Assembly (NCBI GenBank): GCA_005223125.1
Contig: NJBH01000002.1
Span: forward strand, 1-64,000
DNA length: 64,000 nucleotides
Reading direction: 5' to 3'
Source of the DNA: Promethearchaeota archaeon Loki_b32
GTDB taxonomy: Archaea > Asgardarchaeota > Lokiarchaeia > Sigyniarchaeales > SOKP01
Shown here in pieces: positions 1 through 64,000 of this stretch. The position numbers were made by a program, and so were the translations under genes. The notes under the pieces are model-generated. The model was not told where the DNA came from and ran no database searches. It saw nothing but the letters and a program-made list of their open reading frames with translations. The first letter of the stretch is position 1; every line of letters starts with the position of its first letter.

Positions 1-1078
1 TATAATTAAAATTAAGAGTGGCATTTTGAACTATAACGGGATATTCACTTAGATCGCTGATTTTATCACAATTTTGTTTCCAGGAGATAGAAGTAAATCT
101 GTTTATCTTTTTCTCATAATCAAATGAAAGATTACAGGATTTGATGAGTAAATAATACCATGTGTCAATCTCAGCACTAGCATAATTATCTTCATTATAA
201 ATATCGATACCTAGAGTTACTCTAAAATTCTGATAATTGTGACTTAAAACACGATTTAAATAAAAAATTAAATCATTTTCATCGACCGGTTTCATATAAG
301 TATCATTTATTTTACTAGCACTAGCTCTTCCACCTCTTCCAAATCTTGGCCAATATCTTCTTCCCAAATCTTTTGTTTGATTATAAGTAGCTTCATACGT
401 TTCTACTTTATTTAAATCAGATAATAAAACATAAAAACGAGCATGGTCGTATTCAGCTGCGTAACCGTTATTAGGTTCTCCTTCAATTGATTCATAAGGT
501 GTTTCTAGATTTATATCTGCACTAGCATTAAATATTGCAGTTATTTCTGCTGAAGTAATAAAATAATCGCGCATATCAAAAGGCATACTAACGATTCTAT
601 TCCAATGAATAATTGGATTGTTTCGACTTTGGTTCCCCTGAACTCCATAAATATTTATTCCACTAGATTCCCAATATTCATGTGTAGCATTACACCCATA
701 TGAATTGATTTCATAGACATCTGGAAGTATAGATATTGCAGATTCTTTTCCTGGTGACCAATGTGTATCATTTGGAGTCCCTGAAATATTTGAATATGTC
801 CAACTTTCTCCAATAATTTTAAAATTAGCTTGATTTCCAATAATTAATCCTTCAACATCTGTATAGTCCCCTTCATATTCTTTGAACCAATATTCTTGGG
901 ACTCGAAACCAGAATTAATTATCCATTGTCGTTCACCAGGAATTTCAGCAGCTAACTCAAGGTGATGTACTTCATTACTATTGATAAAAATTGCTGTTAT
1001 ACTTATGGAAGAATTAATAAAAATTAGTAGAAAAAAGAAAATACATGCAAAAATAGCTTTCCTACTAGTTCTTGTCAT
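1..1078 (-). CDS. Secreted/surface protein, paralog of 6199-7680 (runs off the window edge; not in the ORF track)
   Basis: Manual translation from ATG 1078: MTRTSRKAIFACIFFFLLIF...AAEIPGERQWIINSGFESQEYW matches SAEIPGTKQWLVNPNFSSQEHW of the 493-aa protein. Signal-peptide-like N-terminus. Confidence 0.85.
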   Translation of the reverse strand, partial: MTRTSRKAIFACIFFFLLIFINSSISITAIFINSNEVHHLELAAEIPGERQWIINSGFESQEYWFKEYEGDYTDVEGLIIGNQANFKIIGESWTYSNISGTPNDTHWSPGKESAISILPDVYEINSYGCNATHEYWESSGINIYGVQGNQSRNNPIIHWNRIVSMPFDMRDYFITSAEITAIFNASADINLETPYESIEGEPNNGYAAEYDHARFYVLLSDLNKVETYEATYNQTKDLGRRYWPRFGRGGRASASKINDTYMKPVDENDLIFYLNRVLSHNYQNFRVTLGIDIYNEDNYASAEIDTWYYLLIKSCNLSFDYEKKINRFTSISWKQNCDKISDLSEYPVIVQNATLNFNY

Positions 1079-1174
1079 ATCTATTCTCTAATCGTTTGGT
1101 TATTCAGTATAATAATACCTTAAAAATCTCTATTTTCTTACTTCTATGAAATTATTATATTATATTCACAATAG

Positions 1175-1201
1175 TTATAAGTGTAAATATAGGATAATAA
1201 T
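1175..1201 (-). promoter_or_regulatory. Shared upstream motif plus TATA-like box (copy 1)
   Basis: Minus strand ATTATTATCCTATA-N5-ACTTATAA, about 100 nt upstream of the start at 1078. Near-identical copy at 5739-5766. Confidence 0.55.
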
Positions 1202-1309
1202 AGAAATATGGGATATAAAAATGTTTATCTCAAGAAATAAAATTAAATTTTTTAGAATGAACGTTTTATTGTAACACTGACTAGAGATATAACTATTTTA
1301 ATTGTATAT

Positions 1310-4300
1310 CTATGTTCCCTCTTTATTTAATTGAATTTTATCAATTAGGCCCTTTTTATTAGGCTGGATTGGTTCAAATTCTAAAATCGATTTTTGATTT
1401 TGGATACTAGTTTCAATAAGTTCATCACGCTTGTTAACTAAGATAGGTTTTGTTTTTTTGGCTTTCTTAACGTTTTTCTTTAACTTTCTTATTTTTCTTA
1501 CCATGGGAGGATATTTAAAGTGTGTTTGGTATAGAGTAAAAACAATAGTAAGACCCGCAATCGCTCCAACTAATACATAAACTAACCAACTTAAATCAGG
1601 ACCAGGACTCACTGTAGGAGCTGTTACAACTAAAGTAATTACATAGCTCTGAAAATCGTAATTATCACCCGCAAAAGCATTTATTGTTATAGTATGAATT
1701 CCTTCTCTCACATTTTCTAATAAAATTTCAAAGATACCATCATTATCAGAATCTTCGAGTTCTCCTTGTCCATAAGCCCAATTATATGTAACCGTCGCAT
1801 TTATTATATCTTCGCCAAAGAAAGTATCATTCAAAAATAACTGTAATAATACATCATCACCTATCTCAGCTTCTATTTGAGCTTCTCTTGATACTGTGCT
1901 AATTTTTACGGCAATTCTGTTTATTGTGATTCTTAAATCCTTTGTTAATGACTCAAAGTCAGGCTTTTGTGCTATAATTGAAAACAATTTTAACCCAATG
2001 CCTAAATCAGCTGAATTTAGTATTGTAAAATATTGATCAAAAGTATTATCTTTTACTAAATCAAGTGAAAAACCTTCTCCAATTAATGAGACTGTAGCAT
2101 TAGAAATATACGCACCAGATTGGTCTGTATATTTTACAGTAAGATTTAAGCTTTGACCTATCGTAAGCATAAAAACAGGATCAAGAGTTTTATTATAACC
2201 ATTTAAATATATTTGCATCACTGTCTCTTTTTGTATAATCTGTATAATAAGTAAAGCAGTCTGAGGTTCATAACCACCTTTTCGGGCGAAAATGGTTAAG
2301 AAATTTGCCCCTTGATTTAAATCATTTGTATTTAAAAGCACTGAATAATTATTGAAAGCTTCGGGAAGAAGCTCCGATATTCCTGAACCATTTATATCAA
2401 CAGTAGCACCAGGGATATAGTCCTTTGCAATAGAACTATTATATGAAACAGTAATGTTAAGAATTTGGTCTGGATATCGGTTAATTGATGGATCTGATGT
2501 TATATCTACTCCATCTACAAATAATAATAAATCAGTTTCTATTTGGATAATCTCTACTATAATTAAAACTGAATGAACTTCATATCCATTTTTTCGAGCG
2601 AAAATCGTTAAAAAGTTTACTCCTTGATTTAAATCGTTTGTATTTATAAGTACCGAATAATTATTGAATGCTTCAGGAAGAAGTTCCGATATTCCTGAAC
2701 CGTTTATATCTACAATAGCACCAGGAATATGTTCCTTTAAAAGAGTATCATTATATGTAAAAGTAATATTTAAAAATTGATTTTTGTATAGTACTATGGA
2801 TGGATTTTGTCCTTGAACGACTCCATTTAAGTATACCCAATAATCAGTTTTTCTTTCATATACATTAATTCTTAATAACTCTGTTACTGCCGTATAATTA
2901 TCTTTCTGAGCGATTATATTTAAGAAGAAGATTCCAACACCTAATTTTGTCGAATTTAAAGTAAGATTATAAAAATTAGCATTATCTGTAAAGACTTCTC
3001 CTATATCTGTCCCATTTAATGTAACCATTGCATTATGGATAAGAGATCCCCCTGCATCATTATCCAAGTATTTAACTGTAATATTTGCCAAATCTCCTGA
3101 ATGTATATTAGCAGTTTGATTAGTTGTACAATCACGATTATCTATAATTATCTCAGCGAGAGATGTTTCTCGTTCGACCACTTCAATTGATATTATTTTT
3201 GTTTGAGACTCATATCCTATCTCATCAAAGTCAATCCTTAAATTAGGAGCAGTGTTTACTTGATATTTAGAAGTATTACACGTTATATTATAAAGTCCAT
3301 TTCCCGATTTTATAGACCAGTCATCATTCCAAGTAACTGTTGAATTAGCACCGTCAATACCAGTCCCATTGGTAAAAGTATAATTAAGATGTATGGTAAA
3401 ATTATTATTCCAAGGGACTTCTATACTAGGATATTCTTCCGCAGTAAGATCAGTATAAAATATTACTTCAATAGTAATATTAACTTGATTGTCATTATAT
3501 AAAGGATGAGTAGCATAAATGGTAAGATTATTTTCTCCTGGATCACCTCCAGATGTATTAAAGATAAGTAAATAATAACCATTATCTAAATCTTCAAAAG
3601 TTTGAATGCCTCCTGTAAAGTTTGTTAAAGTGATATTTGCACCTTCTATTGGTTTGTCATTCTTTAGGTCCTTAAATGTAACCTCTAAGTTAATTTCTTC
3701 GCCGTAAATTGCATCTTCATAATAATCATCAAGAGCTACTAATGTGGAATTGTGGATAACAGTAAAACTCTTGTATATAATCCCTGTTTCATTAAAGTTG
3801 AAGTTAGAATATGAATTATTCCATGTAACTATTGCATGATACTCACCGACTTTATAATTCGATCCATCAGAGGGAATTAAAATAGGATCAAAATAAACCA
3901 TACCAGGATTATTAACTTGTTTGAATTGACTTTCTTCTGCCCAAATCGTACCATTTGGAAACTTTATCTGCAGCTGGGCTTTAGTTTTATTAATATAACC
4001 AGAAATCAGTTGACTATTACTTATATTTGCCGTAATATTAATCCATTGTCCACTAAAAAATTCATTACTAGGCAACCAATTATATGTAGCATTATTATAT
4101 ATTCCCATTTCTGTACAATAATTTGGTGATTCTGCCTCTAGCTTCCAAAATAAATTAGTATTACTAGTTATAGAACTAACTGGAATATTTACGACCTTTT
4201 TGTTTCCATATTCTTTTATATTAATATCATCAAGAGAAACTGGATTTTGAGAGAAAAACACTCTTAATAAATTATAATCTGATGGAAACTCTAAAGTCAT

Positions 4301-5659
4301 ATTTGTTTCTTCGTATCCTGTTGGAATCTCCATATGTGCATAAGTTATCCAATTCACATCACTATTATTCGCTACAGTAAAAGCTGAACCTTGATAAATA
4401 TCATTAGGATCAGCAGTATAATAGCTTTCAGGAGTAGATTTATTCACATATAAAGTTAAATTTGTTTCAAGTTCTATTTCATAACTTCTCTCAATCCCGT
4501 CTTCTTCAAAAGTTAATGGCCAATAATAATCAGTACTGAAATTTGCTTCTACCGAAGATATTACACTCCCATTCCAATTTCCTAACATTCCACAATAGCC
4601 TTCACCATAATTAGCCGTATCAATAACATCCTGATTGTTTAATTGCAGACCTAGATGAGATGGTTTTGCTTTTGCTTTGACAATTAATGAGACATTATCG
4701 AATAATATTGAATGATCTCCATATGGTGAAGCGGTTCCACTCACCCTTTTAAATTCTAGAGTGATATTCATGTTTTTGAATCCGTCAGGAAATATATCAC
4801 CATCCTTACCATCTATATAAAGAGGATATGGTGTATACCAATCTCCCCAATTCCCTACAGAAGGATTACCACTTTGTTCTAAAATTGATGCAAGACCAGT
4901 CCCCCATATAATTTTATTGTTAACTATTACTTGTAATACCATATGATTATTATAAGCATCAGCGGAGTACGCTCGGATTGAAAAAATTAACCAAGCTTCA
5001 TCCACATCCCCTCTATCTGTTTCAATGGCCGTTTCCCACCAACATTTATCACCAACATCATAACTATCACCTGAATCAGCATCAATACCAAGTTCCAGAC
5101 AATCATGACCATCAGATACACTTGAGGAGGTATCATAATAATTTCCTCTCACAGGATTATCTCCTCCAATCTCTCCCGATTTAAAGGTCCAATTAGCAAT
5201 ATATTGACTATCATTCGATCCAGGTGGAGAGCCGCCCGTAAAAGAACCACGATGAAAAGTTCCATTAATCCAATTTCGTGTATCATATAAATTAGTTATG
5301 GTAGAATTAAATTGATATCCATTCCATCCATATAATTCCAGTTGTTGAGAGGCATCATAAGAATTGTTATTAAAACTTACTGCTAAATTAGTTTTTGTTC
5401 CATTGGCATAGTGAGTCACATTCCAAGGAGCTCCAATACCACTAAAAACATTATCTATGGATAGACCTTGAGTATTTAAATTCTCCTTAAGTAGCTCATC
5501 ATTTTTCTTATTTTCACCATCAAAATCATTCACATTCTGATTTATATTAATATTGTTTAAAAAAGGAATCATTAAGAAACTAATAATTAAAGCTGATACA
5601 ATTAAAATCTTTTTCCTATTTATATTCATATATATAATCTTTTTAACAGGCAGTTTCAC
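1310..5659 (-). CDS. Large cell-surface glycoprotein with Ig-like beta repeats, C-terminal TM anchor and basic cytoplasmic tail
   Basis: N-terminal hydrophobic segment, many N-x-S/T sequons, about 100-aa beta-rich repeats, C-terminal TM followed by FKYPPMVRKIRKLKK. Confidence 0.85.
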   Translation of the reverse strand: MKLPVKKIIYMNINRKKILIVSALIISFLMIPFLNNININQNVNDFDGENKKNDELLKENLNTQGLSIDNVFSGIGAPWNVTHYANGTKTNLAVSFNNNSYDASQQLELYGWNGYQFNSTITNLYDTRNWINGTFHRGSFTGGSPPGSNDSQYIANWTFKSGEIGGDNPVRGNYYDTSSSVSDGHDCLELGIDADSGDSYDVGDKCWWETAIETDRGDVDEAWLIFSIRAYSADAYNNHMVLQVIVNNKIIWGTGLASILEQSGNPSVGNWGDWYTPYPLYIDGKDGDIFPDGFKNMNITLEFKRVSGTASPYGDHSILFDNVSLIVKAKAKPSHLGLQLNNQDVIDTANYGEGYCGMLGNWNGSVISSVEANFSTDYYWPLTFEEDGIERSYEIELETNLTLYVNKSTPESYYTADPNDIYQGSAFTVANNSDVNWITYAHMEIPTGYEETNMTLEFPSDYNLLRVFFSQNPVSLDDINIKEYGNKKVVNIPVSSITSNTNLFWKLEAESPNYCTEMGIYNNATYNWLPSNEFFSGQWINITANISNSQLISGYINKTKAQLQIKFPNGTIWAEESQFKQVNNPGMVYFDPILIPSDGSNYKVGEYHAIVTWNNSYSNFNFNETGIIYKSFTVIHNSTLVALDDYYEDAIYGEEINLEVTFKDLKNDKPIEGANITLTNFTGGIQTFEDLDNGYYLLIFNTSGGDPGENNLTIYATHPLYNDNQVNITIEVIFYTDLTAEEYPSIEVPWNNNFTIHLNYTFTNGTGIDGANSTVTWNDDWSIKSGNGLYNITCNTSKYQVNTAPNLRIDFDEIGYESQTKIISIEVVERETSLAEIIIDNRDCTTNQTANIHSGDLANITVKYLDNDAGGSLIHNAMVTLNGTDIGEVFTDNANFYNLTLNSTKLGVGIFFLNIIAQKDNYTAVTELLRINVYERKTDYWVYLNGVVQGQNPSIVLYKNQFLNITFTYNDTLLKEHIPGAIVDINGSGISELLPEAFNNYSVLINTNDLNQGVNFLTIFARKNGYEVHSVLIIVEIIQIETDLLLFVDGVDITSDPSINRYPDQILNITVSYNSSIAKDYIPGATVDINGSGISELLPEAFNNYSVLLNTNDLNQGANFLTIFARKGGYEPQTALLIIQIIQKETVMQIYLNGYNKTLDPVFMLTIGQSLNLTVKYTDQSGAYISNATVSLIGEGFSLDLVKDNTFDQYFTILNSADLGIGLKLFSIIAQKPDFESLTKDLRITINRIAVKISTVSREAQIEAEIGDDVLLQLFLNDTFFGEDIINATVTYNWAYGQGELEDSDNDGIFEILLENVREGIHTITINAFAGDNYDFQSYVITLVVTAPTVSPGPDLSWLVYVLVGAIAGLTIVFTLYQTHFKYPPMVRKIRKLKKNVKKAKKTKPILVNKRDELIETSIQNQKSILEFEPIQPNKKGLIDKIQLNKEGT
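2279..2725 (-). repeat. Intragenic duplication (two ~135-nt near-identical segments, 312-nt period)
   Basis: 2279-2413 vs 2591-2725, both encoding PGAxVDINGSGISELLPEAFNNYSVLxNTNDLNQGxNFLTIFARK. Confidence 0.9.
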
Positions 5660-5738
5660 TCACCTATGATATTCTTATATCTATTTATTTCTTAAAATCT
5701 AATTCCAAATAATCATTAATTAATTTTTATCTAATATC

Positions 5739-5766
5739 TTATAAGTAGCAATTATAGGATAATAAT
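5739..5766 (-). promoter_or_regulatory. Shared upstream motif plus TATA-like box (copy 2)
   Basis: Minus strand ATTATTATCCTATA-N6-ACTTATAA, about 80 nt upstream of 5659. Confidence 0.55.
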
Positions 5767-6198
5767 GTCAACCTGTATATTAAAATCTTCACCTAATTGT
5801 CAATAAAAATTAATATCAAAAAATTAAAATTTCTAATATGCAAGTAATATTGCTATGAATTTTTTATATAAGGAATTTTTTACAAAACCGGTATCAAGAT
5901 TAATTAGAGGGTCAGTAATATAACTAACTTTTTCTGATACCAAAAATTTGATTAAATTAGCTGATATATTAGGATTGGTAATCCAACTAACTAAAATGAA
6001 TCTCTCTTTTTCAACAAAAAAAATAATAAAATTTATAAACAAAAAGTTGATTTTAACATCTTTTAATAGATAGTAGCTTTAATGTTAATGTTAATTATCA
6101 TCTTTATCTAATGACATCTTTTCAATCATAAAATCTTTTTTGGGGTGAATAGATTCAGTTGTAATATTAATAATTTGATCTTGGTTGATTCTATTGAT

Positions 6199-7680
6199 CT
6201 ATTCATCTCGTTTTTTAACTAAAACAGATTTTGATGTTTTGTCGTTTCTAATTAATTTTTTTAATTTTCTTATTTTTCTTATCATTGGAGGATATTTAAA
6301 ATAAGTCTGATATAGAGTAAAAATGACAATTATACCTATAATCCCACCGAAAAGTGTATATATAAGCCAACTCCAATTAGGTCCTAACACATCTGGTTCT
6401 ATTATAATATATGATATATATAGGGAAACATCATCGATTGATATAACTATTTTCTGACCTAATCCAAAATTATCTGCAATAAAGATTTGAATTGATAAAT
6501 TTATATCATCTTTTATTGATGATGTTAAATCAAATCCACCAGGTTTTATTTCCTTAAAAGATGTTGAAGCTCTACTTAATTTGATAGTCTCCGAATGTGG
6601 ATTATTATTAATTAAAATTTTTATTTCTGAATTTGGAGATATATAAGTTGGCCAAAGTTGATCAATTTTATATTTAAAATTAATTTTAGCCTCTTTAACT
6701 ATAACTGTATAATTAGAAATGCCACTAATTTTATTTCCTATCTGATTCCAAGATACAGCTGTAAATTGGTCTATTTTCTTTTCATAAGTAAATGTTAGGT
6801 TAAAATATTTTATCCTAAGATCATCAAAAGTATCGGTATCAGAACCAAAATTATCTTCACACCAAATTCTCAATCCTAAAGTAAGTATAAAATTTTGGTA
6901 ATCTGTATTCAAAACTGAAGAAAGATAAAAAATTAAATTTTCTGTTAGAACAAATTTCATATCAGTGTCAAACATGTAGTCTGTTCCAGTAGTATTACCT
7001 AATCCTAAATTAACTGTTTGATTATATGCAATTTCATATATTTTATTTTTTTCCAAATCAGATATTAAAACATAAAATCTTACATAATCCGATGTGGCAT
7101 ATTCAGTACCACCGTAAATAGAATCAGTGGGTGCTTCTACATTTAAATCAGCTGTTGCATTAACTGTTGCTTTAAGTGATGCTGAAGTTATTATATAATC
7201 TGACATATTAACTGGCATTTTGATAGTTCTGTCCCAATGTACACTTGTAGATTGATTGGTATCTTCATTCCATTCATGATTCGCCCAAAATCCCCCTTGA
7301 TCAATTCCAAAATCATCAGGGAAAGCAGGGAATGCGGGATTTCTAACTGGAGTCCATTCTGTATATGTTGATTGATTTGCTATTATTTTTGTTGTACTTT
7401 TGTTTCCCAAAATCTCAAAATTTGCTTTTCCTCCACTTATCGTAGCATTCACGTCTGTAGAATCTCCTTGACTAGATGAAATCCAATGTTCTTGGGAGGA
7501 AAAATTAGGATTTACGAGCCACTGTTTTGTACCTGGAATCTCAGCTGAAATTTGAATACTTTCTTGATTCTCCAATTCATTCGAACTATCTAATATATTG
7601 AACTTATAAATATTACAAGGAAGTAAAATAATGAGAAAGAAAACAAATAAAAAAACACCTTTAATTATTGAATTTTTCAA
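6199..7680 (-). CDS. Membrane-anchored surface glycoprotein; reading frame continues past TAG to 6091
   Basis: Signal-like N-terminus, C-terminal TM plus FKYPPMIRKIRKLKK as in the 1449-aa protein. Confidence 0.85.
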   Translation of the reverse strand: MKNSIIKGVFLFVFFLIILLPCNIYKFNILDSSNELENQESIQISAEIPGTKQWLVNPNFSSQEHWISSSQGDSTDVNATISGGKANFEILGNKSTTKIIANQSTYTEWTPVRNPAFPAFPDDFGIDQGGFWANHEWNEDTNQSTSVHWDRTIKMPVNMSDYIITSASLKATVNATADLNVEAPTDSIYGGTEYATSDYVRFYVLISDLEKNKIYEIAYNQTVNLGLGNTTGTDYMFDTDMKFVLTENLIFYLSSVLNTDYQNFILTLGLRIWCEDNFGSDTDTFDDLRIKYFNLTFTYEKKIDQFTAVSWNQIGNKISGISNYTVIVKEAKINFKYKIDQLWPTYISPNSEIKILINNNPHSETIKLSRASTSFKEIKPGGFDLTSSIKDDINLSIQIFIADNFGLGQKIVISIDDVSLYISYIIIEPDVLGPNWSWLIYTLFGGIIGIIVIFTLYQTYFKYPPMIRKIRKLKKLIRNDKTSKSVLVKKRDE

Positions 7681-7790
7681 TTTAAAAACCTAATAAAATG
7701 ATAAATAACTAGATAAATAGTAAAATTAAAGAATATAAAAATTTTCCTAATTACTATATTTATCTATTAAATCACCACTTTGACAATAAT

Positions 7791-8594
7791 TTAAAATAAC
7801 CCTTTAACAAATCCACCATCCACTTGTATTAATGTGCCGGTAATATAACTTGCCCTTTCAGAAGCTAAAAATACAACTAAATTAGCTAATTCTTCTGGTT
7901 TTCCTAATCGTCCTAAAGGGATAGGGTTTATCCATGTTTTCTCCACCTCTTCATAAGTCTTTCCTGTATATTTTACTGTTGTATTAATTAATTCTTTCAT
8001 ACGATCGGTAAGCGTTGGACCTGGACATACAACATTGACTAAAATATTATACTGACCATATTCATTTGCAAGGGTTTTAGCAAAACCTACAACCCCTAAC
8101 CTAGTAGTATTTGATAAGACTAAATTATTTAGGGGTTGCTTAACAGACACTGATGTAATGGCAATAATTCTGCCACTTTTTTGCTTCTTCATAACTGGAA
8201 TAATTAATTCTGATATTCTAATGAAAGAACGGAGATTTAGATCGATCGAATTTGACCACTCTTCTTTAGTGATTTTTTCTATTGGTCCAGAAGGGGGACC
8301 CCCCGCATTGTGTACCAAAATGTCTATTTTACCAAATTCTTTTAATGTCTTTTCTACAAGATTTTCTATCTTATCTTCATCTATTAAATCTGCTACAACA
8401 GGAAAAACTTTATTATCAGAAGTTATTGAGTCGGCTGCTTCTATTTTTTCCTTCGCAATTTTCAAATTTTCTTCAGAACGGCTACAAATCACAACATTAG
8501 CCCCCTCCTCATAAAACCCTTTTGCACATGCAAGCCCTAAACCTTTACTTGATGCCAAAACTAGAGCAACCTTATTTTTTAAACCCAAGTTCAT
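7791..8594 (-). CDS. SDR family oxidoreductase (3-oxoacyl-ACP reductase-like)
   Basis: ASSKGLG nucleotide-binding motif, HNAGG, atypical SNTTR active site, VDGG. Confidence 0.9.
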   Translation of the reverse strand: MNLGLKNKVALVLASSKGLGLACAKGFYEEGANVVICSRSEENLKIAKEKIEAADSITSDNKVFPVVADLIDEDKIENLVEKTLKEFGKIDILVHNAGGPPSGPIEKITKEEWSNSIDLNLRSFIRISELIIPVMKKQKSGRIIAITSVSVKQPLNNLVLSNTTRLGVVGFAKTLANEYGQYNILVNVVCPGPTLTDRMKELINTTVKYTGKTYEEVEKTWINPIPLGRLGKPEELANLVVFLASERASYITGTLIQVDGGFVKGLF

Positions 8595-8893
8595 CCATAA
8601 AAACCTACATATTGATCATTTCTTAATATGAGTAAAATTAATTGTTTTATATTTCTATTTTACCCTACAATTTTTTTTAAAATTTTATCTTAATTCTCTC
8701 TTATATTATCTAAAATTTATATTTTATTTAAGTAGACAACCTCATATAGCGTTGTTTTCAAACACAGAATCTTAATTTATAAAGATCTCCATCCTATTTA
8801 AAAATTTGATATTTATCCCAAAAAAAATTAATCTAACCTAATAGAATGGGAAGAAATATATAGTATATTTTACTTTTACCTTATAGAAATAAT

Positions 8894-9133
8894 ATGACTG
8901 ATCGATCATTTTCTATACCAGAAGATCTATTTGAAAAAATGAAAAAGTATCCTCTAGTTAATTGGGAATCTATAACTCATTCTGCATTGAAAAATTATAT
9001 AAAGATGTTAGAAAATGAAGAATATAGTCAAGAAATTGATGCAATAATAAAAATCTCTGAATATTCACTAAAAGAATTTCTTGAAAATGAACCGGATTTA
9101 TATACTGATGAAGATTTAAAATTGAGGTATTAA
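8894..9133 (+). CDS. Antitoxin (RHH-like N-terminus)
   Basis: SFSIPEDLFEKMKK...NW pattern, acidic C-terminus, TAATG overlap with the downstream toxin. Confidence 0.7.
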   Translation: MTDRSFSIPEDLFEKMKKYPLVNWESITHSALKNYIKMLENEEYSQEIDAIIKISEYSLKEFLENEPDLYTDEDLKLRY

Positions 9134-9462
9134 TGAAGGGAAAAATCGTTCTGATACCTTTTCCATTTACAGATCTAAAAACTGTAAAAAAACGACCAGC
9201 TTTAGTTATTCTTGAACGAGAGCATGATGTAACGGTGGCATTTATCTCCTCAAAAATCCCAGATCACTTAGATAAATATACAGTAGTCATAAATAAAGAA
9301 CACTTAGAATTTAAACTCACAGGTCTAAAAGTCGATTCCACTATTTATTTAGATAAACTTTCGACTGTCAAAAAAGATTTAATCTCAGGTGAAATAGGTG
9401 AAATTGGCTCTCTTCTAAGAATGCAAATTAATGAACGCTTAAAAAAAATCTTTCTCCTATAA
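9133..9462 (+). CDS. PemK/MazF-family toxin
   Basis: GKIVLIPFPFTD...KKRPALV, AFISS, TGLKVDS motifs. Confidence 0.9.
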   Translation: MKGKIVLIPFPFTDLKTVKKRPALVILEREHDVTVAFISSKIPDHLDKYTVVINKEHLEFKLTGLKVDSTIYLDKLSTVKKDLISGEIGEIGSLLRMQINERLKKIFLL

Positions 9463-9491
9463 ATTGTAAAAGGCTCAATTAATCTATGATT

Positions 9492-9650
9492 TTATTTAAA
9501 ATTTTTAAATCTAGTACATTTACAATAAAATTTATTACACCTATTACAATTTTCCTCATCTAAACACTCTTTCGCATTTGGACAGTTTATAATACTTTTA
9601 TCTAATTTTATCATAACCCGATGTAATCTCTTTTCGATATTATTTCGCAT
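9492..9650 (-). CDS. Small Cys-rich protein (52 aa, not in the ORF track)
   Basis: MRNNIEKRLHRVMIKLDKSIINCPNAKECLDEENCNRCNKFYCKCTRFKNFK; six Cys; AAGGT 8 nt upstream of the ATG. Confidence 0.5.
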   Translation of the reverse strand: MRNNIEKRLHRVMIKLDKSIINCPNAKECLDEENCNRCNKFYCKCTRFKNFK

Positions 9651-9837
9651 AAGAATAGACCTTTTTTCGAATTCACCGATTTTAAAAACCCATACTAAAA
9701 GTATTAATTTCCTTAATTTCCTATGAAAGATTTTAAAAAGATAATTTTATAAATTCAAATAATTATAATATTTTATAGATTGAAGAATATATTATTAAAT
9801 ATAAAATTAAAATACTAAAATTTTGTAGAAAAGGTGT

Positions 9838-10299
9838 ATGAGCATTAGTATTGATACAAAAAGTTTCGATAATATTCTCAGTAAAATTATAAAGAGCGAA
9901 AGCGGTATCAAAAAAGTAATTTTGGTTGATAGAACGGGATTAACCATTGCTAGTGTTTCGAAATTTTCTTATTTCCCCGCCGATGTGGATGGTATTGGGG
10001 CGATTGCCAGTGCAGTATTCTGCGCTAGCGAGGAACAGGGTAAGAATCTAGAACTTGGAAACTTAGAGATTGTAACTTCAGAATTTATGGGAGGCAAAAT
10101 ATTTGCATCAAGTTGTGGACCTAAAGGAGTTCTCACTCTCATCTCAGATCCAGACATCAACATTGGTTTAATTAGGCTTATTTTGAAACGTTCAGGAGAC
10201 GAATTAAAGGACATACTAGATGAATTTTTATCAGAAACCATGGATATTATGGATAGTGGCTTAGATCTGTCTGATCTTGACTCTCTCACACCTGATTAA
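9838..10299 (+). CDS. Roadblock/LC7 (MglB-like) domain protein
   Basis: VILVDRTGLTIAS, IGAIASAVF, NIGLIRL roadblock pattern; acidic tail. Confidence 0.9.
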   Translation: MSISIDTKSFDNILSKIIKSESGIKKVILVDRTGLTIASVSKFSYFPADVDGIGAIASAVFCASEEQGKNLELGNLEIVTSEFMGGKIFASSCGPKGVLTLISDPDINIGLIRLILKRSGDELKDILDEFLSETMDIMDSGLDLSDLDSLTPD

Positions 10300-10364
10300 A
10301 GAATTAAGCTATTTTTTAAACAATCTTTATATTTAGTTAGGATTTTAATCTATTCCTTTTTAAA

Positions 10365-11360
10365 ATGAGATTAATCAAAAAAGTTTATCAAGTCTACACC
10401 CTAAAGAAATTTATGGCATTTGATTTTGTGAAAAAGTTAGATTTTGAATCGGAATTCTTTGACCTTTTTAAACTTTCAGAAAGTGCATATGGAGCAATCT
10501 CTAAAGAAAATTCTGGTATGGGAGGAAATGCGGGATTTATTGATATTGGAGATTATTTGATAATTATTGATACTACTGGAAATGTAGAGGCTGCTAAAGA
10601 TCTTATAAAAGCGGCTACTCAATATACTCAAAAAGAGCCTAATTTTATTGTTATTACTCATTACCATATGGATCATCTTATGGGAACTTCTCTCTTCGAC
10701 GTCTCAACGCAGATAATGACATCTGATCGTACTCTTAAGAATATACAAACAGAAGGCAAAAAAAGAATTGAAGAGTTTAAAAAAATGGATCTAAAAGAGA
10801 TGGAAGAATCTCTTAAAACTGAAATAGATGAAGAAAAAAGAAAAGAAATTGAAAATGATCTTAAATTTCTAAAAGTTGTCCGTTCAGATGACTTTACTCT
10901 ACGAGAACCAAATCTTACTTTCAAAGAAGGATGTGTTATTCATGGAACAGATAAATCAGTCCAATTACGTACTTTCACTAAAGCTCATACAGATGGGGAT
11001 GTTATTGTATATATCCCCGAAGAAAAAATACTTTTCGCAGGAGATCTACTATTTGCACGAATAGATCCTTGGTTAGGTTCTGGAAATCCTGAAGGGTGGA
11101 TCTCGGTAAATGATGAATTAATGAGTTTTGATTTTAAAGTCACTGTTCCAGGGCACGGAAAATTGGCATCTAAAGAGGAATTTTCTTTAGAAAACAGATA
11201 TATTAAGGAAATACTTGAACTTGTAAATAAGAAGGTTGAAGCTGGAGAAGATCCAACCCAGATAAAAAGAGAAGACTTTTCTAAAGAGCTACAATCATGG
11301 AAAAGTACAGTATTAGAGTGGAATATTAATTTCCTTGCTGAATTTTTAAAGAAAACCTAA
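10365..11360 (+). CDS. MBL-fold metallo-hydrolase
   Basis: THYHMDH, HTDGD, GD and PGHG motifs; true start probably downstream. Confidence 0.9.
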   Translation: MRLIKKVYQVYTLKKFMAFDFVKKLDFESEFFDLFKLSESAYGAISKENSGMGGNAGFIDIGDYLIIIDTTGNVEAAKDLIKAATQYTQKEPNFIVITHYHMDHLMGTSLFDVSTQIMTSDRTLKNIQTEGKKRIEEFKKMDLKEMEESLKTEIDEEKRKEIENDLKFLKVVRSDDFTLREPNLTFKEGCVIHGTDKSVQLRTFTKAHTDGDVIVYIPEEKILFAGDLLFARIDPWLGSGNPEGWISVNDELMSFDFKVTVPGHGKLASKEEFSLENRYIKEILELVNKKVEAGEDPTQIKREDFSKELQSWKSTVLEWNINFLAEFLKKT

Positions 11361-11395
11361 AGTATCTCTTTTTTCTTTTTAATACTTTAATTTTT

Positions 11396-12442
11396 CTAAA
11401 GAAGCTTCTTTCCTTTTATGATTTTATAATATCGATCGCGTTCTTGTTTTACTAGATTTAATTCTGTTTTCACCTCTCCTAATTCTTGCTTAATTCTCTC
11501 CTTTTCGTTGTTAACACCTAAAACTTTATCTTTCAATTTTTTAATCTCGAGTTCTAAATTCGGCATTGATTCACTCTCCCTCTTTGCCTTTAATAATTGG
11601 AACTTTAGTTTTTTATTGGTTTCATTCAATTTATTGATTTCTTGAGTAAATATTTCACTCTCTAATTTAACTTTTTTAATTTCTATTAGTAGTTGTTCAG
11701 CACCTTTTTCAATTTCAACTGTATCACCTAATTTGGCTTTTAAGTTATTGATTCGTTCGTCTTTCTGATCTAATGCTAATTTTTGTACATTTGTTAATCT
11801 AGTTAACTCTCTATTTTTTGATGTCAATTTTGCATTGTATTCATTTAATTCTGCCATTTGGCTAGTCCAGTTTTCTAATTTTGAGTATAACTCGACGACT
11901 TCATTTTTTAAAGCCTCTACATTTCTAAGATGTTCTGATCTATCAGAAACCAACAAGGAAACTTTTTGAGCGAGATCGTCAATTTTTACTTTTTTCTCGC
12001 CTATATCATGTTCAAACTCTTGCCTTTCCTGCCAATAAGCATCAAGTTCGCCTTTTTCTAACAAATCGTAAGATTTTGCAAATAATTCTTTAAACTTTTT
12101 ATCCTTTCTTTTGGGTAATAGTTCAAAAGCAATTCTTCTCACCTGTCCCTCAAAATTTCTTGGTAAAATATCCTCATCAGAAAGAAATACCGTAATGACA
12201 TGGTCTCCTTTCCCAATAAAATGTTTAGATGAATGTCCTGTAAAAAAACTAGCTACACTAAGATCACGCTTTATTTGCATTTCTAAATAATTGGGACCTG
12301 TCTTCACCCTCTTATGTTCCTCAAAAACAGTCGAAAGCATTGAATCTGTTACTCCTAATTCTTCACAGATATCTTGCGGGTATTCAACATCTTTAGCCAA
12401 TTCTGATTTTTTATCTAGATTTAAAATCACAATTCCTTTCAA
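11396..12442 (-). CDS. Protein with N-terminal alpha/beta (longin/uDENN-like?) domain and long C-terminal coiled coil
   Basis: Heptad-rich E/K/L C-terminal ~200 aa. The fold of the N-terminal domain is inference only. Confidence 0.6.
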   Translation of the reverse strand: MKGIVILNLDKKSELAKDVEYPQDICEELGVTDSMLSTVFEEHKRVKTGPNYLEMQIKRDLSVASFFTGHSSKHFIGKGDHVITVFLSDEDILPRNFEGQVRRIAFELLPKRKDKKFKELFAKSYDLLEKGELDAYWQERQEFEHDIGEKKVKIDDLAQKVSLLVSDRSEHLRNVEALKNEVVELYSKLENWTSQMAELNEYNAKLTSKNRELTRLTNVQKLALDQKDERINNLKAKLGDTVEIEKGAEQLLIEIKKVKLESEIFTQEINKLNETNKKLKFQLLKAKRESESMPNLELEIKKLKDKVLGVNNEKERIKQELGEVKTELNLVKQERDRYYKIIKGKKLL

Positions 12443-12556
12443 GTTATATCCCTAAATAATAATTAATTATGTAGGTCCTAATGTACAATTATAATATTTA
12501 CTCTAATATTAATTAGTATAAAAAAATATATTAGATATACTTCGACCATTTATAAT

Positions 12557-14104
12557 TTAAGTATAGATATGGGAAAAAGTATCTACTGTTTTTGTAACAT
12601 CCGTAGCTAAATAATTCTGCTTAAACACCGAAGCAAAAAAAGCTCGATCTTCAGGATTGAAATAATTATAACCAAATTTTTTCCATTCCATATTAGATTG
12701 CAATGGGGCAAAAAGGGCTATTTGATCTTTCACTAGACTCATTAATAATATATTTCTTTCTTGTTTAGTATTAGTCGATATTGTAGTTAATAAAACATCC
12801 TCATTAAAAGTATCCCATGTATCTCTAAACTGTATACAAAATCTTTTGATATCAAATATGTTTTCTACAATTAACCTTGCTAGAGCCATTATAGAGGTTT
12901 CATAAGTACCTATGTTATTTTGATGAAATAAAGGGTTCGAAACGATAATACTAGGCACAGATTTTGATTCTTTCTGATTTTGAGTGGTATTATATTCTGG
13001 TAGAAGTTTTAACTGGTTTAATCCAAGTATATTTCTAACGTCAACAAGAGTTCCTCCCGTATCAAAGAATTGTTTATTAATAATGTATTTAATCAACTTT
13101 TGGGCATGGACATCCCCAAAATATGGGTAATCTGATGCAAAAAGGAGATATTCTGACCAAGTACGATTATCTATATTTTGTTTGTTACCAGATTTAAACC
13201 ATCTTCGAAAACTCTCAAAGAAATTTCCTGCACCTGCTCCATGGAGCATAGAAAGATCCCCGTATGTATTTGGTTGAACAATAGTATTATATACTTCATA
13301 ATCATCAATATTTCCTTGAGCAAAATGAGCTATTATAACTTTAAAATGAGGTAATAAATCAGGGTAATTGGACTGGATTACATTTCTTGCAGATCTAATT
13401 AATTTCCCAATTTCTAAGATAGAACCTCTCCCTCGAGTATCAAAAATAACGGGCAATGAATAGCTAGCAGCTTCTATAAGCACATTTATTACTTTTTCAG
13501 AAGTTATTTTGTCTATATACCCTTCGGATCGAGGATGTAATTTTAACCCCCGAAGTCCTAACTCTTCTCTAGCATATTTTACTTCATTTACTGCTTTTTG
13601 TCCTTCCATTGGATCCACTCGACCATATCCAATTAATTTCATAGAAAAGGGAAATCTCGTAGTAAAACGGGAAACATTTATATTGCTTGCTCTATATAAT
13701 GCTTCTGGATGTTTAGCTCTAAATACATCTTGAAATGGAAAGCAAACACCTTGATCTATAAATGAATAAAACTTAGATTTTTCTTTTAAATCAGAATGTC
13801 TTTTTCCTAGCTTTTCAAGCTCAACATAAAGCCTATCTGTAAAGGGAAATGGTGTAAATGACCATGAAATTTTTGTAAATTTGCCATCCATAGTAGTTGT
13901 AAACGATTGTTCTCCAGTTTTCTCCCAATCTGCTTTAATTCTTCCTTGTACATTACCCCAAAAATCAAAAGTTCCTGCTCCTGGAGCTAAAGGATTCATC
14001 ATTGCTGCTCCATCTACATCTTGACCCAGATGAGAATGTGCATCAATTACAAGTAAATGTTCTACTCGCTTTTTTCCATCTTGCTCTAAAGTACATGTTA
14101 ACAT
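12557..14104 (-). CDS. Amidohydrolase_2 family TIM-barrel metallohydrolase with C-terminal extension
   Basis: IDAHSH, GLKLHP, IIAH, YGDLS, FASDYP. Confidence 0.85.
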   Translation of the reverse strand: MLTCTLEQDGKKRVEHLLVIDAHSHLGQDVDGAAMMNPLAPGAGTFDFWGNVQGRIKADWEKTGEQSFTTTMDGKFTKISWSFTPFPFTDRLYVELEKLGKRHSDLKEKSKFYSFIDQGVCFPFQDVFRAKHPEALYRASNINVSRFTTRFPFSMKLIGYGRVDPMEGQKAVNEVKYAREELGLRGLKLHPRSEGYIDKITSEKVINVLIEAASYSLPVIFDTRGRGSILEIGKLIRSARNVIQSNYPDLLPHFKVIIAHFAQGNIDDYEVYNTIVQPNTYGDLSMLHGAGAGNFFESFRRWFKSGNKQNIDNRTWSEYLLFASDYPYFGDVHAQKLIKYIINKQFFDTGGTLVDVRNILGLNQLKLLPEYNTTQNQKESKSVPSIIVSNPLFHQNNIGTYETSIMALARLIVENIFDIKRFCIQFRDTWDTFNEDVLLTTISTNTKQERNILLMSLVKDQIALFAPLQSNMEWKKFGYNYFNPEDRAFFASVFKQNYLATDVTKTVDTFSHIYT

Positions 14105-14225
14105 TTTCTTATTTCAATTCTTTTAAATTTTTTTATATATTTTATTTCCTCATTCATTTTAGCATTTGGCTAATTTATATATATTCAATTTTAAAAGATT
14201 ATTCAGATGATTTAGTTAAAATCCT

Positions 14226-14714
14226 TTACCATTCAATTTCTTCTCCAAAACTTTTTATTGGCCAGATCCAATAATGTTTTTCCTTTTTCACGCCTTTATT
14301 TTTTAATTCTCTGAACAAATTATCCTTCTGTTTTTTAATCAATCCTAATGGGTCATACAAGATTCTCCCCTCATCCAAAGCATATAAGATTATATCGGTT
14401 TTGATTTTGACTAAATTTATAAATTCTCCTTCTGTCATCCAGAGTGAATCTACTCTTGAAGGTGCTAATTCCATTAATTTAAGTTTCACTTCACTTCTTT
14501 TTTTATGATGTACAGGGAGTTCATTGTCTCTAAAAATTATAATTAAATCAATATCGCTTTTCTTTTCTTCCGAATAAGTTGCATCTCCTCTTGCTATTGA
14601 ACCAAATAATATTACTCCTACTACTTCTTTGTTTACTTTAAATAAGTGATGTAAGTATTTTTCTATTTTTTTGAAAAAATACTCGTTTTTTATAAAGTTC
14701 AAATCTATATCCAT
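14226..14714 (-). CDS. Minimal nucleotidyltransferase (MNT antitoxin)
   Basis: LFGSIARG...SDIDL; overlaps the HEPN gene. Confidence 0.9.
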   Translation of the reverse strand: MDIDLNFIKNEYFFKKIEKYLHHLFKVNKEVVGVILFGSIARGDATYSEEKKSDIDLIIIFRDNELPVHHKKRSEVKLKLMELAPSRVDSLWMTEGEFINLVKIKTDIILYALDEGRILYDPLGLIKKQKDNLFRELKNKGVKKEKHYWIWPIKSFGEEIEW

Positions 14715-15226
14715 TGCTTTAACTCTCCTGATAATAATTCTAATTGTTTAAACCCTTTAAATTCTTTTTCTGTTATATTCAAGCTCTCCCTAAGAAGTTT
14801 TAAATAACAATTAACAATTTTTTGAAGATTTATGATGAAATTTGTAATATCTTTAAAAGATTGATATATTTCTTCAGCGAAAATTAATTTATCATCCTTA
14901 ATTGTCCCATATCTAGTTTGAACTCTTTCATTTTCAAAAAATTTTGAATATTTTGAAATTTTCTCAAGTAACTTTTTTGTTTCTAGATCAATAATCAAAG
15001 AAGACTTGCTAGTAAGTACTTCTTCTAATATATCCGTTGGAGTATGAGTTTTTTCTACTTTCAAACCCATAAAACTTAATATTGCTTTATTTAATTTTTC
15101 TACAGCAAATTGACTTCTAAAAGCTACGAGAGAATAATATTCATTTTGAAGGCTATTTATAACTATTTTTATATCACTAATTGCTGAGATGATCCAACTT
15201 TTTCCTTGAGTAAAATTAGTATTCAT
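14705..15226 (-). CDS. HEPN domain protein
   Basis: AFRSQFAVEKLNKA, KTH, TRY motifs; paired with MNT. Confidence 0.85.
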   Translation of the reverse strand: MNTNFTQGKSWIISAISDIKIVINSLQNEYYSLVAFRSQFAVEKLNKAILSFMGLKVEKTHTPTDILEEVLTSKSSLIIDLETKKLLEKISKYSKFFENERVQTRYGTIKDDKLIFAEEIYQSFKDITNFIINLQKIVNCYLKLLRESLNITEKEFKGFKQLELLSGELKQWI

Positions 15227-15414
15227 ATTTCAAGATTTATAATTTCGATTACTCTAAGAGTTGAAAATAGTTCTTATCTTAAATTTTTATATGTTATAAA
15301 TAAATCAAAAACTTAAATAACAAGATTTTAAAATCATTATTAAAAAAAAATTGGATTTAGTACTCTATAAGGCGGGGAAATATTAATAGTTAAAAAAACT
15401 GACAAAAATGGTAA

Positions 15415-15864
15415 TTATGAAACGATATATATTTTAGTATTAAATTCTTCATTTACTTTTTTAACAATCTCTTCAGATAATTCTCTTTCTTTTAGGAAAA
15501 AAATCGGGCAATCTTGAAAATGTCCTAAAGAGATAGAAAAGCAATCAGAAAACGCTATGGGATATTTGCTTTTAATTTGTCCTGCTTTTTCGAACAACCA
15601 CGATTCGCTAATTATATTTGTTACATTCTCTATTTTTTTTATAATGTCTTTAGCTTCATTACTGCCTTTTTTCCGACAGACAATATAATAGACCTCCGTT
15701 TTTAATAGATTATGTCCATATAAAGTGATTGATGAGTTCTCATTAAATATATATTCATCTAAAAGAGTGATAATCGATAATTGTTCTTCCATGAAATATC
15801 CAATTAATACACTTGTATCTAATATCAAATTACTCGTTTCGCCTAATACTTTTTCAATTGACAC
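15415..15864 (-). CDS. PIN-domain (VapC-like) toxin
   Basis: ILDTSVLI, E..Y, FSDCF. Confidence 0.85.
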   Translation of the reverse strand: MSIEKVLGETSNLILDTSVLIGYFMEEQLSIITLLDEYIFNENSSITLYGHNLLKTEVYYIVCRKKGSNEAKDIIKKIENVTNIISESWLFEKAGQIKSKYPIAFSDCFSISLGHFQDCPIFFLKERELSEEIVKKVNEEFNTKIYIVS

Positions 15865-16151
15865 TATGTATCATCTTTTTTTTTGATAAGAGGAGCTCTT
15901 TCTTCTTCCATGATTAATTCTTTCCGCTTTTCTTCTAAGTACATACTCATTGCTGATTTGGGTAGAATCCCCTTCAACTTTCTGAATTCAACTAAATTCT
16001 TTTTTCTAATAATATTGGTTGATTGATGATTAATTAAATATTCGATGATTTCATTGTATGTTACAGCACTTCCTTTTTCGTCTTCTAACTTTAGCTTAAT
16101 TTTAAAGAGCTTTTTTTTTGTCTCATCATCAATTTGGATTGTAGTAGTCAT
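15864..16151 (-). CDS. Antitoxin (VapB-like)
   Basis: MTTTIQIDDETKKKL...TYNEII; 1-nt overlap with the PIN gene. Confidence 0.75.
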   Translation of the reverse strand: MTTTIQIDDETKKKLFKIKLKLEDEKGSAVTYNEIIEYLINHQSTNIIRKKNLVEFRKLKGILPKSAMSMYLEEKRKELIMEEERAPLIKKKDDT

Positions 16152-16262
16152 TTTTATATTCGATTTATTCTATAAGTCTATATATAAAATAGTTTTATAG
16201 AATATTTATTTATTTGTTTTTATAAACAAAATCCTAGTAAGAAAAAAATAAATTACAACGAT

Positions 16263-17939
16263 TTATTCTCTCATTTCTTTTGGAAGAGTTAAAACTCCAG
16301 TTAGTGGATTATTCAATGGATCCTGACAATACTGGATTGTGAAATATATTAGGTCGTACAGAATGCTTGGATCTTCTCCGTTATCCAGTTTATATTTATA
16401 GAGACTTAATTGGTACTCTGCTTCAGTTATCGGAGGTTCTGCATAACTCACGGTACCAAATACAGACTGAAGTACAGGTTTTAAGAATGGACTGTAGAGA
16501 AATCCAAGTTCCTTAAGCTCATCTTTAATATAAAAGAACATCCGCTGGACGGCTTGCATCATATAACGTACTGGTTGACCTTCTGGGCCTAAATATTGCT
16601 CAGCGAAATCTGGGTCATATTGGGCAAGCCTTTCCCTTTCAATATTAACAGGTTTAAATAGTGAGATAAGTCCTCTCTCGATAGCCCCCTCACGGTTAAA
16701 TGTAATTGTCTCGGAGCCTGCATCAGGTACCCACACGCCCTTTTGGAGAAGTTTTCGCGCCTTGTAAAGTAGAGCTTGTAGGACTAGACCTAAGCCAATT
16801 CGTCTGCAGATCGAGATCTGAGCGTCACAGATTCGGCATTCGATGGTGTTCCAATCTGTCATAGGAAACAAGTCTTCAAACCTCCCATCTTCGAGGCTTG
16901 CCTTTTGCACGACTTGGAGGAAGTAATTCTGCGAATTTTCGTCTGTGTCCGTTAAGTATGGGATATAATGTCTCGGATCATTATTGCTTAACATAGTAGT
17001 GTTGCTTTTTAGGCGGAGAGAGCGGACGCAATTAGGAGCAGCTATCCGTCTGTTGATGACCTTGACTTCATCCGTAGGTTTATTGTTTATTATCGGAGAA
17101 TTGCAGGATAATGCAACTAAGTGCGGAATAAAGTTCCGTATCATGCTGTATCCTTGAGCTTTTTCCACTTCTGACTCAAATGTTCCAAAATGATGGTGGT
17201 CACTCTGGGATAGCCCGCGCATGTATTCCTTCGTCGCTGGATTGATAGCGGAAGCTATAATATGCAGATCCTTTGGTAACGTAGCTTTTGCTAGTTGGAA
17301 TAATGTTGCGCACCAATATGCTAGCTCCTCCACAAAAATGCATGGAGGACTAACAAGTTCCAATATATAAGTAATTGCCGTTACATTTCCATCTCTAGCA
17401 AACGTATCAATATCTACAGAAGAATCCCCTAAAGCGTAGCGAATATCCATTGCATACCCTTTTTCAATGTCATCTCGCCCCCAGGGTCTAGCTAAGACTT
17501 TTTGACTGATATATTCTGGAACTGGAAGAAAATCGGCTCTACCTTCGTATAACATCTCATCCATAATTTTAATGGCATCTTTAACGATTTCTTTCATTCG
17601 ATAAACCATTTCTTCTCCGGGAGGATAGTTCCCATTGTCATCAGCAATAATTAACTCCATTTCAATGCCATGAGTAAATGGTAAAGGTGTCCAATGTTCA
17701 GTATCAGATAACATTTCTGCCCATGATCTTTCAGGGATAAGAACTTCCCTATAATCAGAACCAAGGAATAATTTATCGGTAGATCTATCAATACTTTCTC
17801 CAAATGTAACAGCTGTAGGTACACCCGCTTTGCCTTTTTTAGCATATAACTGTGAAAAGGTATCACCTCGGTGATCACCCTTTTTCTTTTTCTTCTCTTT
17901 CTTTTTCTTGTCTTTCTTTTTCTTTTTGTCTTTTGCCAT
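16263..17939 (-). CDS. Glutamate-cysteine ligase family 2 (GCS2/YbdK-like) carboxylate-amine ligase with poly-Lys N-terminus
   Basis: THGIEMEL, ILELVSP, DHHHFG, TIECRICD correspond to the YbdK-type GxExE, E, HxHxG and TxExRxxD motifs. Confidence 0.8.
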   Translation of the reverse strand: MAKDKKKKKDKKKKEKKKKKGDHRGDTFSQLYAKKGKAGVPTAVTFGESIDRSTDKLFLGSDYREVLIPERSWAEMLSDTEHWTPLPFTHGIEMELIIADDNGNYPPGEEMVYRMKEIVKDAIKIMDEMLYEGRADFLPVPEYISQKVLARPWGRDDIEKGYAMDIRYALGDSSVDIDTFARDGNVTAITYILELVSPPCIFVEELAYWCATLFQLAKATLPKDLHIIASAINPATKEYMRGLSQSDHHHFGTFESEVEKAQGYSMIRNFIPHLVALSCNSPIINNKPTDEVKVINRRIAAPNCVRSLRLKSNTTMLSNNDPRHYIPYLTDTDENSQNYFLQVVQKASLEDGRFEDLFPMTDWNTIECRICDAQISICRRIGLGLVLQALLYKARKLLQKGVWVPDAGSETITFNREGAIERGLISLFKPVNIERERLAQYDPDFAEQYLGPEGQPVRYMMQAVQRMFFYIKDELKELGFLYSPFLKPVLQSVFGTVSYAEPPITEAEYQLSLYKYKLDNGEDPSILYDLIYFTIQYCQDPLNNPLTGVLTLPKEMRE

Positions 17940-18053
17940 TGAAGCTTTCCCTTTTGATTGTTATACAGTATTTAATAATTCATAAATAGTTTTTTACGCT
18001 TGCAATATATATAATAAATTCTAATTTTATAATTTTAGGTTCTTAACTTCTTT

Positions 18054-19892
18054 TTATAGTAAAGATTGAATGAAAGTCTTAAAAATATTATAGTCATTAA
18101 TGAATTCGTAAGATAATACCAAATTAATAATCCTACATTTATTAGAAGGAAAAATTTCCTTTAGATAATCAGAGATTTTACCACCTTTGAAAAAGGAGTC
18201 ATCCACGATCAAGTTAATAGAATCTCCGACTTTTTTAACTTTAGAGAGAAAAGTGGACTCTAATCCCGCATCATCTGATACAATAACAGTAGGTTTACCT
18301 AAGTAAGGAATAAAGTCTAAATTAAATATTAATACTTGACCTGGAGCATTGTTAATATTTTTAAAAAATTGCTTTAATGAAGTATTGATAATTCTTAACT
18401 CTCTCTCATCATAGTTAGTTTTTGAAGGGAAAACATAATAGGCTATTGATTTTTTTTGCGAATATTTTATATCATTATATACCCGATCCAATATTGGAAA
18501 GATGCTAAAATCGAAACCGAATAAAGATAAAAACGCAACAGTAAAATTGAAATCGTTTATAAGGATATTATTACTAACATTACCCCCAGTTAAAGAAAAA
18601 TTTTTAATCTCAGTATTGATCATGGATTTATAGGTATTTAATAGAAAGTATTGAGAAAATACTGATTCTGATTCTATTTTTATTTTAATCTCATCAACCA
18701 TTATATAGATTGTACTAAATAAATCTTTAGAAATCTTCTCTTTAAGATTCTGAATAGTTAAATTTTGAATGATAGAATCTGCTTTAGTGGGGTTTTCAAT
18801 TTCAGCAATTAATGAAATTGCATTTTTAAACATTTTATAAATCCGTTTTTCATAACGGATTTCGAGCAATTTTAAGATTTTTTCGATTATTAGGTTAAGT
18901 ACAACAACTAATTCGGCTCTCACATCTTGTTCTTTTAACTTTTTAGCTATATTAAATAAAATTTTAATCTTTAAGTCATTATCTTCAATTAGACCTATCA
19001 GTTTTAAAGCTAATAAAGGATTTGAATCATTTATTTTGCTAAAAATATTGATTAAAAGCTTCTCTTTACTGGAAATGTCTTTAATTGAAACTCCAATCTT
19101 TATCGACTGTTCTGGATTAATGGTTATTTGATCTGTAGCCAAGGATTTTAATAATCTTTGTTGATTGGTTGAATCATTTATATTATTAACTATTTGCAAT
19201 GCTGAATCAAGATTTTTTGAACCATATGCCCTTATTAGATTTAAGTATAAACTAATTTGCTCATTCTTATTCGATAGCATCAATGCTAACTCAAGAGCAC
19301 GCAATGGATTATTAGTTGAAAGATATCCTTTAGCAAGATTTTTTATATACTTATCAATCCCTTCTTGGAGCTCTAAATTTGGTGAGCGTGTTGATAGTAT
19401 CGAATTATAATCTTTTCTCAAATTTTCCAAGTGTTGTTCCGCCTTTTTAATTACATCTTTAGACATATCTATAATATATTCACTTGGATTGAAAGGTTCA
19501 ACAGATTTTGGACCGCTCAAGGAATATTTTTCTAAAATTTTTTTGAATTTACTCTCTTGGACAACATCTCTAATTTTTTGTACTTTAACAGTATATTCTA
19601 TAATCTTAAGCCAATCGACATTAATTATTAATTTACCAAAACCATCAGCTGTAGGTACTAATTTTAAATTAGTAGTTTTGGTTTCCCCTGAACTAAATGC
19701 AATTTGATTTTTATACTCTTCAGACTCCAAAATAACCTCTAAATTCTCTCCCTCAAAACTAAATTTAAAATTCTCATTATTACTCGAATTGTTTATTGCT
19801 TGAATTGAAATAATATTATCAATTCCTGGAATCAACAGATTTTGCGGGAATCTTGTTATGTTTAAAGAGATGATTTTATCCGTGTTTGACAT
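18054..19892 (-). CDS. Hypothetical protein: Ig-like N-domain, helical repeats, alpha/beta C-domain
   Basis: 612-aa ORF; beta-strand pattern at the N-terminus, amphipathic helical repeats in the middle. Confidence 0.65.
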   Translation of the reverse strand: MSNTDKIISLNITRFPQNLLIPGIDNIISIQAINNSSNNENFKFSFEGENLEVILESEEYKNQIAFSSGETKTTNLKLVPTADGFGKLIINVDWLKIIEYTVKVQKIRDVVQESKFKKILEKYSLSGPKSVEPFNPSEYIIDMSKDVIKKAEQHLENLRKDYNSILSTRSPNLELQEGIDKYIKNLAKGYLSTNNPLRALELALMLSNKNEQISLYLNLIRAYGSKNLDSALQIVNNINDSTNQQRLLKSLATDQITINPEQSIKIGVSIKDISSKEKLLINIFSKINDSNPLLALKLIGLIEDNDLKIKILFNIAKKLKEQDVRAELVVVLNLIIEKILKLLEIRYEKRIYKMFKNAISLIAEIENPTKADSIIQNLTIQNLKEKISKDLFSTIYIMVDEIKIKIESESVFSQYFLLNTYKSMINTEIKNFSLTGGNVSNNILINDFNFTVAFLSLFGFDFSIFPILDRVYNDIKYSQKKSIAYYVFPSKTNYDERELRIINTSLKQFFKNINNAPGQVLIFNLDFIPYLGKPTVIVSDDAGLESTFLSKVKKVGDSINLIVDDSFFKGGKISDYLKEIFPSNKCRIINLVLSYEFINDYNIFKTFIQSLL

Positions 19893-20015
19893 ATTTTAAA
19901 TGATTTTTTTGTTCACTTAATTAATACTAATTCAAAATATCTCTTTATTTTTTAGGTTTAACAATTATTAATGACTTATATATCAAGCAATTAAAGTATA
20001 AAATATTAAAAAGAT

Positions 20016-20783
20016 TTATCGTCCCATTCGTCTATTTCTTTTAATATAGTCTTCTAAATCCTCAATTACCATTTTTTTATTATAATCAGGCCATAAATCA
20101 CTTCGAAATTTAAATTCAGCGTAAGAAGAATCCCATAACAAAAACCCTGAGATTCTTGCTCCATCATCCATGCCGGTCCTAATAATATAATCTAATGGAG
20201 GAAAGTTTTTGGTATATAGGTGTGTTTTAATTAAATCCGCATTTACTTCTTCTGGATCTATTCCACTTTTAATTATTTCCTTCACAGCATCTACAATTTC
20301 CTCATGACCATCATACATTATGCAGAGATTAATGAAATTTTGATTGTGATCCTTAGTAAATTCAATTAATTCTTCAATTTTTTTCCTCGCTATATCTGGT
20401 AGCATTGAAATTCTACCAATTACGTTGAATCTAACGTTTTCCTCTTTTACAATCGATTCATTTATAACTGTATCGACAGCTTTAACCATTATCCCATAAA
20501 TATGCTCTAGCTCTTTAATATTACGCTTCCTCACATTTTCAAGGGATAATATGTAAAGACTCAGATATTGAATACCCGCATCAAAAAAATCAAAAAGTCT
20601 TTTTTTAAGGTTTTCATATCCTATTAAATGCCCAAAATTGGTATCAAGATTTCTATTTTTAGCCCATCTACGATTACCGTCGATAATTAACCCGACGTGT
20701 TTAGGTAACTTATCTTTTCCTTTTAGTTTTAATTCTTCTAAAGTCGTTTCCATCAATCCGGAAAAAAAGTTGTTTATTTTCAA
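20016..20783 (-). CDS. uppS: cis-prenyltransferase (polyprenyl diphosphate synthase)
   Basis: HVGLIIDGNRRWA, SLEN, RISGFLLW, C-terminal RRMG; likely start at ATG 20753. Confidence 0.95.
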   Translation of the reverse strand: MKINNFFSGLMETTLEELKLKGKDKLPKHVGLIIDGNRRWAKNRNLDTNFGHLIGYENLKKRLFDFFDAGIQYLSLYILSLENVRKRNIKELEHIYGIMVKAVDTVINESIVKEENVRFNVIGRISMLPDIARKKIEELIEFTKDHNQNFINLCIMYDGHEEIVDAVKEIIKSGIDPEEVNADLIKTHLYTKNFPPLDYIIRTGMDDGARISGFLLWDSSYAEFKFRSDLWPDYNKKMVIEDLEDYIKRNRRMGR

Positions 20784-21071
20784 TATTAATATGAATATTA
20801 AAAATATTAAATTTATCTCAAAAATTCCAAAATATCATTAGTTTTCAATTTTATCCCAAATAAATATACTTAAGCTAAATTATTCAAAATTTACTCAACT
20901 TTCAACACTTATTAGTTTTTGGTTGTAAGACTATTACTTTTCATACTCTTATTATTCGAAATTATCATTCATATCATTAATTTTAAATACTGTTTCATAA
21001 TACTTTGTTTTAATTAGATAAGTTTTTGAATAAATAAACACTATTTTAAACTACGAAAAAAAGGCTTTACT

Positions 21072-22706
21072 ATGATTTCTGATGATCATCTATTTACAAA
21101 CATTGGCATTGATAGCGTTGGATTTCACGCTCCAAGGCATTTCGTCAAACTAGAAGAACTAGCACTACAAAGAAAAGTCGATCCTGAAAAATATAGGAAA
21201 GGACTTCTGTCTAAAGAGATGCGAGTCGTTGATGCTGACGAAGATATTATATCTCTTGGTTTGAAAGCGGGATATAACGCGCTACAAAGAGGAAACGTCT
21301 CTCCTAGGAGTATTGACGCACTATTTGTTGGTACTGAAACAGAGGTATATGCAGCTAAGAGTATTTCGAATATTTTTGCTGAAATGTTGAATATATCTCC
21401 CAATTCACTAACACAAGATATTTACAACGCATGCGCTGGTGGTACGCTAGCAATTCTTAATGCAATCGCATTGATTGAAAAAGAAATTATAAGCAAAGCT
21501 CTCATAATAAGTGCTGACATATCTCAATATCATTTAGGATCCCCTGGTGAACCTACACAAGGTTCAGGTGCTATTGGACTAGTAATTTCCAAAAATCCAC
21601 GAGTTGCTAAATTTTCTACAAAATTCGGAAAAATTTCTGGGAATGTAAATGACTTTTTTAGACCTGCAAATGATAAAAATGCGAGAGCTTTTGGGAGTTA
21701 TTCTCAAGATACGTATATCGATTTTCAATTGAAAGCATATGATGATTTAATTAGTAATATGGGAGATTTTCATGCTAATTTTTACACGTTTCACGCCCCA
21801 TTTTCAAAATTACCTTTAAAAATTATGCAACAAATCATATTAAAACGTTGGATAAAGCATATAAGTGACTTACCTAAATTTGAACGGAATGAAATTAGAT
21901 CCTCAATTCTAAAGAAAATAGATTCATTTTTGCACGATGTTACCGTCTTACCAGAATATTTATATTTAAAACTCAATGAAAGAGGATTTTCTTCATCAAC
22001 ATTAGAAAGATTTTCAAATTGGGTGAATACCAATATAAAGGCTAGGGTTTTTCCTCAATTACGAGTTCCTATGCATTTTGGTAACATGTACAATGCATCT
22101 GTGTGGGCGCAGGTAATTTTCCTTCTCGAAAATCATACCCATGTTAATGATACAATTTATTTCGGTTCTTACGGTTCTGGAGCAATATGCATTTCAGGTT
22201 TGTTAAAGGTCCAGAATAGATTTAAGGAAATTGTTCAAAAGGGACCATATATTAATGATTTCATTCATTTGAAAAAGAAGAAAAGTGTCTTAGAATACGA
22301 GTTAATAAAGAATGGTGATCTTCGGCCAATAGTTCTATTAGGAAAGATTAGTGAACATGAACAGAACAATAACAGGGGATTTACTCTACATTTTTGTGAT
22401 GAGGGATGTATTATACCTAATATAAAAGGATTGAATCGTTGTCCTAAAGGTCACTCTGGGTACTATGAAAGGTTCTTTCCTCTTTTTGCAAAATTAGAGA
22501 GTGAGCCAATGGCTCACAACAATGTTAATGATCTTAGATATTTAAGTAAAGGTTTAGTACGCGTTGCTAGTAATGTCAGCAAAGGTAATTCTTTAGAATA
22601 TGAGATAAGGCGAGTAGAAACTGAGTTTGAGGAAAATGTCAATGCAAAAGGACTTTTAAATTGGACTCCTTTTTATATTAATCTACCAAATCACCATGTG
22701 TATTAG
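21072..22706 (+). CDS. HMG-CoA synthase with fused C-terminal DUF35-like (Zn-ribbon/OB) domain
   Basis: GTET, NACAGG, EPTQGSGA, HAPF, GNMYNAS, SYGSG; C-terminal CDEGC...CPKGH. Confidence 0.9.
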   Translation: MISDDHLFTNIGIDSVGFHAPRHFVKLEELALQRKVDPEKYRKGLLSKEMRVVDADEDIISLGLKAGYNALQRGNVSPRSIDALFVGTETEVYAAKSISNIFAEMLNISPNSLTQDIYNACAGGTLAILNAIALIEKEIISKALIISADISQYHLGSPGEPTQGSGAIGLVISKNPRVAKFSTKFGKISGNVNDFFRPANDKNARAFGSYSQDTYIDFQLKAYDDLISNMGDFHANFYTFHAPFSKLPLKIMQQIILKRWIKHISDLPKFERNEIRSSILKKIDSFLHDVTVLPEYLYLKLNERGFSSSTLERFSNWVNTNIKARVFPQLRVPMHFGNMYNASVWAQVIFLLENHTHVNDTIYFGSYGSGAICISGLLKVQNRFKEIVQKGPYINDFIHLKKKKSVLEYELIKNGDLRPIVLLGKISEHEQNNNRGFTLHFCDEGCIIPNIKGLNRCPKGHSGYYERFFPLFAKLESEPMAHNNVNDLRYLSKGLVRVASNVSKGNSLEYEIRRVETEFEENVNAKGLLNWTPFYINLPNHHVY

Positions 22707-22710
22707 AGTA

Positions 22711-22774
22711 TTTCTTAATCTCGGACGTACACTGAATCCTAAAAGGATGCAATAATTTGGAAGGGATTAAGAAA
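22711..22774 (+). other. Intergenic stem-loop between HMGCS and HMGR
   Basis: TTTCTTAATCTC (22711-22722) pairs with GGGATTAAGAAA (22763-22774); inner ATCCT-AAA-AGGAT hairpin. Confidence 0.5.
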
Positions 22775-22806
22775 AATTTATTAATTTTTAAATTTATGAA
22801 AAGATA

Positions 22807-24087
22807 ATGAAAGAATTTCGTTCAGATATATCAGGATTTTACAAGTTAGCTATTGAAGAGCGCCAAAAAATGATATTTGATCTTTTCGAATTAGCTCAAG
22901 ATGAGATAAAACTTTTGCAAAATTTTGGATATTTTAAGCCAAAACAAATCGACACGTTAATCGAAAATGTAGTAGGTAGTTATCAGTTACCCTTTGGTCT
23001 TGCTTTTAATTTTAAAGTAAATGGCAAAGATTATATAATCCCTATGGTTATTGAAGAGCCTTCTGTAGTTGCTGCTGCATCGAATGCTGCGAAGATGGCG
23101 AGAAAACATGGTGGATTTCATTCGGAACATGTAAAATCAGTAATGATTGCTCAGATTCAAGTAACACAATTAAAAGATATTGAATCAGCAAAAAAATCTA
23201 TAGAAGACAATAAAAAGAAGCTATTAAAGATTGCAAATGAGCAGGATCCGCTATTAAATAAGTTAGGCGGAGGAGCTCAAGATATAGAGATAAGAGAAAT
23301 CCAAACTAAAAAAGGAAGGATGATTATTCTTCATTTATTAGTCAATGTACTAGATGCTATGGGCGCAAATGTATGCAACACTTTTGCTGAAGCTATTAGT
23401 CCTCAGGTAGAGGAGATAAGTGGTGGTAAAGTAAACCTCCGGATAGTTTCTAATTTAGCTGTTCATCGTTTAGCTAGAAGTAAAGCCACATTTAATAAAG
23501 AAATGTTAGGAGGACGAGAAATAGTCGAAGGAATTTTAAATGCTTATGAGTTTGCTCAAGCTGATCCATATCGAGCAACAACACATAATAAGGGAATAAT
23601 GAATGGAATTGTTGCACTAACCTTAGCAACTGGAAATGATACTCGTGCAATAGAATCTGGTGCACATGCCTTTGCCTCTTTAAATGGGCAATATTCACCT
23701 TTAACTAAATTCGAGCTAGATTCTGAGGGAAATTTAGTAGGTGAGATCGAGGTGCCTCTTGCCTTAGGGATAATTGGTGGGATGACTAAAATACATCCTA
23801 TGGCGCGATTAGCTCTAAAAATTTTGAATGTAAAAAGTGCTAATGAGCTCTCGCAAGTTGCTGCAGCCCTTGGATTAGCTCAAAATGTTGCAGCCTTAAG
23901 GGCATTAGCTTCAGAAGGGATTCAAAAAGGTCATATGGCTCTTCATTCTCGTAACATTGCGAAAATCGCTGGTGTACCTGATGAATTAATAGAAAAAGTT
24001 TCAAAAAAAATGGTGGCAGAAAAGAAAATTAGGGTTGATTACGCAAAAGAAATTTTACAAAAAATGAATGAGGGTGAAAACCTTTAG
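22807..24087 (+). CDS. mvaA: HMG-CoA reductase, class II
   Basis: ENVVG, EEPSVVAAAS, DAMGAN, THNKGIMNG, GIQKGHM. Confidence 0.93.
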   Translation: MKEFRSDISGFYKLAIEERQKMIFDLFELAQDEIKLLQNFGYFKPKQIDTLIENVVGSYQLPFGLAFNFKVNGKDYIIPMVIEEPSVVAAASNAAKMARKHGGFHSEHVKSVMIAQIQVTQLKDIESAKKSIEDNKKKLLKIANEQDPLLNKLGGGAQDIEIREIQTKKGRMIILHLLVNVLDAMGANVCNTFAEAISPQVEEISGGKVNLRIVSNLAVHRLARSKATFNKEMLGGREIVEGILNAYEFAQADPYRATTHNKGIMNGIVALTLATGNDTRAIESGAHAFASLNGQYSPLTKFELDSEGNLVGEIEVPLALGIIGGMTKIHPMARLALKILNVKSANELSQVAAALGLAQNVAALRALASEGIQKGHMALHSRNIAKIAGVPDELIEKVSKKMVAEKKIRVDYAKEILQKMNEGENL

Positions 24088-24168
24088 TTTTATAAAAAGT
24101 GGTTCTGTAACTTCTCTAAGAAAAATCATTATTGTTGTTAGTTTTATCAAGATAATCAAGTATATGAG

Positions 24169-25479
24169 ATGAATTTTATGGGATTTAGAGAATATTTAAA
24201 TAAAATTGATAAGGAAGGACTACTCCAAAAAGTAGACGTTGAAATCTCTAAAAAATTAGAAATTTCCGGAATTTTAAAGGAGATTGAGCCAACCCCTGTA
24301 ATGTTTAATAATGTAAGAGAATCTGAATTTCACGTGGTTGGTAATGTGTTCTGTACAAAGAATGTGATTGCTTCATATTTTGGCGTGACCCCCGCAGATC
24401 TAATTCCTATGCTTTCAAAAGCAATTACTGATCGCTCAGAACCAGATATTGTGTCTAACGCTCCTTGTCAAGAAGTAATCGAATCTAGTGTGGATTTAGA
24501 TAAAATACCTATATTATTTCACTGTGATAAAGACGGGGGAAATTACATTAGTTCTGCTGTTGTTGTTACAAGGGATCCTGATTATGGTCAAAACTTAGAT
24601 TTTCATCGAGCAATGCAATTCTCAAAAGAAAAATTTGCCACCCGTATTGTTAAAGGACGTCATTTTTCTAAATTTTTAGAAAAAAATGGAGAACTTGAAG
24701 TAGCTTTTTGTATAGGAAATACTCCTAATATTTTAATTGCCGGAGCAACTTCTGTAGACATCGGAGTTGACGAACTACATATTGCCAATGCGCTAGAACC
24801 AATTAAAGTAGTAAAAGCAAATTCTGTTGATCTTTTAATACCAGCTGAAGCAGAGTTCATATTAGAAGGTCGTGTTTATCTGGAAGAAAAACATTCAGAA
24901 GGTCCTTTTGTTGATTTAACTGAAACATATGATACGATCAGAGAAGAACCTATTTTTGAAGTAAAAAGAATTACTCATAGAAAAGATGCGATTTGGCAAG
25001 CTCTTCTACCAGGTGCTCTTGAACACAAAATTTTGATGGGCATGCCTCGGGAACCAACCATTTTCAACAAGGTAAATGCATTGGGAGTGAAGTGTTTAGA
25101 TGTGAATATTAGCCCTGGTGGGTCTTCTTGGTTGCATGCAATAGTTCAAATTGATAAAAAAGCAGAAGAAGATGGTAAAAAAGCAATAGAGGGAACCTTT
25201 ACAGGACATAAAAGCTGTAAACATGCTTTTATTGTTGATAAAGACATTAATATTTATGATCCCTTATCTGTAGAGTGGGCTATGGCCACTCGTTTTCAAG
25301 GAGATATAAGAATGGTCGTTAAAGATAAAGAACCAGGAAGCAGTTTAGATCCAAGTGCTGAACCTGGAACAAAAATGACAACGAAAATTGGCTTTGATTT
25401 GACTAAACCACTTATTGTCAAAGGAAAGAGTTTTGATATTGCTGAATTTCCAAAGGTCGATATTAACAAATATCTTTAA
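24169..25479 (+). CDS. UbiD-family decarboxylase, probable anhydromevalonate phosphate decarboxylase
   Basis: DGGNYI, EGPFVD, EH, WAMATR, SSLDPS; context between HMGR and the AcnX pair. Confidence 0.88.
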   Translation: MNFMGFREYLNKIDKEGLLQKVDVEISKKLEISGILKEIEPTPVMFNNVRESEFHVVGNVFCTKNVIASYFGVTPADLIPMLSKAITDRSEPDIVSNAPCQEVIESSVDLDKIPILFHCDKDGGNYISSAVVVTRDPDYGQNLDFHRAMQFSKEKFATRIVKGRHFSKFLEKNGELEVAFCIGNTPNILIAGATSVDIGVDELHIANALEPIKVVKANSVDLLIPAEAEFILEGRVYLEEKHSEGPFVDLTETYDTIREEPIFEVKRITHRKDAIWQALLPGALEHKILMGMPREPTIFNKVNALGVKCLDVNISPGGSSWLHAIVQIDKKAEEDGKKAIEGTFTGHKSCKHAFIVDKDINIYDPLSVEWAMATRFQGDIRMVVKDKEPGSSLDPSAEPGTKMTTKIGFDLTKPLIVKGKSFDIAEFPKVDINKYL

Positions 25480-25496
25480 GATGAGGAAAGGAAAAA

Positions 25497-26690
25497 ATGA
25501 AATTGACATCAGAAGAACTAGACATGTTAGAAGGTAAGTATGGAAAAGCAGTCCAGAAGTCGATGGAGATATTAACTACACTAGGTGAAATATTTGATGC
25601 TGAAAATATGGTCGATGTTTATGGTGTACAAATAGCTGGAGTTTCATATGCTAATTTAGGGGAAGCTGGTTTGGAATTTCTAAGCGAAATAGCAGAAGAT
25701 GGCAAGGTTAGAGTCTTAACAACTTTAAATCCTGCCGGAATGGATCGTGAAAATTGGCAAGCTTTAGGAATAGATGAAGAATTTGCTAAAAATCAAAATC
25801 ATGTAATTGATGCTTTTGCTAAAATGGGCGTAATTACAACTTGCTCTTGTACACCCTATTTAATTGGAAATACACCTCATTATGGTCAACATATAGCATG
25901 GGCCGAAAGTAGTGCTGTTTGTTATGCCAATTCCGTTATTGGTGCTCGAACTAATCGTGAAGGAGGACCAAGTGCATTGGCATCAGCCCTCACGGGAATA
26001 ACCCCTAAATATGGTTATCATTTAGATGAAAATCGTCATGGAGAAGTTTTAATTAAAGTTAATGCTCCAGTTAACGGTACTGACGAGTTTGGTGTATTAG
26101 GAAAAATAATTGGAGAAAAATTGGGGGAGTTAGAAAAGAAAATACCTTATATAACAGGTATTACTAATGCCACTGTTGAAGAACTCAAGTCATTTTGTGC
26201 TTCTGTGGCGACTTATGGTGGAACTGCGCTATTCCATATGGAAGGAATAACACCAGAATATAATAGATATCCTAAACCAAGTAATATTACTGTTGAAATT
26301 AACCAAGAAGATCTGGATAAAACACGATCGGAACTTATAGATGAAGATCTTGAAATAGATTTTGTAAGTATAGGTTGCCCTCACGCTTCAATTCACGAAA
26401 TTGAAAAAATTGCCAGGCTATTAAAAGGAAAGAAAGTAAAAAAAGAATTTTGGATAACTACTGCACGACCTACAAAAAGGATTGCCGATGAAGCCGGTTA
26501 CTCCAAAATAATTGAAGATGCAGGAGCGAAATTTGCAGCAGATACATGTTGTGTTGTTGCTCCAATTAAAGGCCGTTTCAAAGGAATAATGGTAGATTCA
26601 GCAAAAGCGTGTTATTATGGAAGGGCAAAAAATAAATTTAAAGTAAAAATTGGTCCAGTTGAGGAATGTGTGGAGGAGGCAATAAAATGA
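25497..26690 (+). CDS. Phosphomevalonate dehydratase large subunit (aconitase X)
   Basis: GVSYANLG, CSCTPY, WAESSA, GCPH, DTCCVV. Confidence 0.9.
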   Translation: MKLTSEELDMLEGKYGKAVQKSMEILTTLGEIFDAENMVDVYGVQIAGVSYANLGEAGLEFLSEIAEDGKVRVLTTLNPAGMDRENWQALGIDEEFAKNQNHVIDAFAKMGVITTCSCTPYLIGNTPHYGQHIAWAESSAVCYANSVIGARTNREGGPSALASALTGITPKYGYHLDENRHGEVLIKVNAPVNGTDEFGVLGKIIGEKLGELEKKIPYITGITNATVEELKSFCASVATYGGTALFHMEGITPEYNRYPKPSNITVEINQEDLDKTRSELIDEDLEIDFVSIGCPHASIHEIEKIARLLKGKKVKKEFWITTARPTKRIADEAGYSKIIEDAGAKFAADTCCVVAPIKGRFKGIMVDSAKACYYGRAKNKFKVKIGPVEECVEEAIK

Positions 26691-27076
26691 AGTTAAAAGG
26701 AAGAAAAATCTATAAAGGTACAGCTGAGGCAGAAGCGATTGTTACAAAAGATGGAATTTCATTTTATGGTGGTGTGGACCCTGATACGGGGAAAGTAGTT
26801 GAGGTTGGACATGAATTAGAGGGTAAATCTATAACTGGAAAGGTTTTAGTATTTCCAACTGGTAAAGGATCTACAGTAGGATCTTATACCATGTATAGAA
26901 TGAAGAAGAACAACACCGCTCCTGTTGCAATTGTCAATAAACAAATCGATACTATTGTTGCAGTTGGATGTATAATAAGTGAAATTCCATGTGTGGATAA
27001 GATTGATATAAGTTTTATCAAAACAGGGCAAAAAATTATTGTTAATGGTTCTGAAGGAACCGTGGAAGTGAAATAA
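26687..27076 (+). CDS. Phosphomevalonate dehydratase small subunit (DUF126 swiveling domain)
   Basis: ISFYGGVDP, GKGSTVGS; ATG at 26687 overlaps the upstream TGA (ATGA). Confidence 0.9.
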   Translation: MKLKGRKIYKGTAEAEAIVTKDGISFYGGVDPDTGKVVEVGHELEGKSITGKVLVFPTGKGSTVGSYTMYRMKKNNTAPVAIVNKQIDTIVAVGCIISEIPCVDKIDISFIKTGQKIIVNGSEGTVEVK

Positions 27077-28012
27077 ATGGGAACTGGAAAAGGATATGGA
27101 AAAACTATACTATTCGGAGAACACTTTGTTGTATACGGATTACCCGCAATCGCCTCAGCATTAAGATCCTATACAACAGCAGAAGTTAAGTTAGGTGATG
27201 GCAGTGGTTGGACGGTTGATGATCAAAGACCTGCAACTCCAGGTTATAAAAAAAAGAAATTCAATGAGGCAATGCAATCAATTAAAAATGTTATAGAATA
27301 TTTAAAAATAGATACAGAGAATCTAGAACTTGAGATAACATTTGCTGGTGACTTAATTGCTGCTAGTGGAGTAGGAGCTTCAGCAGCTCAATGTACATCA
27401 CTTTCCCGAGCTATAAATGACACATTTGATCTTAATTTAAATGATGAAGAGATAAATAAAGCAGCCTATGAAGGAGAGAAAGCATATCATGGAACTCCTT
27501 CGGGTATTGATAACACAGCCTCTACTTATGGTGGTTTGATATGGTTTGTTAAAAATTTGGAAGGGGGAAAAAATACAATGGATCTTCTGCAATCGCCGAA
27601 AAAGATGCCTTTAATTATAGCAAATTCAGGAATAACTGCATCAACAACAGAAGTAGTGGCAGATGTTCGACGTTTAAAGGAGGAATCTCCAAAAAAATTT
27701 GAAAAAATCTTTACTAAATATGAAAGATTAGCTGCAGAAGCAAAAAAAGCCTTACTTGAAGCAGATATTACCACCATTGGTAATTTAATGAATCAAAACC
27801 ACAAATTACTGCAAGATATAACGGTTTCCGGCGAGATTAATGATAAATTAGTTGAAATTGCGTTAAAAAATGGATCTATTGGTGCAAAAATGACAGGAAC
27901 TGGGCGAGGTGGCTTGGTTATTGCTTTAGCAGAAAATGAAGAAGTACAAGATAAAATTGCCAAAGCTATTGAAAAAGAAGGATTTAATGCTTGGAAAACC
28001 ATGATTGGATGA
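27077..28012 (+). CDS. mvk: Mevalonate kinase
   Basis: GKTILFGEHFVVYG, GVGASAA, HGTPSGIDN, KMTGTGRGG. Confidence 0.95.
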   Translation: MGTGKGYGKTILFGEHFVVYGLPAIASALRSYTTAEVKLGDGSGWTVDDQRPATPGYKKKKFNEAMQSIKNVIEYLKIDTENLELEITFAGDLIAASGVGASAAQCTSLSRAINDTFDLNLNDEEINKAAYEGEKAYHGTPSGIDNTASTYGGLIWFVKNLEGGKNTMDLLQSPKKMPLIIANSGITASTTEVVADVRRLKEESPKKFEKIFTKYERLAAEAKKALLEADITTIGNLMNQNHKLLQDITVSGEINDKLVEIALKNGSIGAKMTGTGRGGLVIALAENEEVQDKIAKAIEKEGFNAWKTMIG

Positions 28013-28835
28013 GTGCGAGTTAAAATTGAACAATAATAATGATATAATCTTGTTAAAGTTAGGTGGAAGTTTATTAACTGATAAAGATGAACCATTTTCA
28101 ATTAGAGAAGATGTTGTTAAAAATGTAGTTAAACAAATAATTGATGCTAATGAAAAATTAATTTTGATTCATGGAGGAGGCTCATTTGGGCATCCTTTAG
28201 CAAGAGAATATAGTATTTCAGAAGGGATAAATAGTTCTATCCCTAATCAAATTCTTGGTCTTACTAAGACTCATCAATCAATGATTAAATTCAATACTTA
28301 TTTGATCAATTTATTTTTAGAATATAATTATCCCGTCTTATCATTTCAACCTTCTGGTATTTTCATTAAAGACTCTCAGGATATTTCTATTCAATCCATT
28401 GATACTATTGAAACTGCGTTAACTCTAAATATCTTACCTATTTTATATGGAGATATCATTCTCGATAAACAGGGTTCGTTTTCAATAATTTCGGGAGATC
28501 AGATAATTTTTGAGCTATGTGTAAAGTTAAAAAAATTTAGTATCTTAAAAGTTATTTTTGCAATTGAAACTGATGGAATATTTATAAATGATCAAGAAAC
28601 AAAAGATATTAAATTGGCTACTGAGTTATATTCAAATGAATTAGACAGTTTAGATTTAGCAGATTTAGGTAAAAAAATCGATGTTACTGGCGGAATTGAA
28701 GGTAAAATTAATTCTATTAAAAATATTTGTAAATCTAATATTCCTGTACAATTGATCAACGGATTAAAAGAGGAGTATGTTTACAAATCATTAAAGAATA
28801 AAAAATTAAATGGTACAAATATTATGATTAAATAA
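28005..28835 (+). CDS. ipk: Isopentenyl phosphate kinase
   Basis: KLGGSLLTDK, HGGGSFGH, SGD, DVTGG; the start may be TTG at 28026. Confidence 0.93.
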   Translation: MDECELKLNNNNDIILLKLGGSLLTDKDEPFSIREDVVKNVVKQIIDANEKLILIHGGGSFGHPLAREYSISEGINSSIPNQILGLTKTHQSMIKFNTYLINLFLEYNYPVLSFQPSGIFIKDSQDISIQSIDTIETALTLNILPILYGDIILDKQGSFSIISGDQIIFELCVKLKKFSILKVIFAIETDGIFINDQETKDIKLATELYSNELDSLDLADLGKKIDVTGGIEGKINSIKNICKSNIPVQLINGLKEEYVYKSLKNKKLNGTNIMIK

Positions 28836-28854
28836 TAACACGCTCTTATAAAAA

Positions 28855-29973
28855 ATGACAAAAATAGAGATGAATTATATGCCAAAATCAAATCAATCTA
28901 AAGAGATAATGGATAGAAAAATAGAACATCTTAAAATACCATTAGAGTATGATGTACAGCACTCTAAAAACTATTTTAATGATATTAAACTAATACATCA
29001 TCCTCTTCCAGATGTAGATTTTGAGGATGTCGATCTTTCTACAAATTTCTTTGGTAAAAAAGTATCTGCTCCTATTTGTATTTCAGCAATTACTGGGGGT
29101 CATCCTGTCTCTAAAGAAATTAATAAGGTCTTAGCAAAAGCAGCAGAAGAAGAAGATATTATAATGAGTGTAGGAAGCCAACGTGCTGGAATAGAAGACC
29201 CTAATCTATTAGATTCATTTGAAATTACACGTAAAGTTGCACCCGATATCCCTATTATAGGTAATATTGGGATAGGGCAGATTAGCGCTCTTAATTTTGA
29301 AGTGGAGGATTTTAATAAATGTATTGAGATGATAAATGCAGATGTTATGGCAATTCATTTAAATATATTACATGAATTAGTTCAAGATAAGGGAGATATA
29401 TCCTATAAACTTTTTCGCAAGAATTTTCAAAATTTACGAGAATTATATAAAATTCCTATAATTGCGAAAGAGGTCGGAACAGGATTTAACCAAGATTTAG
29501 CTTTAATCCTTGACAAACTTGGTTTTGATGGATATGATATTGGCGGTACTGGAGGAACTAGTTTTGCGGCAATCGAATCTAAGCGTGATAATTTCGATAA
29601 TCAGAAATATACCCGGAATCCTGCGGAGGTCTTTAGAGAATGGGGAATACCGACACCTTTGAGTATAATTTATGTTAGAAATGTCTCTCAAAAATTAATA
29701 ATTGCTACTGGAGGTCTAAAAACGGGAATAGATATAGCAAAATCTATTGTTTTAGGTGCTGATTATGGTGGCTTTGCTTATAAATTTCTTCAATCTGCAT
29801 GGAAAGATAGGAAAACAGGATCTATTTCTTATACTGTTAAAGAAATAAGAACTTTGAAAAATGAATTACGTTCAAGCTTATGGTTAATGAATATTTACAA
29901 CGTAAATGAATTAAAGGGTAAGCGAGACAAATTTGTTATTCTTGGGGAATTATATCAATGGTTACACCAATAA
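28855..29973 (+). CDS. fni: Type 2 isopentenyl-diphosphate isomerase
   Basis: RKIEH, ITGG, VGSQR, AKEVGTG, GGTSF, WGIPT. Confidence 0.95.
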   Translation: MTKIEMNYMPKSNQSKEIMDRKIEHLKIPLEYDVQHSKNYFNDIKLIHHPLPDVDFEDVDLSTNFFGKKVSAPICISAITGGHPVSKEINKVLAKAAEEEDIIMSVGSQRAGIEDPNLLDSFEITRKVAPDIPIIGNIGIGQISALNFEVEDFNKCIEMINADVMAIHLNILHELVQDKGDISYKLFRKNFQNLRELYKIPIIAKEVGTGFNQDLALILDKLGFDGYDIGGTGGTSFAAIESKRDNFDNQKYTRNPAEVFREWGIPTPLSIIYVRNVSQKLIIATGGLKTGIDIAKSIVLGADYGGFAYKFLQSAWKDRKTGSISYTVKEIRTLKNELRSSLWLMNIYNVNELKGKRDKFVILGELYQWLHQ

Positions 29974-30040
29974 TTGAAGTTTTTTTTTAAAACCTATATG
30001 TAAGGCGATAAGAAAAAAATATTAACGAGTCATCTTGCTT

Positions 30041-30262
30041 TTAGTATTTGGAATCAAAAATCTTATTTACTAGATAACAACCCCTATTATTCTCCTCACC
30101 AAAAATGCATCTGTGTCTAATATCATTCTTTTTTTGTGAATATTTCATACATCCCCAACATTGACCTTTTGCTAAGCTGAACTTTTTTTTCTTATTAAGT
30201 TCTCTTACCTCTTCACATATTTGAAGGGCTACTTCTTCTGGAATTGGCTTTTTATCATCCAT
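30041..30262 (-). CDS. Small Cys-rich hypothetical protein
   Basis: 73 aa with C...CWGC...C...C. Confidence 0.65.
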   Translation of the reverse strand: MDDKKPIPEEVALQICEEVRELNKKKKFSLAKGQCWGCMKYSQKKNDIRHRCIFGEENNRGCYLVNKIFDSKY

Positions 30263-30392
30263 AATATAATATTTTATATGGTTAGATTTAAAAGATGCTC
30301 TCTTAGATATAACTTAGGTTTTATATTATTAAAGGCTTCAGTAGACCAGAAATAAATTTTAAAAATTTAAATTGTGAATTTTACTCTTTAGA

Positions 30393-30779
30393 TTATAGTG
30401 GCTTTTGTTCTAAAGCATCCTTTATTTCATTTTTAAAATTAGAAAAAGCGCCAATTTGACCTTTGAAATTAACCAATTTATCACTATAAAGCTTAATGAA
30501 CTTCTCAGAGATTTTTTTCAATTCTTTATTTACTTTTTTCTGATTGTATTTTTTAGAAGAGTTTGCCACAAAAATTAACCCACTTGTCTTTATTATAGTG
30601 AATCTTGAATTTTCTAATTCAAAATTTGACATACCTCCTTCAGCTAACTGTTCAGCAAACATATTTAAGGCACTCATCATCGCTCCAAAAAGTTGAGGAG
30701 AAACTACGTTATCAAACTCTCTATGAAAAATTACAATTCCTGATCTCTCAACAATCCAAATATCTTGAAGTATTTTCAC
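30393..30779 (-). CDS. Stand-alone longin-like domain protein
   Basis: IWIVERSGIVIF beta hairpin, LFGAMMSALNMF helix, three strands, C-terminal helices; GTG start after AGAGG. Confidence 0.7.
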   Translation of the reverse strand: MKILQDIWIVERSGIVIFHREFDNVVSPQLFGAMMSALNMFAEQLAEGGMSNFELENSRFTIIKTSGLIFVANSSKKYNQKKVNKELKKISEKFIKLYSDKLVNFKGQIGAFSNFKNEIKDALEQKPL

Positions 30780-30953
30780 ATGAATTCCTCTTTAAAAAAC
30801 TTTTTAACTAATTATTGTAAAGAAATTTTTTAAATGGATCTAATATAAGAATTTTAAAATACAATCATTTTTAATTTTTTTATGACTTAAATATATTCTC
30901 GTTTAGATTTTAAGTTTTTGAAGCTTTGATCTAAATTATTAAATTAAAAAATG

Positions 30954-31502
30954 TCATGTGTTCCCCCATCTCTTAATATTACTCTCAATCCCGATTTGGT
31001 CTAAAATCCTCCCTATTGTAAAATCAATAAGTTCATCTATATTTTCGGGTTTAATATAATAAGATGGAATAGGAGGGAAAATTATAACACCTAATTTTGC
31101 CAACTTGAGCATGTTTTCCAAATGAATAGCACTAAAAGGGGTTTCTCTTACTACAAGAATAAGTTTTCTTTTTTCCTTTATTGCTACATCTGCAGCTCTA
31201 GTAATCAAATTGTTAGCATAACCATTTGCAATCGCAGAAAGAGACTTCATCGAACAGGGAATTATAATCATAGAATCTAATTTATAAGATCCACTCGCTG
31301 GAGGTGCTAATAGATCATTAACTTCATAATTTTTATCCGCTAATTTACGAACTTCAGAGATTTTATAATCTGTTTCAACAGATATTATCTTTTCAGCATT
31401 TTTTGAAATAATTAATTCAGTTTCAACATCTTTCTCCTTAAGTATTTCTAGAAGCCTAATCGCCAAATGAACTCCAGAGGCACCGGTAACCGCAATTAAC
31501 AT
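30954..31502 (-). CDS. ubiX: Flavin prenyltransferase
   Basis: VTGASG, ASGS, PCSMKSL, RAADV, RETP, HLENM. Confidence 0.95.
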   Translation of the reverse strand: MLIAVTGASGVHLAIRLLEILKEKDVETELIISKNAEKIISVETDYKISEVRKLADKNYEVNDLLAPPASGSYKLDSMIIIPCSMKSLSAIANGYANNLITRAADVAIKEKRKLILVVRETPFSAIHLENMLKLAKLGVIIFPPIPSYYIKPENIDELIDFTIGRILDQIGIESNIKRWGNT

Positions 31503-31693
31503 TAACTTTACTCTTAGTGTTTTTAATTACAAAAACTATTTTGATTTTAATAATTCAATTATGATTTCTAGTTCTTATTTTTTTTTATATTGGATAATAA
31601 GATAAATACGCTTTAATTTGCTGGGAAATTAAATAATTAGTTTACTGTTAAATATTAAAAAGATTTTAATTATTAAATTATAAGAATTAATGA

Positions 31694-32080
31694 TTATACT
31701 GCATTGCTTTGTTCTATATGCTCAAGAATATCAGTAAAATCAGATAAATCAAAGGGTTTTTTTAAATAACCATCTGCTCTTGTTTCAAGTGCTTTTATAG
31801 CAACTTCAGCTTCGGAAACGCCTGTAAAATAATAGATCAATACTTTTTTGAATTTATCTTTTGATTTAAGCATTTTACAAAATTCATAACCGTTTGAATC
31901 AGGTAAATTTACATTTAAAAATAATAATTTAGGTATATGATTATTTAATTCTTTTATTGCTTCTGAAGTATTTTCAACTGCTTTGCATGTAAACCCTTTT
32001 GATTTTATAATTTCTTTTAATAATGCTATTATAAATCTACTATCATCTACAATTAAAATGTCATATTCAGAATTATCAAG
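31694..32080 (-). CDS. Single-domain receiver (CheY-like), phospho-Asp replaced by Asn, no canonical start; possibly a pseudogene (not in the ORF track)
   Basis: Manual translation: LDNSEYDILIVDDSRF...PKLLFLNVNLPDSNGYEFC...FTG...ADGYLKKPF. Confidence 0.75.
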   Translation of the reverse strand, partial: LDNSEYDILIVDDSRFIIALLKEIIKSKGFTCKAVENTSEAIKELNNHIPKLLFLNVNLPDSNGYEFCKMLKSKDKFKKVLIYYFTGVSEAEVAIKALETRADGYLKKPFDLSDFTDILEHIEQSNAV

Positions 32081-32095
32081 AAATTATAAAATTTT

Positions 32096-33163
32096 TCAAA
32101 ATTCTCTCTCGATTACAAAATTTAACAAACTCTCAAAAAATTCAAATTCAGAATGATTAATCACAGGTTTCAAATTATTTAAAGATGATTTTGCTTCTTG
32201 AAAATACGAATTTGCTAGATCTTTACATGAATTAATTACATCTGCTTTGAAAAATAAATCTTTGACTTTTTGGACATCATTACTTGTCATATCTGGCTTT
32301 TCTATTAAGTTTTCGAGTTCAATTCTTTCTCTTTCTTCTAATTTATTCCACGCATCAAGTAGTAAGCATGTCTTCTTACCTTCTCTAATATCTCCATCTG
32401 TTGGTTTTCCAGTGACTTTTTCATTACCATATGTACCCAAAATATCATCAATTATCTGAAAAATAATACCAAGGTTTAATCCATAAATTGAAAGATCCTT
32501 CAAATACCTCTCATCAACTTTCGCATAATTGGCACCAATTAAAATAGATTTTTCAATTAGAGTGCTAGTTTTAAGTGATATCATATTTATATAATCAGCA
32601 ACAGACAGATTCTTCTGGTTAACCATATCAGTTTCTATTAAAACTCCATTTACTATCCCTATAAAAGCTTGTTCATAATAATCAATTGCTTTTAATTTAA
32701 GAGCATTTTCAAATTCATTAAACAAATGTGCCTCTAATCCTAAGATAAATGCAGAATCTCCTCCAATTATCCCTATTGAATTACCAAAGTCAATATCAAG
32801 CATTTTTTTTAAATCGTACTGTTGATGATAATTGCGAAATCTAAAATGGAAGGAGGGTTTTCCTCTTCTAAAATTATCTTTATCGATAATGTCGTCATGA
32901 ATTAATGATGCATTATGGAGAAATTCTACTCCAACGCTTGGTAAAATGATCTTATCATCATTATCTTTACTAAATCCGTTATAAGCAGCAACACATAATA
33001 AAGGTCTGATTCTTTTGCCCCCCGAAAGAAAGTAATCGCTTAATTCTGAATAATAATCCTTCAAGAAAGAATTTTCAACACTATTTAGTTTCTTGTCAAA
33101 TATCGATTTTATCACACTATTAATCTTGGGAATATATTTTTTTGTGTATTCTGTAAATTTCAT
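32096..33163 (-). CDS. Trans-prenyltransferase (GGPP synthase, IdsA-like)
   Basis: GGKRIRP, LIHDDIID..RRG, KT, FQIIDDIL, DIREGK. Confidence 0.92.
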   Translation of the reverse strand: MKFTEYTKKYIPKINSVIKSIFDKKLNSVENSFLKDYYSELSDYFLSGGKRIRPLLCVAAYNGFSKDNDDKIILPSVGVEFLHNASLIHDDIIDKDNFRRGKPSFHFRFRNYHQQYDLKKMLDIDFGNSIGIIGGDSAFILGLEAHLFNEFENALKLKAIDYYEQAFIGIVNGVLIETDMVNQKNLSVADYINMISLKTSTLIEKSILIGANYAKVDERYLKDLSIYGLNLGIIFQIIDDILGTYGNEKVTGKPTDGDIREGKKTCLLLDAWNKLEERERIELENLIEKPDMTSNDVQKVKDLFFKADVINSCKDLANSYFQEAKSSLNNLKPVINHSEFEFFESLLNFVIEREF

Positions 33164-33379
33164 GGAATCACTTTTTTTTGCTTACGAATAAAATGATTAT
33201 ATCATTAATATACTACAAATATTATGTTAAAATAAAAGGAATATCAGATTTTCAATACTCTTAACCATTAGAGAAAAATGTGAAATTTAAATTTTCATTG
33301 ATTCGAAGTTTTAAATAATAGTTAAAAACATTATTATTAGCAAACCAATTTGAGATGTAAGAGAGATGTATAGATATAA

Positions 33380-36178
33380 TTAACTGAATCTCCAATTTAA
33401 ATCAATAACAATTTTAAATGTTGCAATTACATGAGGGTCCAATGTAATATTCAGTTCATTTTTATCATAACTGTTTATATCCGCTTTAATTTCATTTTTA
33501 GGTTTTTCTTCAAGGAAATTTACTATCTCTACAGTTCTAATCAAAATTTTATCGTAAAAAGTCAATTTTGCGCTTTGAACTTCAGATGATATATTATATA
33601 CTCTGATTATCAGATTATCTCCCATCTCTGACTTTTTTAATGCACTTAAAACGACATTCTTATTACCAATTTCAAGAAAACTAAGACTTGCTGGAAGATA
33701 TGGTTCAAGGGTTCTCTTTTTACGTTTTATAAAATAAGATAAGATACCCGTTGGCTTTAATATCACTTTATCGGCAACTCTTTGGGGTGTTTGAGCCATT
33801 GCTGGAAAGATTAGTCTAAGAGGGTTGTTAAATTCCTTTCCTCTTAAATGAATTTCTGAATCTAGCCAATTTGGTTTTGATGAGGTAGCTATTGAAAATT
33901 CAAAATTATGTCTACCAAGGCATTGAGCACCTGGAGTTTTAACACCTGGACCTGCATGAGACATTCTTGTAATAAAATCATCGCGCGATAACCATTCAAT
34001 ACATCGCAAAAGAGTTATGGCAAAAGTTATAGTTTTGTTTTCATTTATTTTAGCCTCATATTCAGGTAACCCTTTATTTAATACAGCAAAAGTTCTCGAA
34101 TTATCACTAACAGAAACAAAATCCTTTTGATGATTCATAGGAAGAGGTTTTTGAGCCCAATTATCTGCTTTTGGCAATTTGACGTTTCTAGGAACTACAA
34201 AAAAATGACCATCAGCGTATACATTATCAGCTTTTATTTTTGTAGGGAATAAAACACGTATCCGATGATCTCTGCTATTATTTTCAACTTCAATCTCAAA
34301 ATCAATGCGTTTAATTCCTTTATACAATGAAATATACATCTTGATTTTATTATCAACAAGCCAATCTTCCCTATTATAACGATCTTCAGAAAATGAATAG
34401 GGAAGCTTCAAATTTAGTCTAAGTTTAAAGGTTTTCTGACTTGGGCCATCTATGAAAACTGATCTTTCAAAAATAGCAACATCTTCAGTGGTAAAAACCA
34501 GATCTGTTTGGTTTTCTTTTGGACCGGAAAAATCATATTCATCACCCCAGTCTCCCATATCCTCGAATTCACAAAATTTTTCATAAGTTATTCCTGATTC
34601 TTTATCAACTACTTCAATAAAACCGTCTTGTTTTATATTAATTCGATAAAATTCATTTTCTAAGAAATTTCTTGTAATTTTAAAATCATCTTTGTCAATA
34701 GTAAATTCACTCACTGATTCTACAGGAATAATATAATATGTTTTATAACCGCATGCAGGAACTTCTGCTAAGAATGTGAAATTATGACTAATACTTAATT
34801 CTCGTGTAAGTCTAGGGTCTTCATCGATATAATGATGTTGATATTCAATTTCGTTCCCCTCAGGGTCAATTATTTTAATATCAAATGGAAACTTTTCTCC
34901 ACTTGTTTGTTGGGCGATATTATTAAATCTTACAATATCTTTTCGTTTCCAGGGAAGTGGATTATATACAATTAAAACATTTAAATCGTTATATTTAGAA
35001 TCAATATTTATGAATTCACTTATATAAATAAAAGAGTTTTTGTAAACTTCATTTGCTATTTGTTCTGCCCAATCAAATCTTGTTTTCATTTCATCATGGA
35101 CTTCGTCTATACTACACCCACATATACTATCATGGGGCGCATTTTTTTGAAGCCACTTTAATCCAGTCAAAATATAATCCCTTGGATAGGTAAATCTGTT
35201 ATACTTATCAAGAGACCACGTAATTGTGGAGAATGGTTCTGTATATTTTTCATATAGATATTCTATTTTAGTATTTCTTTGCTTTATCCACATACGTGCT
35301 GAAAAGACGCCTGATAATAAATGAGCAAATCTACCTCCTCTTAATTCTCCTTGAAATTCATTTAATTTTGGTTTAAATTCTAATACCTTATTAATATAAT
35401 ATTCAAAATCTGCTTGTTCCAGATGCCTATCAGGATTTAGGTTATTCCATTGCTTTACTATTTCGGGAATTTCCGGGAGTGCCTCATGATGGTCTGAGCC
35501 ATTATTAAGTAGAACAACTGGAGTTGCTATATAGTTTTCAAAATTTTTAATCTTATTATTAATAGTTCTGAGTGCTGGTTTATATTCTCCCTTGATTTTT
35601 TGAGTGTTATATAGTTCTAATGACATATATCCATATCTTAAAAAGATCGCTAAAAGAGATGCTACCTTTCCTGGTGCATTCCATATAAATTCCATATTTA
35701 AATTATTTTCTTCAAATTCATTTCCAAAACCTCTCCAAAATAATATAGAAGGAATTTCAAAACCTTGTATAATTTGAGGTAATTGTGCGATATGACCAAA
35801 GGGATCAGGAATGTACCCTGCTTTCATGACTCTTCCGAATCTTCGACTAATTTGATGTCCAATCATTAGGTTTCTAATTATAGATTCACCACTAACTAAA
35901 AATTCATCTGGTAGTACATACATTGGGCCAATAGAGAGTCTTCCTTGCTTTACATATTCTTTGATTTCATCTTCCTTATCTGGTCTAACTTCCAAATAAT
36001 CCTCAATGGGAATGATCTGACCATCGAAGGTAAAGTTTCTATAGTTTGAGTCTGTTTTAAGAATATTTAGTAATTTATCCATCATAATTACGAGTCTAGC
36101 ACGAAACTCTTGAAAAGGGAGATACCATTCTCTATCCCAATGAGTTTCTGGAACGATAATTATATTATTTGCTTTCAT
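33380..36178 (-). CDS. GH38 alpha-mannosidase (MngB-like)
   Basis: THWDREWY, DGQ, PDPFGH, HDSICGCS. Confidence 0.92.
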   Translation of the reverse strand: MKANNIIIVPETHWDREWYLPFQEFRARLVIMMDKLLNILKTDSNYRNFTFDGQIIPIEDYLEVRPDKEDEIKEYVKQGRLSIGPMYVLPDEFLVSGESIIRNLMIGHQISRRFGRVMKAGYIPDPFGHIAQLPQIIQGFEIPSILFWRGFGNEFEENNLNMEFIWNAPGKVASLLAIFLRYGYMSLELYNTQKIKGEYKPALRTINNKIKNFENYIATPVVLLNNGSDHHEALPEIPEIVKQWNNLNPDRHLEQADFEYYINKVLEFKPKLNEFQGELRGGRFAHLLSGVFSARMWIKQRNTKIEYLYEKYTEPFSTITWSLDKYNRFTYPRDYILTGLKWLQKNAPHDSICGCSIDEVHDEMKTRFDWAEQIANEVYKNSFIYISEFINIDSKYNDLNVLIVYNPLPWKRKDIVRFNNIAQQTSGEKFPFDIKIIDPEGNEIEYQHHYIDEDPRLTRELSISHNFTFLAEVPACGYKTYYIIPVESVSEFTIDKDDFKITRNFLENEFYRINIKQDGFIEVVDKESGITYEKFCEFEDMGDWGDEYDFSGPKENQTDLVFTTEDVAIFERSVFIDGPSQKTFKLRLNLKLPYSFSEDRYNREDWLVDNKIKMYISLYKGIKRIDFEIEVENNSRDHRIRVLFPTKIKADNVYADGHFFVVPRNVKLPKADNWAQKPLPMNHQKDFVSVSDNSRTFAVLNKGLPEYEAKINENKTITFAITLLRCIEWLSRDDFITRMSHAGPGVKTPGAQCLGRHNFEFSIATSSKPNWLDSEIHLRGKEFNNPLRLIFPAMAQTPQRVADKVILKPTGILSYFIKRKKRTLEPYLPASLSFLEIGNKNVVLSALKKSEMGDNLIIRVYNISSEVQSAKLTFYDKILIRTVEIVNFLEEKPKNEIKADINSYDKNELNITLDPHVIATFKIVIDLNWRFS

Positions 36179-36325
36179 TTTGAATATAACCTAAAATAAC
36201 TTAGTCTTTCCTTCTTAATATTTATTAAAGGTTTCAGTATAAATTATATTTTATAATAAAACTTGATTTATTTGTCAAAAAATTATATTTTAATTACTAA
36301 GGAAAGTAAAGTGAATATTTCAAAA

Positions 36326-37846
36326 TTAATTTAATATTGATTTGCCTATTACGCTTGAGTGTGGCTTGATCCCTAGTAAATTCAATAGAGTTGGAACCAT
36401 ATCTGTTGTTTTACAATATTTTAATTCCATTTGTGGAATTTCAGGTGATCCACCGATAATGAATGGAACGATCATTGACTCTCTAAGCCCATTATCATGA
36501 GAATATGGAGAAAAACCAACAGTTTTTCCATGTTCATAATTAAAAGAATAATCTCCCAAGGTTGAGATAATAATATCGCAAGATCTTGGATTTTTAAAAT
36601 AACGAGGAATTTGATCTATAATCATTGGAAAATTAATGTGATTTGTAGCTTCTAACCATTCTTCAATCGTATGAAATTTATTATCAAGAATTCTTGCAGA
36701 TTTCTCGTTTTCATTATATCCATAAAAATCATTTCCATCAGAAGTGTATCTTGTTTTTTGTTCTTTACCAAAACCTTGATATTCAATCGTTCCATTCCTT
36801 CTTTTTCCGGAATTTTGATCTTGAAACTCAATATGAATTATTCCTTTTTCTGGCTTATTATCATCTTCTCTATAATACATAAATTTAACTCCTGGAATTT
36901 CCCATAATACTTCAAAGATATTCAGATTTTGCTTTCCGATACCACTAGGTTTAAATTTTTGCATCTGTTGAATTGTGGGATGATGATGCCAAGTATCCCC
37001 TCGAATATTAAAAAAACCAACTGAACCAAAATTACAGTCAAAATCACCTATTCCTTTGTCGGGAATGTAAGGTATCAACCCTTTTTGCTGAAAGAATGGC
37101 TCGAGATCAACATTTTTTTCAGCTTTATAATTACCATGGTCAGTTACTATAGCAACTGCGGTATCATCATAATAACCCGTTGTTTTCAATGTATTCATCA
37201 ATGATCCTAGATATTTATCACACTCTACTATTAAATTGATATAGTTAGGGTGGTCAAATCCTAATTTATGCATAATCCCATCAGTATGGGGGACATAACC
37301 AACAGTTATCAATGATACTTCTTTATTTGAAAAGTAGAAGCCAGGATTTTTAAAAGCGACTTCAATATTCTTAAAGATGGGTTCTATATTAAAAAAATGG
37401 CTAGCAAGACGAAAATAAGCTCCACGAAATAAGAAACTCGTAGAACTTAGCATATTACCATCAGGTGCTTGTTCAAAAATAGTTTTTACATTATTTCCTA
37501 TATCTTTATTAATTTTTAATAAATCATTTCTCTTTCCATAATTACGAATGAAGGGAAACTTTTTACTCGTTGATGGTGGATCCATTCTATTAAGCCAATG
37601 GTACAATGGAACAGCATTTCCTTCCTTAGGAAAATATCCTGAATAAGACCCAGTTACAATATTACCATAACAAGGAAAAGTAATAGCAGGATAAGATGTA
37701 ATGCAATTTGAACATTTTATCCCGTTTTCTGCAATTTGTGTTATATTAGGAAGCTTTCCCTCATTTATCAAACCAAATAAATGTTCAGCACGAACGGCAT
37801 CAAGAATTATTAAGATAACTTGGTTAACTTTAGCGCTACGACTCAT
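36326..37846 (-). CDS. Alkaline phosphatase superfamily (nucleotide pyrophosphatase/phosphodiesterase-like)
   Basis: LIILDAVR, PAITFP, D...H, TDHG, SHD. Confidence 0.85.
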   Translation of the reverse strand: MSRSAKVNQVILIILDAVRAEHLFGLINEGKLPNITQIAENGIKCSNCITSYPAITFPCYGNIVTGSYSGYFPKEGNAVPLYHWLNRMDPPSTSKKFPFIRNYGKRNDLLKINKDIGNNVKTIFEQAPDGNMLSSTSFLFRGAYFRLASHFFNIEPIFKNIEVAFKNPGFYFSNKEVSLITVGYVPHTDGIMHKLGFDHPNYINLIVECDKYLGSLMNTLKTTGYYDDTAVAIVTDHGNYKAEKNVDLEPFFQQKGLIPYIPDKGIGDFDCNFGSVGFFNIRGDTWHHHPTIQQMQKFKPSGIGKQNLNIFEVLWEIPGVKFMYYREDDNKPEKGIIHIEFQDQNSGKRRNGTIEYQGFGKEQKTRYTSDGNDFYGYNENEKSARILDNKFHTIEEWLEATNHINFPMIIDQIPRYFKNPRSCDIIISTLGDYSFNYEHGKTVGFSPYSHDNGLRESMIVPFIIGGSPEIPQMELKYCKTTDMVPTLLNLLGIKPHSSVIGKSILN

Positions 37847-37963
37847 TTTTATCTAATTATTGATAATAATTTATTTAAATTCTAAATAAAATATTGTTGT
37901 ATAGAATTTGAATTTTAATTTTTAAAGATTAGTACAAATTAAAATATACACCGTTAAGGAAAA

Positions 37964-39028
37964 ATGGAAACAGAGCATAAAGTTCATTTCAAAAATTCAT
38001 CTGATATGAGTGAGATAAAGTCAAATTCTATAGATCTGATGATAACATCTCCACCATATCCCATGATTGAGATGTGGGATGGTTTATTTTCTTCTTTAAA
38101 TGAGGAGGTTAAACAAGCCTTCGAAGAAGAGGATAGGAAAAAAGCATTTAATTTGATGCATCATGAGCTAAATAAAGTCTGGAAAGAAGTAGTTCGAGTT
38201 TTAAAATCAGGGGGAATTGCTTGCATAAATATTGGAGATGCCACAAGAAAAATAGGTAAGATATTTCAATTATTTCCTAATCATGTTAAAGTAATTAACT
38301 TTTTCCAAAATAATGACTTCATTGAATTACCTTGTATTTTATGGAGAAAGCCGACAAATAGTCCGAACAAATTCTTAGGATCTGGAATGCTCCCCCCTAA
38401 TGCCTATATTACCCTTGAACATGAATATATTTTGATTTTTAGGAAAGGTAAAAATAAACGAACTATACCCCCAAAATCAGAAAATAGATATAAAAGTGCT
38501 TTTTTTTGGGAAGAGAGGAATAAATGGTTTTCAGACGTGTGGGAGGACATAAGAGGGATTTCTCAGAATCTAAATAAAAGTAACAATAATCAAAAGAATA
38601 TAAGAAAACGATCAGCAGCCTTCCCTTTAGAAATACCTTATCGCTTAATTAATATGTTTTCCTTATATGAAGATTTGGTTTTAGACCCGTTCTGGGGAAC
38701 AGGAACAACCTCATTAGCTGCCATGATATCTGCAAGAAATTCAATTGGGTATGAAATCAATTCTAAATTCATGGGATTGTTTAAAGAAAATATGGGTAAG
38801 CTTAGAAAATTAAATAGTGAAATAAATAATAATAGATTACATCAACATCTTGAATTTATTAAGCATTATAGGAATAAGGCTAAAGATATTAAATATACCT
38901 CAGCTCACTATAAATTTCCAGTTATTACGAAACAGGAAATAGATGTCTTATTATATTCTATAAAAAATTATAGTGAAAATGAGAATAAATTTATTCTTAA
39001 CCATCAAAAATTTGAATTTGCACAATAA
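37964..39028 (+). CDS. Site-specific DNA methyltransferase, beta class (N4-C/N6-A)
   Basis: TSPPY precedes AAFP and VLDPFWGTGTT. Confidence 0.92.
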   Translation: METEHKVHFKNSSDMSEIKSNSIDLMITSPPYPMIEMWDGLFSSLNEEVKQAFEEEDRKKAFNLMHHELNKVWKEVVRVLKSGGIACINIGDATRKIGKIFQLFPNHVKVINFFQNNDFIELPCILWRKPTNSPNKFLGSGMLPPNAYITLEHEYILIFRKGKNKRTIPPKSENRYKSAFFWEERNKWFSDVWEDIRGISQNLNKSNNNQKNIRKRSAAFPLEIPYRLINMFSLYEDLVLDPFWGTGTTSLAAMISARNSIGYEINSKFMGLFKENMGKLRKLNSEINNNRLHQHLEFIKHYRNKAKDIKYTSAHYKFPVITKQEIDVLLYSIKNYSENENKFILNHQKFEFAQ

Positions 39029-39043
39029 ATAGATAAATTGTTT

Positions 39044-39122
39044 AAATCCTTCCTCGAGCAGAGCATTCATCAAATAACTTTCCTTAAAAGGATTTTTTTA
39101 TTTGAGTCATTATTTTGGATTT
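39044..39122 (-). ncRNA. Putative eukaryote-type SECIS element in the 3' UTR of the 39126 gene
   Basis: RNA: AAAUCC-AAAAUA-AUGAC-UCAAAUAA-AAAAA-UCCU-UUUA-AGGA-AAG-UUAUUUGA-UGAA-...-GGAUUU. Shows an AUGA/GA core, 8-bp helix II, unpaired A run, apical mini-helix and helix I. Confidence 0.7.
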
Positions 39123-39125
39123 TTT

Positions 39126-40049
39126 TTATTCACAATCTTCTTCGGCTTGTTGGAGATTAATCTTTATAAAACCTACTTCCTGAAGATTCCTTTGTTCAGA
39201 TTTCACTGATCTATTTACTTGATGTAAATGTTTCATGGCATTATTTTTTCCTTCTTTGATATTTTCAATTAGTTCTTCTTTATTAAAACCACCAGAAATA
39301 ACAAGAGCCGTTTGAAAAGAATGATCGGGTTCTAAAGTCATAAATTCAATTTGCATAGCAGATAATATTTCTCCTTGTCCTTTATATATAGTATTTGAAA
39401 GGTTCATAGTCTTTTTATCGATTTTGAAATCTTTTGTTAGACATGTCTCGTAGTTTGTTGATTTTGATAGGGGAGAAAATCCACCATATAAACCCGTATT
39501 ATCATATTGGTAAATAACGTCATTTTCTTCATCATAGCCGGATAGATCATTATCAAAACCCGCAAGTCCATTTATATCAAAATCAAAAACAAAATACATT
39601 GAAAAATCTTTTAAGGCAAAATCTGATATGTTTTTAATTGTGAAAAAAGTATTAATATAAGGAATATGAGGTGCATTAAAGATGTCTTTGTACACACGAA
39701 CAAATTGCTTCTTTTCTAATGGAATCAATTTTGAATTTTGTTCTTGAGATAGTTTCTTAAGATACTCTGTAATATTAAAATCTAAAGTAATTCTACTAAT
39801 AGCAGTCCCCGTACGAGTATTTACCATATTGTATATCGGTGTTGGCTCGATATTTTTTAAAATAACTGGAATTGTTCCAATTTTTTTTCCTTCTAGTGTA
39901 AAGCTAAACCAAGGACCTGTTAATTCTTGTTCACTAAGATATATAAGATACTTTCCCATGTATGTCAGTTCTTTAATTGAAAATCCCATTACATAGCCTT
40001 GAGCGTTTCAAGTTCCAACTATATCATGCCAAATAATCTTAAGTACTAT
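39126..40049 (-). CDS. Candidate selenoprotein of unknown family (307 aa; ATA start, UGA at codon 14). The track calls only 39126-39989.
   Basis: AAAGGAGGT (40058-40066), 8-nt spacer, then ATA GTA CTT AAG ATT ATT TGG CAT GAT ATA GTT GGA ACT TGA AAC GCT CAA GGC TAT GTA ATG, in frame with the 287-aa ORF. Confidence 0.62.
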
Positions 40050-40149
40050 TTTTTTAAACCTCCTTTAAATTATTTTAAATTCATTTATATCTTACAATAT
40101 CAATTATTTAGAAAAATGAGAATTTATAAAAATCTTTGCTTAAAAAAGA

Positions 40150-41133
40150 TTAAAGATGTTCTATTACTCTATAAGCGATATAGAGAAAAGCGTCGTTTAC
40201 ATTTTCACCAGTCAGCGCTGAAGTAATAATATAATGCATCCCTCGTTGTTTAGCAACTTCTTTCAATTCATCTTCACTTATCACTATTTCATCCACTAAA
40301 TCAGATTTATTTCCTACTATCACCATTGGAATATTTCTTGATATTGATTTTTTAATATCATTAAACCATTTCTCAACGCTACTTAGACTACCTGATCGAG
40401 TTCTGTCTACAACAATAAATGCAGCATTAGCACCATTGTAGAATTTTGCTCTATAAGGAGCCATTTGTTGCACTTGACCTCCAATATCCCAAATTATAAA
40501 ATTCATTTTAGTAGTTTCACTTAATTCCACTACTTTTTTTGAAATTTGGACGCCAATAGTAGATATATAATCTCTTGCAAATTTATTTTTTATATATCGT
40601 CTAATTAATGAGGTTTTACCAACTTTATAATCTCCAGTTAAAATTAATTTATTTGAATATTCTCCTGCTATATTAGGGAGTTGTCCTCCCCGAGTTTTTG
40701 ACAAAGCTTTTATTATTTCAGGGATTTTTGGAGACACATCCTCATTCGTCGAAAGTACTAATTCTACTTTCGATGCTATGTGTTCTGAATATACTTTTAA
40801 TTCTATATCTGTAGTTGAATGTTTTGCTACTGTTGTTAAAATTGAATTTGGACCCATTGAACTAAAAACAAATTTCTTATCCCCTGTTGATGTAATATTG
40901 AAAAAACTATCAGAAGTCCCAAATTCCGCCTTAATTCTGTCTATATAAGAATCAAGCATAGCAGAAAGCGCTCCAATTATCTCATCAGATTCTTCCTCAT
41001 TTTCTTGTTTCGATTCTGAAGCTATAATAAAACCATTTCTATCACAGATAGCTACCCCTAAAATTCCTTCTATTTCATTGAAATAATTTATTAAAATCTC
41101 TTTTAACAAACTAGCACTCGGAAGCCCTTCCAT
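40150..41133 (-). CDS. Roadblock-Rab-like small GTPase fusion
   Basis: N-terminal roadblock (VAICDRNGFIIAS); GDYKVGKTS, YISTIGV, WDIGGQ, GNKSD, SAL; no C-terminal Cys prenylation motif. Confidence 0.92.
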   Translation of the reverse strand: MEGLPSASLLKEILINYFNEIEGILGVAICDRNGFIIASESKQENEEESDEIIGALSAMLDSYIDRIKAEFGTSDSFFNITSTGDKKFVFSSMGPNSILTTVAKHSTTDIELKVYSEHIASKVELVLSTNEDVSPKIPEIIKALSKTRGGQLPNIAGEYSNKLILTGDYKVGKTSLIRRYIKNKFARDYISTIGVQISKKVVELSETTKMNFIIWDIGGQVQQMAPYRAKFYNGANAAFIVVDRTRSGSLSSVEKWFNDIKKSISRNIPMVIVGNKSDLVDEIVISEDELKEVAKQRGMHYIITSALTGENVNDAFLYIAYRVIEHL

Positions 41134-41274
41134 TAATAATCAATCTACAAATTTAAAATATTAAGAATATAATATCCCCAGATAATATAAAATTTAGGTA
41201 ATACTAAAATCATATTTGCGAACACATCACCATACCATATTATTTTTTATTTCAATTTTCTCCCTTTTTTATTT

Positions 41275-41442
41275 ATGATAGAAAATGCATCTACTGATCC
41301 AGATATTTTAAATTTTGAGGAAAATATAGCTAACATCTTAGATCGAGCAGTTAAACTCTTCAGAAGAACCAATTTAAACGAACTAGCTGAAAAATGGGAT
41401 AGAATTTTAAAAACCTATGATTCAAAAAAGAGAAATCAATAA
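41275..41442 (+). CDS. Small hypothetical ORF or gene fragment (55 aa)
   Basis: MIENASTDPDILNFEENIANILDRAVKLFRRTNLNELAEKWDRILKTYDSKKRNQ; coding-like composition. Confidence 0.35.
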   Translation: MIENASTDPDILNFEENIANILDRAVKLFRRTNLNELAEKWDRILKTYDSKKRNQ

Positions 41443-41457
41443 AATAAGAAATTAAAA

Positions 41458-43368
41458 CTATCTATTTAAAGTGTTCATATAATTCAAAATATACTTCCGA
41501 TTACTTTCTGAAATCTTATAAAGATTAAAGACTAATGTATCTATTTGTTTCTGGAGGTTCTCCAATTCACCAATGTTTTCTAAAATTGTCACCACCATTT
41601 CTATTATTTTTTTAGCTTTTTGCTTTTCCTTATCATTAATTGGTATTTTAATGGGAAAATCTTTAATTTTTTCAATCAAAATTCTTGGAAATAACTTTTT
41701 ATATGTACCAAATGATTTTATGAAAAAATAAGATAACAACATTGAATTTATTATTCCCAATAGGTAAAAATGATTGAATTCAGAGATATGTGACTGCTTG
41801 ATTTTTAAATTATAAAAAGATTGAGAAGTTAAAGATAAATTTTTTTCATATGTCGCACAAATTTTACTATTTTGGCTTAATTGTCTAATTACTATTCGAT
41901 CTTCATAGAGACTAAACTTTTTATAATTTATTCCAACTTTGGATATATCGATATACTTATATTGAGTTTTCTGATATCGTCTAATTGAGTATAAATATAA
42001 TTTGAAATTTTCTTTTAGGGCATCTTCAGGAAGGGTGTCGTAAATTATTTTTTCAATCTTTTGCTTATTTAACTGAGCATCACATACACGGCATTTTAAA
42101 AGTTTTTTAGGAACTGGTGTAAATTTTTTACAATTCTCACAATAAATTATCTCTCCTGTTTTAGTTAACTCAACTCCTCTACTTAAAATAAATTTGAATT
42201 CAGGATTATTATCTATATCCTTTAATCTAATGAAATTTTCGGTTAAGTGCTTTATTATAGAGATGTCAGTCTTATTTAAGTGGATTAGAAATTGATAGTT
42301 CCATTTTTCAATTATATCTTGTGGGATGGCCATTTCTTGATTTAATGTTTTTAAATTAATTTGATTCTCAATCCTCTCTAATTTATTAAATTCCTTTTCC
42401 AAAATTATGATTATATTCGAAACAATAGGATCATTAAATTTTGGACCCGTATGGTAAATCTCTTTAATTTTTGTTGAATTATATATATATTTCCTGATGA
42501 CTGATCGATTTGATAAAGCTAAAAGGGAGTCAGGGACAATATAACCCAAAATACCATGGTTTTTTAGAATTCTTATTCCGAGTTCTATAAAAATCTGATA
42601 ATAATCATATTGGCCATCGTTTGTCTTAAAATCGAGACTTTCAATTAATTTTCTTTGATCTTGAGGAATATCTCTAATAAATAGATAAGGAGGATTTCCT
42701 ACAACATAATTATACTTTACCGAATAGTCTATCGTTAAAGCATTAAAATTCTTGATATTAAATTGAGGTAATTGATAATTGGATTCTGATTTTCTTATTA
42801 ACTTTAAAATCTCAAAAATAACAAAATAAATATTAATTTGGCATAAAATACAGGCATTTTGATTAACATCTACTCCAACGATATTTTCATTAACTTTTGA
42901 AATTATAGCTTTAGCTTCATTTGTCGTCAATTGAGAAATTTCCTTTTTTCCATAAATTTCGAGACATCTTATTATAAGGATTCTAATTGCTTGTATAATA
43001 AAGCTCCCAGAACCGCAACTAATATCAATAATTGTTTTATCCTCTATATTGTTAGAACTATTATAGCCAATTACGCTTAAAATATAATTTACTATCGAAA
43101 TTGGAGTATAAAATTCACCCATTTTCTTTTTTTCTTTATGACTTAAAGTGTTTTCATATAATTTACTAAAAATATCATACTCTAGCCTATTTAAATTGTC
43201 ATTTACTCTGGTTGTTTCTTTAACTTTGATATTCTCTAATGAAATGAGATTTTCAAGCAATTTATTTAAAATAAGTTGGTTAGCCTGAGTAGTAGAACTA
43301 TCTTTATAGAAAAAATTTAAACTTTCAATGATTTTTTCTTTTTTTAGATATTTAATGAAATCTTGCAT
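41458..43368 (-). CDS. N6-adenine DNA methyltransferase, gamma class (Eco57I/TaqI-like) with Zn-finger insertion
   Basis: GEFYTP, DISCGSG, GNPPY, TaqI_C-like C-terminus, CENC..CRVC. Confidence 0.9.
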   Translation of the reverse strand: MQDFIKYLKKEKIIESLNFFYKDSSTTQANQLILNKLLENLISLENIKVKETTRVNDNLNRLEYDIFSKLYENTLSHKEKKKMGEFYTPISIVNYILSVIGYNSSNNIEDKTIIDISCGSGSFIIQAIRILIIRCLEIYGKKEISQLTTNEAKAIISKVNENIVGVDVNQNACILCQINIYFVIFEILKLIRKSESNYQLPQFNIKNFNALTIDYSVKYNYVVGNPPYLFIRDIPQDQRKLIESLDFKTNDGQYDYYQIFIELGIRILKNHGILGYIVPDSLLALSNRSVIRKYIYNSTKIKEIYHTGPKFNDPIVSNIIIILEKEFNKLERIENQINLKTLNQEMAIPQDIIEKWNYQFLIHLNKTDISIIKHLTENFIRLKDIDNNPEFKFILSRGVELTKTGEIIYCENCKKFTPVPKKLLKCRVCDAQLNKQKIEKIIYDTLPEDALKENFKLYLYSIRRYQKTQYKYIDISKVGINYKKFSLYEDRIVIRQLSQNSKICATYEKNLSLTSQSFYNLKIKQSHISEFNHFYLLGIINSMLLSYFFIKSFGTYKKLFPRILIEKIKDFPIKIPINDKEKQKAKKIIEMVVTILENIGELENLQKQIDTLVFNLYKISESNRKYILNYMNTLNR

Positions 43369-43583
43369 TTGATACTAAAATTTAATCCCGTTTCTTTAAG
43401 ATTAAATTATAAGTGTATATCTTTTTTTTTATTTGTATTTTAATATAAGCAAATAAATATCGATTTTGCCTAATATAATTGAAGATACGAGAAATTGATA
43501 AACATACACCTAAAAAATGACAAATATAAATAATTATATTCTATATTTTTTTTGTTAGATTATAAGGAATTCATGAATAAATT

Positions 43584-44684
43584 ATGATTATAAATATCCT
43601 TCTGATTATAGCTTCAGTAATGATATCTATTATTGGAATTTTTTACGTTTATCTCAATCGGGAGAATTTGGGTGATACTCTATCCATAATTTTAAATATA
43701 ATCTTATTATTAATTCTGGGTATTTTTTTCCTCTCGTCATTTCTCTTATCCACAGATGTAAATTTAAATGAAGATGTTGTGTTAATTTTATGGTATATCT
43801 CAATTATTTTTTGGGTGTTTTCTATAAGTATATTGAGTGTTATTCAAAAATTTATCATTAAATTTGAAGAAAAAACTATACTTATAACAATCTTTTATTC
43901 ACTTATAATTGGAATAATTCTGGGTTTGAGTTTTCTTTCCAATTCATTTACAATAAATTTGAAGAGTGATAGTTATGAATTTATATTCCAGAATTTATTA
44001 TTACTGTACCTTCTATTAAGTTATAATATTATTATAATAATTGTAATGTGTTATAATCTCATAAGATATTTCATGAGGCTTCGTGATAGTACCTCTCAAA
44101 AAATAATAAGCATACTCACCTTTCAATTTTGTTTTCTTATTATTTTATATTCCATTTATATTATTACTCAAAATATCACTTTCAGATATCTTTATGCAGT
44201 TTTTTATCTTATAGGCGCAATTTTAGCAAGTTATTTTATAATTACTAAACCATTTCTATTTATTGAACTTACCAATAAAATTCATGACTTCATTATCTTC
44301 CATAGAAGTGGAATTCTTTTGTATTCATATAATTTCGAAACTGGACAAGAAACTGATGAATCTCTCTTAAAAGGATCAATTCTTATTGGGATTAATCACA
44401 TTCTTTCTAATTTTATTGATAAAAAAGATCAGTTAAATCTTATTAAAATGAAGAATAGGGATATTATTCTTGAATATGACAATACTCATGGTTATGCACT
44501 TTTATTAACTGCTAATCATAAAAACAAATTTATAGATAAAGCAGTCAATAGCTTTATGACAAAATTTACTTCATTAAATGGAGAAAAATTGAAAAATTTA
44601 AATGGGTTAATTGATGTTTCAGAATTTAGGAATGCAAAGGAAATTATTATAGAAAATTTTGAACCTTTTATTAAAAAAAAATAA
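43584..44684 (+). CDS. 7TM membrane protein with C-terminal longin-like domain
   Basis: Seven hydrophobic segments, then FIIFHRSGILLYSYNF...GSILIGINHILS. Confidence 0.75.
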   Translation: MIINILLIIASVMISIIGIFYVYLNRENLGDTLSIILNIILLLILGIFFLSSFLLSTDVNLNEDVVLILWYISIIFWVFSISILSVIQKFIIKFEEKTILITIFYSLIIGIILGLSFLSNSFTINLKSDSYEFIFQNLLLLYLLLSYNIIIIIVMCYNLIRYFMRLRDSTSQKIISILTFQFCFLIILYSIYIITQNITFRYLYAVFYLIGAILASYFIITKPFLFIELTNKIHDFIIFHRSGILLYSYNFETGQETDESLLKGSILIGINHILSNFIDKKDQLNLIKMKNRDIILEYDNTHGYALLLTANHKNKFIDKAVNSFMTKFTSLNGEKLKNLNGLIDVSEFRNAKEIIIENFEPFIKKK

Positions 44685-44876
44685 AGTATTTAAAAAGAAA
44701 ACATCAATGATAATTAGATTTTAGTTTCGTTGATTAAATCTGCTTTTTTGACACTTAATTAAAATAAAAAAAATTATATTTATGACCATATGTTCATATT
44801 CAATAAGGCTAATATATTTTTAATGAAATCACATAAATTATAGAATAAAATAAAGTACTTTTATTAAATTCAAATT

Positions 44877-45995
44877 ATGGCGGAGACTCTATTAATAGCA
44901 CCAATAATAATTGGATATATTTTCATTTTATGTGTAAGTGTTTATACCTTAACTTCTATATTAATTCACCATCAAAAGTATGGAGTAAAATTAACTGTAA
45001 TTCTAAATTTCTTAGCGATTTTTAATGCTGTTATGATTTATTCAACAATTTACTTCATTTCTGTCATCTTCTTCTATACTGAAGGTACTAACATTCTATT
45101 ATGGAAATTTTCTCTTATTTCTGGTTTTATTGGCTTAATTCTGATCTCTTTAATTTATGCTTTCTTAAAGGAATTTAAGAAAGTTCCATATTTCCCCTTT
45201 TTGTACTTCATGATCCTTTTTGGATTATTAATTGGTTCTTTTTTTATGCCTAATTCGGTCCAAGTTTCCATAATTTCAGATATTTCAATAATAAATTATA
45301 CATTTAATTTTATGACAGGGTTGATTATTAGCATTTTTCAATCTTCTTTTGTTATCTATTTTTTCTTCCTTTGTTACAATATATATAAAAAGGCAAGGGA
45401 TAAAGCAGCTCTGAAAGGTTTAATTATTAATTCCTTTATATTAGCATTTCCTATTTTAATGTACGTTTTTTATATTGCGACCCAAGTGTGGGTTTTTAGA
45501 GAATTACATATTTTTTCTTTATGGATTAATATCACATCAATGTGCTTCATAATAGTAAAGAAACCTGAGATTTTTTCTGAATTGACAAATAAAATATATT
45601 ATATCAACATTTACCATAAATCAGGAATATTACTGTTTTCTTACAAATTTAAAACTTCTAATAATGAGGTTGATTCAACTATATGGGGAAATATACTTAT
45701 TGGAATTAACCATATTCTCTCTGAATTTGTAGATACAAAAGACCAAATTGAAGTTCTTCAAACTGAAAATTCAGATATCATAGTGAATTACGATAACTTT
45801 GGATTTGCTGTAGTTTTAATAACCAATCATAAAAATGCGATTTTGAAAAAATTAATGGATAATTTTGCCAAAGAATTTCGTGGTAAGTATAAAAACGAAT
45901 TAACTGAAATCCAAGATCTTAATAAATTAATTAATGTCTCAGAATTCAAAGAAACAAAAGATATTATAGAAAAAAATTTCCAAATATATCTATGA
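44877..45995 (+). CDS. 7TM membrane protein with C-terminal longin-like domain (paralog)
   Basis: Seven hydrophobic segments, then INIYHKSGILLFSYKF...GNILIGINHILS. Confidence 0.75.
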   Translation: MAETLLIAPIIIGYIFILCVSVYTLTSILIHHQKYGVKLTVILNFLAIFNAVMIYSTIYFISVIFFYTEGTNILLWKFSLISGFIGLILISLIYAFLKEFKKVPYFPFLYFMILFGLLIGSFFMPNSVQVSIISDISIINYTFNFMTGLIISIFQSSFVIYFFFLCYNIYKKARDKAALKGLIINSFILAFPILMYVFYIATQVWVFRELHIFSLWINITSMCFIIVKKPEIFSELTNKIYYINIYHKSGILLFSYKFKTSNNEVDSTIWGNILIGINHILSEFVDTKDQIEVLQTENSDIIVNYDNFGFAVVLITNHKNAILKKLMDNFAKEFRGKYKNELTEIQDLNKLINVSEFKETKDIIEKNFQIYL

Positions 45996-46108
45996 TTTAT
46001 TCTTCTACTTAAAATTGGACTCCAGAAATCATAAATATATCACAAATTTATCTTATTATAAAATAAAATCACAATATAATAAAAGTAAAAAAAAGGAGCC
46101 AATAAAAA

Positions 46109-46669
46109 GTGTCATTAAAATTCTGCCCTAAATGTGGAAATAAATTAGAACCAGACACAACATTTTGTCCTGGTTGTGGTGTGGATTTAAAATCGAGAAC
46201 AGAGGTTTCAAAAACTGCAGTCGATAAAGAAGAGGGAGAATACGCTGAATTATTACCAAGAATAATTGCTCTCTTCATAGACGGGATAATAATTGGTATA
46301 ATTAGTTCAAGCCTTTCAGTGGCAATATTAGTGTCTTGGATACCCTTTAATATTTTTGATCCTTTTGGAGGGTTATGGTTTGTATCTTTTCCTTTTAACT
46401 GGGTCATTGGATTTCTGTACTCATGGTTATTTGAAACATATAATAATGGTCAAACTGTTGGCAAAATAGTTTTAAATTTAAGAACTGTAGATGAAAAAAC
46501 TCTTGGTCCAGCAAGTCCAAGCAATTATGCAATTAATAATCTGTTAAAACCTTCTGGTTTAATAATACTGGATTTCATTATTGGAGTTATGAAAAATTCT
46601 GGAGACCCTAAAAACCGATACAGAATAATGCAAAATGTATCTGAAACAGTTGTAATAACAACTAAATAA
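46109..46669 (+). CDS. RDD family membrane protein with N-terminal zinc ribbon
   Basis: CPKC..CPGC; RIIALFID; GQTVGK. Confidence 0.88.
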   Translation: MSLKFCPKCGNKLEPDTTFCPGCGVDLKSRTEVSKTAVDKEEGEYAELLPRIIALFIDGIIIGIISSSLSVAILVSWIPFNIFDPFGGLWFVSFPFNWVIGFLYSWLFETYNNGQTVGKIVLNLRTVDEKTLGPASPSNYAINNLLKPSGLIILDFIIGVMKNSGDPKNRYRIMQNVSETVVITTK

Positions 46670-46696
46670 TTTTATTATTGGGAGATGTAATAATTT

Positions 46697-47317
46697 ATGA
46701 AACCCGATTTGGATAGCATTATAAGTTTAACAAAAGAGCATATTAAACCCTCATGCGAAGTATCAGGAAGAACTTTTCAAGATTATCCTACTTCAATACT
46801 TATGTTTCCTGATGAGATTGAAAGAAAGGAAAAAATCAAATTTGGATTCGAAATGATTCTTAAATATGGTATTCTTCGTGGCGAAGTTTATGCTACTTCT
46901 CCAAATTTAGAAGGAATAGCTGTCTGGTTGCCTCCAAAAAAAGTTCATCAGAGTATTTGGAGTCTTATTAGATGTGGGGGATTTCACGTTATGCGTAAAA
47001 CTGGTCTAAAAGCAATGAAGAAAGGGAAGCCTCTGCATGATTATATGGGTCCCGCACATAAACGCCTTGTGCCCTTTGATCACTGGTATTTACAATCAAT
47101 TGCTGTTGAGCCGGAAGAACAAAGAAAAGGCTATGGAGGCCTCCTCTTAAAGGCGATGATAACAAAAATCGATAGAGAAGGATTACCTATTTATTTAGAA
47201 ACTAATACAGAAAAAAATGTGTCATTCTATCAGAATTATGGTTTTAAAGTTGTTGAACATGTTATAGTACCTAAAACTGAGGTCCCTTTTTGGTGCATGT
47301 TAAGAAATAATAGTTAA
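46697..47317 (+). CDS. GNAT N-acetyltransferase
   Basis: HWYL..IAVEPEEQRKGYG, YLET, NVSFYQNYGF. Confidence 0.9.
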   Translation: MKPDLDSIISLTKEHIKPSCEVSGRTFQDYPTSILMFPDEIERKEKIKFGFEMILKYGILRGEVYATSPNLEGIAVWLPPKKVHQSIWSLIRCGGFHVMRKTGLKAMKKGKPLHDYMGPAHKRLVPFDHWYLQSIAVEPEEQRKGYGGLLLKAMITKIDREGLPIYLETNTEKNVSFYQNYGFKVVEHVIVPKTEVPFWCMLRNNS

Positions 47318-47492
47318 AATTAGATTGAATTTAATTGAATGATAATATTTTTTCAATTTTTAAACGTATTATCTTATTTTCTCTTTTCTTTCTTTTATTT
47401 CATCAGAAAATTATTACTATCTAAACATTTAAAAAGCTACATTTTTATGGATAACCACAGAGAATATATTATCATAATAATAATTAATATAA

Positions 47493-47708
47493 ATGGTTAA
47501 TATAATGGAATTAGTAGCCCAAGATGTTGAATGGAAAACTGATTGGAATGTTATTGTTGGAATTTTTGAGACGATTGATCATCTAAAATCATTATTTAAG
47601 AAGATTGATGTTACCTATTTGAGGGAAATACAACAAAAAATGTTAATTCTTAACCTTGAGAAATATGCTTGGTCATTACAAAATTACATCATTGAGAAAT
47701 ATTCATAA
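47493..47708 (+). CDS. Small hypothetical protein
   Basis: 71-aa helical ORF alone in an intergenic space. Confidence 0.6.
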   Translation: MVNIMELVAQDVEWKTDWNVIVGIFETIDHLKSLFKKIDVTYLREIQQKMLILNLEKYAWSLQNYIIEKYS

Positions 47709-47880
47709 ATTTATAAATATATATTTCCGCCCCACTCTATAGAGAAATCTATATCCATTTCTCTACCTAACCTTTAAGTAACTTAACTTTTATTAAACAA
47801 AAAATAGAATTATAATTAATATTTATAAATCTATTTCACAGCTTTAGGATTAGATCTCCGTTAAGGATGAATAAAATTTC

Positions 47881-48594
47881 TTATTTTTTCTTTAATTTTT
47901 TCAAAATTTCAATAAAATCAACTCTTAACATGAGAAATACTGTAATTACAGTAAAATAAAGAGTGACTATACTAAGTATCCAATTTTCTCCTCCTAAAAA
48001 CATACAAATATAGAATATATTATAGGCAAAAATTAGCATTAATCCAAGTTTTCCAAACCATACCCAAAAAATTGTTTTCTTAACATCGTATTTTATCAAT
48101 CCTAAAGGTATAGTTATCATATCATCATTTAATGGCGTAAGTCCAAAAAGATATATGAGGAATGGGGCTATTTTTGGGTGATCCACCAAATATTGTTGAT
48201 ATTTTTTCAAATTTTCACTTCTTTCTGTTGAAATTAATTCAGAAGCCCCCCTACCAACTAAATATCCACCCATCTCTCCAACTAAACATCCTAATGAAGC
48301 TATAAAACCTACTAATAGAGGAATAAAAACATTCAATTCTCGAAAAGGTAGAGCACTAAAACACACTACAAAAGTATATGGTGTAGGAACTGGAAGTAGA
48401 TTTCCAATCATACAAACCAAAAAAGTAATAAAAAGACCAGAGCCCAAATCTTGAAATTGAGGAAATCTTGAGATATTTTCTATAGCATCCCTATGAGAAG
48501 CATTTATTAAAAGATCTATCGAAATAATTGTCAAAATTGTTAATATTATGAATAAAATAAAGTCAATCTTTTTAAGTTTCAATTTAGGTAGCAC
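47881..48594 (-). CDS. DedA/VTT-domain membrane protein
   Basis: LPVPTP, GEMGGYLVGR, LTPLNDD..IPLGL. Confidence 0.85.
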   Translation of the reverse strand: MLPKLKLKKIDFILFIILTILTIISIDLLINASHRDAIENISRFPQFQDLGSGLFITFLVCMIGNLLPVPTPYTFVVCFSALPFRELNVFIPLLVGFIASLGCLVGEMGGYLVGRGASELISTERSENLKKYQQYLVDHPKIAPFLIYLFGLTPLNDDMITIPLGLIKYDVKKTIFWVWFGKLGLMLIFAYNIFYICMFLGGENWILSIVTLYFTVITVFLMLRVDFIEILKKLKKK

Positions 48595-48655
48595 ATTTTA
48601 TCTGGTAATTTAGGTAAAAGATTTTAAATTAAATAATTAATGTATCTGGAGAATT

Positions 48656-48808
48656 TTAGGGCAAAGAACTTATAATAAAAACTATACTTAAAATAATACT
48701 TAAGAACATCACAAACATAATTATTAAACCATAACTTCTTCTCTTTGTCTGTTTCCTTCTTAAAACAGCTCTTCGTTGTTGAGATGGACTTCGTCTAACG
48801 TGAGACAT
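48656..48808 (-). CDS. Small basic protein with C-terminal TM helix (50 aa, not in the ORF track)
   Basis: MSHVRRSPSQQRRAVLRRKQTKRRSYGLIIMFVMFLSIILSIVFIISSLP; fills the gap between two co-oriented genes. Confidence 0.65.
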   Translation of the reverse strand: MSHVRRSPSQQRRAVLRRKQTKRRSYGLIIMFVMFLSIILSIVFIISSLP

Positions 48809-48837
48809 TTTTTTCTTTAGAATAAGATATTATAATT

Positions 48838-49533
48838 TTAATTGTTTTTCTTATCAGTTTTCTGTAAAAGTTCAATTAATACAACCTTATTGAATGAAAA
48901 GAGCATTCTAGGGATATATTTTTCTGCTAAATAGGGTCCATCATCAATATCTTCTTTTAATGGAAAAAGTTGTTTTTCTTTTATAGCTGATCCTAAATAA
49001 TTTCTGTCATACTCCTTGTACCCAAATACTTTATTTTTAACTATAACCATCTTTATTTCATATCCTTCAGGCACACCAGCTTTTTCAAGAAGTAAAAGTA
49101 TCTTCTCCCTTGATAGAGATTTAAATAATTCCAAATCTTCTTCAGTTCCTTCATAAGTAGGTCCAGTTTGTGCTTCTGTATAATCAACTTCCTCTTCTAA
49201 ACCTATAGCTATTTTGAATCCTAAAGTCTCATTACCCTCATCTACCGCTGCTATTTTAAAACCAATTCCATATCTATCTCTAATACTAGGTGCTAATTTA
49301 GCAGCAATGAATTTCATTCTGGTAGTAGTATTACTTCCATGCCAAATCCACACTCTATATCGAGTAAAATCAACAAAAAGTAATACGAAATCGGGATCTA
49401 ATAATTCTTGTATTTCTATATCTTCTTCTAACTCTAGTTCTTGAAACTCATTTAATTCATCATTATACTGAAATACAATAATTTTCTCTTTATCTAACTC
49501 TGGTAAGTTTTCGTTTGACATAATGTTGGTCAA
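48838..49533 (-). CDS. Gelsolin-domain protein with C-terminal extra domain (Asgard single-domain gelsolin-like)
   Basis: LDPDFVLLFVD...VWIWHG...KFIAAKLA...VDEGNETLGF matches the gelsolin repeat pattern. Confidence 0.82.
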   Translation of the reverse strand: MTNIMSNENLPELDKEKIIVFQYNDELNEFQELELEEDIEIQELLDPDFVLLFVDFTRYRVWIWHGSNTTTRMKFIAAKLAPSIRDRYGIGFKIAAVDEGNETLGFKIAIGLEEEVDYTEAQTGPTYEGTEEDLELFKSLSREKILLLLEKAGVPEGYEIKMVIVKNKVFGYKEYDRNYLGSAIKEKQLFPLKEDIDDGPYLAEKYIPRMLFSFNKVVLIELLQKTDKKNN

Positions 49534-49666
49534 ATAGTTTTCAATATATAATACTATATAATTTTACTAATATATTATTATTTTTACATTTAAAATGATT
49601 GGCTCTGATTTAAGAGATTAATAATAGAAGTTCAATTATGAATTAAAATGAATTAATTAAGAAACA

Positions 49667-49751
49667 TGCGGGAAGGGAGATTTGAACTCCCGAACTCCTA
49701 CGAGAATGGGACCTGAACCCATCGCTTTTGACCAAGCTTGGCTATTCCCGC
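49667..49751 (-). tRNA. tRNA-Leu (CAG)
   Basis: GCGGGAA acceptor stem, ATGGG-TTCAGGT-CCCAT anticodon arm, long variable arm, GTTCAAATC; no intron, no encoded CCA. Confidence 0.96.
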
Positions 49752-49858
49752 AAAGTTTTTGTATTTTATACTAATTACTTATCTACTTATCTATTAATTA
49801 TTTTAAATTACTAAAAATTTTAACGATTTTTAAAAAATACATTTAGCTAGAGAGATAA

Positions 49859-50485
49859 ATGCAAGAACTATTGGATACATTAGAAACTCTTAAAACTAGC
49901 GAGATTAAAGAATGTATTGATGCTCGTTTAGCTGAATTTAGTATGATTAAAACCCAACCTATACATCAGATCTTTAAAGAGCTTTGTTTTTGTATCATGA
50001 CTGCTAACTGCAGTGCTGCGAAATGTATTGAAGTACATGAAACTATTGGAGAAGATTTTCTTACAGTCTCTGAAATCGGATTAGCTAACAAATTCAAAGA
50101 GTTAGGATACCGCTTTCCAAATGTGAGGTCCAGTTTTATTATTGAAGCAAGAAAAAAGATGTATCATCTAGAAAATGTTATTAAGTCTACCAATAATGGA
50201 AACCAATTAAGAGATTGGATTGTTAAAAATATAAAGGGTATTGGATATAAAGAAGCTAGCCATTTCTTAAGAAATATAGGTTTTAATGAGTATGCAATTA
50301 TAGATTTTCATATTATTAACCTTTTAGCTAAATATAATATTGTGGAAAAACCAAAAACGATGACAAAAACAAAGTATCTCGAAATTGAAGAAATATTGAA
50401 AAACATAGGAAACAAATTGAAATTAAACATGGCAGAATTGGATCTTTATTTATGGTACTTGGAAACAGGAAAGATTCTCAAATAA
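49859..50485 (+). CDS. ogg: 8-oxoguanine DNA glycosylase/AP lyase (Ogg2-type)
   Basis: FCIMTAN, GYRF, KGIGYKEASHFLRN, C-terminal GKILK. Confidence 0.92.
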   Translation: MQELLDTLETLKTSEIKECIDARLAEFSMIKTQPIHQIFKELCFCIMTANCSAAKCIEVHETIGEDFLTVSEIGLANKFKELGYRFPNVRSSFIIEARKKMYHLENVIKSTNNGNQLRDWIVKNIKGIGYKEASHFLRNIGFNEYAIIDFHIINLLAKYNIVEKPKTMTKTKYLEIEEILKNIGNKLKLNMAELDLYLWYLETGKILK

Positions 50486-50587
50486 TCGTAGTTATTCATT
50501 AACTGAATTGGTCTTAAAATCTTTTTATTTAATAATTTGAACAGTAGGTATATAAAAAAAAATTAGAAAAAAAAGTTGTTAATCTTT

Positions 50588-51283
50588 TTACAAATTTTGT
50601 CCACACCCTGGACAAAATTTAGCTTCTGCACTCGGTATTTTTTCACCACAAGCAGGACAAAATTTAATGCTTTGAGATTCCTCAATGGGAATAGGTTGGG
50701 AAATAGCTTCACTTACTAGTGCTTCCTCTTTACTCACTGGTGTAATATCTTTACTTATTGGAGTAATTTCCATTTGTTCCTTTCCAACACTTTTACTAAT
50801 AATATATCCTAAGATTGACAGGCCCCCCGAAATGAAGGGAGCAATTGCTCCGAAACTGGGATCAAAAATGTCCCAAAAACTTAATTGCATGTCATAATTT
50901 ATCATCCCATATATCATATAACCTACCTCCGTTCCTGCAATATAGTAGATAGCCCCTCCAATAAATAAAATACCTAATACGATCCAAGAAGCAGGTGCAT
51001 CACTTTTTCTATGGGTGAGAGAGGAAATGAACATAATAATTGTGCTAGTTAGCATTAAAATTAGGCAGACAATCCCCACAATCATTAGAATAGGGATATC
51101 GACAAATCCGAATTCGGGAGTTCCTCTTCCTAAAATTACATAAAAACCATCCATATATTGAAGTAATTGACCTGATCCAGAAGAAATAACTGCTGCAGGT
51201 GTGAAAATGCTAATTGCTGCGAGTATACTTCCGATAAAAGGTAAAATCCAAATATAATCTCTAATTCCAGACATATTTTTCAA
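50588..51283 (-). CDS. Four-TM membrane protein with C-terminal zinc ribbon
   Basis: Four hydrophobic segments; CPACG..CPGCG. Confidence 0.8.
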   Translation of the reverse strand: MKNMSGIRDYIWILPFIGSILAAISIFTPAAVISSGSGQLLQYMDGFYVILGRGTPEFGFVDIPILMIVGIVCLILMLTSTIIMFISSLTHRKSDAPASWIVLGILFIGGAIYYIAGTEVGYMIYGMINYDMQLSFWDIFDPSFGAIAPFISGGLSILGYIISKSVGKEQMEITPISKDITPVSKEEALVSEAISQPIPIEESQSIKFCPACGEKIPSAEAKFCPGCGQNL

Positions 51284-51697
51284 CTTTGTTGTTAAATTTA
51301 AAAAAATTGGATTGTGTTACAATAATATAATTACTTACTGATTTATCATTATCTTCTTTCTTATTTAACACTTTAGTTTCTAGTCTAAGTTAGCAAAAGA
51401 GTTAAAGCTTAAAGTTTTGAGAAGCGTAAATTTAAATAATAAAATAAGAAATTCAACATTAACAATTAAATGATTAAGAAGTGATTTAAGGTAAGATACC
51501 CAAATAAAGTAATAGAATTAATTAAGCAAATCCCTAAGGAACATTCTGGATTAAAAAAGTTAATTAAAAAAAATTACCAAAGAATAAATTTTGATAATTT
51601 AAAGGTTCCTGATAATATAAGTGATGCAATTTTATTAGAGGATTTTTATAAACAAGTAATTAATGAAATTCTTTTATCAAATCAAGACTCTTTAGAA

Positions 51698-53347
51698 TTG
51701 ATTATATATCTATCTGTGATAAATACAGAAATAGAAACTAATATGGATAGAAAATCTATCGAAACTTCATGTAAATTGCCAAATATTGAGAATGCCTTCA
51801 ATGAACTATTGGAAACAAAAATATTAAAAAATAAAGAAGGAAAAGTCGATATATATGAGTTTTCATTCCCTCAAATTCAAGTAGTGTTAGAAACACAGAC
51901 TGATGAATCATCCCATAAATATGCGCTTCAATATTATGAAGCAAAAGCTAAAAAATCAAAAGGTACTCTTCAAGATGATATTGAGGTTCTTTTTCATAAA
52001 GCAAAATTAAATCCAACTGAAGAATTGGTTAATGAATTTCTTACTATAGCTAATACCATAGATCAATTTGATTTTAGCCATAGAAGATTAATTGACATTG
52101 GGGAACAATTAATTGTACTTGAAGATAAATATAAAGCACCCATTCTGTTTGTTCTTGGAAATATTTTGTCTATTATAGGAACTCCCGAGGTTGCAGAGAA
52201 AATTTACATTAATGCCGTAGAAATATTCAAAAAGTTAGCTAAAAAATATTATAGAATATATCTTCCCTATGTTGCTGCGATTCAAAAAAACCTTGGAACA
52301 TTATATATTGATTTAAAACGGTTTGAAGAGGCAGAAAAAATATATAATGATGCACTGGGGTCATATAGAGAATTACAAAGTCAGTATTATGATGTACATT
52401 CACCTGATTTTGATTTAAAAGAGTATAATGTTATAGAAAAGTCCTATATTGATGATATAAAGGAATATAAAAAGTTGCTAAAAAAACATTACGACGTATA
52501 TTTACCCGAAGAACCTTCAGTAGTAAGTGATTTTGGAAATATATGTGTTGATTTAGACTTATTAGAGGATATTCAGGATGGGTCAATAGATTCTTTAGAC
52601 AATTATAAAAAGTTAGCGAAAATGTGTTATGATATGTATTTAGTTGACATTGCTAAAACTCAGAGTAATCTTGGAATTATATATAGTGAGTTAATGAAAT
52701 TTGAAGAAGCGGAGAAGATGCATCTTGAGGCATTAAAAATTAAAAAAAAAATTGCGGAAAATTTCCCTGATCAGGTTTTACCAGAATTAGTTCTAACATT
52801 ATTAGATCTTGGTGACTTATATGCTAGCTTAAACAGATTTGAGGAGGCAGAACCAATGTTTAATGAAGCATTAAGAATCTCAAAAAGATTAGTTGAAAAG
52901 AATCCAGAAGTATACATGTATAATATGGCAATTTTACAAAATTCACTTGGTTTAATTTACACTCAATTACAGAATTATGAGTTGGCGGAACAAATATATC
53001 TTGACGCACTTAAAATCTTTAAAAATTACGCAAAAGAAGATCCTAAAACCTATTCATTTAACGTTGGGAATGTTCAGAACAACCTTGGTAATTTATATCT
53101 CATTATAAGAAATCTTGAAAAAGCTCAACGCTATCTTAATAAGGCATTTAAGAATGATCCAACAAATATTGAAATAATATATAATATTGCTTGCCTTGAA
53201 TCGTTAAAAAATAATCAAGTAAAGGCTTTAGAGTTATTAACGAAAGTAATAGAGCTTGATAAAAGATATCTTGAAAGAGCAATGATGGATGATAGATTTG
53301 ATGATATTCGAGACTTAAACGAATTTAAGGAATTAATCAGTGATTAA
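51698..53347 (+). CDS. TPR protein; the frame is open upstream to 51485
   Basis: Repeated NLG..Y....F.EAE..Y..AL motifs; C-terminal YNIAC...D.RFD.IR. Confidence 0.88.
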   Translation: MIIYLSVINTEIETNMDRKSIETSCKLPNIENAFNELLETKILKNKEGKVDIYEFSFPQIQVVLETQTDESSHKYALQYYEAKAKKSKGTLQDDIEVLFHKAKLNPTEELVNEFLTIANTIDQFDFSHRRLIDIGEQLIVLEDKYKAPILFVLGNILSIIGTPEVAEKIYINAVEIFKKLAKKYYRIYLPYVAAIQKNLGTLYIDLKRFEEAEKIYNDALGSYRELQSQYYDVHSPDFDLKEYNVIEKSYIDDIKEYKKLLKKHYDVYLPEEPSVVSDFGNICVDLDLLEDIQDGSIDSLDNYKKLAKMCYDMYLVDIAKTQSNLGIIYSELMKFEEAEKMHLEALKIKKKIAENFPDQVLPELVLTLLDLGDLYASLNRFEEAEPMFNEALRISKRLVEKNPEVYMYNMAILQNSLGLIYTQLQNYELAEQIYLDALKIFKNYAKEDPKTYSFNVGNVQNNLGNLYLIIRNLEKAQRYLNKAFKNDPTNIEIIYNIACLESLKNNQVKALELLTKVIELDKRYLERAMMDDRFDDIRDLNEFKELISD

Positions 53348-53463
53348 CATTTCTAATAAATTAAAATCATATCCAATCGATTTAAAATTTAAATAAAAAG
53401 TTAAATTACAGTTACCATCCAAAAAAGATAAAATCTCATAATTAAAATAATAGGTATTGAAAA

Positions 53464-53691
53464 TTGAAAAAGAAAAATATAGGATTTATATTGTTTGGAG
53501 CCGCAGGAGGAGAACTTTTATCAATATTTGCATCTCTTTTTATGTTTCCAAGGTATTATGAACAGATTGGAATGCCAACATCGGTGTCGAGAATTGCGAT
53601 CATTTCTATACTAACAGTTAGCATAGTAGTTAGTATTGTTCTTGTTTGTGCAGGGGTAATTGTATTAATAAAATTCCGTAAAGAAGATTAA
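53464..53691 (+). CDS. Small two-TM membrane protein
   Basis: Two hydrophobic segments; AGGT upstream of TTG. Confidence 0.6.
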   Translation: MKKKNIGFILFGAAGGELLSIFASLFMFPRYYEQIGMPTSVSRIAIISILTVSIVVSIVLVCAGVIVLIKFRKED

Positions 53692-53784
53692 GAAAAAGAA
53701 AGTAATTATGAGACATCATTCAGACACAAATGTATAAAAATTAACTTATCATTAATATACATGCAATAAAATTGAGGTGATAAT

Positions 53785-54219
53785 ATGCCAAGAGTTGAAA
53801 TTGAAGATGATATGAACGCATCAGCAAAGACTATTTATGATATTTTAATCAATGGTGATGAATATGAAGTCAAATGGAACTTAACTGCAAATGAATTAAA
53901 ATCAATTGGACCAAAAAAATGGGAAGTTAAAAGTACAATAGGAGATCTCATATCTACACGTGTAGAAGAGGTTGAAAATGAAAGAGTTTCATTAGATATA
54001 GAAGGATCTATCTTTACTAAAATGGGATATATATTAAAACAAAAGGGCGATATTTGTCACGTTGTAGGATGGGGAGAATTTGAACATGAAAAGAACAGGA
54101 AAATTTTAATATCCGCAGGAGGTATGCTCCTAGATAGTCTAAAGAGATTTGCTGAATTTATGGAAGAAGGTGGAGATCCAGAAAATTTCGATAAAAAAGC
54201 ATTAACTGTAACTCCTTAA
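53785..54219 (+). CDS. SRPBCC/START-like protein
   Basis: ASAKTIYDIL, W, C-terminal LDSLKRFAE; GAGGTGA SD. Confidence 0.7.
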   Translation: MPRVEIEDDMNASAKTIYDILINGDEYEVKWNLTANELKSIGPKKWEVKSTIGDLISTRVEEVENERVSLDIEGSIFTKMGYILKQKGDICHVVGWGEFEHEKNRKILISAGGMLLDSLKRFAEFMEEGGDPENFDKKALTVTP

Positions 54220-54312
54220 ATCTTTTTTTTATATTTTTATTCCTCTTAATAATAAAGAATAATAGTACAATTTAGAAATTTCATAAAAGTTAAGAATTGA
54301 AATTAAAAGAAG

Positions 54313-56460
54313 TCATTTTAACTCTAATTTGTTTTCACAATAGGGACAATGAAGTGGTAATTCCTCATCGCATGTTTCCAATTCTTCATTACTTAGAATA
54401 TTCTTCCAACAGATTAGTTTATCTCCTTTTTGAACCATATCTCTACCATGGTGTTGTGGAATAATGTCTTTAGTTTGACAATTATCACATATAATAATTA
54501 TAGCTTCGCTTTCTATCTTTTCTGTAGAAATCTCTTTATATAGGAATCTGTATCGGAAAATTGTAAGACTATTTATCAGAATTGCGAGAGATAAACCCAT
54601 GTCACCTATTCCTACCGCGAGCCAGAGAGTCATAAAACCAATAACCGTCAATATAGCAAATGATACTTTCACTAAAATTGAAGTCCAGATATTCTGTTTG
54701 ATTTTTGTATTTGTTTTTTTAGCGATATCAACATAAGTAAGTATCTTCTTCAGGTCGTCACCAATAACGATAATGTCAGCAGTTTCTAATGTAATATCTG
54801 TAGCTGAGGCTCCAATTGCAATTCCCAAATCAGCTAAGGCTAAGGCAGGAGCATCATTTATACCATCACCAACCATAGCCACTCCCTTATATTTTTGCTT
54901 TAAATTCTTTATTTCTTGTAGTTTTTGATCTGGTAAATGTTCACCATATGCTTTGTCTATATCTAAACAGGCTCCAATTGAATTACATACCATTTGATTG
55001 TCACCAGAAATTAGTAATGTTTCATATCCTCTCCTTTTTAAACCATTTATGAGAATGGGGGCAGTCACTCTTAAAACGTCCCTAATTGAGATGATCCCTA
55101 ATAAACGGTGTTGATTTCCAAGTAAGATAGGTATTGTTCCAGAAGATTCAATATTTTGAATATCATCAATAGGAAGTTCATAGTTCAATTCTTTCATAAA
55201 ATTATAGCTTCCAACATAGAATATTTCTCCATTTATCTTGCCTTTTATACCTTTTCCTTTTATAACTTCAAAATCGTCTACTGGTTGAAAAACTAATTTC
55301 ATTTCTTTCGCTTGGTTTACTATTGCTTTACCAATGGGATGTTCCGAAAGAGATTCTAAACTCGCAGCAATATTTATAATACCCTGTTTATTAGCATCAT
55401 TATAAGAGAAAATATCAAATATTTTTAATTTTCCTTCAGTAAGAGTACCTGTCTTATCAAATGCAAAAGCCTCAATATCTTGTATCTTTTCAATAAACTT
55501 ATTCCCCTTAACTAATATACCTTCTCTTGCTAGTTTTGTTAGAGAGGCGATATTTGCTAACGGTGTAGATAGGGTTAAAGCACATGGGCAGGAAACGACT
55601 AATAGAATTAAACCACGATAAAACCAATCAACAAATTTTAAACCAAATAAAGGAGGGATTGTCATTATTAAAATTGAAGATAACAAGATAATTGGTGTGT
55701 AGTATTTAGCAAATTTTTCAATAAATTTTTCATGTTCACTTTTATTTTGTTGGGCAATTTTCACACTTTCAGCAATTTGAGCGACAATGGTATTAGTGCT
55801 TACTCTTGTGACTTCAATATCTATGAAACTATCCGAATTTAAGCTAGCAGCAAATACCTCATCACCTTCATTTTTGAAAACTGGAACAGATTCACCTGTG
55901 ATTGCACTTTCATCTAAATAGGAACTTCCCTTTATGATGATACCATCTAGTGGCACTTTCATCCCAGGCTTTATTCCAACAGTTTCACCTATTCTTACAT
56001 CTTTTGATGGAATACTCTTGTATCCATTTTTAGTTTTTAATAATGCATCATCTGGAGCAAGTTCAAGTAATTCTTTAATAGCATTTCTTGATTTGTCAGT
56101 GGTTATCTCTTCTAATCTTTCTGCTATTGCATATAATAATAAAGCTGTTGCTCCCTCTTGTCCATGAAATATGAAAAATGAAGCAATACCAGCTATTAAC
56201 ATCAATAAATTAGCGGTAATCTTTTTTTCGCTTATATCTTCTATAGCCTCTTTAACGACTCCAGAACTAGAAAGAAATATTGACGCTATTGCAAGGATCT
56301 GAGCAATTAACACATTTTCAAAAACAAATTCTAAAAGCATTGATATCCCGAGTAAAATCGCTGCTGGAATAATAAAATACCAAAAATTCTCTTCAAAAAA
56401 TGATTCTTGTTCAAATTCTTCTTCTTCACAAATAGATGATGAACATGCGATTGTAGTAAT
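54313..56460 (-). CDS. Heavy-metal P1B-type ATPase (ZntA/CadA-like). The track start is 56340; the frame extends to ATT at 56460.
   Basis: TGES, SCPC, DKTGT, SEHP, GDGINDAP, Lys and DxG in the last TMs; Cys/His-rich C-terminus. Confidence 0.9.
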   Translation of the reverse strand: MTTIACSSSICEEEEFEQESFFEENFWYFIIPAAILLGISMLLEFVFENVLIAQILAIASIFLSSSGVVKEAIEDISEKKITANLLMLIAGIASFFIFHGQEGATALLLYAIAERLEEITTDKSRNAIKELLELAPDDALLKTKNGYKSIPSKDVRIGETVGIKPGMKVPLDGIIIKGSSYLDESAITGESVPVFKNEGDEVFAASLNSDSFIDIEVTRVSTNTIVAQIAESVKIAQQNKSEHEKFIEKFAKYYTPIILLSSILIMTIPPLFGLKFVDWFYRGLILLVVSCPCALTLSTPLANIASLTKLAREGILVKGNKFIEKIQDIEAFAFDKTGTLTEGKLKIFDIFSYNDANKQGIINIAASLESLSEHPIGKAIVNQAKEMKLVFQPVDDFEVIKGKGIKGKINGEIFYVGSYNFMKELNYELPIDDIQNIESSGTIPILLGNQHRLLGIISIRDVLRVTAPILINGLKRRGYETLLISGDNQMVCNSIGACLDIDKAYGEHLPDQKLQEIKNLKQKYKGVAMVGDGINDAPALALADLGIAIGASATDITLETADIIVIGDDLKKILTYVDIAKKTNTKIKQNIWTSILVKVSFAILTVIGFMTLWLAVGIGDMGLSLAILINSLTIFRYRFLYKEISTEKIESEAIIIICDNCQTKDIIPQHHGRDMVQKGDKLICWKNILSNEELETCDEELPLHCPYCENKLELK

Positions 56461-56641
56461 AATTTCTCACCTATGTAATAATTGGATATAATTCAATTAG
56501 AATTTACCATTTATAGAGTATAAAAGAATAAATCTCTTTATGAACTCTATTAATGATTTTTCTATAATATTTTTATTTTATATAAAAAGTTATTAAATTA
56601 AAAAAATTACGCGCTAATTCCTCAATGTTATAGTAAAAATT

Positions 56642-57535
56642 TTATTTTATAACATAAACAAGCTTTTGACCTTCTTGTTCTTCAAGGTTTAATTCTCGTC
56701 TGATAGCATTTCGGATTAAATACCCTCCAATATGAAGTATTGAATCCTTTAGAATGGAATCTTGGTCCATTGAAGCGTTGCAGGGATAAGCATGATGTGC
56801 CTTACTTATCCTTTCATTCAAAGAAAGGTCTCCACTTTTTCCATTTTTAAAATATTTAGCTTTTAATTGTTGACAAACATAATAGGAGCTTCCACAGGGG
56901 GCTGTTTGCAACACACAGGTGTCTTCAATTGATTCTCCATCTTTGCTTAATAAGAAAAAGACAATAGGTACTCCTACTTTAAAATAATCAATGAATTCAT
57001 AAACAAAATTATGTTCTTTAGTTAAATGAAAACCGATTTTATTGTATTCGTCTTGTTCTTTACTTAGTGAACAAAAAGGTTTAGGAAAAGCTGCTTGTAT
57101 ACCAAATTTCTCGAATTCTTCTAATACTTGAACTTGAAGCCCAGCAGGCACCCATTTAGGATCCTCTATTGGAACGATTACAGCCTTAACTTCTTTATCA
57201 TTCAAATAAGATGGAAGCCCAGAGAGTAAATCTTGGTGAATTCCTACAACCAATACAAAGTCAACTGGAGGGAGATTTTTAGGCAAGTAATCTTCTGGTT
57301 CTTCAATAAACTCAGGAACATTTTCTCCTACTTTTTCATAATAATAGATTGAATTTGCATGACTTTTCATATACTCACGACATTTATCACATTTTACATT
57401 TTGTTCTAAATCTTCGCAAGCTTTACAGAATTCCTCATTATTAATGAGATTGCCAACAAATTTTTGAGTTAACATCTCTGTCTCTGGGCCAATACCATAG
57501 AACACTCCTAATTTATAAGTTTTCTCAATCATCAT
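56642..57535 (-). CDS. DUF166-family protein
   Basis: FIEEPEDYLP, HQDL, PKPFCSL, APCGS, YPCNASM...SILH. Confidence 0.75.
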   Translation of the reverse strand: MMIEKTYKLGVFYGIGPETEMLTQKFVGNLINNEEFCKACEDLEQNVKCDKCREYMKSHANSIYYYEKVGENVPEFIEEPEDYLPKNLPPVDFVLVVGIHQDLLSGLPSYLNDKEVKAVIVPIEDPKWVPAGLQVQVLEEFEKFGIQAAFPKPFCSLSKEQDEYNKIGFHLTKEHNFVYEFIDYFKVGVPIVFFLLSKDGESIEDTCVLQTAPCGSSYYVCQQLKAKYFKNGKSGDLSLNERISKAHHAYPCNASMDQDSILKDSILHIGGYLIRNAIRRELNLEEQEGQKLVYVIK

Positions 57536-57631
57536 TAAAATGAAATAAATATTTGATTTTATTTGTATTTTTAATACTTTATAAAAAATATATTACTTTG
57601 GCTGAACATGTTCAATTTCGATTAACTCTAG

Positions 57632-57952
57632 GTTAAAATCAAGTTTACGAAATTAGCAGTCGATCCAATCAAAATTCCTGATCCTGCTCCAGATTTCTTC
57701 ACATCATTAGAAAAACTGAACCAAAAAGGAAAACATAAGAGAGATAAAAGTTATATAAAAATTTTATTACCTCTTGCAAAAATGACTAAAGATGATGTAG
57801 TAAAATTAGGGAAAAATTTGAATGTCCCTTTTAAATGGACTTGGAGCTGCTCCAGTGATGGAAAACAGCCTTGTGGCAAATATTCTTCCTGTCGAAAAAG
57901 AGATGAAGCTTTTATTAATCTCAGCTATACCCAACCAAACTTTTCTTTGTAA
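57632..57952 (+). pseudogene. queC: 3' remnant of 7-cyano-7-deazaguanine synthase
   Basis: PD..PDFF, PL..MTKDDVVKLG, TWSC...PCGKYSSC..R..AF; N-terminal half absent, upstream stops, one Zn-ligand Cys replaced by Tyr. Confidence 0.75.
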
Positions 57953-58062
57953 TGAATCTATCTTTGATATTACATTTTTTTATTTTAATGAGGAAAGTTA
58001 TTAAAATCAAAAATAATATCTTATACATAAAATTCTCAAAAATCAAAAAACAATAAAATCAA

Positions 58063-58719
58063 ATGATTGAGACTGATGATTTAGCAGTAAAGGGAGATTA
58101 TCATGACATCCTCGTGGTATGTCCCACCTGTAAAGCTAAAAAGGAATTAAAGATCCCTATTAAAATTATTAATCAAGCGAAACAATTAACAACTGTTTCT
58201 ATTCCTGCGGGAGCAGTATGTGAACATAGTTTTCAAACTTTTGTAGACAAAAATTTTATTGTTCGTGGCTACCAAATAGTTGATTTTGAATTCTCTCATA
58301 TGGAATTTTATGAAAGTAGTGATACTGAATTAGGAGAAACTGATGATCCTACTTCTAAACTTAGCTCACAGCAGTTATTTCAAGATATTATAAGTTTATT
58401 ACGTGGTTATGTAGATGATAAAGAAATCCTCGGTAGTGGGATGTTTACTGTGGATGGACACGTATTATATTCATCTCTTCCAAGCAATACATTATTTTCA
58501 ATAATAAAAGAGTTTGAAGTTCGTAGTGAGAAGAAATTAAGTAGTTTAAAGAAAATGTACTTAGAATTAGAAAATGATCAAAAAATATGCTCTAATTATA
58601 TTGAAATACAAGAAATGAGGTTCGCTCTTGTTTTATTTTTCTCTCAAACTGTTAAATTGGGAATGGGAAATCTCTATTTAAACGATTTAGTGAAGAAAAT
58701 TAGGAAGTTGGAAAACTAG
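58063..58719 (+). CDS. Zn-binding N-domain plus roadblock-like C-domain protein
   Basis: CPTC...CEH..FVDKNF.VRGYQ; C-terminal GMFTVDGHVLYS...KLGM. Confidence 0.7.
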   Translation: MIETDDLAVKGDYHDILVVCPTCKAKKELKIPIKIINQAKQLTTVSIPAGAVCEHSFQTFVDKNFIVRGYQIVDFEFSHMEFYESSDTELGETDDPTSKLSSQQLFQDIISLLRGYVDDKEILGSGMFTVDGHVLYSSLPSNTLFSIIKEFEVRSEKKLSSLKKMYLELENDQKICSNYIEIQEMRFALVLFFSQTVKLGMGNLYLNDLVKKIRKLEN

Positions 58720-58878
58720 ACTATTTTTTATATGAGGTACTTCCTTTGTAGTTGTCATCTATTCTATTTAGAAATTCTATTTTGATAGATTCCTCAGATA
58801 AGTATTGATAAATAGTTATAAATAGGGCTATAATTATGTGATTTATAAGAGTACAAATTTGAACATTGAATTCTAGAA

Positions 58879-59715
58879 ATGGATCTGCAGAAAATAAGAA
58901 GTAGAATGATCAGAGACTTAAAAGAACAAATTCCAGAAATTCATGATGATAATATTAAAATTACGGAATTACCTGGTAAGAAAAACTCTGTAATTAATGT
59001 AGTGTTTGATAAAAAACCTTCTAAATTACCAAAAGAAGTAGTAATTAAAATTTTTCGAACGAATAATGTTGTTCCTGAAATAAATATCTTAAACAGATTA
59101 AAAAACCAAAATTTTCATGTTCCAAGTATTTTATTTTTTCAAAATCCTTATTTGATCCTTGAAAAAGTGAAAGGTACAAACTTATGCGATTTTATAAATG
59201 AGAAATTAAAAGGTACTCAACAATTAGATGATTTAGATCCAGAGTTAAAAAGACAGATTATCCAGAGTATAGAAAGACTTGCTGAATATCTTGCTCAAGT
59301 ACATGAAAAGAATTTTGTTCGTAAAAGATATAAGGTAAAAAAGAAATATGTGCTGTGTAAAGGTGACACTAGACTTAAAGATTTCATTTATGATTCTGTA
59401 AATGATATATTATACGGCGTTGATTTTGAAGATGCATATGAAGGTAATCATATGGACGATCTCGCATGGATTTGTACTTCTCTTCTCGATACTGACCCAG
59501 GACTCTTTGAACTGGAGGAACCCAAACATAAAATAGACCTAATAAATATTTTTCTAAAAAAATATTATCGTTGTAATCCAAAATTTCCTTTTGATTTTAA
59601 CTACTTGGCAGAGAGAATAATAGAAAATGTAAATATAGTTATAGAAAGAAGAAATCTTCCATATGGCGTAGTTAGTAAAGATAAACTTATTAAGGATATA
59701 TCTAAAGAAATTTAG
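58879..59715 (+). CDS. Protein-kinase-like fold protein (APH/RIO/Bud32-like)
   Basis: VVIK, E, LEKVKG, KGDTRLKDF, VDFED, DLA. Confidence 0.8.
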   Translation: MDLQKIRSRMIRDLKEQIPEIHDDNIKITELPGKKNSVINVVFDKKPSKLPKEVVIKIFRTNNVVPEINILNRLKNQNFHVPSILFFQNPYLILEKVKGTNLCDFINEKLKGTQQLDDLDPELKRQIIQSIERLAEYLAQVHEKNFVRKRYKVKKKYVLCKGDTRLKDFIYDSVNDILYGVDFEDAYEGNHMDDLAWICTSLLDTDPGLFELEEPKHKIDLINIFLKKYYRCNPKFPFDFNYLAERIIENVNIVIERRNLPYGVVSKDKLIKDISKEI

Positions 59716-59809
59716 TCTTTATTTTTATTTTCAAAAAATCAAAATTTAATAATACTAACACTATTATTTTATAAAATTTTAATAAAACAATTTTAAATGT
59801 GAAATTAGT

Positions 59810-60556
59810 ATGAGCATTACTGATACGAAAAGTTCGCTCAAAAAAATACTCTCAATTATTGAAGAGCTAAATGGATTAAATTCAGATTCAATTCCAAAAT
59901 TACAAACTCAACCAACTAATTTGCTCGAACAAATTGGAAAATTTGAGGAAGTTAAGGCTAATGATCTAAGTAGTATTGAAGCTAACGATGATGAAATTAA
60001 TTCATTAAAAAACAAGATTTCTCAGAATCAACGAGATATTGCCTCATTAGAAGAAAGTAATTCAGAGCTAACAAGACAACGTCAAACACTTCTTGATAAG
60101 ATTCAGGATGCACAAAATGAACTAAGTGAAACTCAAGGAAAAATAATAGCGCGAAGAGAGGAATTAGCAACTCGTAGCAGTCGTCTAGACGAATTAGAAA
60201 ATCGACTTGTAGAACTAAAAGATATTCAAGAGAAATTTGATAATAAAATGAAAGAACTTGAAACTCAACTTCGAGGTGAATATAATAAAAAAGAGAAATT
60301 TAGTAATTCATACGCTATGCGAGCAGCAGCTATGAAATCTTTGATAAAAGCTGGCTATATACAATCTGCCCAATTAAAACTTATACAAGCATTGCAACCT
60401 AATACTACTCTTGAGCTAAGGGGCATTGTTCAAGGTTTGGGTTTAAGGGAAGATGTGGCAAAAAGTATACTAACAAAAATGGTTCAAAAAAATGGGCCAA
60501 TTGAATATGATGAAGCAACGGGAACAGTAACATTAAATGGGGAGGTTGATTTCTAA
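59810..60556 (+). CDS. Coiled-coil protein with C-terminal winged-helix-like domain
   Basis: About 170-aa heptads, then a helix-turn-helix and the IEYDEATGTVTL wing. Confidence 0.75.
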   Translation: MSITDTKSSLKKILSIIEELNGLNSDSIPKLQTQPTNLLEQIGKFEEVKANDLSSIEANDDEINSLKNKISQNQRDIASLEESNSELTRQRQTLLDKIQDAQNELSETQGKIIARREELATRSSRLDELENRLVELKDIQEKFDNKMKELETQLRGEYNKKEKFSNSYAMRAAAMKSLIKAGYIQSAQLKLIQALQPNTTLELRGIVQGLGLREDVAKSILTKMVQKNGPIEYDEATGTVTLNGEVDF

Positions 60557-61284
60557 TGGGGTCACAAGAAATTTTGGCATTAATTGAACAATTTGAGACT
60601 GCTTATGATACTTATTGGCAAGTTCTGCAAAAACATAACGAAGATGTTCTTTCTCAATTAAGAGAAGCATGGCGTTATATGCAAGCTGAACAAAAAGAAG
60701 AGGAAGGTATTAAAGAGAAATTATCTACTCAAAATTCAGAATTAACAGAATTAAGGACAAAGTCAGAAGAATTAGATAGAACCATGGAAGGATTAAAGGG
60801 AAAAAAAGATGAGTTAAATTCTAAAATTGCTGAATTAACAAATACATTAGAAACTAGTGTTAATGATTTAAAAAAGCCTGCATTTGAACTTACTCAACTT
60901 GAAGAAAAGCTTAGTGCTGTAAATGAAAAAATTACAGGCAAAGAAGGAGAAAAAACTGCACTGGATCAAAAAACAGTTGAGAACGAAAACCGAGAAGTAG
61001 AATTAAACAATACTTATCAGAAAAAAATAGATGAACTAGAAGGCAAAATTGATCAATTAAGACAAGCGAATTTCTTTACGTCCTTTTTAATTGAGAATTC
61101 AGACGAGGAAATTATAGAAGTAGATATCATTGCTACTATCATGGATAAGGGAGAGGCAAAATTAGATGACTTAAAGAAACTTCTTGATGTTCCACCAATA
61201 ATGGCAGTTAGAACTATTAAACAACTAGCAGTTAAGGGAATACTTAATCTCGACGAGAATAGCGGTAAGGTAACTTTACCCTAA
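60556..61284 (+). CDS. Coiled-coil protein with C-terminal winged-helix-like domain
   Basis: Heptads, then LDDLKKLLDVPPIMAVRTIKQLAVKGILNLDENSGKVTL; GGAGGT SD and TAATG overlap. Confidence 0.78.
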   Translation: MGSQEILALIEQFETAYDTYWQVLQKHNEDVLSQLREAWRYMQAEQKEEEGIKEKLSTQNSELTELRTKSEELDRTMEGLKGKKDELNSKIAELTNTLETSVNDLKKPAFELTQLEEKLSAVNEKITGKEGEKTALDQKTVENENREVELNNTYQKKIDELEGKIDQLRQANFFTSFLIENSDEEIIEVDIIATIMDKGEAKLDDLKKLLDVPPIMAVRTIKQLAVKGILNLDENSGKVTLP

Positions 61285-61414
61285 TTTGTTATTTTTTTAT
61301 TCTTTTTATTTTAATTTCCTTTTTTTCAACAGTAATCTTTTTTTTAAAATCATAATTAGTGAAAAAAAGAAGATTTTTTTTATTAGAATTTTGAAATAAA
61401 GAGGTAAATAAATA

Positions 61415-61909
61415 ATGGAAAAAGTTTTAGTCGTTTTCTATTCTCTCACGGGAAATACTAAATTGATTGCTGAAGCAATAGCAAACTCAATAAATTCAGA
61501 TGTTCTTGAGTTAAAACCTGTGAAAGAACTTAATGCTGAAGGAGGGTCAAAATATTTTTGGGGAGGTTATCAAGCAAAAATGAAAAAGAAACCCAAATTA
61601 AGAGAATTTGATATCAATCCCCTTGATTACGATTTAATTATTTTAGGAACTCCAGTTTGGGCGTGGACATATTCACCACCTATTCGTTCGTTTTTATCAA
61701 AATATGATCTTTCAGGAAAAAAGGTAGCCCTTTGGACATGTTCTGCGGGAGATGGAGTAAAAGCTATGAATCGATTCAAGGAAGCTCTAAAAAATACTAA
61801 TATCCTTGGTGAGATTCGTCTTCAAGAACCAAAGCAACATGGACTAGAAGCAAGTAAGGAAAAAGCAGCAGTATGGGCAAAAGAGATTATTCAAAATATA
61901 AAAAATTAA
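61415..61909 (+). CDS. Flavodoxin
   Basis: YSLTGNT, GTPVW. Confidence 0.9.
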   Translation: MEKVLVVFYSLTGNTKLIAEAIANSINSDVLELKPVKELNAEGGSKYFWGGYQAKMKKKPKLREFDINPLDYDLIILGTPVWAWTYSPPIRSFLSKYDLSGKKVALWTCSAGDGVKAMNRFKEALKNTNILGEIRLQEPKQHGLEASKEKAAVWAKEIIQNIKN

Positions 61910-62328
61910 GGAATGTGATATAAAATGGGACAACACAATAAATTATTCAAATTTAGAAAACTGTTGATGTTTTTATGGATTATTTCCCGTCCATGATGTT
62001 AACCAGTTTTGGCAAAAAGTAGTGATGTCTTTCATTTCCATATAAATTACCATCGATTCACATAATAATAGATAACTAATTTAAAATATCATTATTAAAA
62101 TATATAGTATATTAATGCTAAGATTCTATCTTTAATTGAAATTTTTCCAAAACTCATTGAAACTTGAATTGGAGTTCTCCAAACAGGTATTTTGGAGGTT
62201 TTGGAAATAATATTGTATCTATATTAGTAGAGAGAATTTGGGACTTGCCAGCACTGTAATTTAAGACTTCCCTTTTATTTTTAGTTGACCTGTAAAACAA
62301 ATCTAAATGGTAGGAAAACAGTAATTCT

Positions 62329-62352
62329 CGTTATGTATCATGAGTAATAACG
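62329..62352. promoter_or_regulatory. ModE-like operator upstream of tupA
   Basis: CGTTAT-N12-ATAACG inverted repeat, followed by TATA-like TTATAT, about 60 nt before tupA. Confidence 0.65.
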
Positions 62353-62411
62353 CTTATATTGAATGTTTAATTTGAAAGTTCATCTTAAATAAAAAAATTT
62401 GAATTTTTGTT

Positions 62412-63446
62412 ATGTCATCAAGAAAACCACTAAAACAGTTAATAAGTGAACATAAGAAAACTATAATATTAGCTCTTATAATTATAGCTGGAGGATCTAT
62501 TGGAACATTTTTCGCTATTGATTATTTAAATGCGCAAAATCCCGAAAAAATTACACTAGCAACTACAACATCGACGTATGATTCAGGATTATTGGATTTT
62601 TTACTTCCAAAATTTACTGAGCAAACGGGAATTCAAATTAAAGTGTTATCAGTAGGAACTGGTACTGCGATACAATATGGTAAAGACGGTAATGCAGATG
62701 TAATTCTAGTTCATTCAAGATCTAGAGAAGATGATTTTATTAATGCCAGTCTTGGCGTTGCCGGAGTACCATACGGAATACATCGGGCATGTATTATGTT
62801 CAATGATTTTATAATAGTTGGCCATTCTTCTAATCCAGCGAATTTACAAACAGGTGATAACATAACTAAGGTTATGATAAAATTAAGAGATGCAATGGAT
62901 ACTGGTAATATGACGTTTTACTCAAGAGGAGATGATTCCGGGACTCATTCGAAAGAAAAAACATTATGGGCGGAAATTGGGATTATTGTAGAAACAAGAT
63001 GGGTTGGACAACCAGATAGATATACAGAAACAGGACAAGGAATGGCAGCAACTTTATTAATGACTTGGGAAGATGTTGATGCGGCTCATGAAGGATATAC
63101 TATCGTAGATAGAGGTACATGGTTCTCCTTCAATGAGACTTACACATCATTGAAAATTTTGGCAGAATCTATTATCGGTGAGGATTTATTACTTAATCCT
63201 TACGGAGTTATCCCTGTGAATCCCGTATTACATCCACATGTAAAATATCTCTCAGTTTCCCGATTTATTGGCTTTTTAACATCTCCTTACGGTCAAGCCT
63301 TAATTAATGCATATAGGAAAAATAATGCTGTTTTATTTCATGCTAATTTTGGAATATGCGATGTTAATAGCAGTTGTCCAACTACAGATGATGAAATTGC
63401 AATATGGACACCCTTTCAAGCAGAATTTGCAGGTTTAACAGTTTAA
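62412..63446 (+). CDS. tupA: Tungstate ABC transporter substrate-binding protein
   Basis: ATTTSTYDSGLL, GTG.A, SRGDDSGTH, GQGM, DRGT, NPY. Confidence 0.92.
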   Translation: MSSRKPLKQLISEHKKTIILALIIIAGGSIGTFFAIDYLNAQNPEKITLATTTSTYDSGLLDFLLPKFTEQTGIQIKVLSVGTGTAIQYGKDGNADVILVHSRSREDDFINASLGVAGVPYGIHRACIMFNDFIIVGHSSNPANLQTGDNITKVMIKLRDAMDTGNMTFYSRGDDSGTHSKEKTLWAEIGIIVETRWVGQPDRYTETGQGMAATLLMTWEDVDAAHEGYTIVDRGTWFSFNETYTSLKILAESIIGEDLLLNPYGVIPVNPVLHPHVKYLSVSRFIGFLTSPYGQALINAYRKNNAVLFHANFGICDVNSSCPTTDDEIAIWTPFQAEFAGLTV

Positions 63447-63504
63447 AGAATATAATAACAAAATATTTTATTTTTGATTTGAAAAAGAAATTAAAGACGA
63501 AAAA

Positions 63505-64000
63505 ATGGCAAATGAAATAATAGAAGGAATATTAGAAGCAATACGTTTAATATTTACATTTGATCCAGAAGTGTGGGGTATTATTGAAGTTTCTTTCCGA
63601 GTTTCATTAACTTCTACGTTTCTAGCAGCTTTAGTAGCATTACCAATTGGTTCATTTATTGGTTTGAGGAAATTCAAAGGAAAAAGGGGGGTAACAAATC
63701 TAATTAATACATTTATGGGATTCCCTCCAGTAGTTATGGGATTAATCGTTTATTTATTACTCTCTCGAAATGGACCATTCGGGACTCTAGGTTTATTATA
63801 CTCTACAACAGCTATGATAGTTGCTCAGTTTCTTCTAGCAGTACCTATTATAACGGGTACAGCAAAGGCAGCTATTGAAAGTGTCGATCCTGCTTTAAAA
63901 GAAACGGTACTTTCTTTAGGGGCAAATGAGCGCCAGTTATGGTGGGAATTAATAAAACATTCAAAAAAATCTATAATAGCGGGATTTCTCGTAGCGTTTG
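63505..64000 (+). CDS. tupB: Tungstate ABC transporter permease (partial, runs off the window)
   Basis: Manual translation: MANEIIEG...NTFMGFPPVVMGLIVYLLLSRNGPFG...AMIVAQ. Confidence 0.9.
   Translation, partial: MANEIIEGILEAIRLIFTFDPEVWGIIEVSFRVSLTSTFLAALVALPIGSFIGLRKFKGKRGVTNLINTFMGFPPVVMGLIVYLLLSRNGPFGTLGLLYSTTAMIVAQFLLAVPIITGTAKAAIESVDPALKETVLSLGANERQLWWELIKHSKKSIIAGFLVAF

Follow-up and report, generated by a model that had tools for sequence, protein, structure and literature searches.

A probable undescribed Asgard selenoprotein family with a predicted beta-supersandwich fold, behind an inferred non-AUG start and an in-frame UGA

Could an archaeal gene recorded as a hypothetical protein carry a hidden N-terminus in which UGA is read as selenocysteine (Sec)? 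The question is raised by a minus-strand locus on contig NJBH01000002.1 of Promethearchaeota archaeon Loki_b32, of which we analysed positions 1 to 64,000; this whole stretch of 64,000 nucleotides is called the window here. A sequence-only reading had proposed a strong SD site, an ATA start behind it, an in-frame TGA and a longer open reading frame, and all of these coordinates, including the spacer of 8 nt between the SD and the ATA, hold when the window is read again (Table 1). The TGA is codon 14 and the sole stop within the 307-codon frame, which closes with a TAA at 39126-39128 (−). Database copies are "hypothetical proteins" of 286-287 aa that all begin at Met21, downstream of both the ATA and the UGA, so that the gene is indeed hidden from gene callers, as had been claimed. 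The names given to the homologs indicate Lokiarchaeia/Promethearchaeota.

Table 1. Features of the candidate selenoprotein locus and of its homologs (window positions, except where a locus handle is given)
Feature	Position	Strand	Basis or remark
Roadblock-Rab-like GTPase fusion, upstream neighbour	40150-41133	−	Pfam Ras plus weak Robl_LC7
SD site AAAGGAGGT, GGAGG-type	40058-40066	−	read from the window sequence
Inferred non-AUG start codon ATA	40047-40049	−	genus conservation; ATA also in other genera
Full CDS, 307 aa	39129-40049	−	predicted beta-supersandwich ~1-255 plus helical C-terminal arm 257-306
In-frame UGA, proposed Sec14	40008-40010	−	first beta-hairpin loop; second position of CxxC/CxxU knuckle
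ATG, Met21 (codon 21), gene-caller start	39987-39989	−	yields the truncated 286-287 aa database proteins
D156-F157-D158-x-x-G161 codons (with D168), most conserved motif	39567-39584	−	invariant or nearly invariant alignment columns
Cys306 codon, candidate resolving Cys	39132-39134	−	kept in all inspected Lokiarchaeia-type xxxU forms
Type II eukaryote-like (loki) SECIS	39044-39122	−	helix I, AUGA/GA core, 8-bp helix II, A-run, apical ministem
Extra 3-bp hairpin, 3′ side of SECIS internal loop	39053-39063	−	compensatory changes in 2/3 pairs
Putative BHB micro-introns in orthologs	L019:1461-1495, L044:2448-2485, L045:1500-1536, L046:2353-2386, L047:1432-1468		tRNA-type

We observed that both the start region and the UGA are conserved. 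In all 22 intronless loci of the same genus, GGAGG or GAGG stands 5-10 nt ahead of the start and codon 14 is TGA; 21 of them open with ATA and the remaining one with ATT. Other genera retain the ATA though codon 2 varies, with ATT, GTG or TTG in a few, and we infer ATA as the start because no alternative in-frame start is available. A promoter scan gave a result at chance level. Across codons 2-13 of the 22 genus loci, 1592 pairwise changes fall on third positions versus 263 on second positions; the extension is thus conserved and evolves as coding sequence, instead of homologs starting at the downstream Met. The gene was found in 143 of the 161 genomes of the class and in about 90% of the sampled genomes of the window's family, where all 124 gene-bearing genomes have the UGA: 119 with a single in-frame TGA (counted from the match table, with ~55 loci inspected directly) and five with a putative BHB intron. 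Since this conservation spans more than 120 genomes, an assembly error, which the sequence-only reading had allowed for, is excluded.

Which residue stands at this position when UGA does not? The f2 relatives have CxxC and an ordinary start, and the UGA column aligns with their second Cys; homologs have Cys at this site, and not the Trp or Gly that would have spoken against Sec. The Cys forms begin with ATG or TTG at the place equivalent to the ATA. CxxC also occurs in P0129, P0132, P0135 and P0151, and CxxU occurs in one f1 genus, in f3 and in f4. A phylum-wide search added f12, with UGA in 18/18 loci, CxxU in 17 of these and ATG starts, and f21, with CxxU in 2/2 full copies. Our reading of f12 as Thorarchaeia relies on the label of a related protein and on the f12 SECIS loops, which begin with GUAAA, a form described for Thorarchaeia. 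SepSecS is nearly universal in the class, f2 included, so that the Cys form is an exchange within this one gene, with Sec use itself retained. The gene had been framed within Lokiarchaeia; it is present there but not restricted to them, since Thor-like and other Asgard lineages carry CxxU and, as judged from these homologs, the family is common to several Asgard archaeal groups.

The Cys residues that accompany the UGA also vary by lineage. The first Cys of the knuckle is lost in the window's clade, and all 22 Loki xxxU rows of the tree lack it and keep the C-terminal Cys; most f1 members keep Sec14 and Cys306 only. In the Thor-like and f21 forms the C-terminal arm is absent and CxxU is kept with one exception, the Thor-like copy L127, which lacks both the first and the C-terminal Cys. 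On the gene tree, CxxU is spread across five lineages, the Loki xxxU forms make up one supported clade, and CxxC appears in two groups. An ancestral CxxU is likely rather than established, because the deep branches are weak and the tree is without a true root.

What could direct Sec insertion at codon 14? The sequence-only reading had described a hairpin in the 3′ UTR, and its helix I, core, helix II, A-run and ministem all re-folded as described: helix I pairs 39117-39122 with 39044-39049, the AUGA core lies at 39107-39110 with the GA on the 3′ side, and the upper part consists of an 8-bp helix II, a run of five A, a 4-bp apical ministem and a loop ending in AG. The stems had been given correctly, but the extra hairpin at the 3′ side of the internal loop had been missed. 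Scored by itself, the element gave a divided result. Its fold energy (−14.1 kcal/mol, z = −1.6) is not beyond chance, the Rfam SECIS models gave no match to it at the gathering score or at E up to 10, and a loose SECIS descriptor returned 24 hits in the genome versus 6-19 in controls and is not specific genome-wide alone. On the other hand, its 8-bp stem, 4-bp ministem, 5+3 nt bulge and 4-nt loop ending in AG fall within the type II model of Huang 2024 (GA_GA core, 7-15 bp stem, 2-8 bp ministem, 4-12 nt bulge, 2-6 nt loop; PMC11227280), and Mariotti 2016 lists AUGA, adenines and a loop-final G among the features (PMC4989117).

The significance of the hairpin comes from its conservation, its compensatory changes and its co-occurrence with the UGA. 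In the 22 genus sequences, 97% of cells pair, a value inflated by the relatedness of the sequences, and compensatory changes occur in helix II and in the extra 3′ hairpin. A descriptor scan found a SECIS core near the stop in 72 of 82 UGA loci (80 genomes), versus 0/82 antisense controls and 0/7 Cys loci, the latter being a small control from one clade. The hairpin thus goes with the UGA and is absent from the Cys forms, as expected of the element that the earlier reading had proposed. In the Thor-like loci the SECIS stems diverge strongly in sequence with pairing retained, and the stop codon is often the UGA of the SECIS core, a use of the core UGA that Mariotti describes for VhuU (PMC4989117). 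In f4 the SECIS and the coding end overlap, and only L024 shows the element clearly; the descriptor scan gave no SECIS for the f3 homolog L060. We also considered a conserved SRE-like mRNA hairpin around the UGA and rejected it; the mean z versus synonymous shuffles was 0.04 (34 loci), with no consensus fold.

The window's element is not alone in having a small hairpin on the 3′ side of its GA core. Similar hairpins follow the SECIS cores of the PrxL, VhuD and SelD genes in the window's genome, and the hairpin is seen in f4 and Thor-like loci as well as in the new families of this genome. With such a hairpin returning in the internal loop of these elements, a three-way junction is a possible architecture for the Asgard SECIS; we found no mention of this hairpin in the consulted passages of the published Asgard SECIS descriptions. 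A VhuD homolog search for SECIS elements returned Cys forms.

Does the genome hold the machinery to use such an element? As the sequence-only reading had asked, we looked for each component, and SelD (two TGA-bearing genes), SepSecS, EFSec/SelB, a PSTK-like gene (KTI12 hit) and tRNA-Sec are all present. The tRNA-Sec gene lies at G000 C57:28503-28655 (−) (L146), adjoining SepSecS and about 5 kb from EFSec, and contains two 30-nt BHB introns, one in the D arm and one in the T loop. Because of these introns, Rfam RF01852 and ARAGORN missed it in the raw genome; once both are removed in silico, the sequence is recognised by ARAGORN as a tRNA-SeC of 93 nt with a 9/4 fold.

Putative BHB introns also lie beside the Sec codon itself. 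In five genus orthologs (L019, L044-L047) the UGA is followed, after one base, by an insert of 28-32 nt with a 4-bp CUUG/CAAG central helix and cut sites in two bulges, of which the exon-side bulge is relaxed; removal in silico at the canonical BHB sites restores the T-U-N frame in all five. The window's copy has no intron, and the insert is patchily distributed, with four or more gains or losses required by the gene tree. RNA libraries contain sequence from the selenoprotein family. Reads on L047 gave contigs of relatives only, among them one RNA contig that skips the 31 nt, which comes from a divergent relative and is possibly an intronless allele. The predicted intron resembles the BHB intron of the cbf5 pre-mRNA in Crenarchaeota, which is likewise a small, frameshifting, BHB-bounded insert in a CDS with patchy gain and loss (PMC2738675), and differs from it in sitting 1 nt after a Sec codon and in an Asgard gene.

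What kind of protein would be made? The 307-aa sequence has no Pfam, NCBIfam or PDB sequence match. Its AlphaFold2 model is confident (mean pLDDT 90, pTM 0.88) and shows a beta-supersandwich followed by helices, in agreement with the earlier description of the protein as beta-rich. In the model the hidden N-terminal extension forms strand 1, and the first hairpin bears Sec14 in its loop. Confidence is lowest in this loop (pLDDT 58) and in the tail (pLDDT 56), which is what mobile elements would show. The closest structures are N-terminal domains of GH94, GH15 and GH116 (Z about 18-20, identity 12-14%), which superpose, linker helix included, with rmsd 2.6-3.4 A over 216-237 residues; aldose epimerase and galactose mutarotase matches (Z 12-13) reflect fold resemblance alone. 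The predicted fold is thus like the N-terminal beta-supersandwich plus linker of GH94, GH15, GH116 and GH65 (8rf9, 1ulv, 1lf6, 2cqs), but unlike these proteins the chain lacks the catalytic (alpha/alpha)6 barrel, with ~50 helical residues after the sandwich, and has a Sec/Cys knuckle and a C-terminal Cys arm. No barrel gene was recognised among neighbours within the 3-10 kb loci. As modelled, the protein is a soluble, stand-alone beta-supersandwich of the GH15/GH94 type without its catalytic barrel. Genome HMM scans also revealed longer and fused homologs: more distant versions of the domain lie inside 1000-1500 aa proteins with Ig-like repeats, and at L060:148-2265 (−) an f3 homolog (CxxU) carries a VWA domain fused to its C-terminus. 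At L049 (G051:C10:16288-16560; genus g12), a partial second match of the domain's C-terminal part, with stops, lies ~2 kb downstream.

The gene has one recurrent neighbour. Of 50 Loki-order loci, Cys forms included, 44 have the Roadblock-Rab-like GTPase gene upstream in the same orientation, and the downstream neighbour varies. The GTPase gene was not seen beside the f4, f12 (Thor-like) or f21 copies, and the family therefore does not require it. Two DNA methyltransferase-like genes flank the pair in the window (37964-39028 and 41458-43368); the former matches N6_N4_Mtase and is the downstream neighbour in 16/50 loci. In f21 (L141, L142), a run of radical SAM, selenoprotein homolog and GcvH genes converges on SepSecS. 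Further off, window positions 21030-33163 hold, as judged by eye, mevalonate/isoprenoid-like genes for HMG-CoA synthase, reductase, kinase, IPP isomerase and polyprenyl synthase.

Could the UGA be a real stop, ending a short leader peptide with re-initiation at AUG21, or be decoded as another residue? AUG21 is invariant in the genus, yet Phe replaces Met21 in one f1 genus. Every database protein begins at Met21 and an ATA start is non-canonical, yet the Thor-like forms share the UGA behind an ordinary ATG. Moreover, the extension supplies a strand of the predicted fold and is homologous to the unbroken N-terminus of the Cys forms, the SECIS tracks the UGA, and TGA also works as a normal stop codon in these genomes. 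A terminating or otherwise decoded UGA is thus very improbable, and comparative sequence evidence indicates that UGA14 is very probably decoded as Sec in a 307-aa selenoprotein. We propose that the ribosome would start at the ATA behind the strong SD and that UGA14 would be decoded by the genome's own tRNA-Sec, SelD, PSTK, SepSecS and EFSec, directed by a type II lokiSECIS 18 nt past the stop. Sec14 would then be a redox-active selenol on an exposed hairpin loop, oxidised by, or attacking, a substrate docked on the sandwich, and resolved by a Cys. In the Thor-like forms this Cys would be the first one of CxxU; in the window's clade, Cys306 of the flexible C-terminal arm would take its place. 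We give recoding and a redox role, taken jointly, a probability of about 0.5.

How does the redox role compare with other uses of a Sec at this site? CxxU and CxxC are typical redox motifs (PMC13188914), and the retention of CxxU where the arm is absent and of the C-terminal Cys where the first Cys is lost is consistent with a selenol that relies on whichever resolving Cys the lineage has kept. By its conservation, then, the C-terminal Cys is the candidate resolving residue, and Cys306 probably serves so in the window's clade. L127, with neither Cys, speaks against a redox role, and the motif is also compatible with a metal knuckle, in which Sec would be a metal or Fe-S ligand and the knuckle, together with the C-terminal Cys or a partner subunit, would bind Zn or a cluster. 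The loop does resemble a CxxC-xx-G knuckle in a beta-hairpin, P0136 and P0140 have CxxCxxC and no C-terminal Cys, giving three Cys either way, and Sec ligates metal in Fdh and [NiFeSe] hydrogenases (PMC13188914); the two residues left in most f1 members and in Thor-like forms are, however, few for a structural site, and we consider a ligand role unlikely. The fold raises the alternative of a sugar-related role, as an enzyme or lectin of the galactose-mutarotase/supersandwich class, in which the DFD acids would act and Sec would be a redox switch only. Its matches to glycoside hydrolase N-terminal domains and aldose epimerases (Z 12-20), its invariant acidic motif, its occurrence beside Ig-like repeats in the large proteins and a predicted glycosidase-like neighbour in f2 (judged by eye) all agree with this, but the identity to the matched structures is 5-14%, the barrel is absent and a shared fold shows no function, which makes a sugar role improbable. 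Still more doubtful is a part in Sec synthesis or in the assembly of cofactors, as a carrier or relay of selenium or sulfur. In the model a flexible loop exposes the residue, and two f21 genomes place the gene between radical SAM and GcvH genes next to SepSecS, but that neighbourhood is confined to one small lineage, and the Loki and Thor-like neighbours are unrelated to Se metabolism.

Is the family new? Seven Asgard selenoprotein families are published: SelD, FrhA/VhuU, HdrA, FrhD/VhuD, Prx-like, DsbA-like and AhpF-N-like (PMC4989117, PMC11227280). The SelD, HdrA and Vhu types named earlier were therefore correct but incomplete, with FrhA and the Prx-like, DsbA-like and AhpF-N-like proteins to be added; the statement that the protein resembles none of the known families stands, given a confident model of a different fold. 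The Asgard survey by Huang et al. searched with known families only (PMC11227280), and the SECIS-first search by Mariotti reported no further candidate (PMC4989117). A 2026 review counts 11 archaeal selenoprotein families, and none of the 119 prokaryotic families that it lists fits when compared by name and domain (PMC13188914). We found no description of the family in the open-access literature; it is probably an undescribed Asgard selenoprotein family, and that it is a new selenoprotein family altogether is very likely.

The recoding system is already known, and it is the family and the fold that are unlisted for selenoproteins. Like the published Asgard selenoproteins, the gene has a UGA, a 3′ SECIS near or overlapping the stop with an AUGA/GA core and an A-rich loop ending in AG, and the same machinery, and its type II form resembles that of Asgard selD; unlike them, the protein is unrelated and has neither a Trx nor a hydrogenase fold. 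As in the CxxU redox selenoproteins (SelW-like, AhpD-like, GrdA), CxxU, CxxC and xxxU interchange at one site, but the scaffold is another, and in the main Loki clade the C-terminus appears to have taken over as the site of the resolving Cys.

Further candidates came to light in the same genome. A second candidate selenoprotein family has tandem UGA-UGA and its own SECIS (G000 C24:226531-227007 and 227230-227697 (−); C32:56535-56996 and 57016-57471 (+); loci L079, L080, L085-L098), with matches in 20/21 genomes over four families, nearly all with two TGA; its protein model weakly resembles beta-grasp/SAMP/MoaD proteins (Z 6-7), with two Sec in place of the di-glycine. An ORF of 85 codons (G000 C70, L081:914-1168 (+)) combines a hydrophobic stretch with one TGA and a perfect lokiSECIS and is a candidate small membrane selenoprotein. 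Two tandem Prx-like selenoprotein genes, one with UxxU, lie at G000 C3:11703 and C3:12443.

Taken together, these observations allow a broader and frankly speculative reading, to which we give low odds: an Asgard-specific family on a scaffold new to Sec chemistry, Sec-bearing before the Loki-/Thorarchaeia split, which in Lokiarchaeia would serve the Roadblock-Rab GTPase module next to it as a redox switch and whose output would be tuned by the non-AUG start and, in some lineages, by tRNA-type splicing beside the Sec codon. A widespread gene that is mis-annotated as a truncated hypothetical wherever we found it named means that the Asgard selenoproteome is undercounted, and the window's genome holds at least one further such candidate family. 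The family would add a fold to Sec biochemistry, and introns next to a Sec codon make archaeal mRNA splicing testable. No known relatives of eukaryotes are closer than the Asgard archaea, and a set of over 70 SECIS sequences on one orthologous gene, with natural Cys controls and the extra 3′ hairpin included, offers material for the archaeal-to-eukaryotic SECIS transition.
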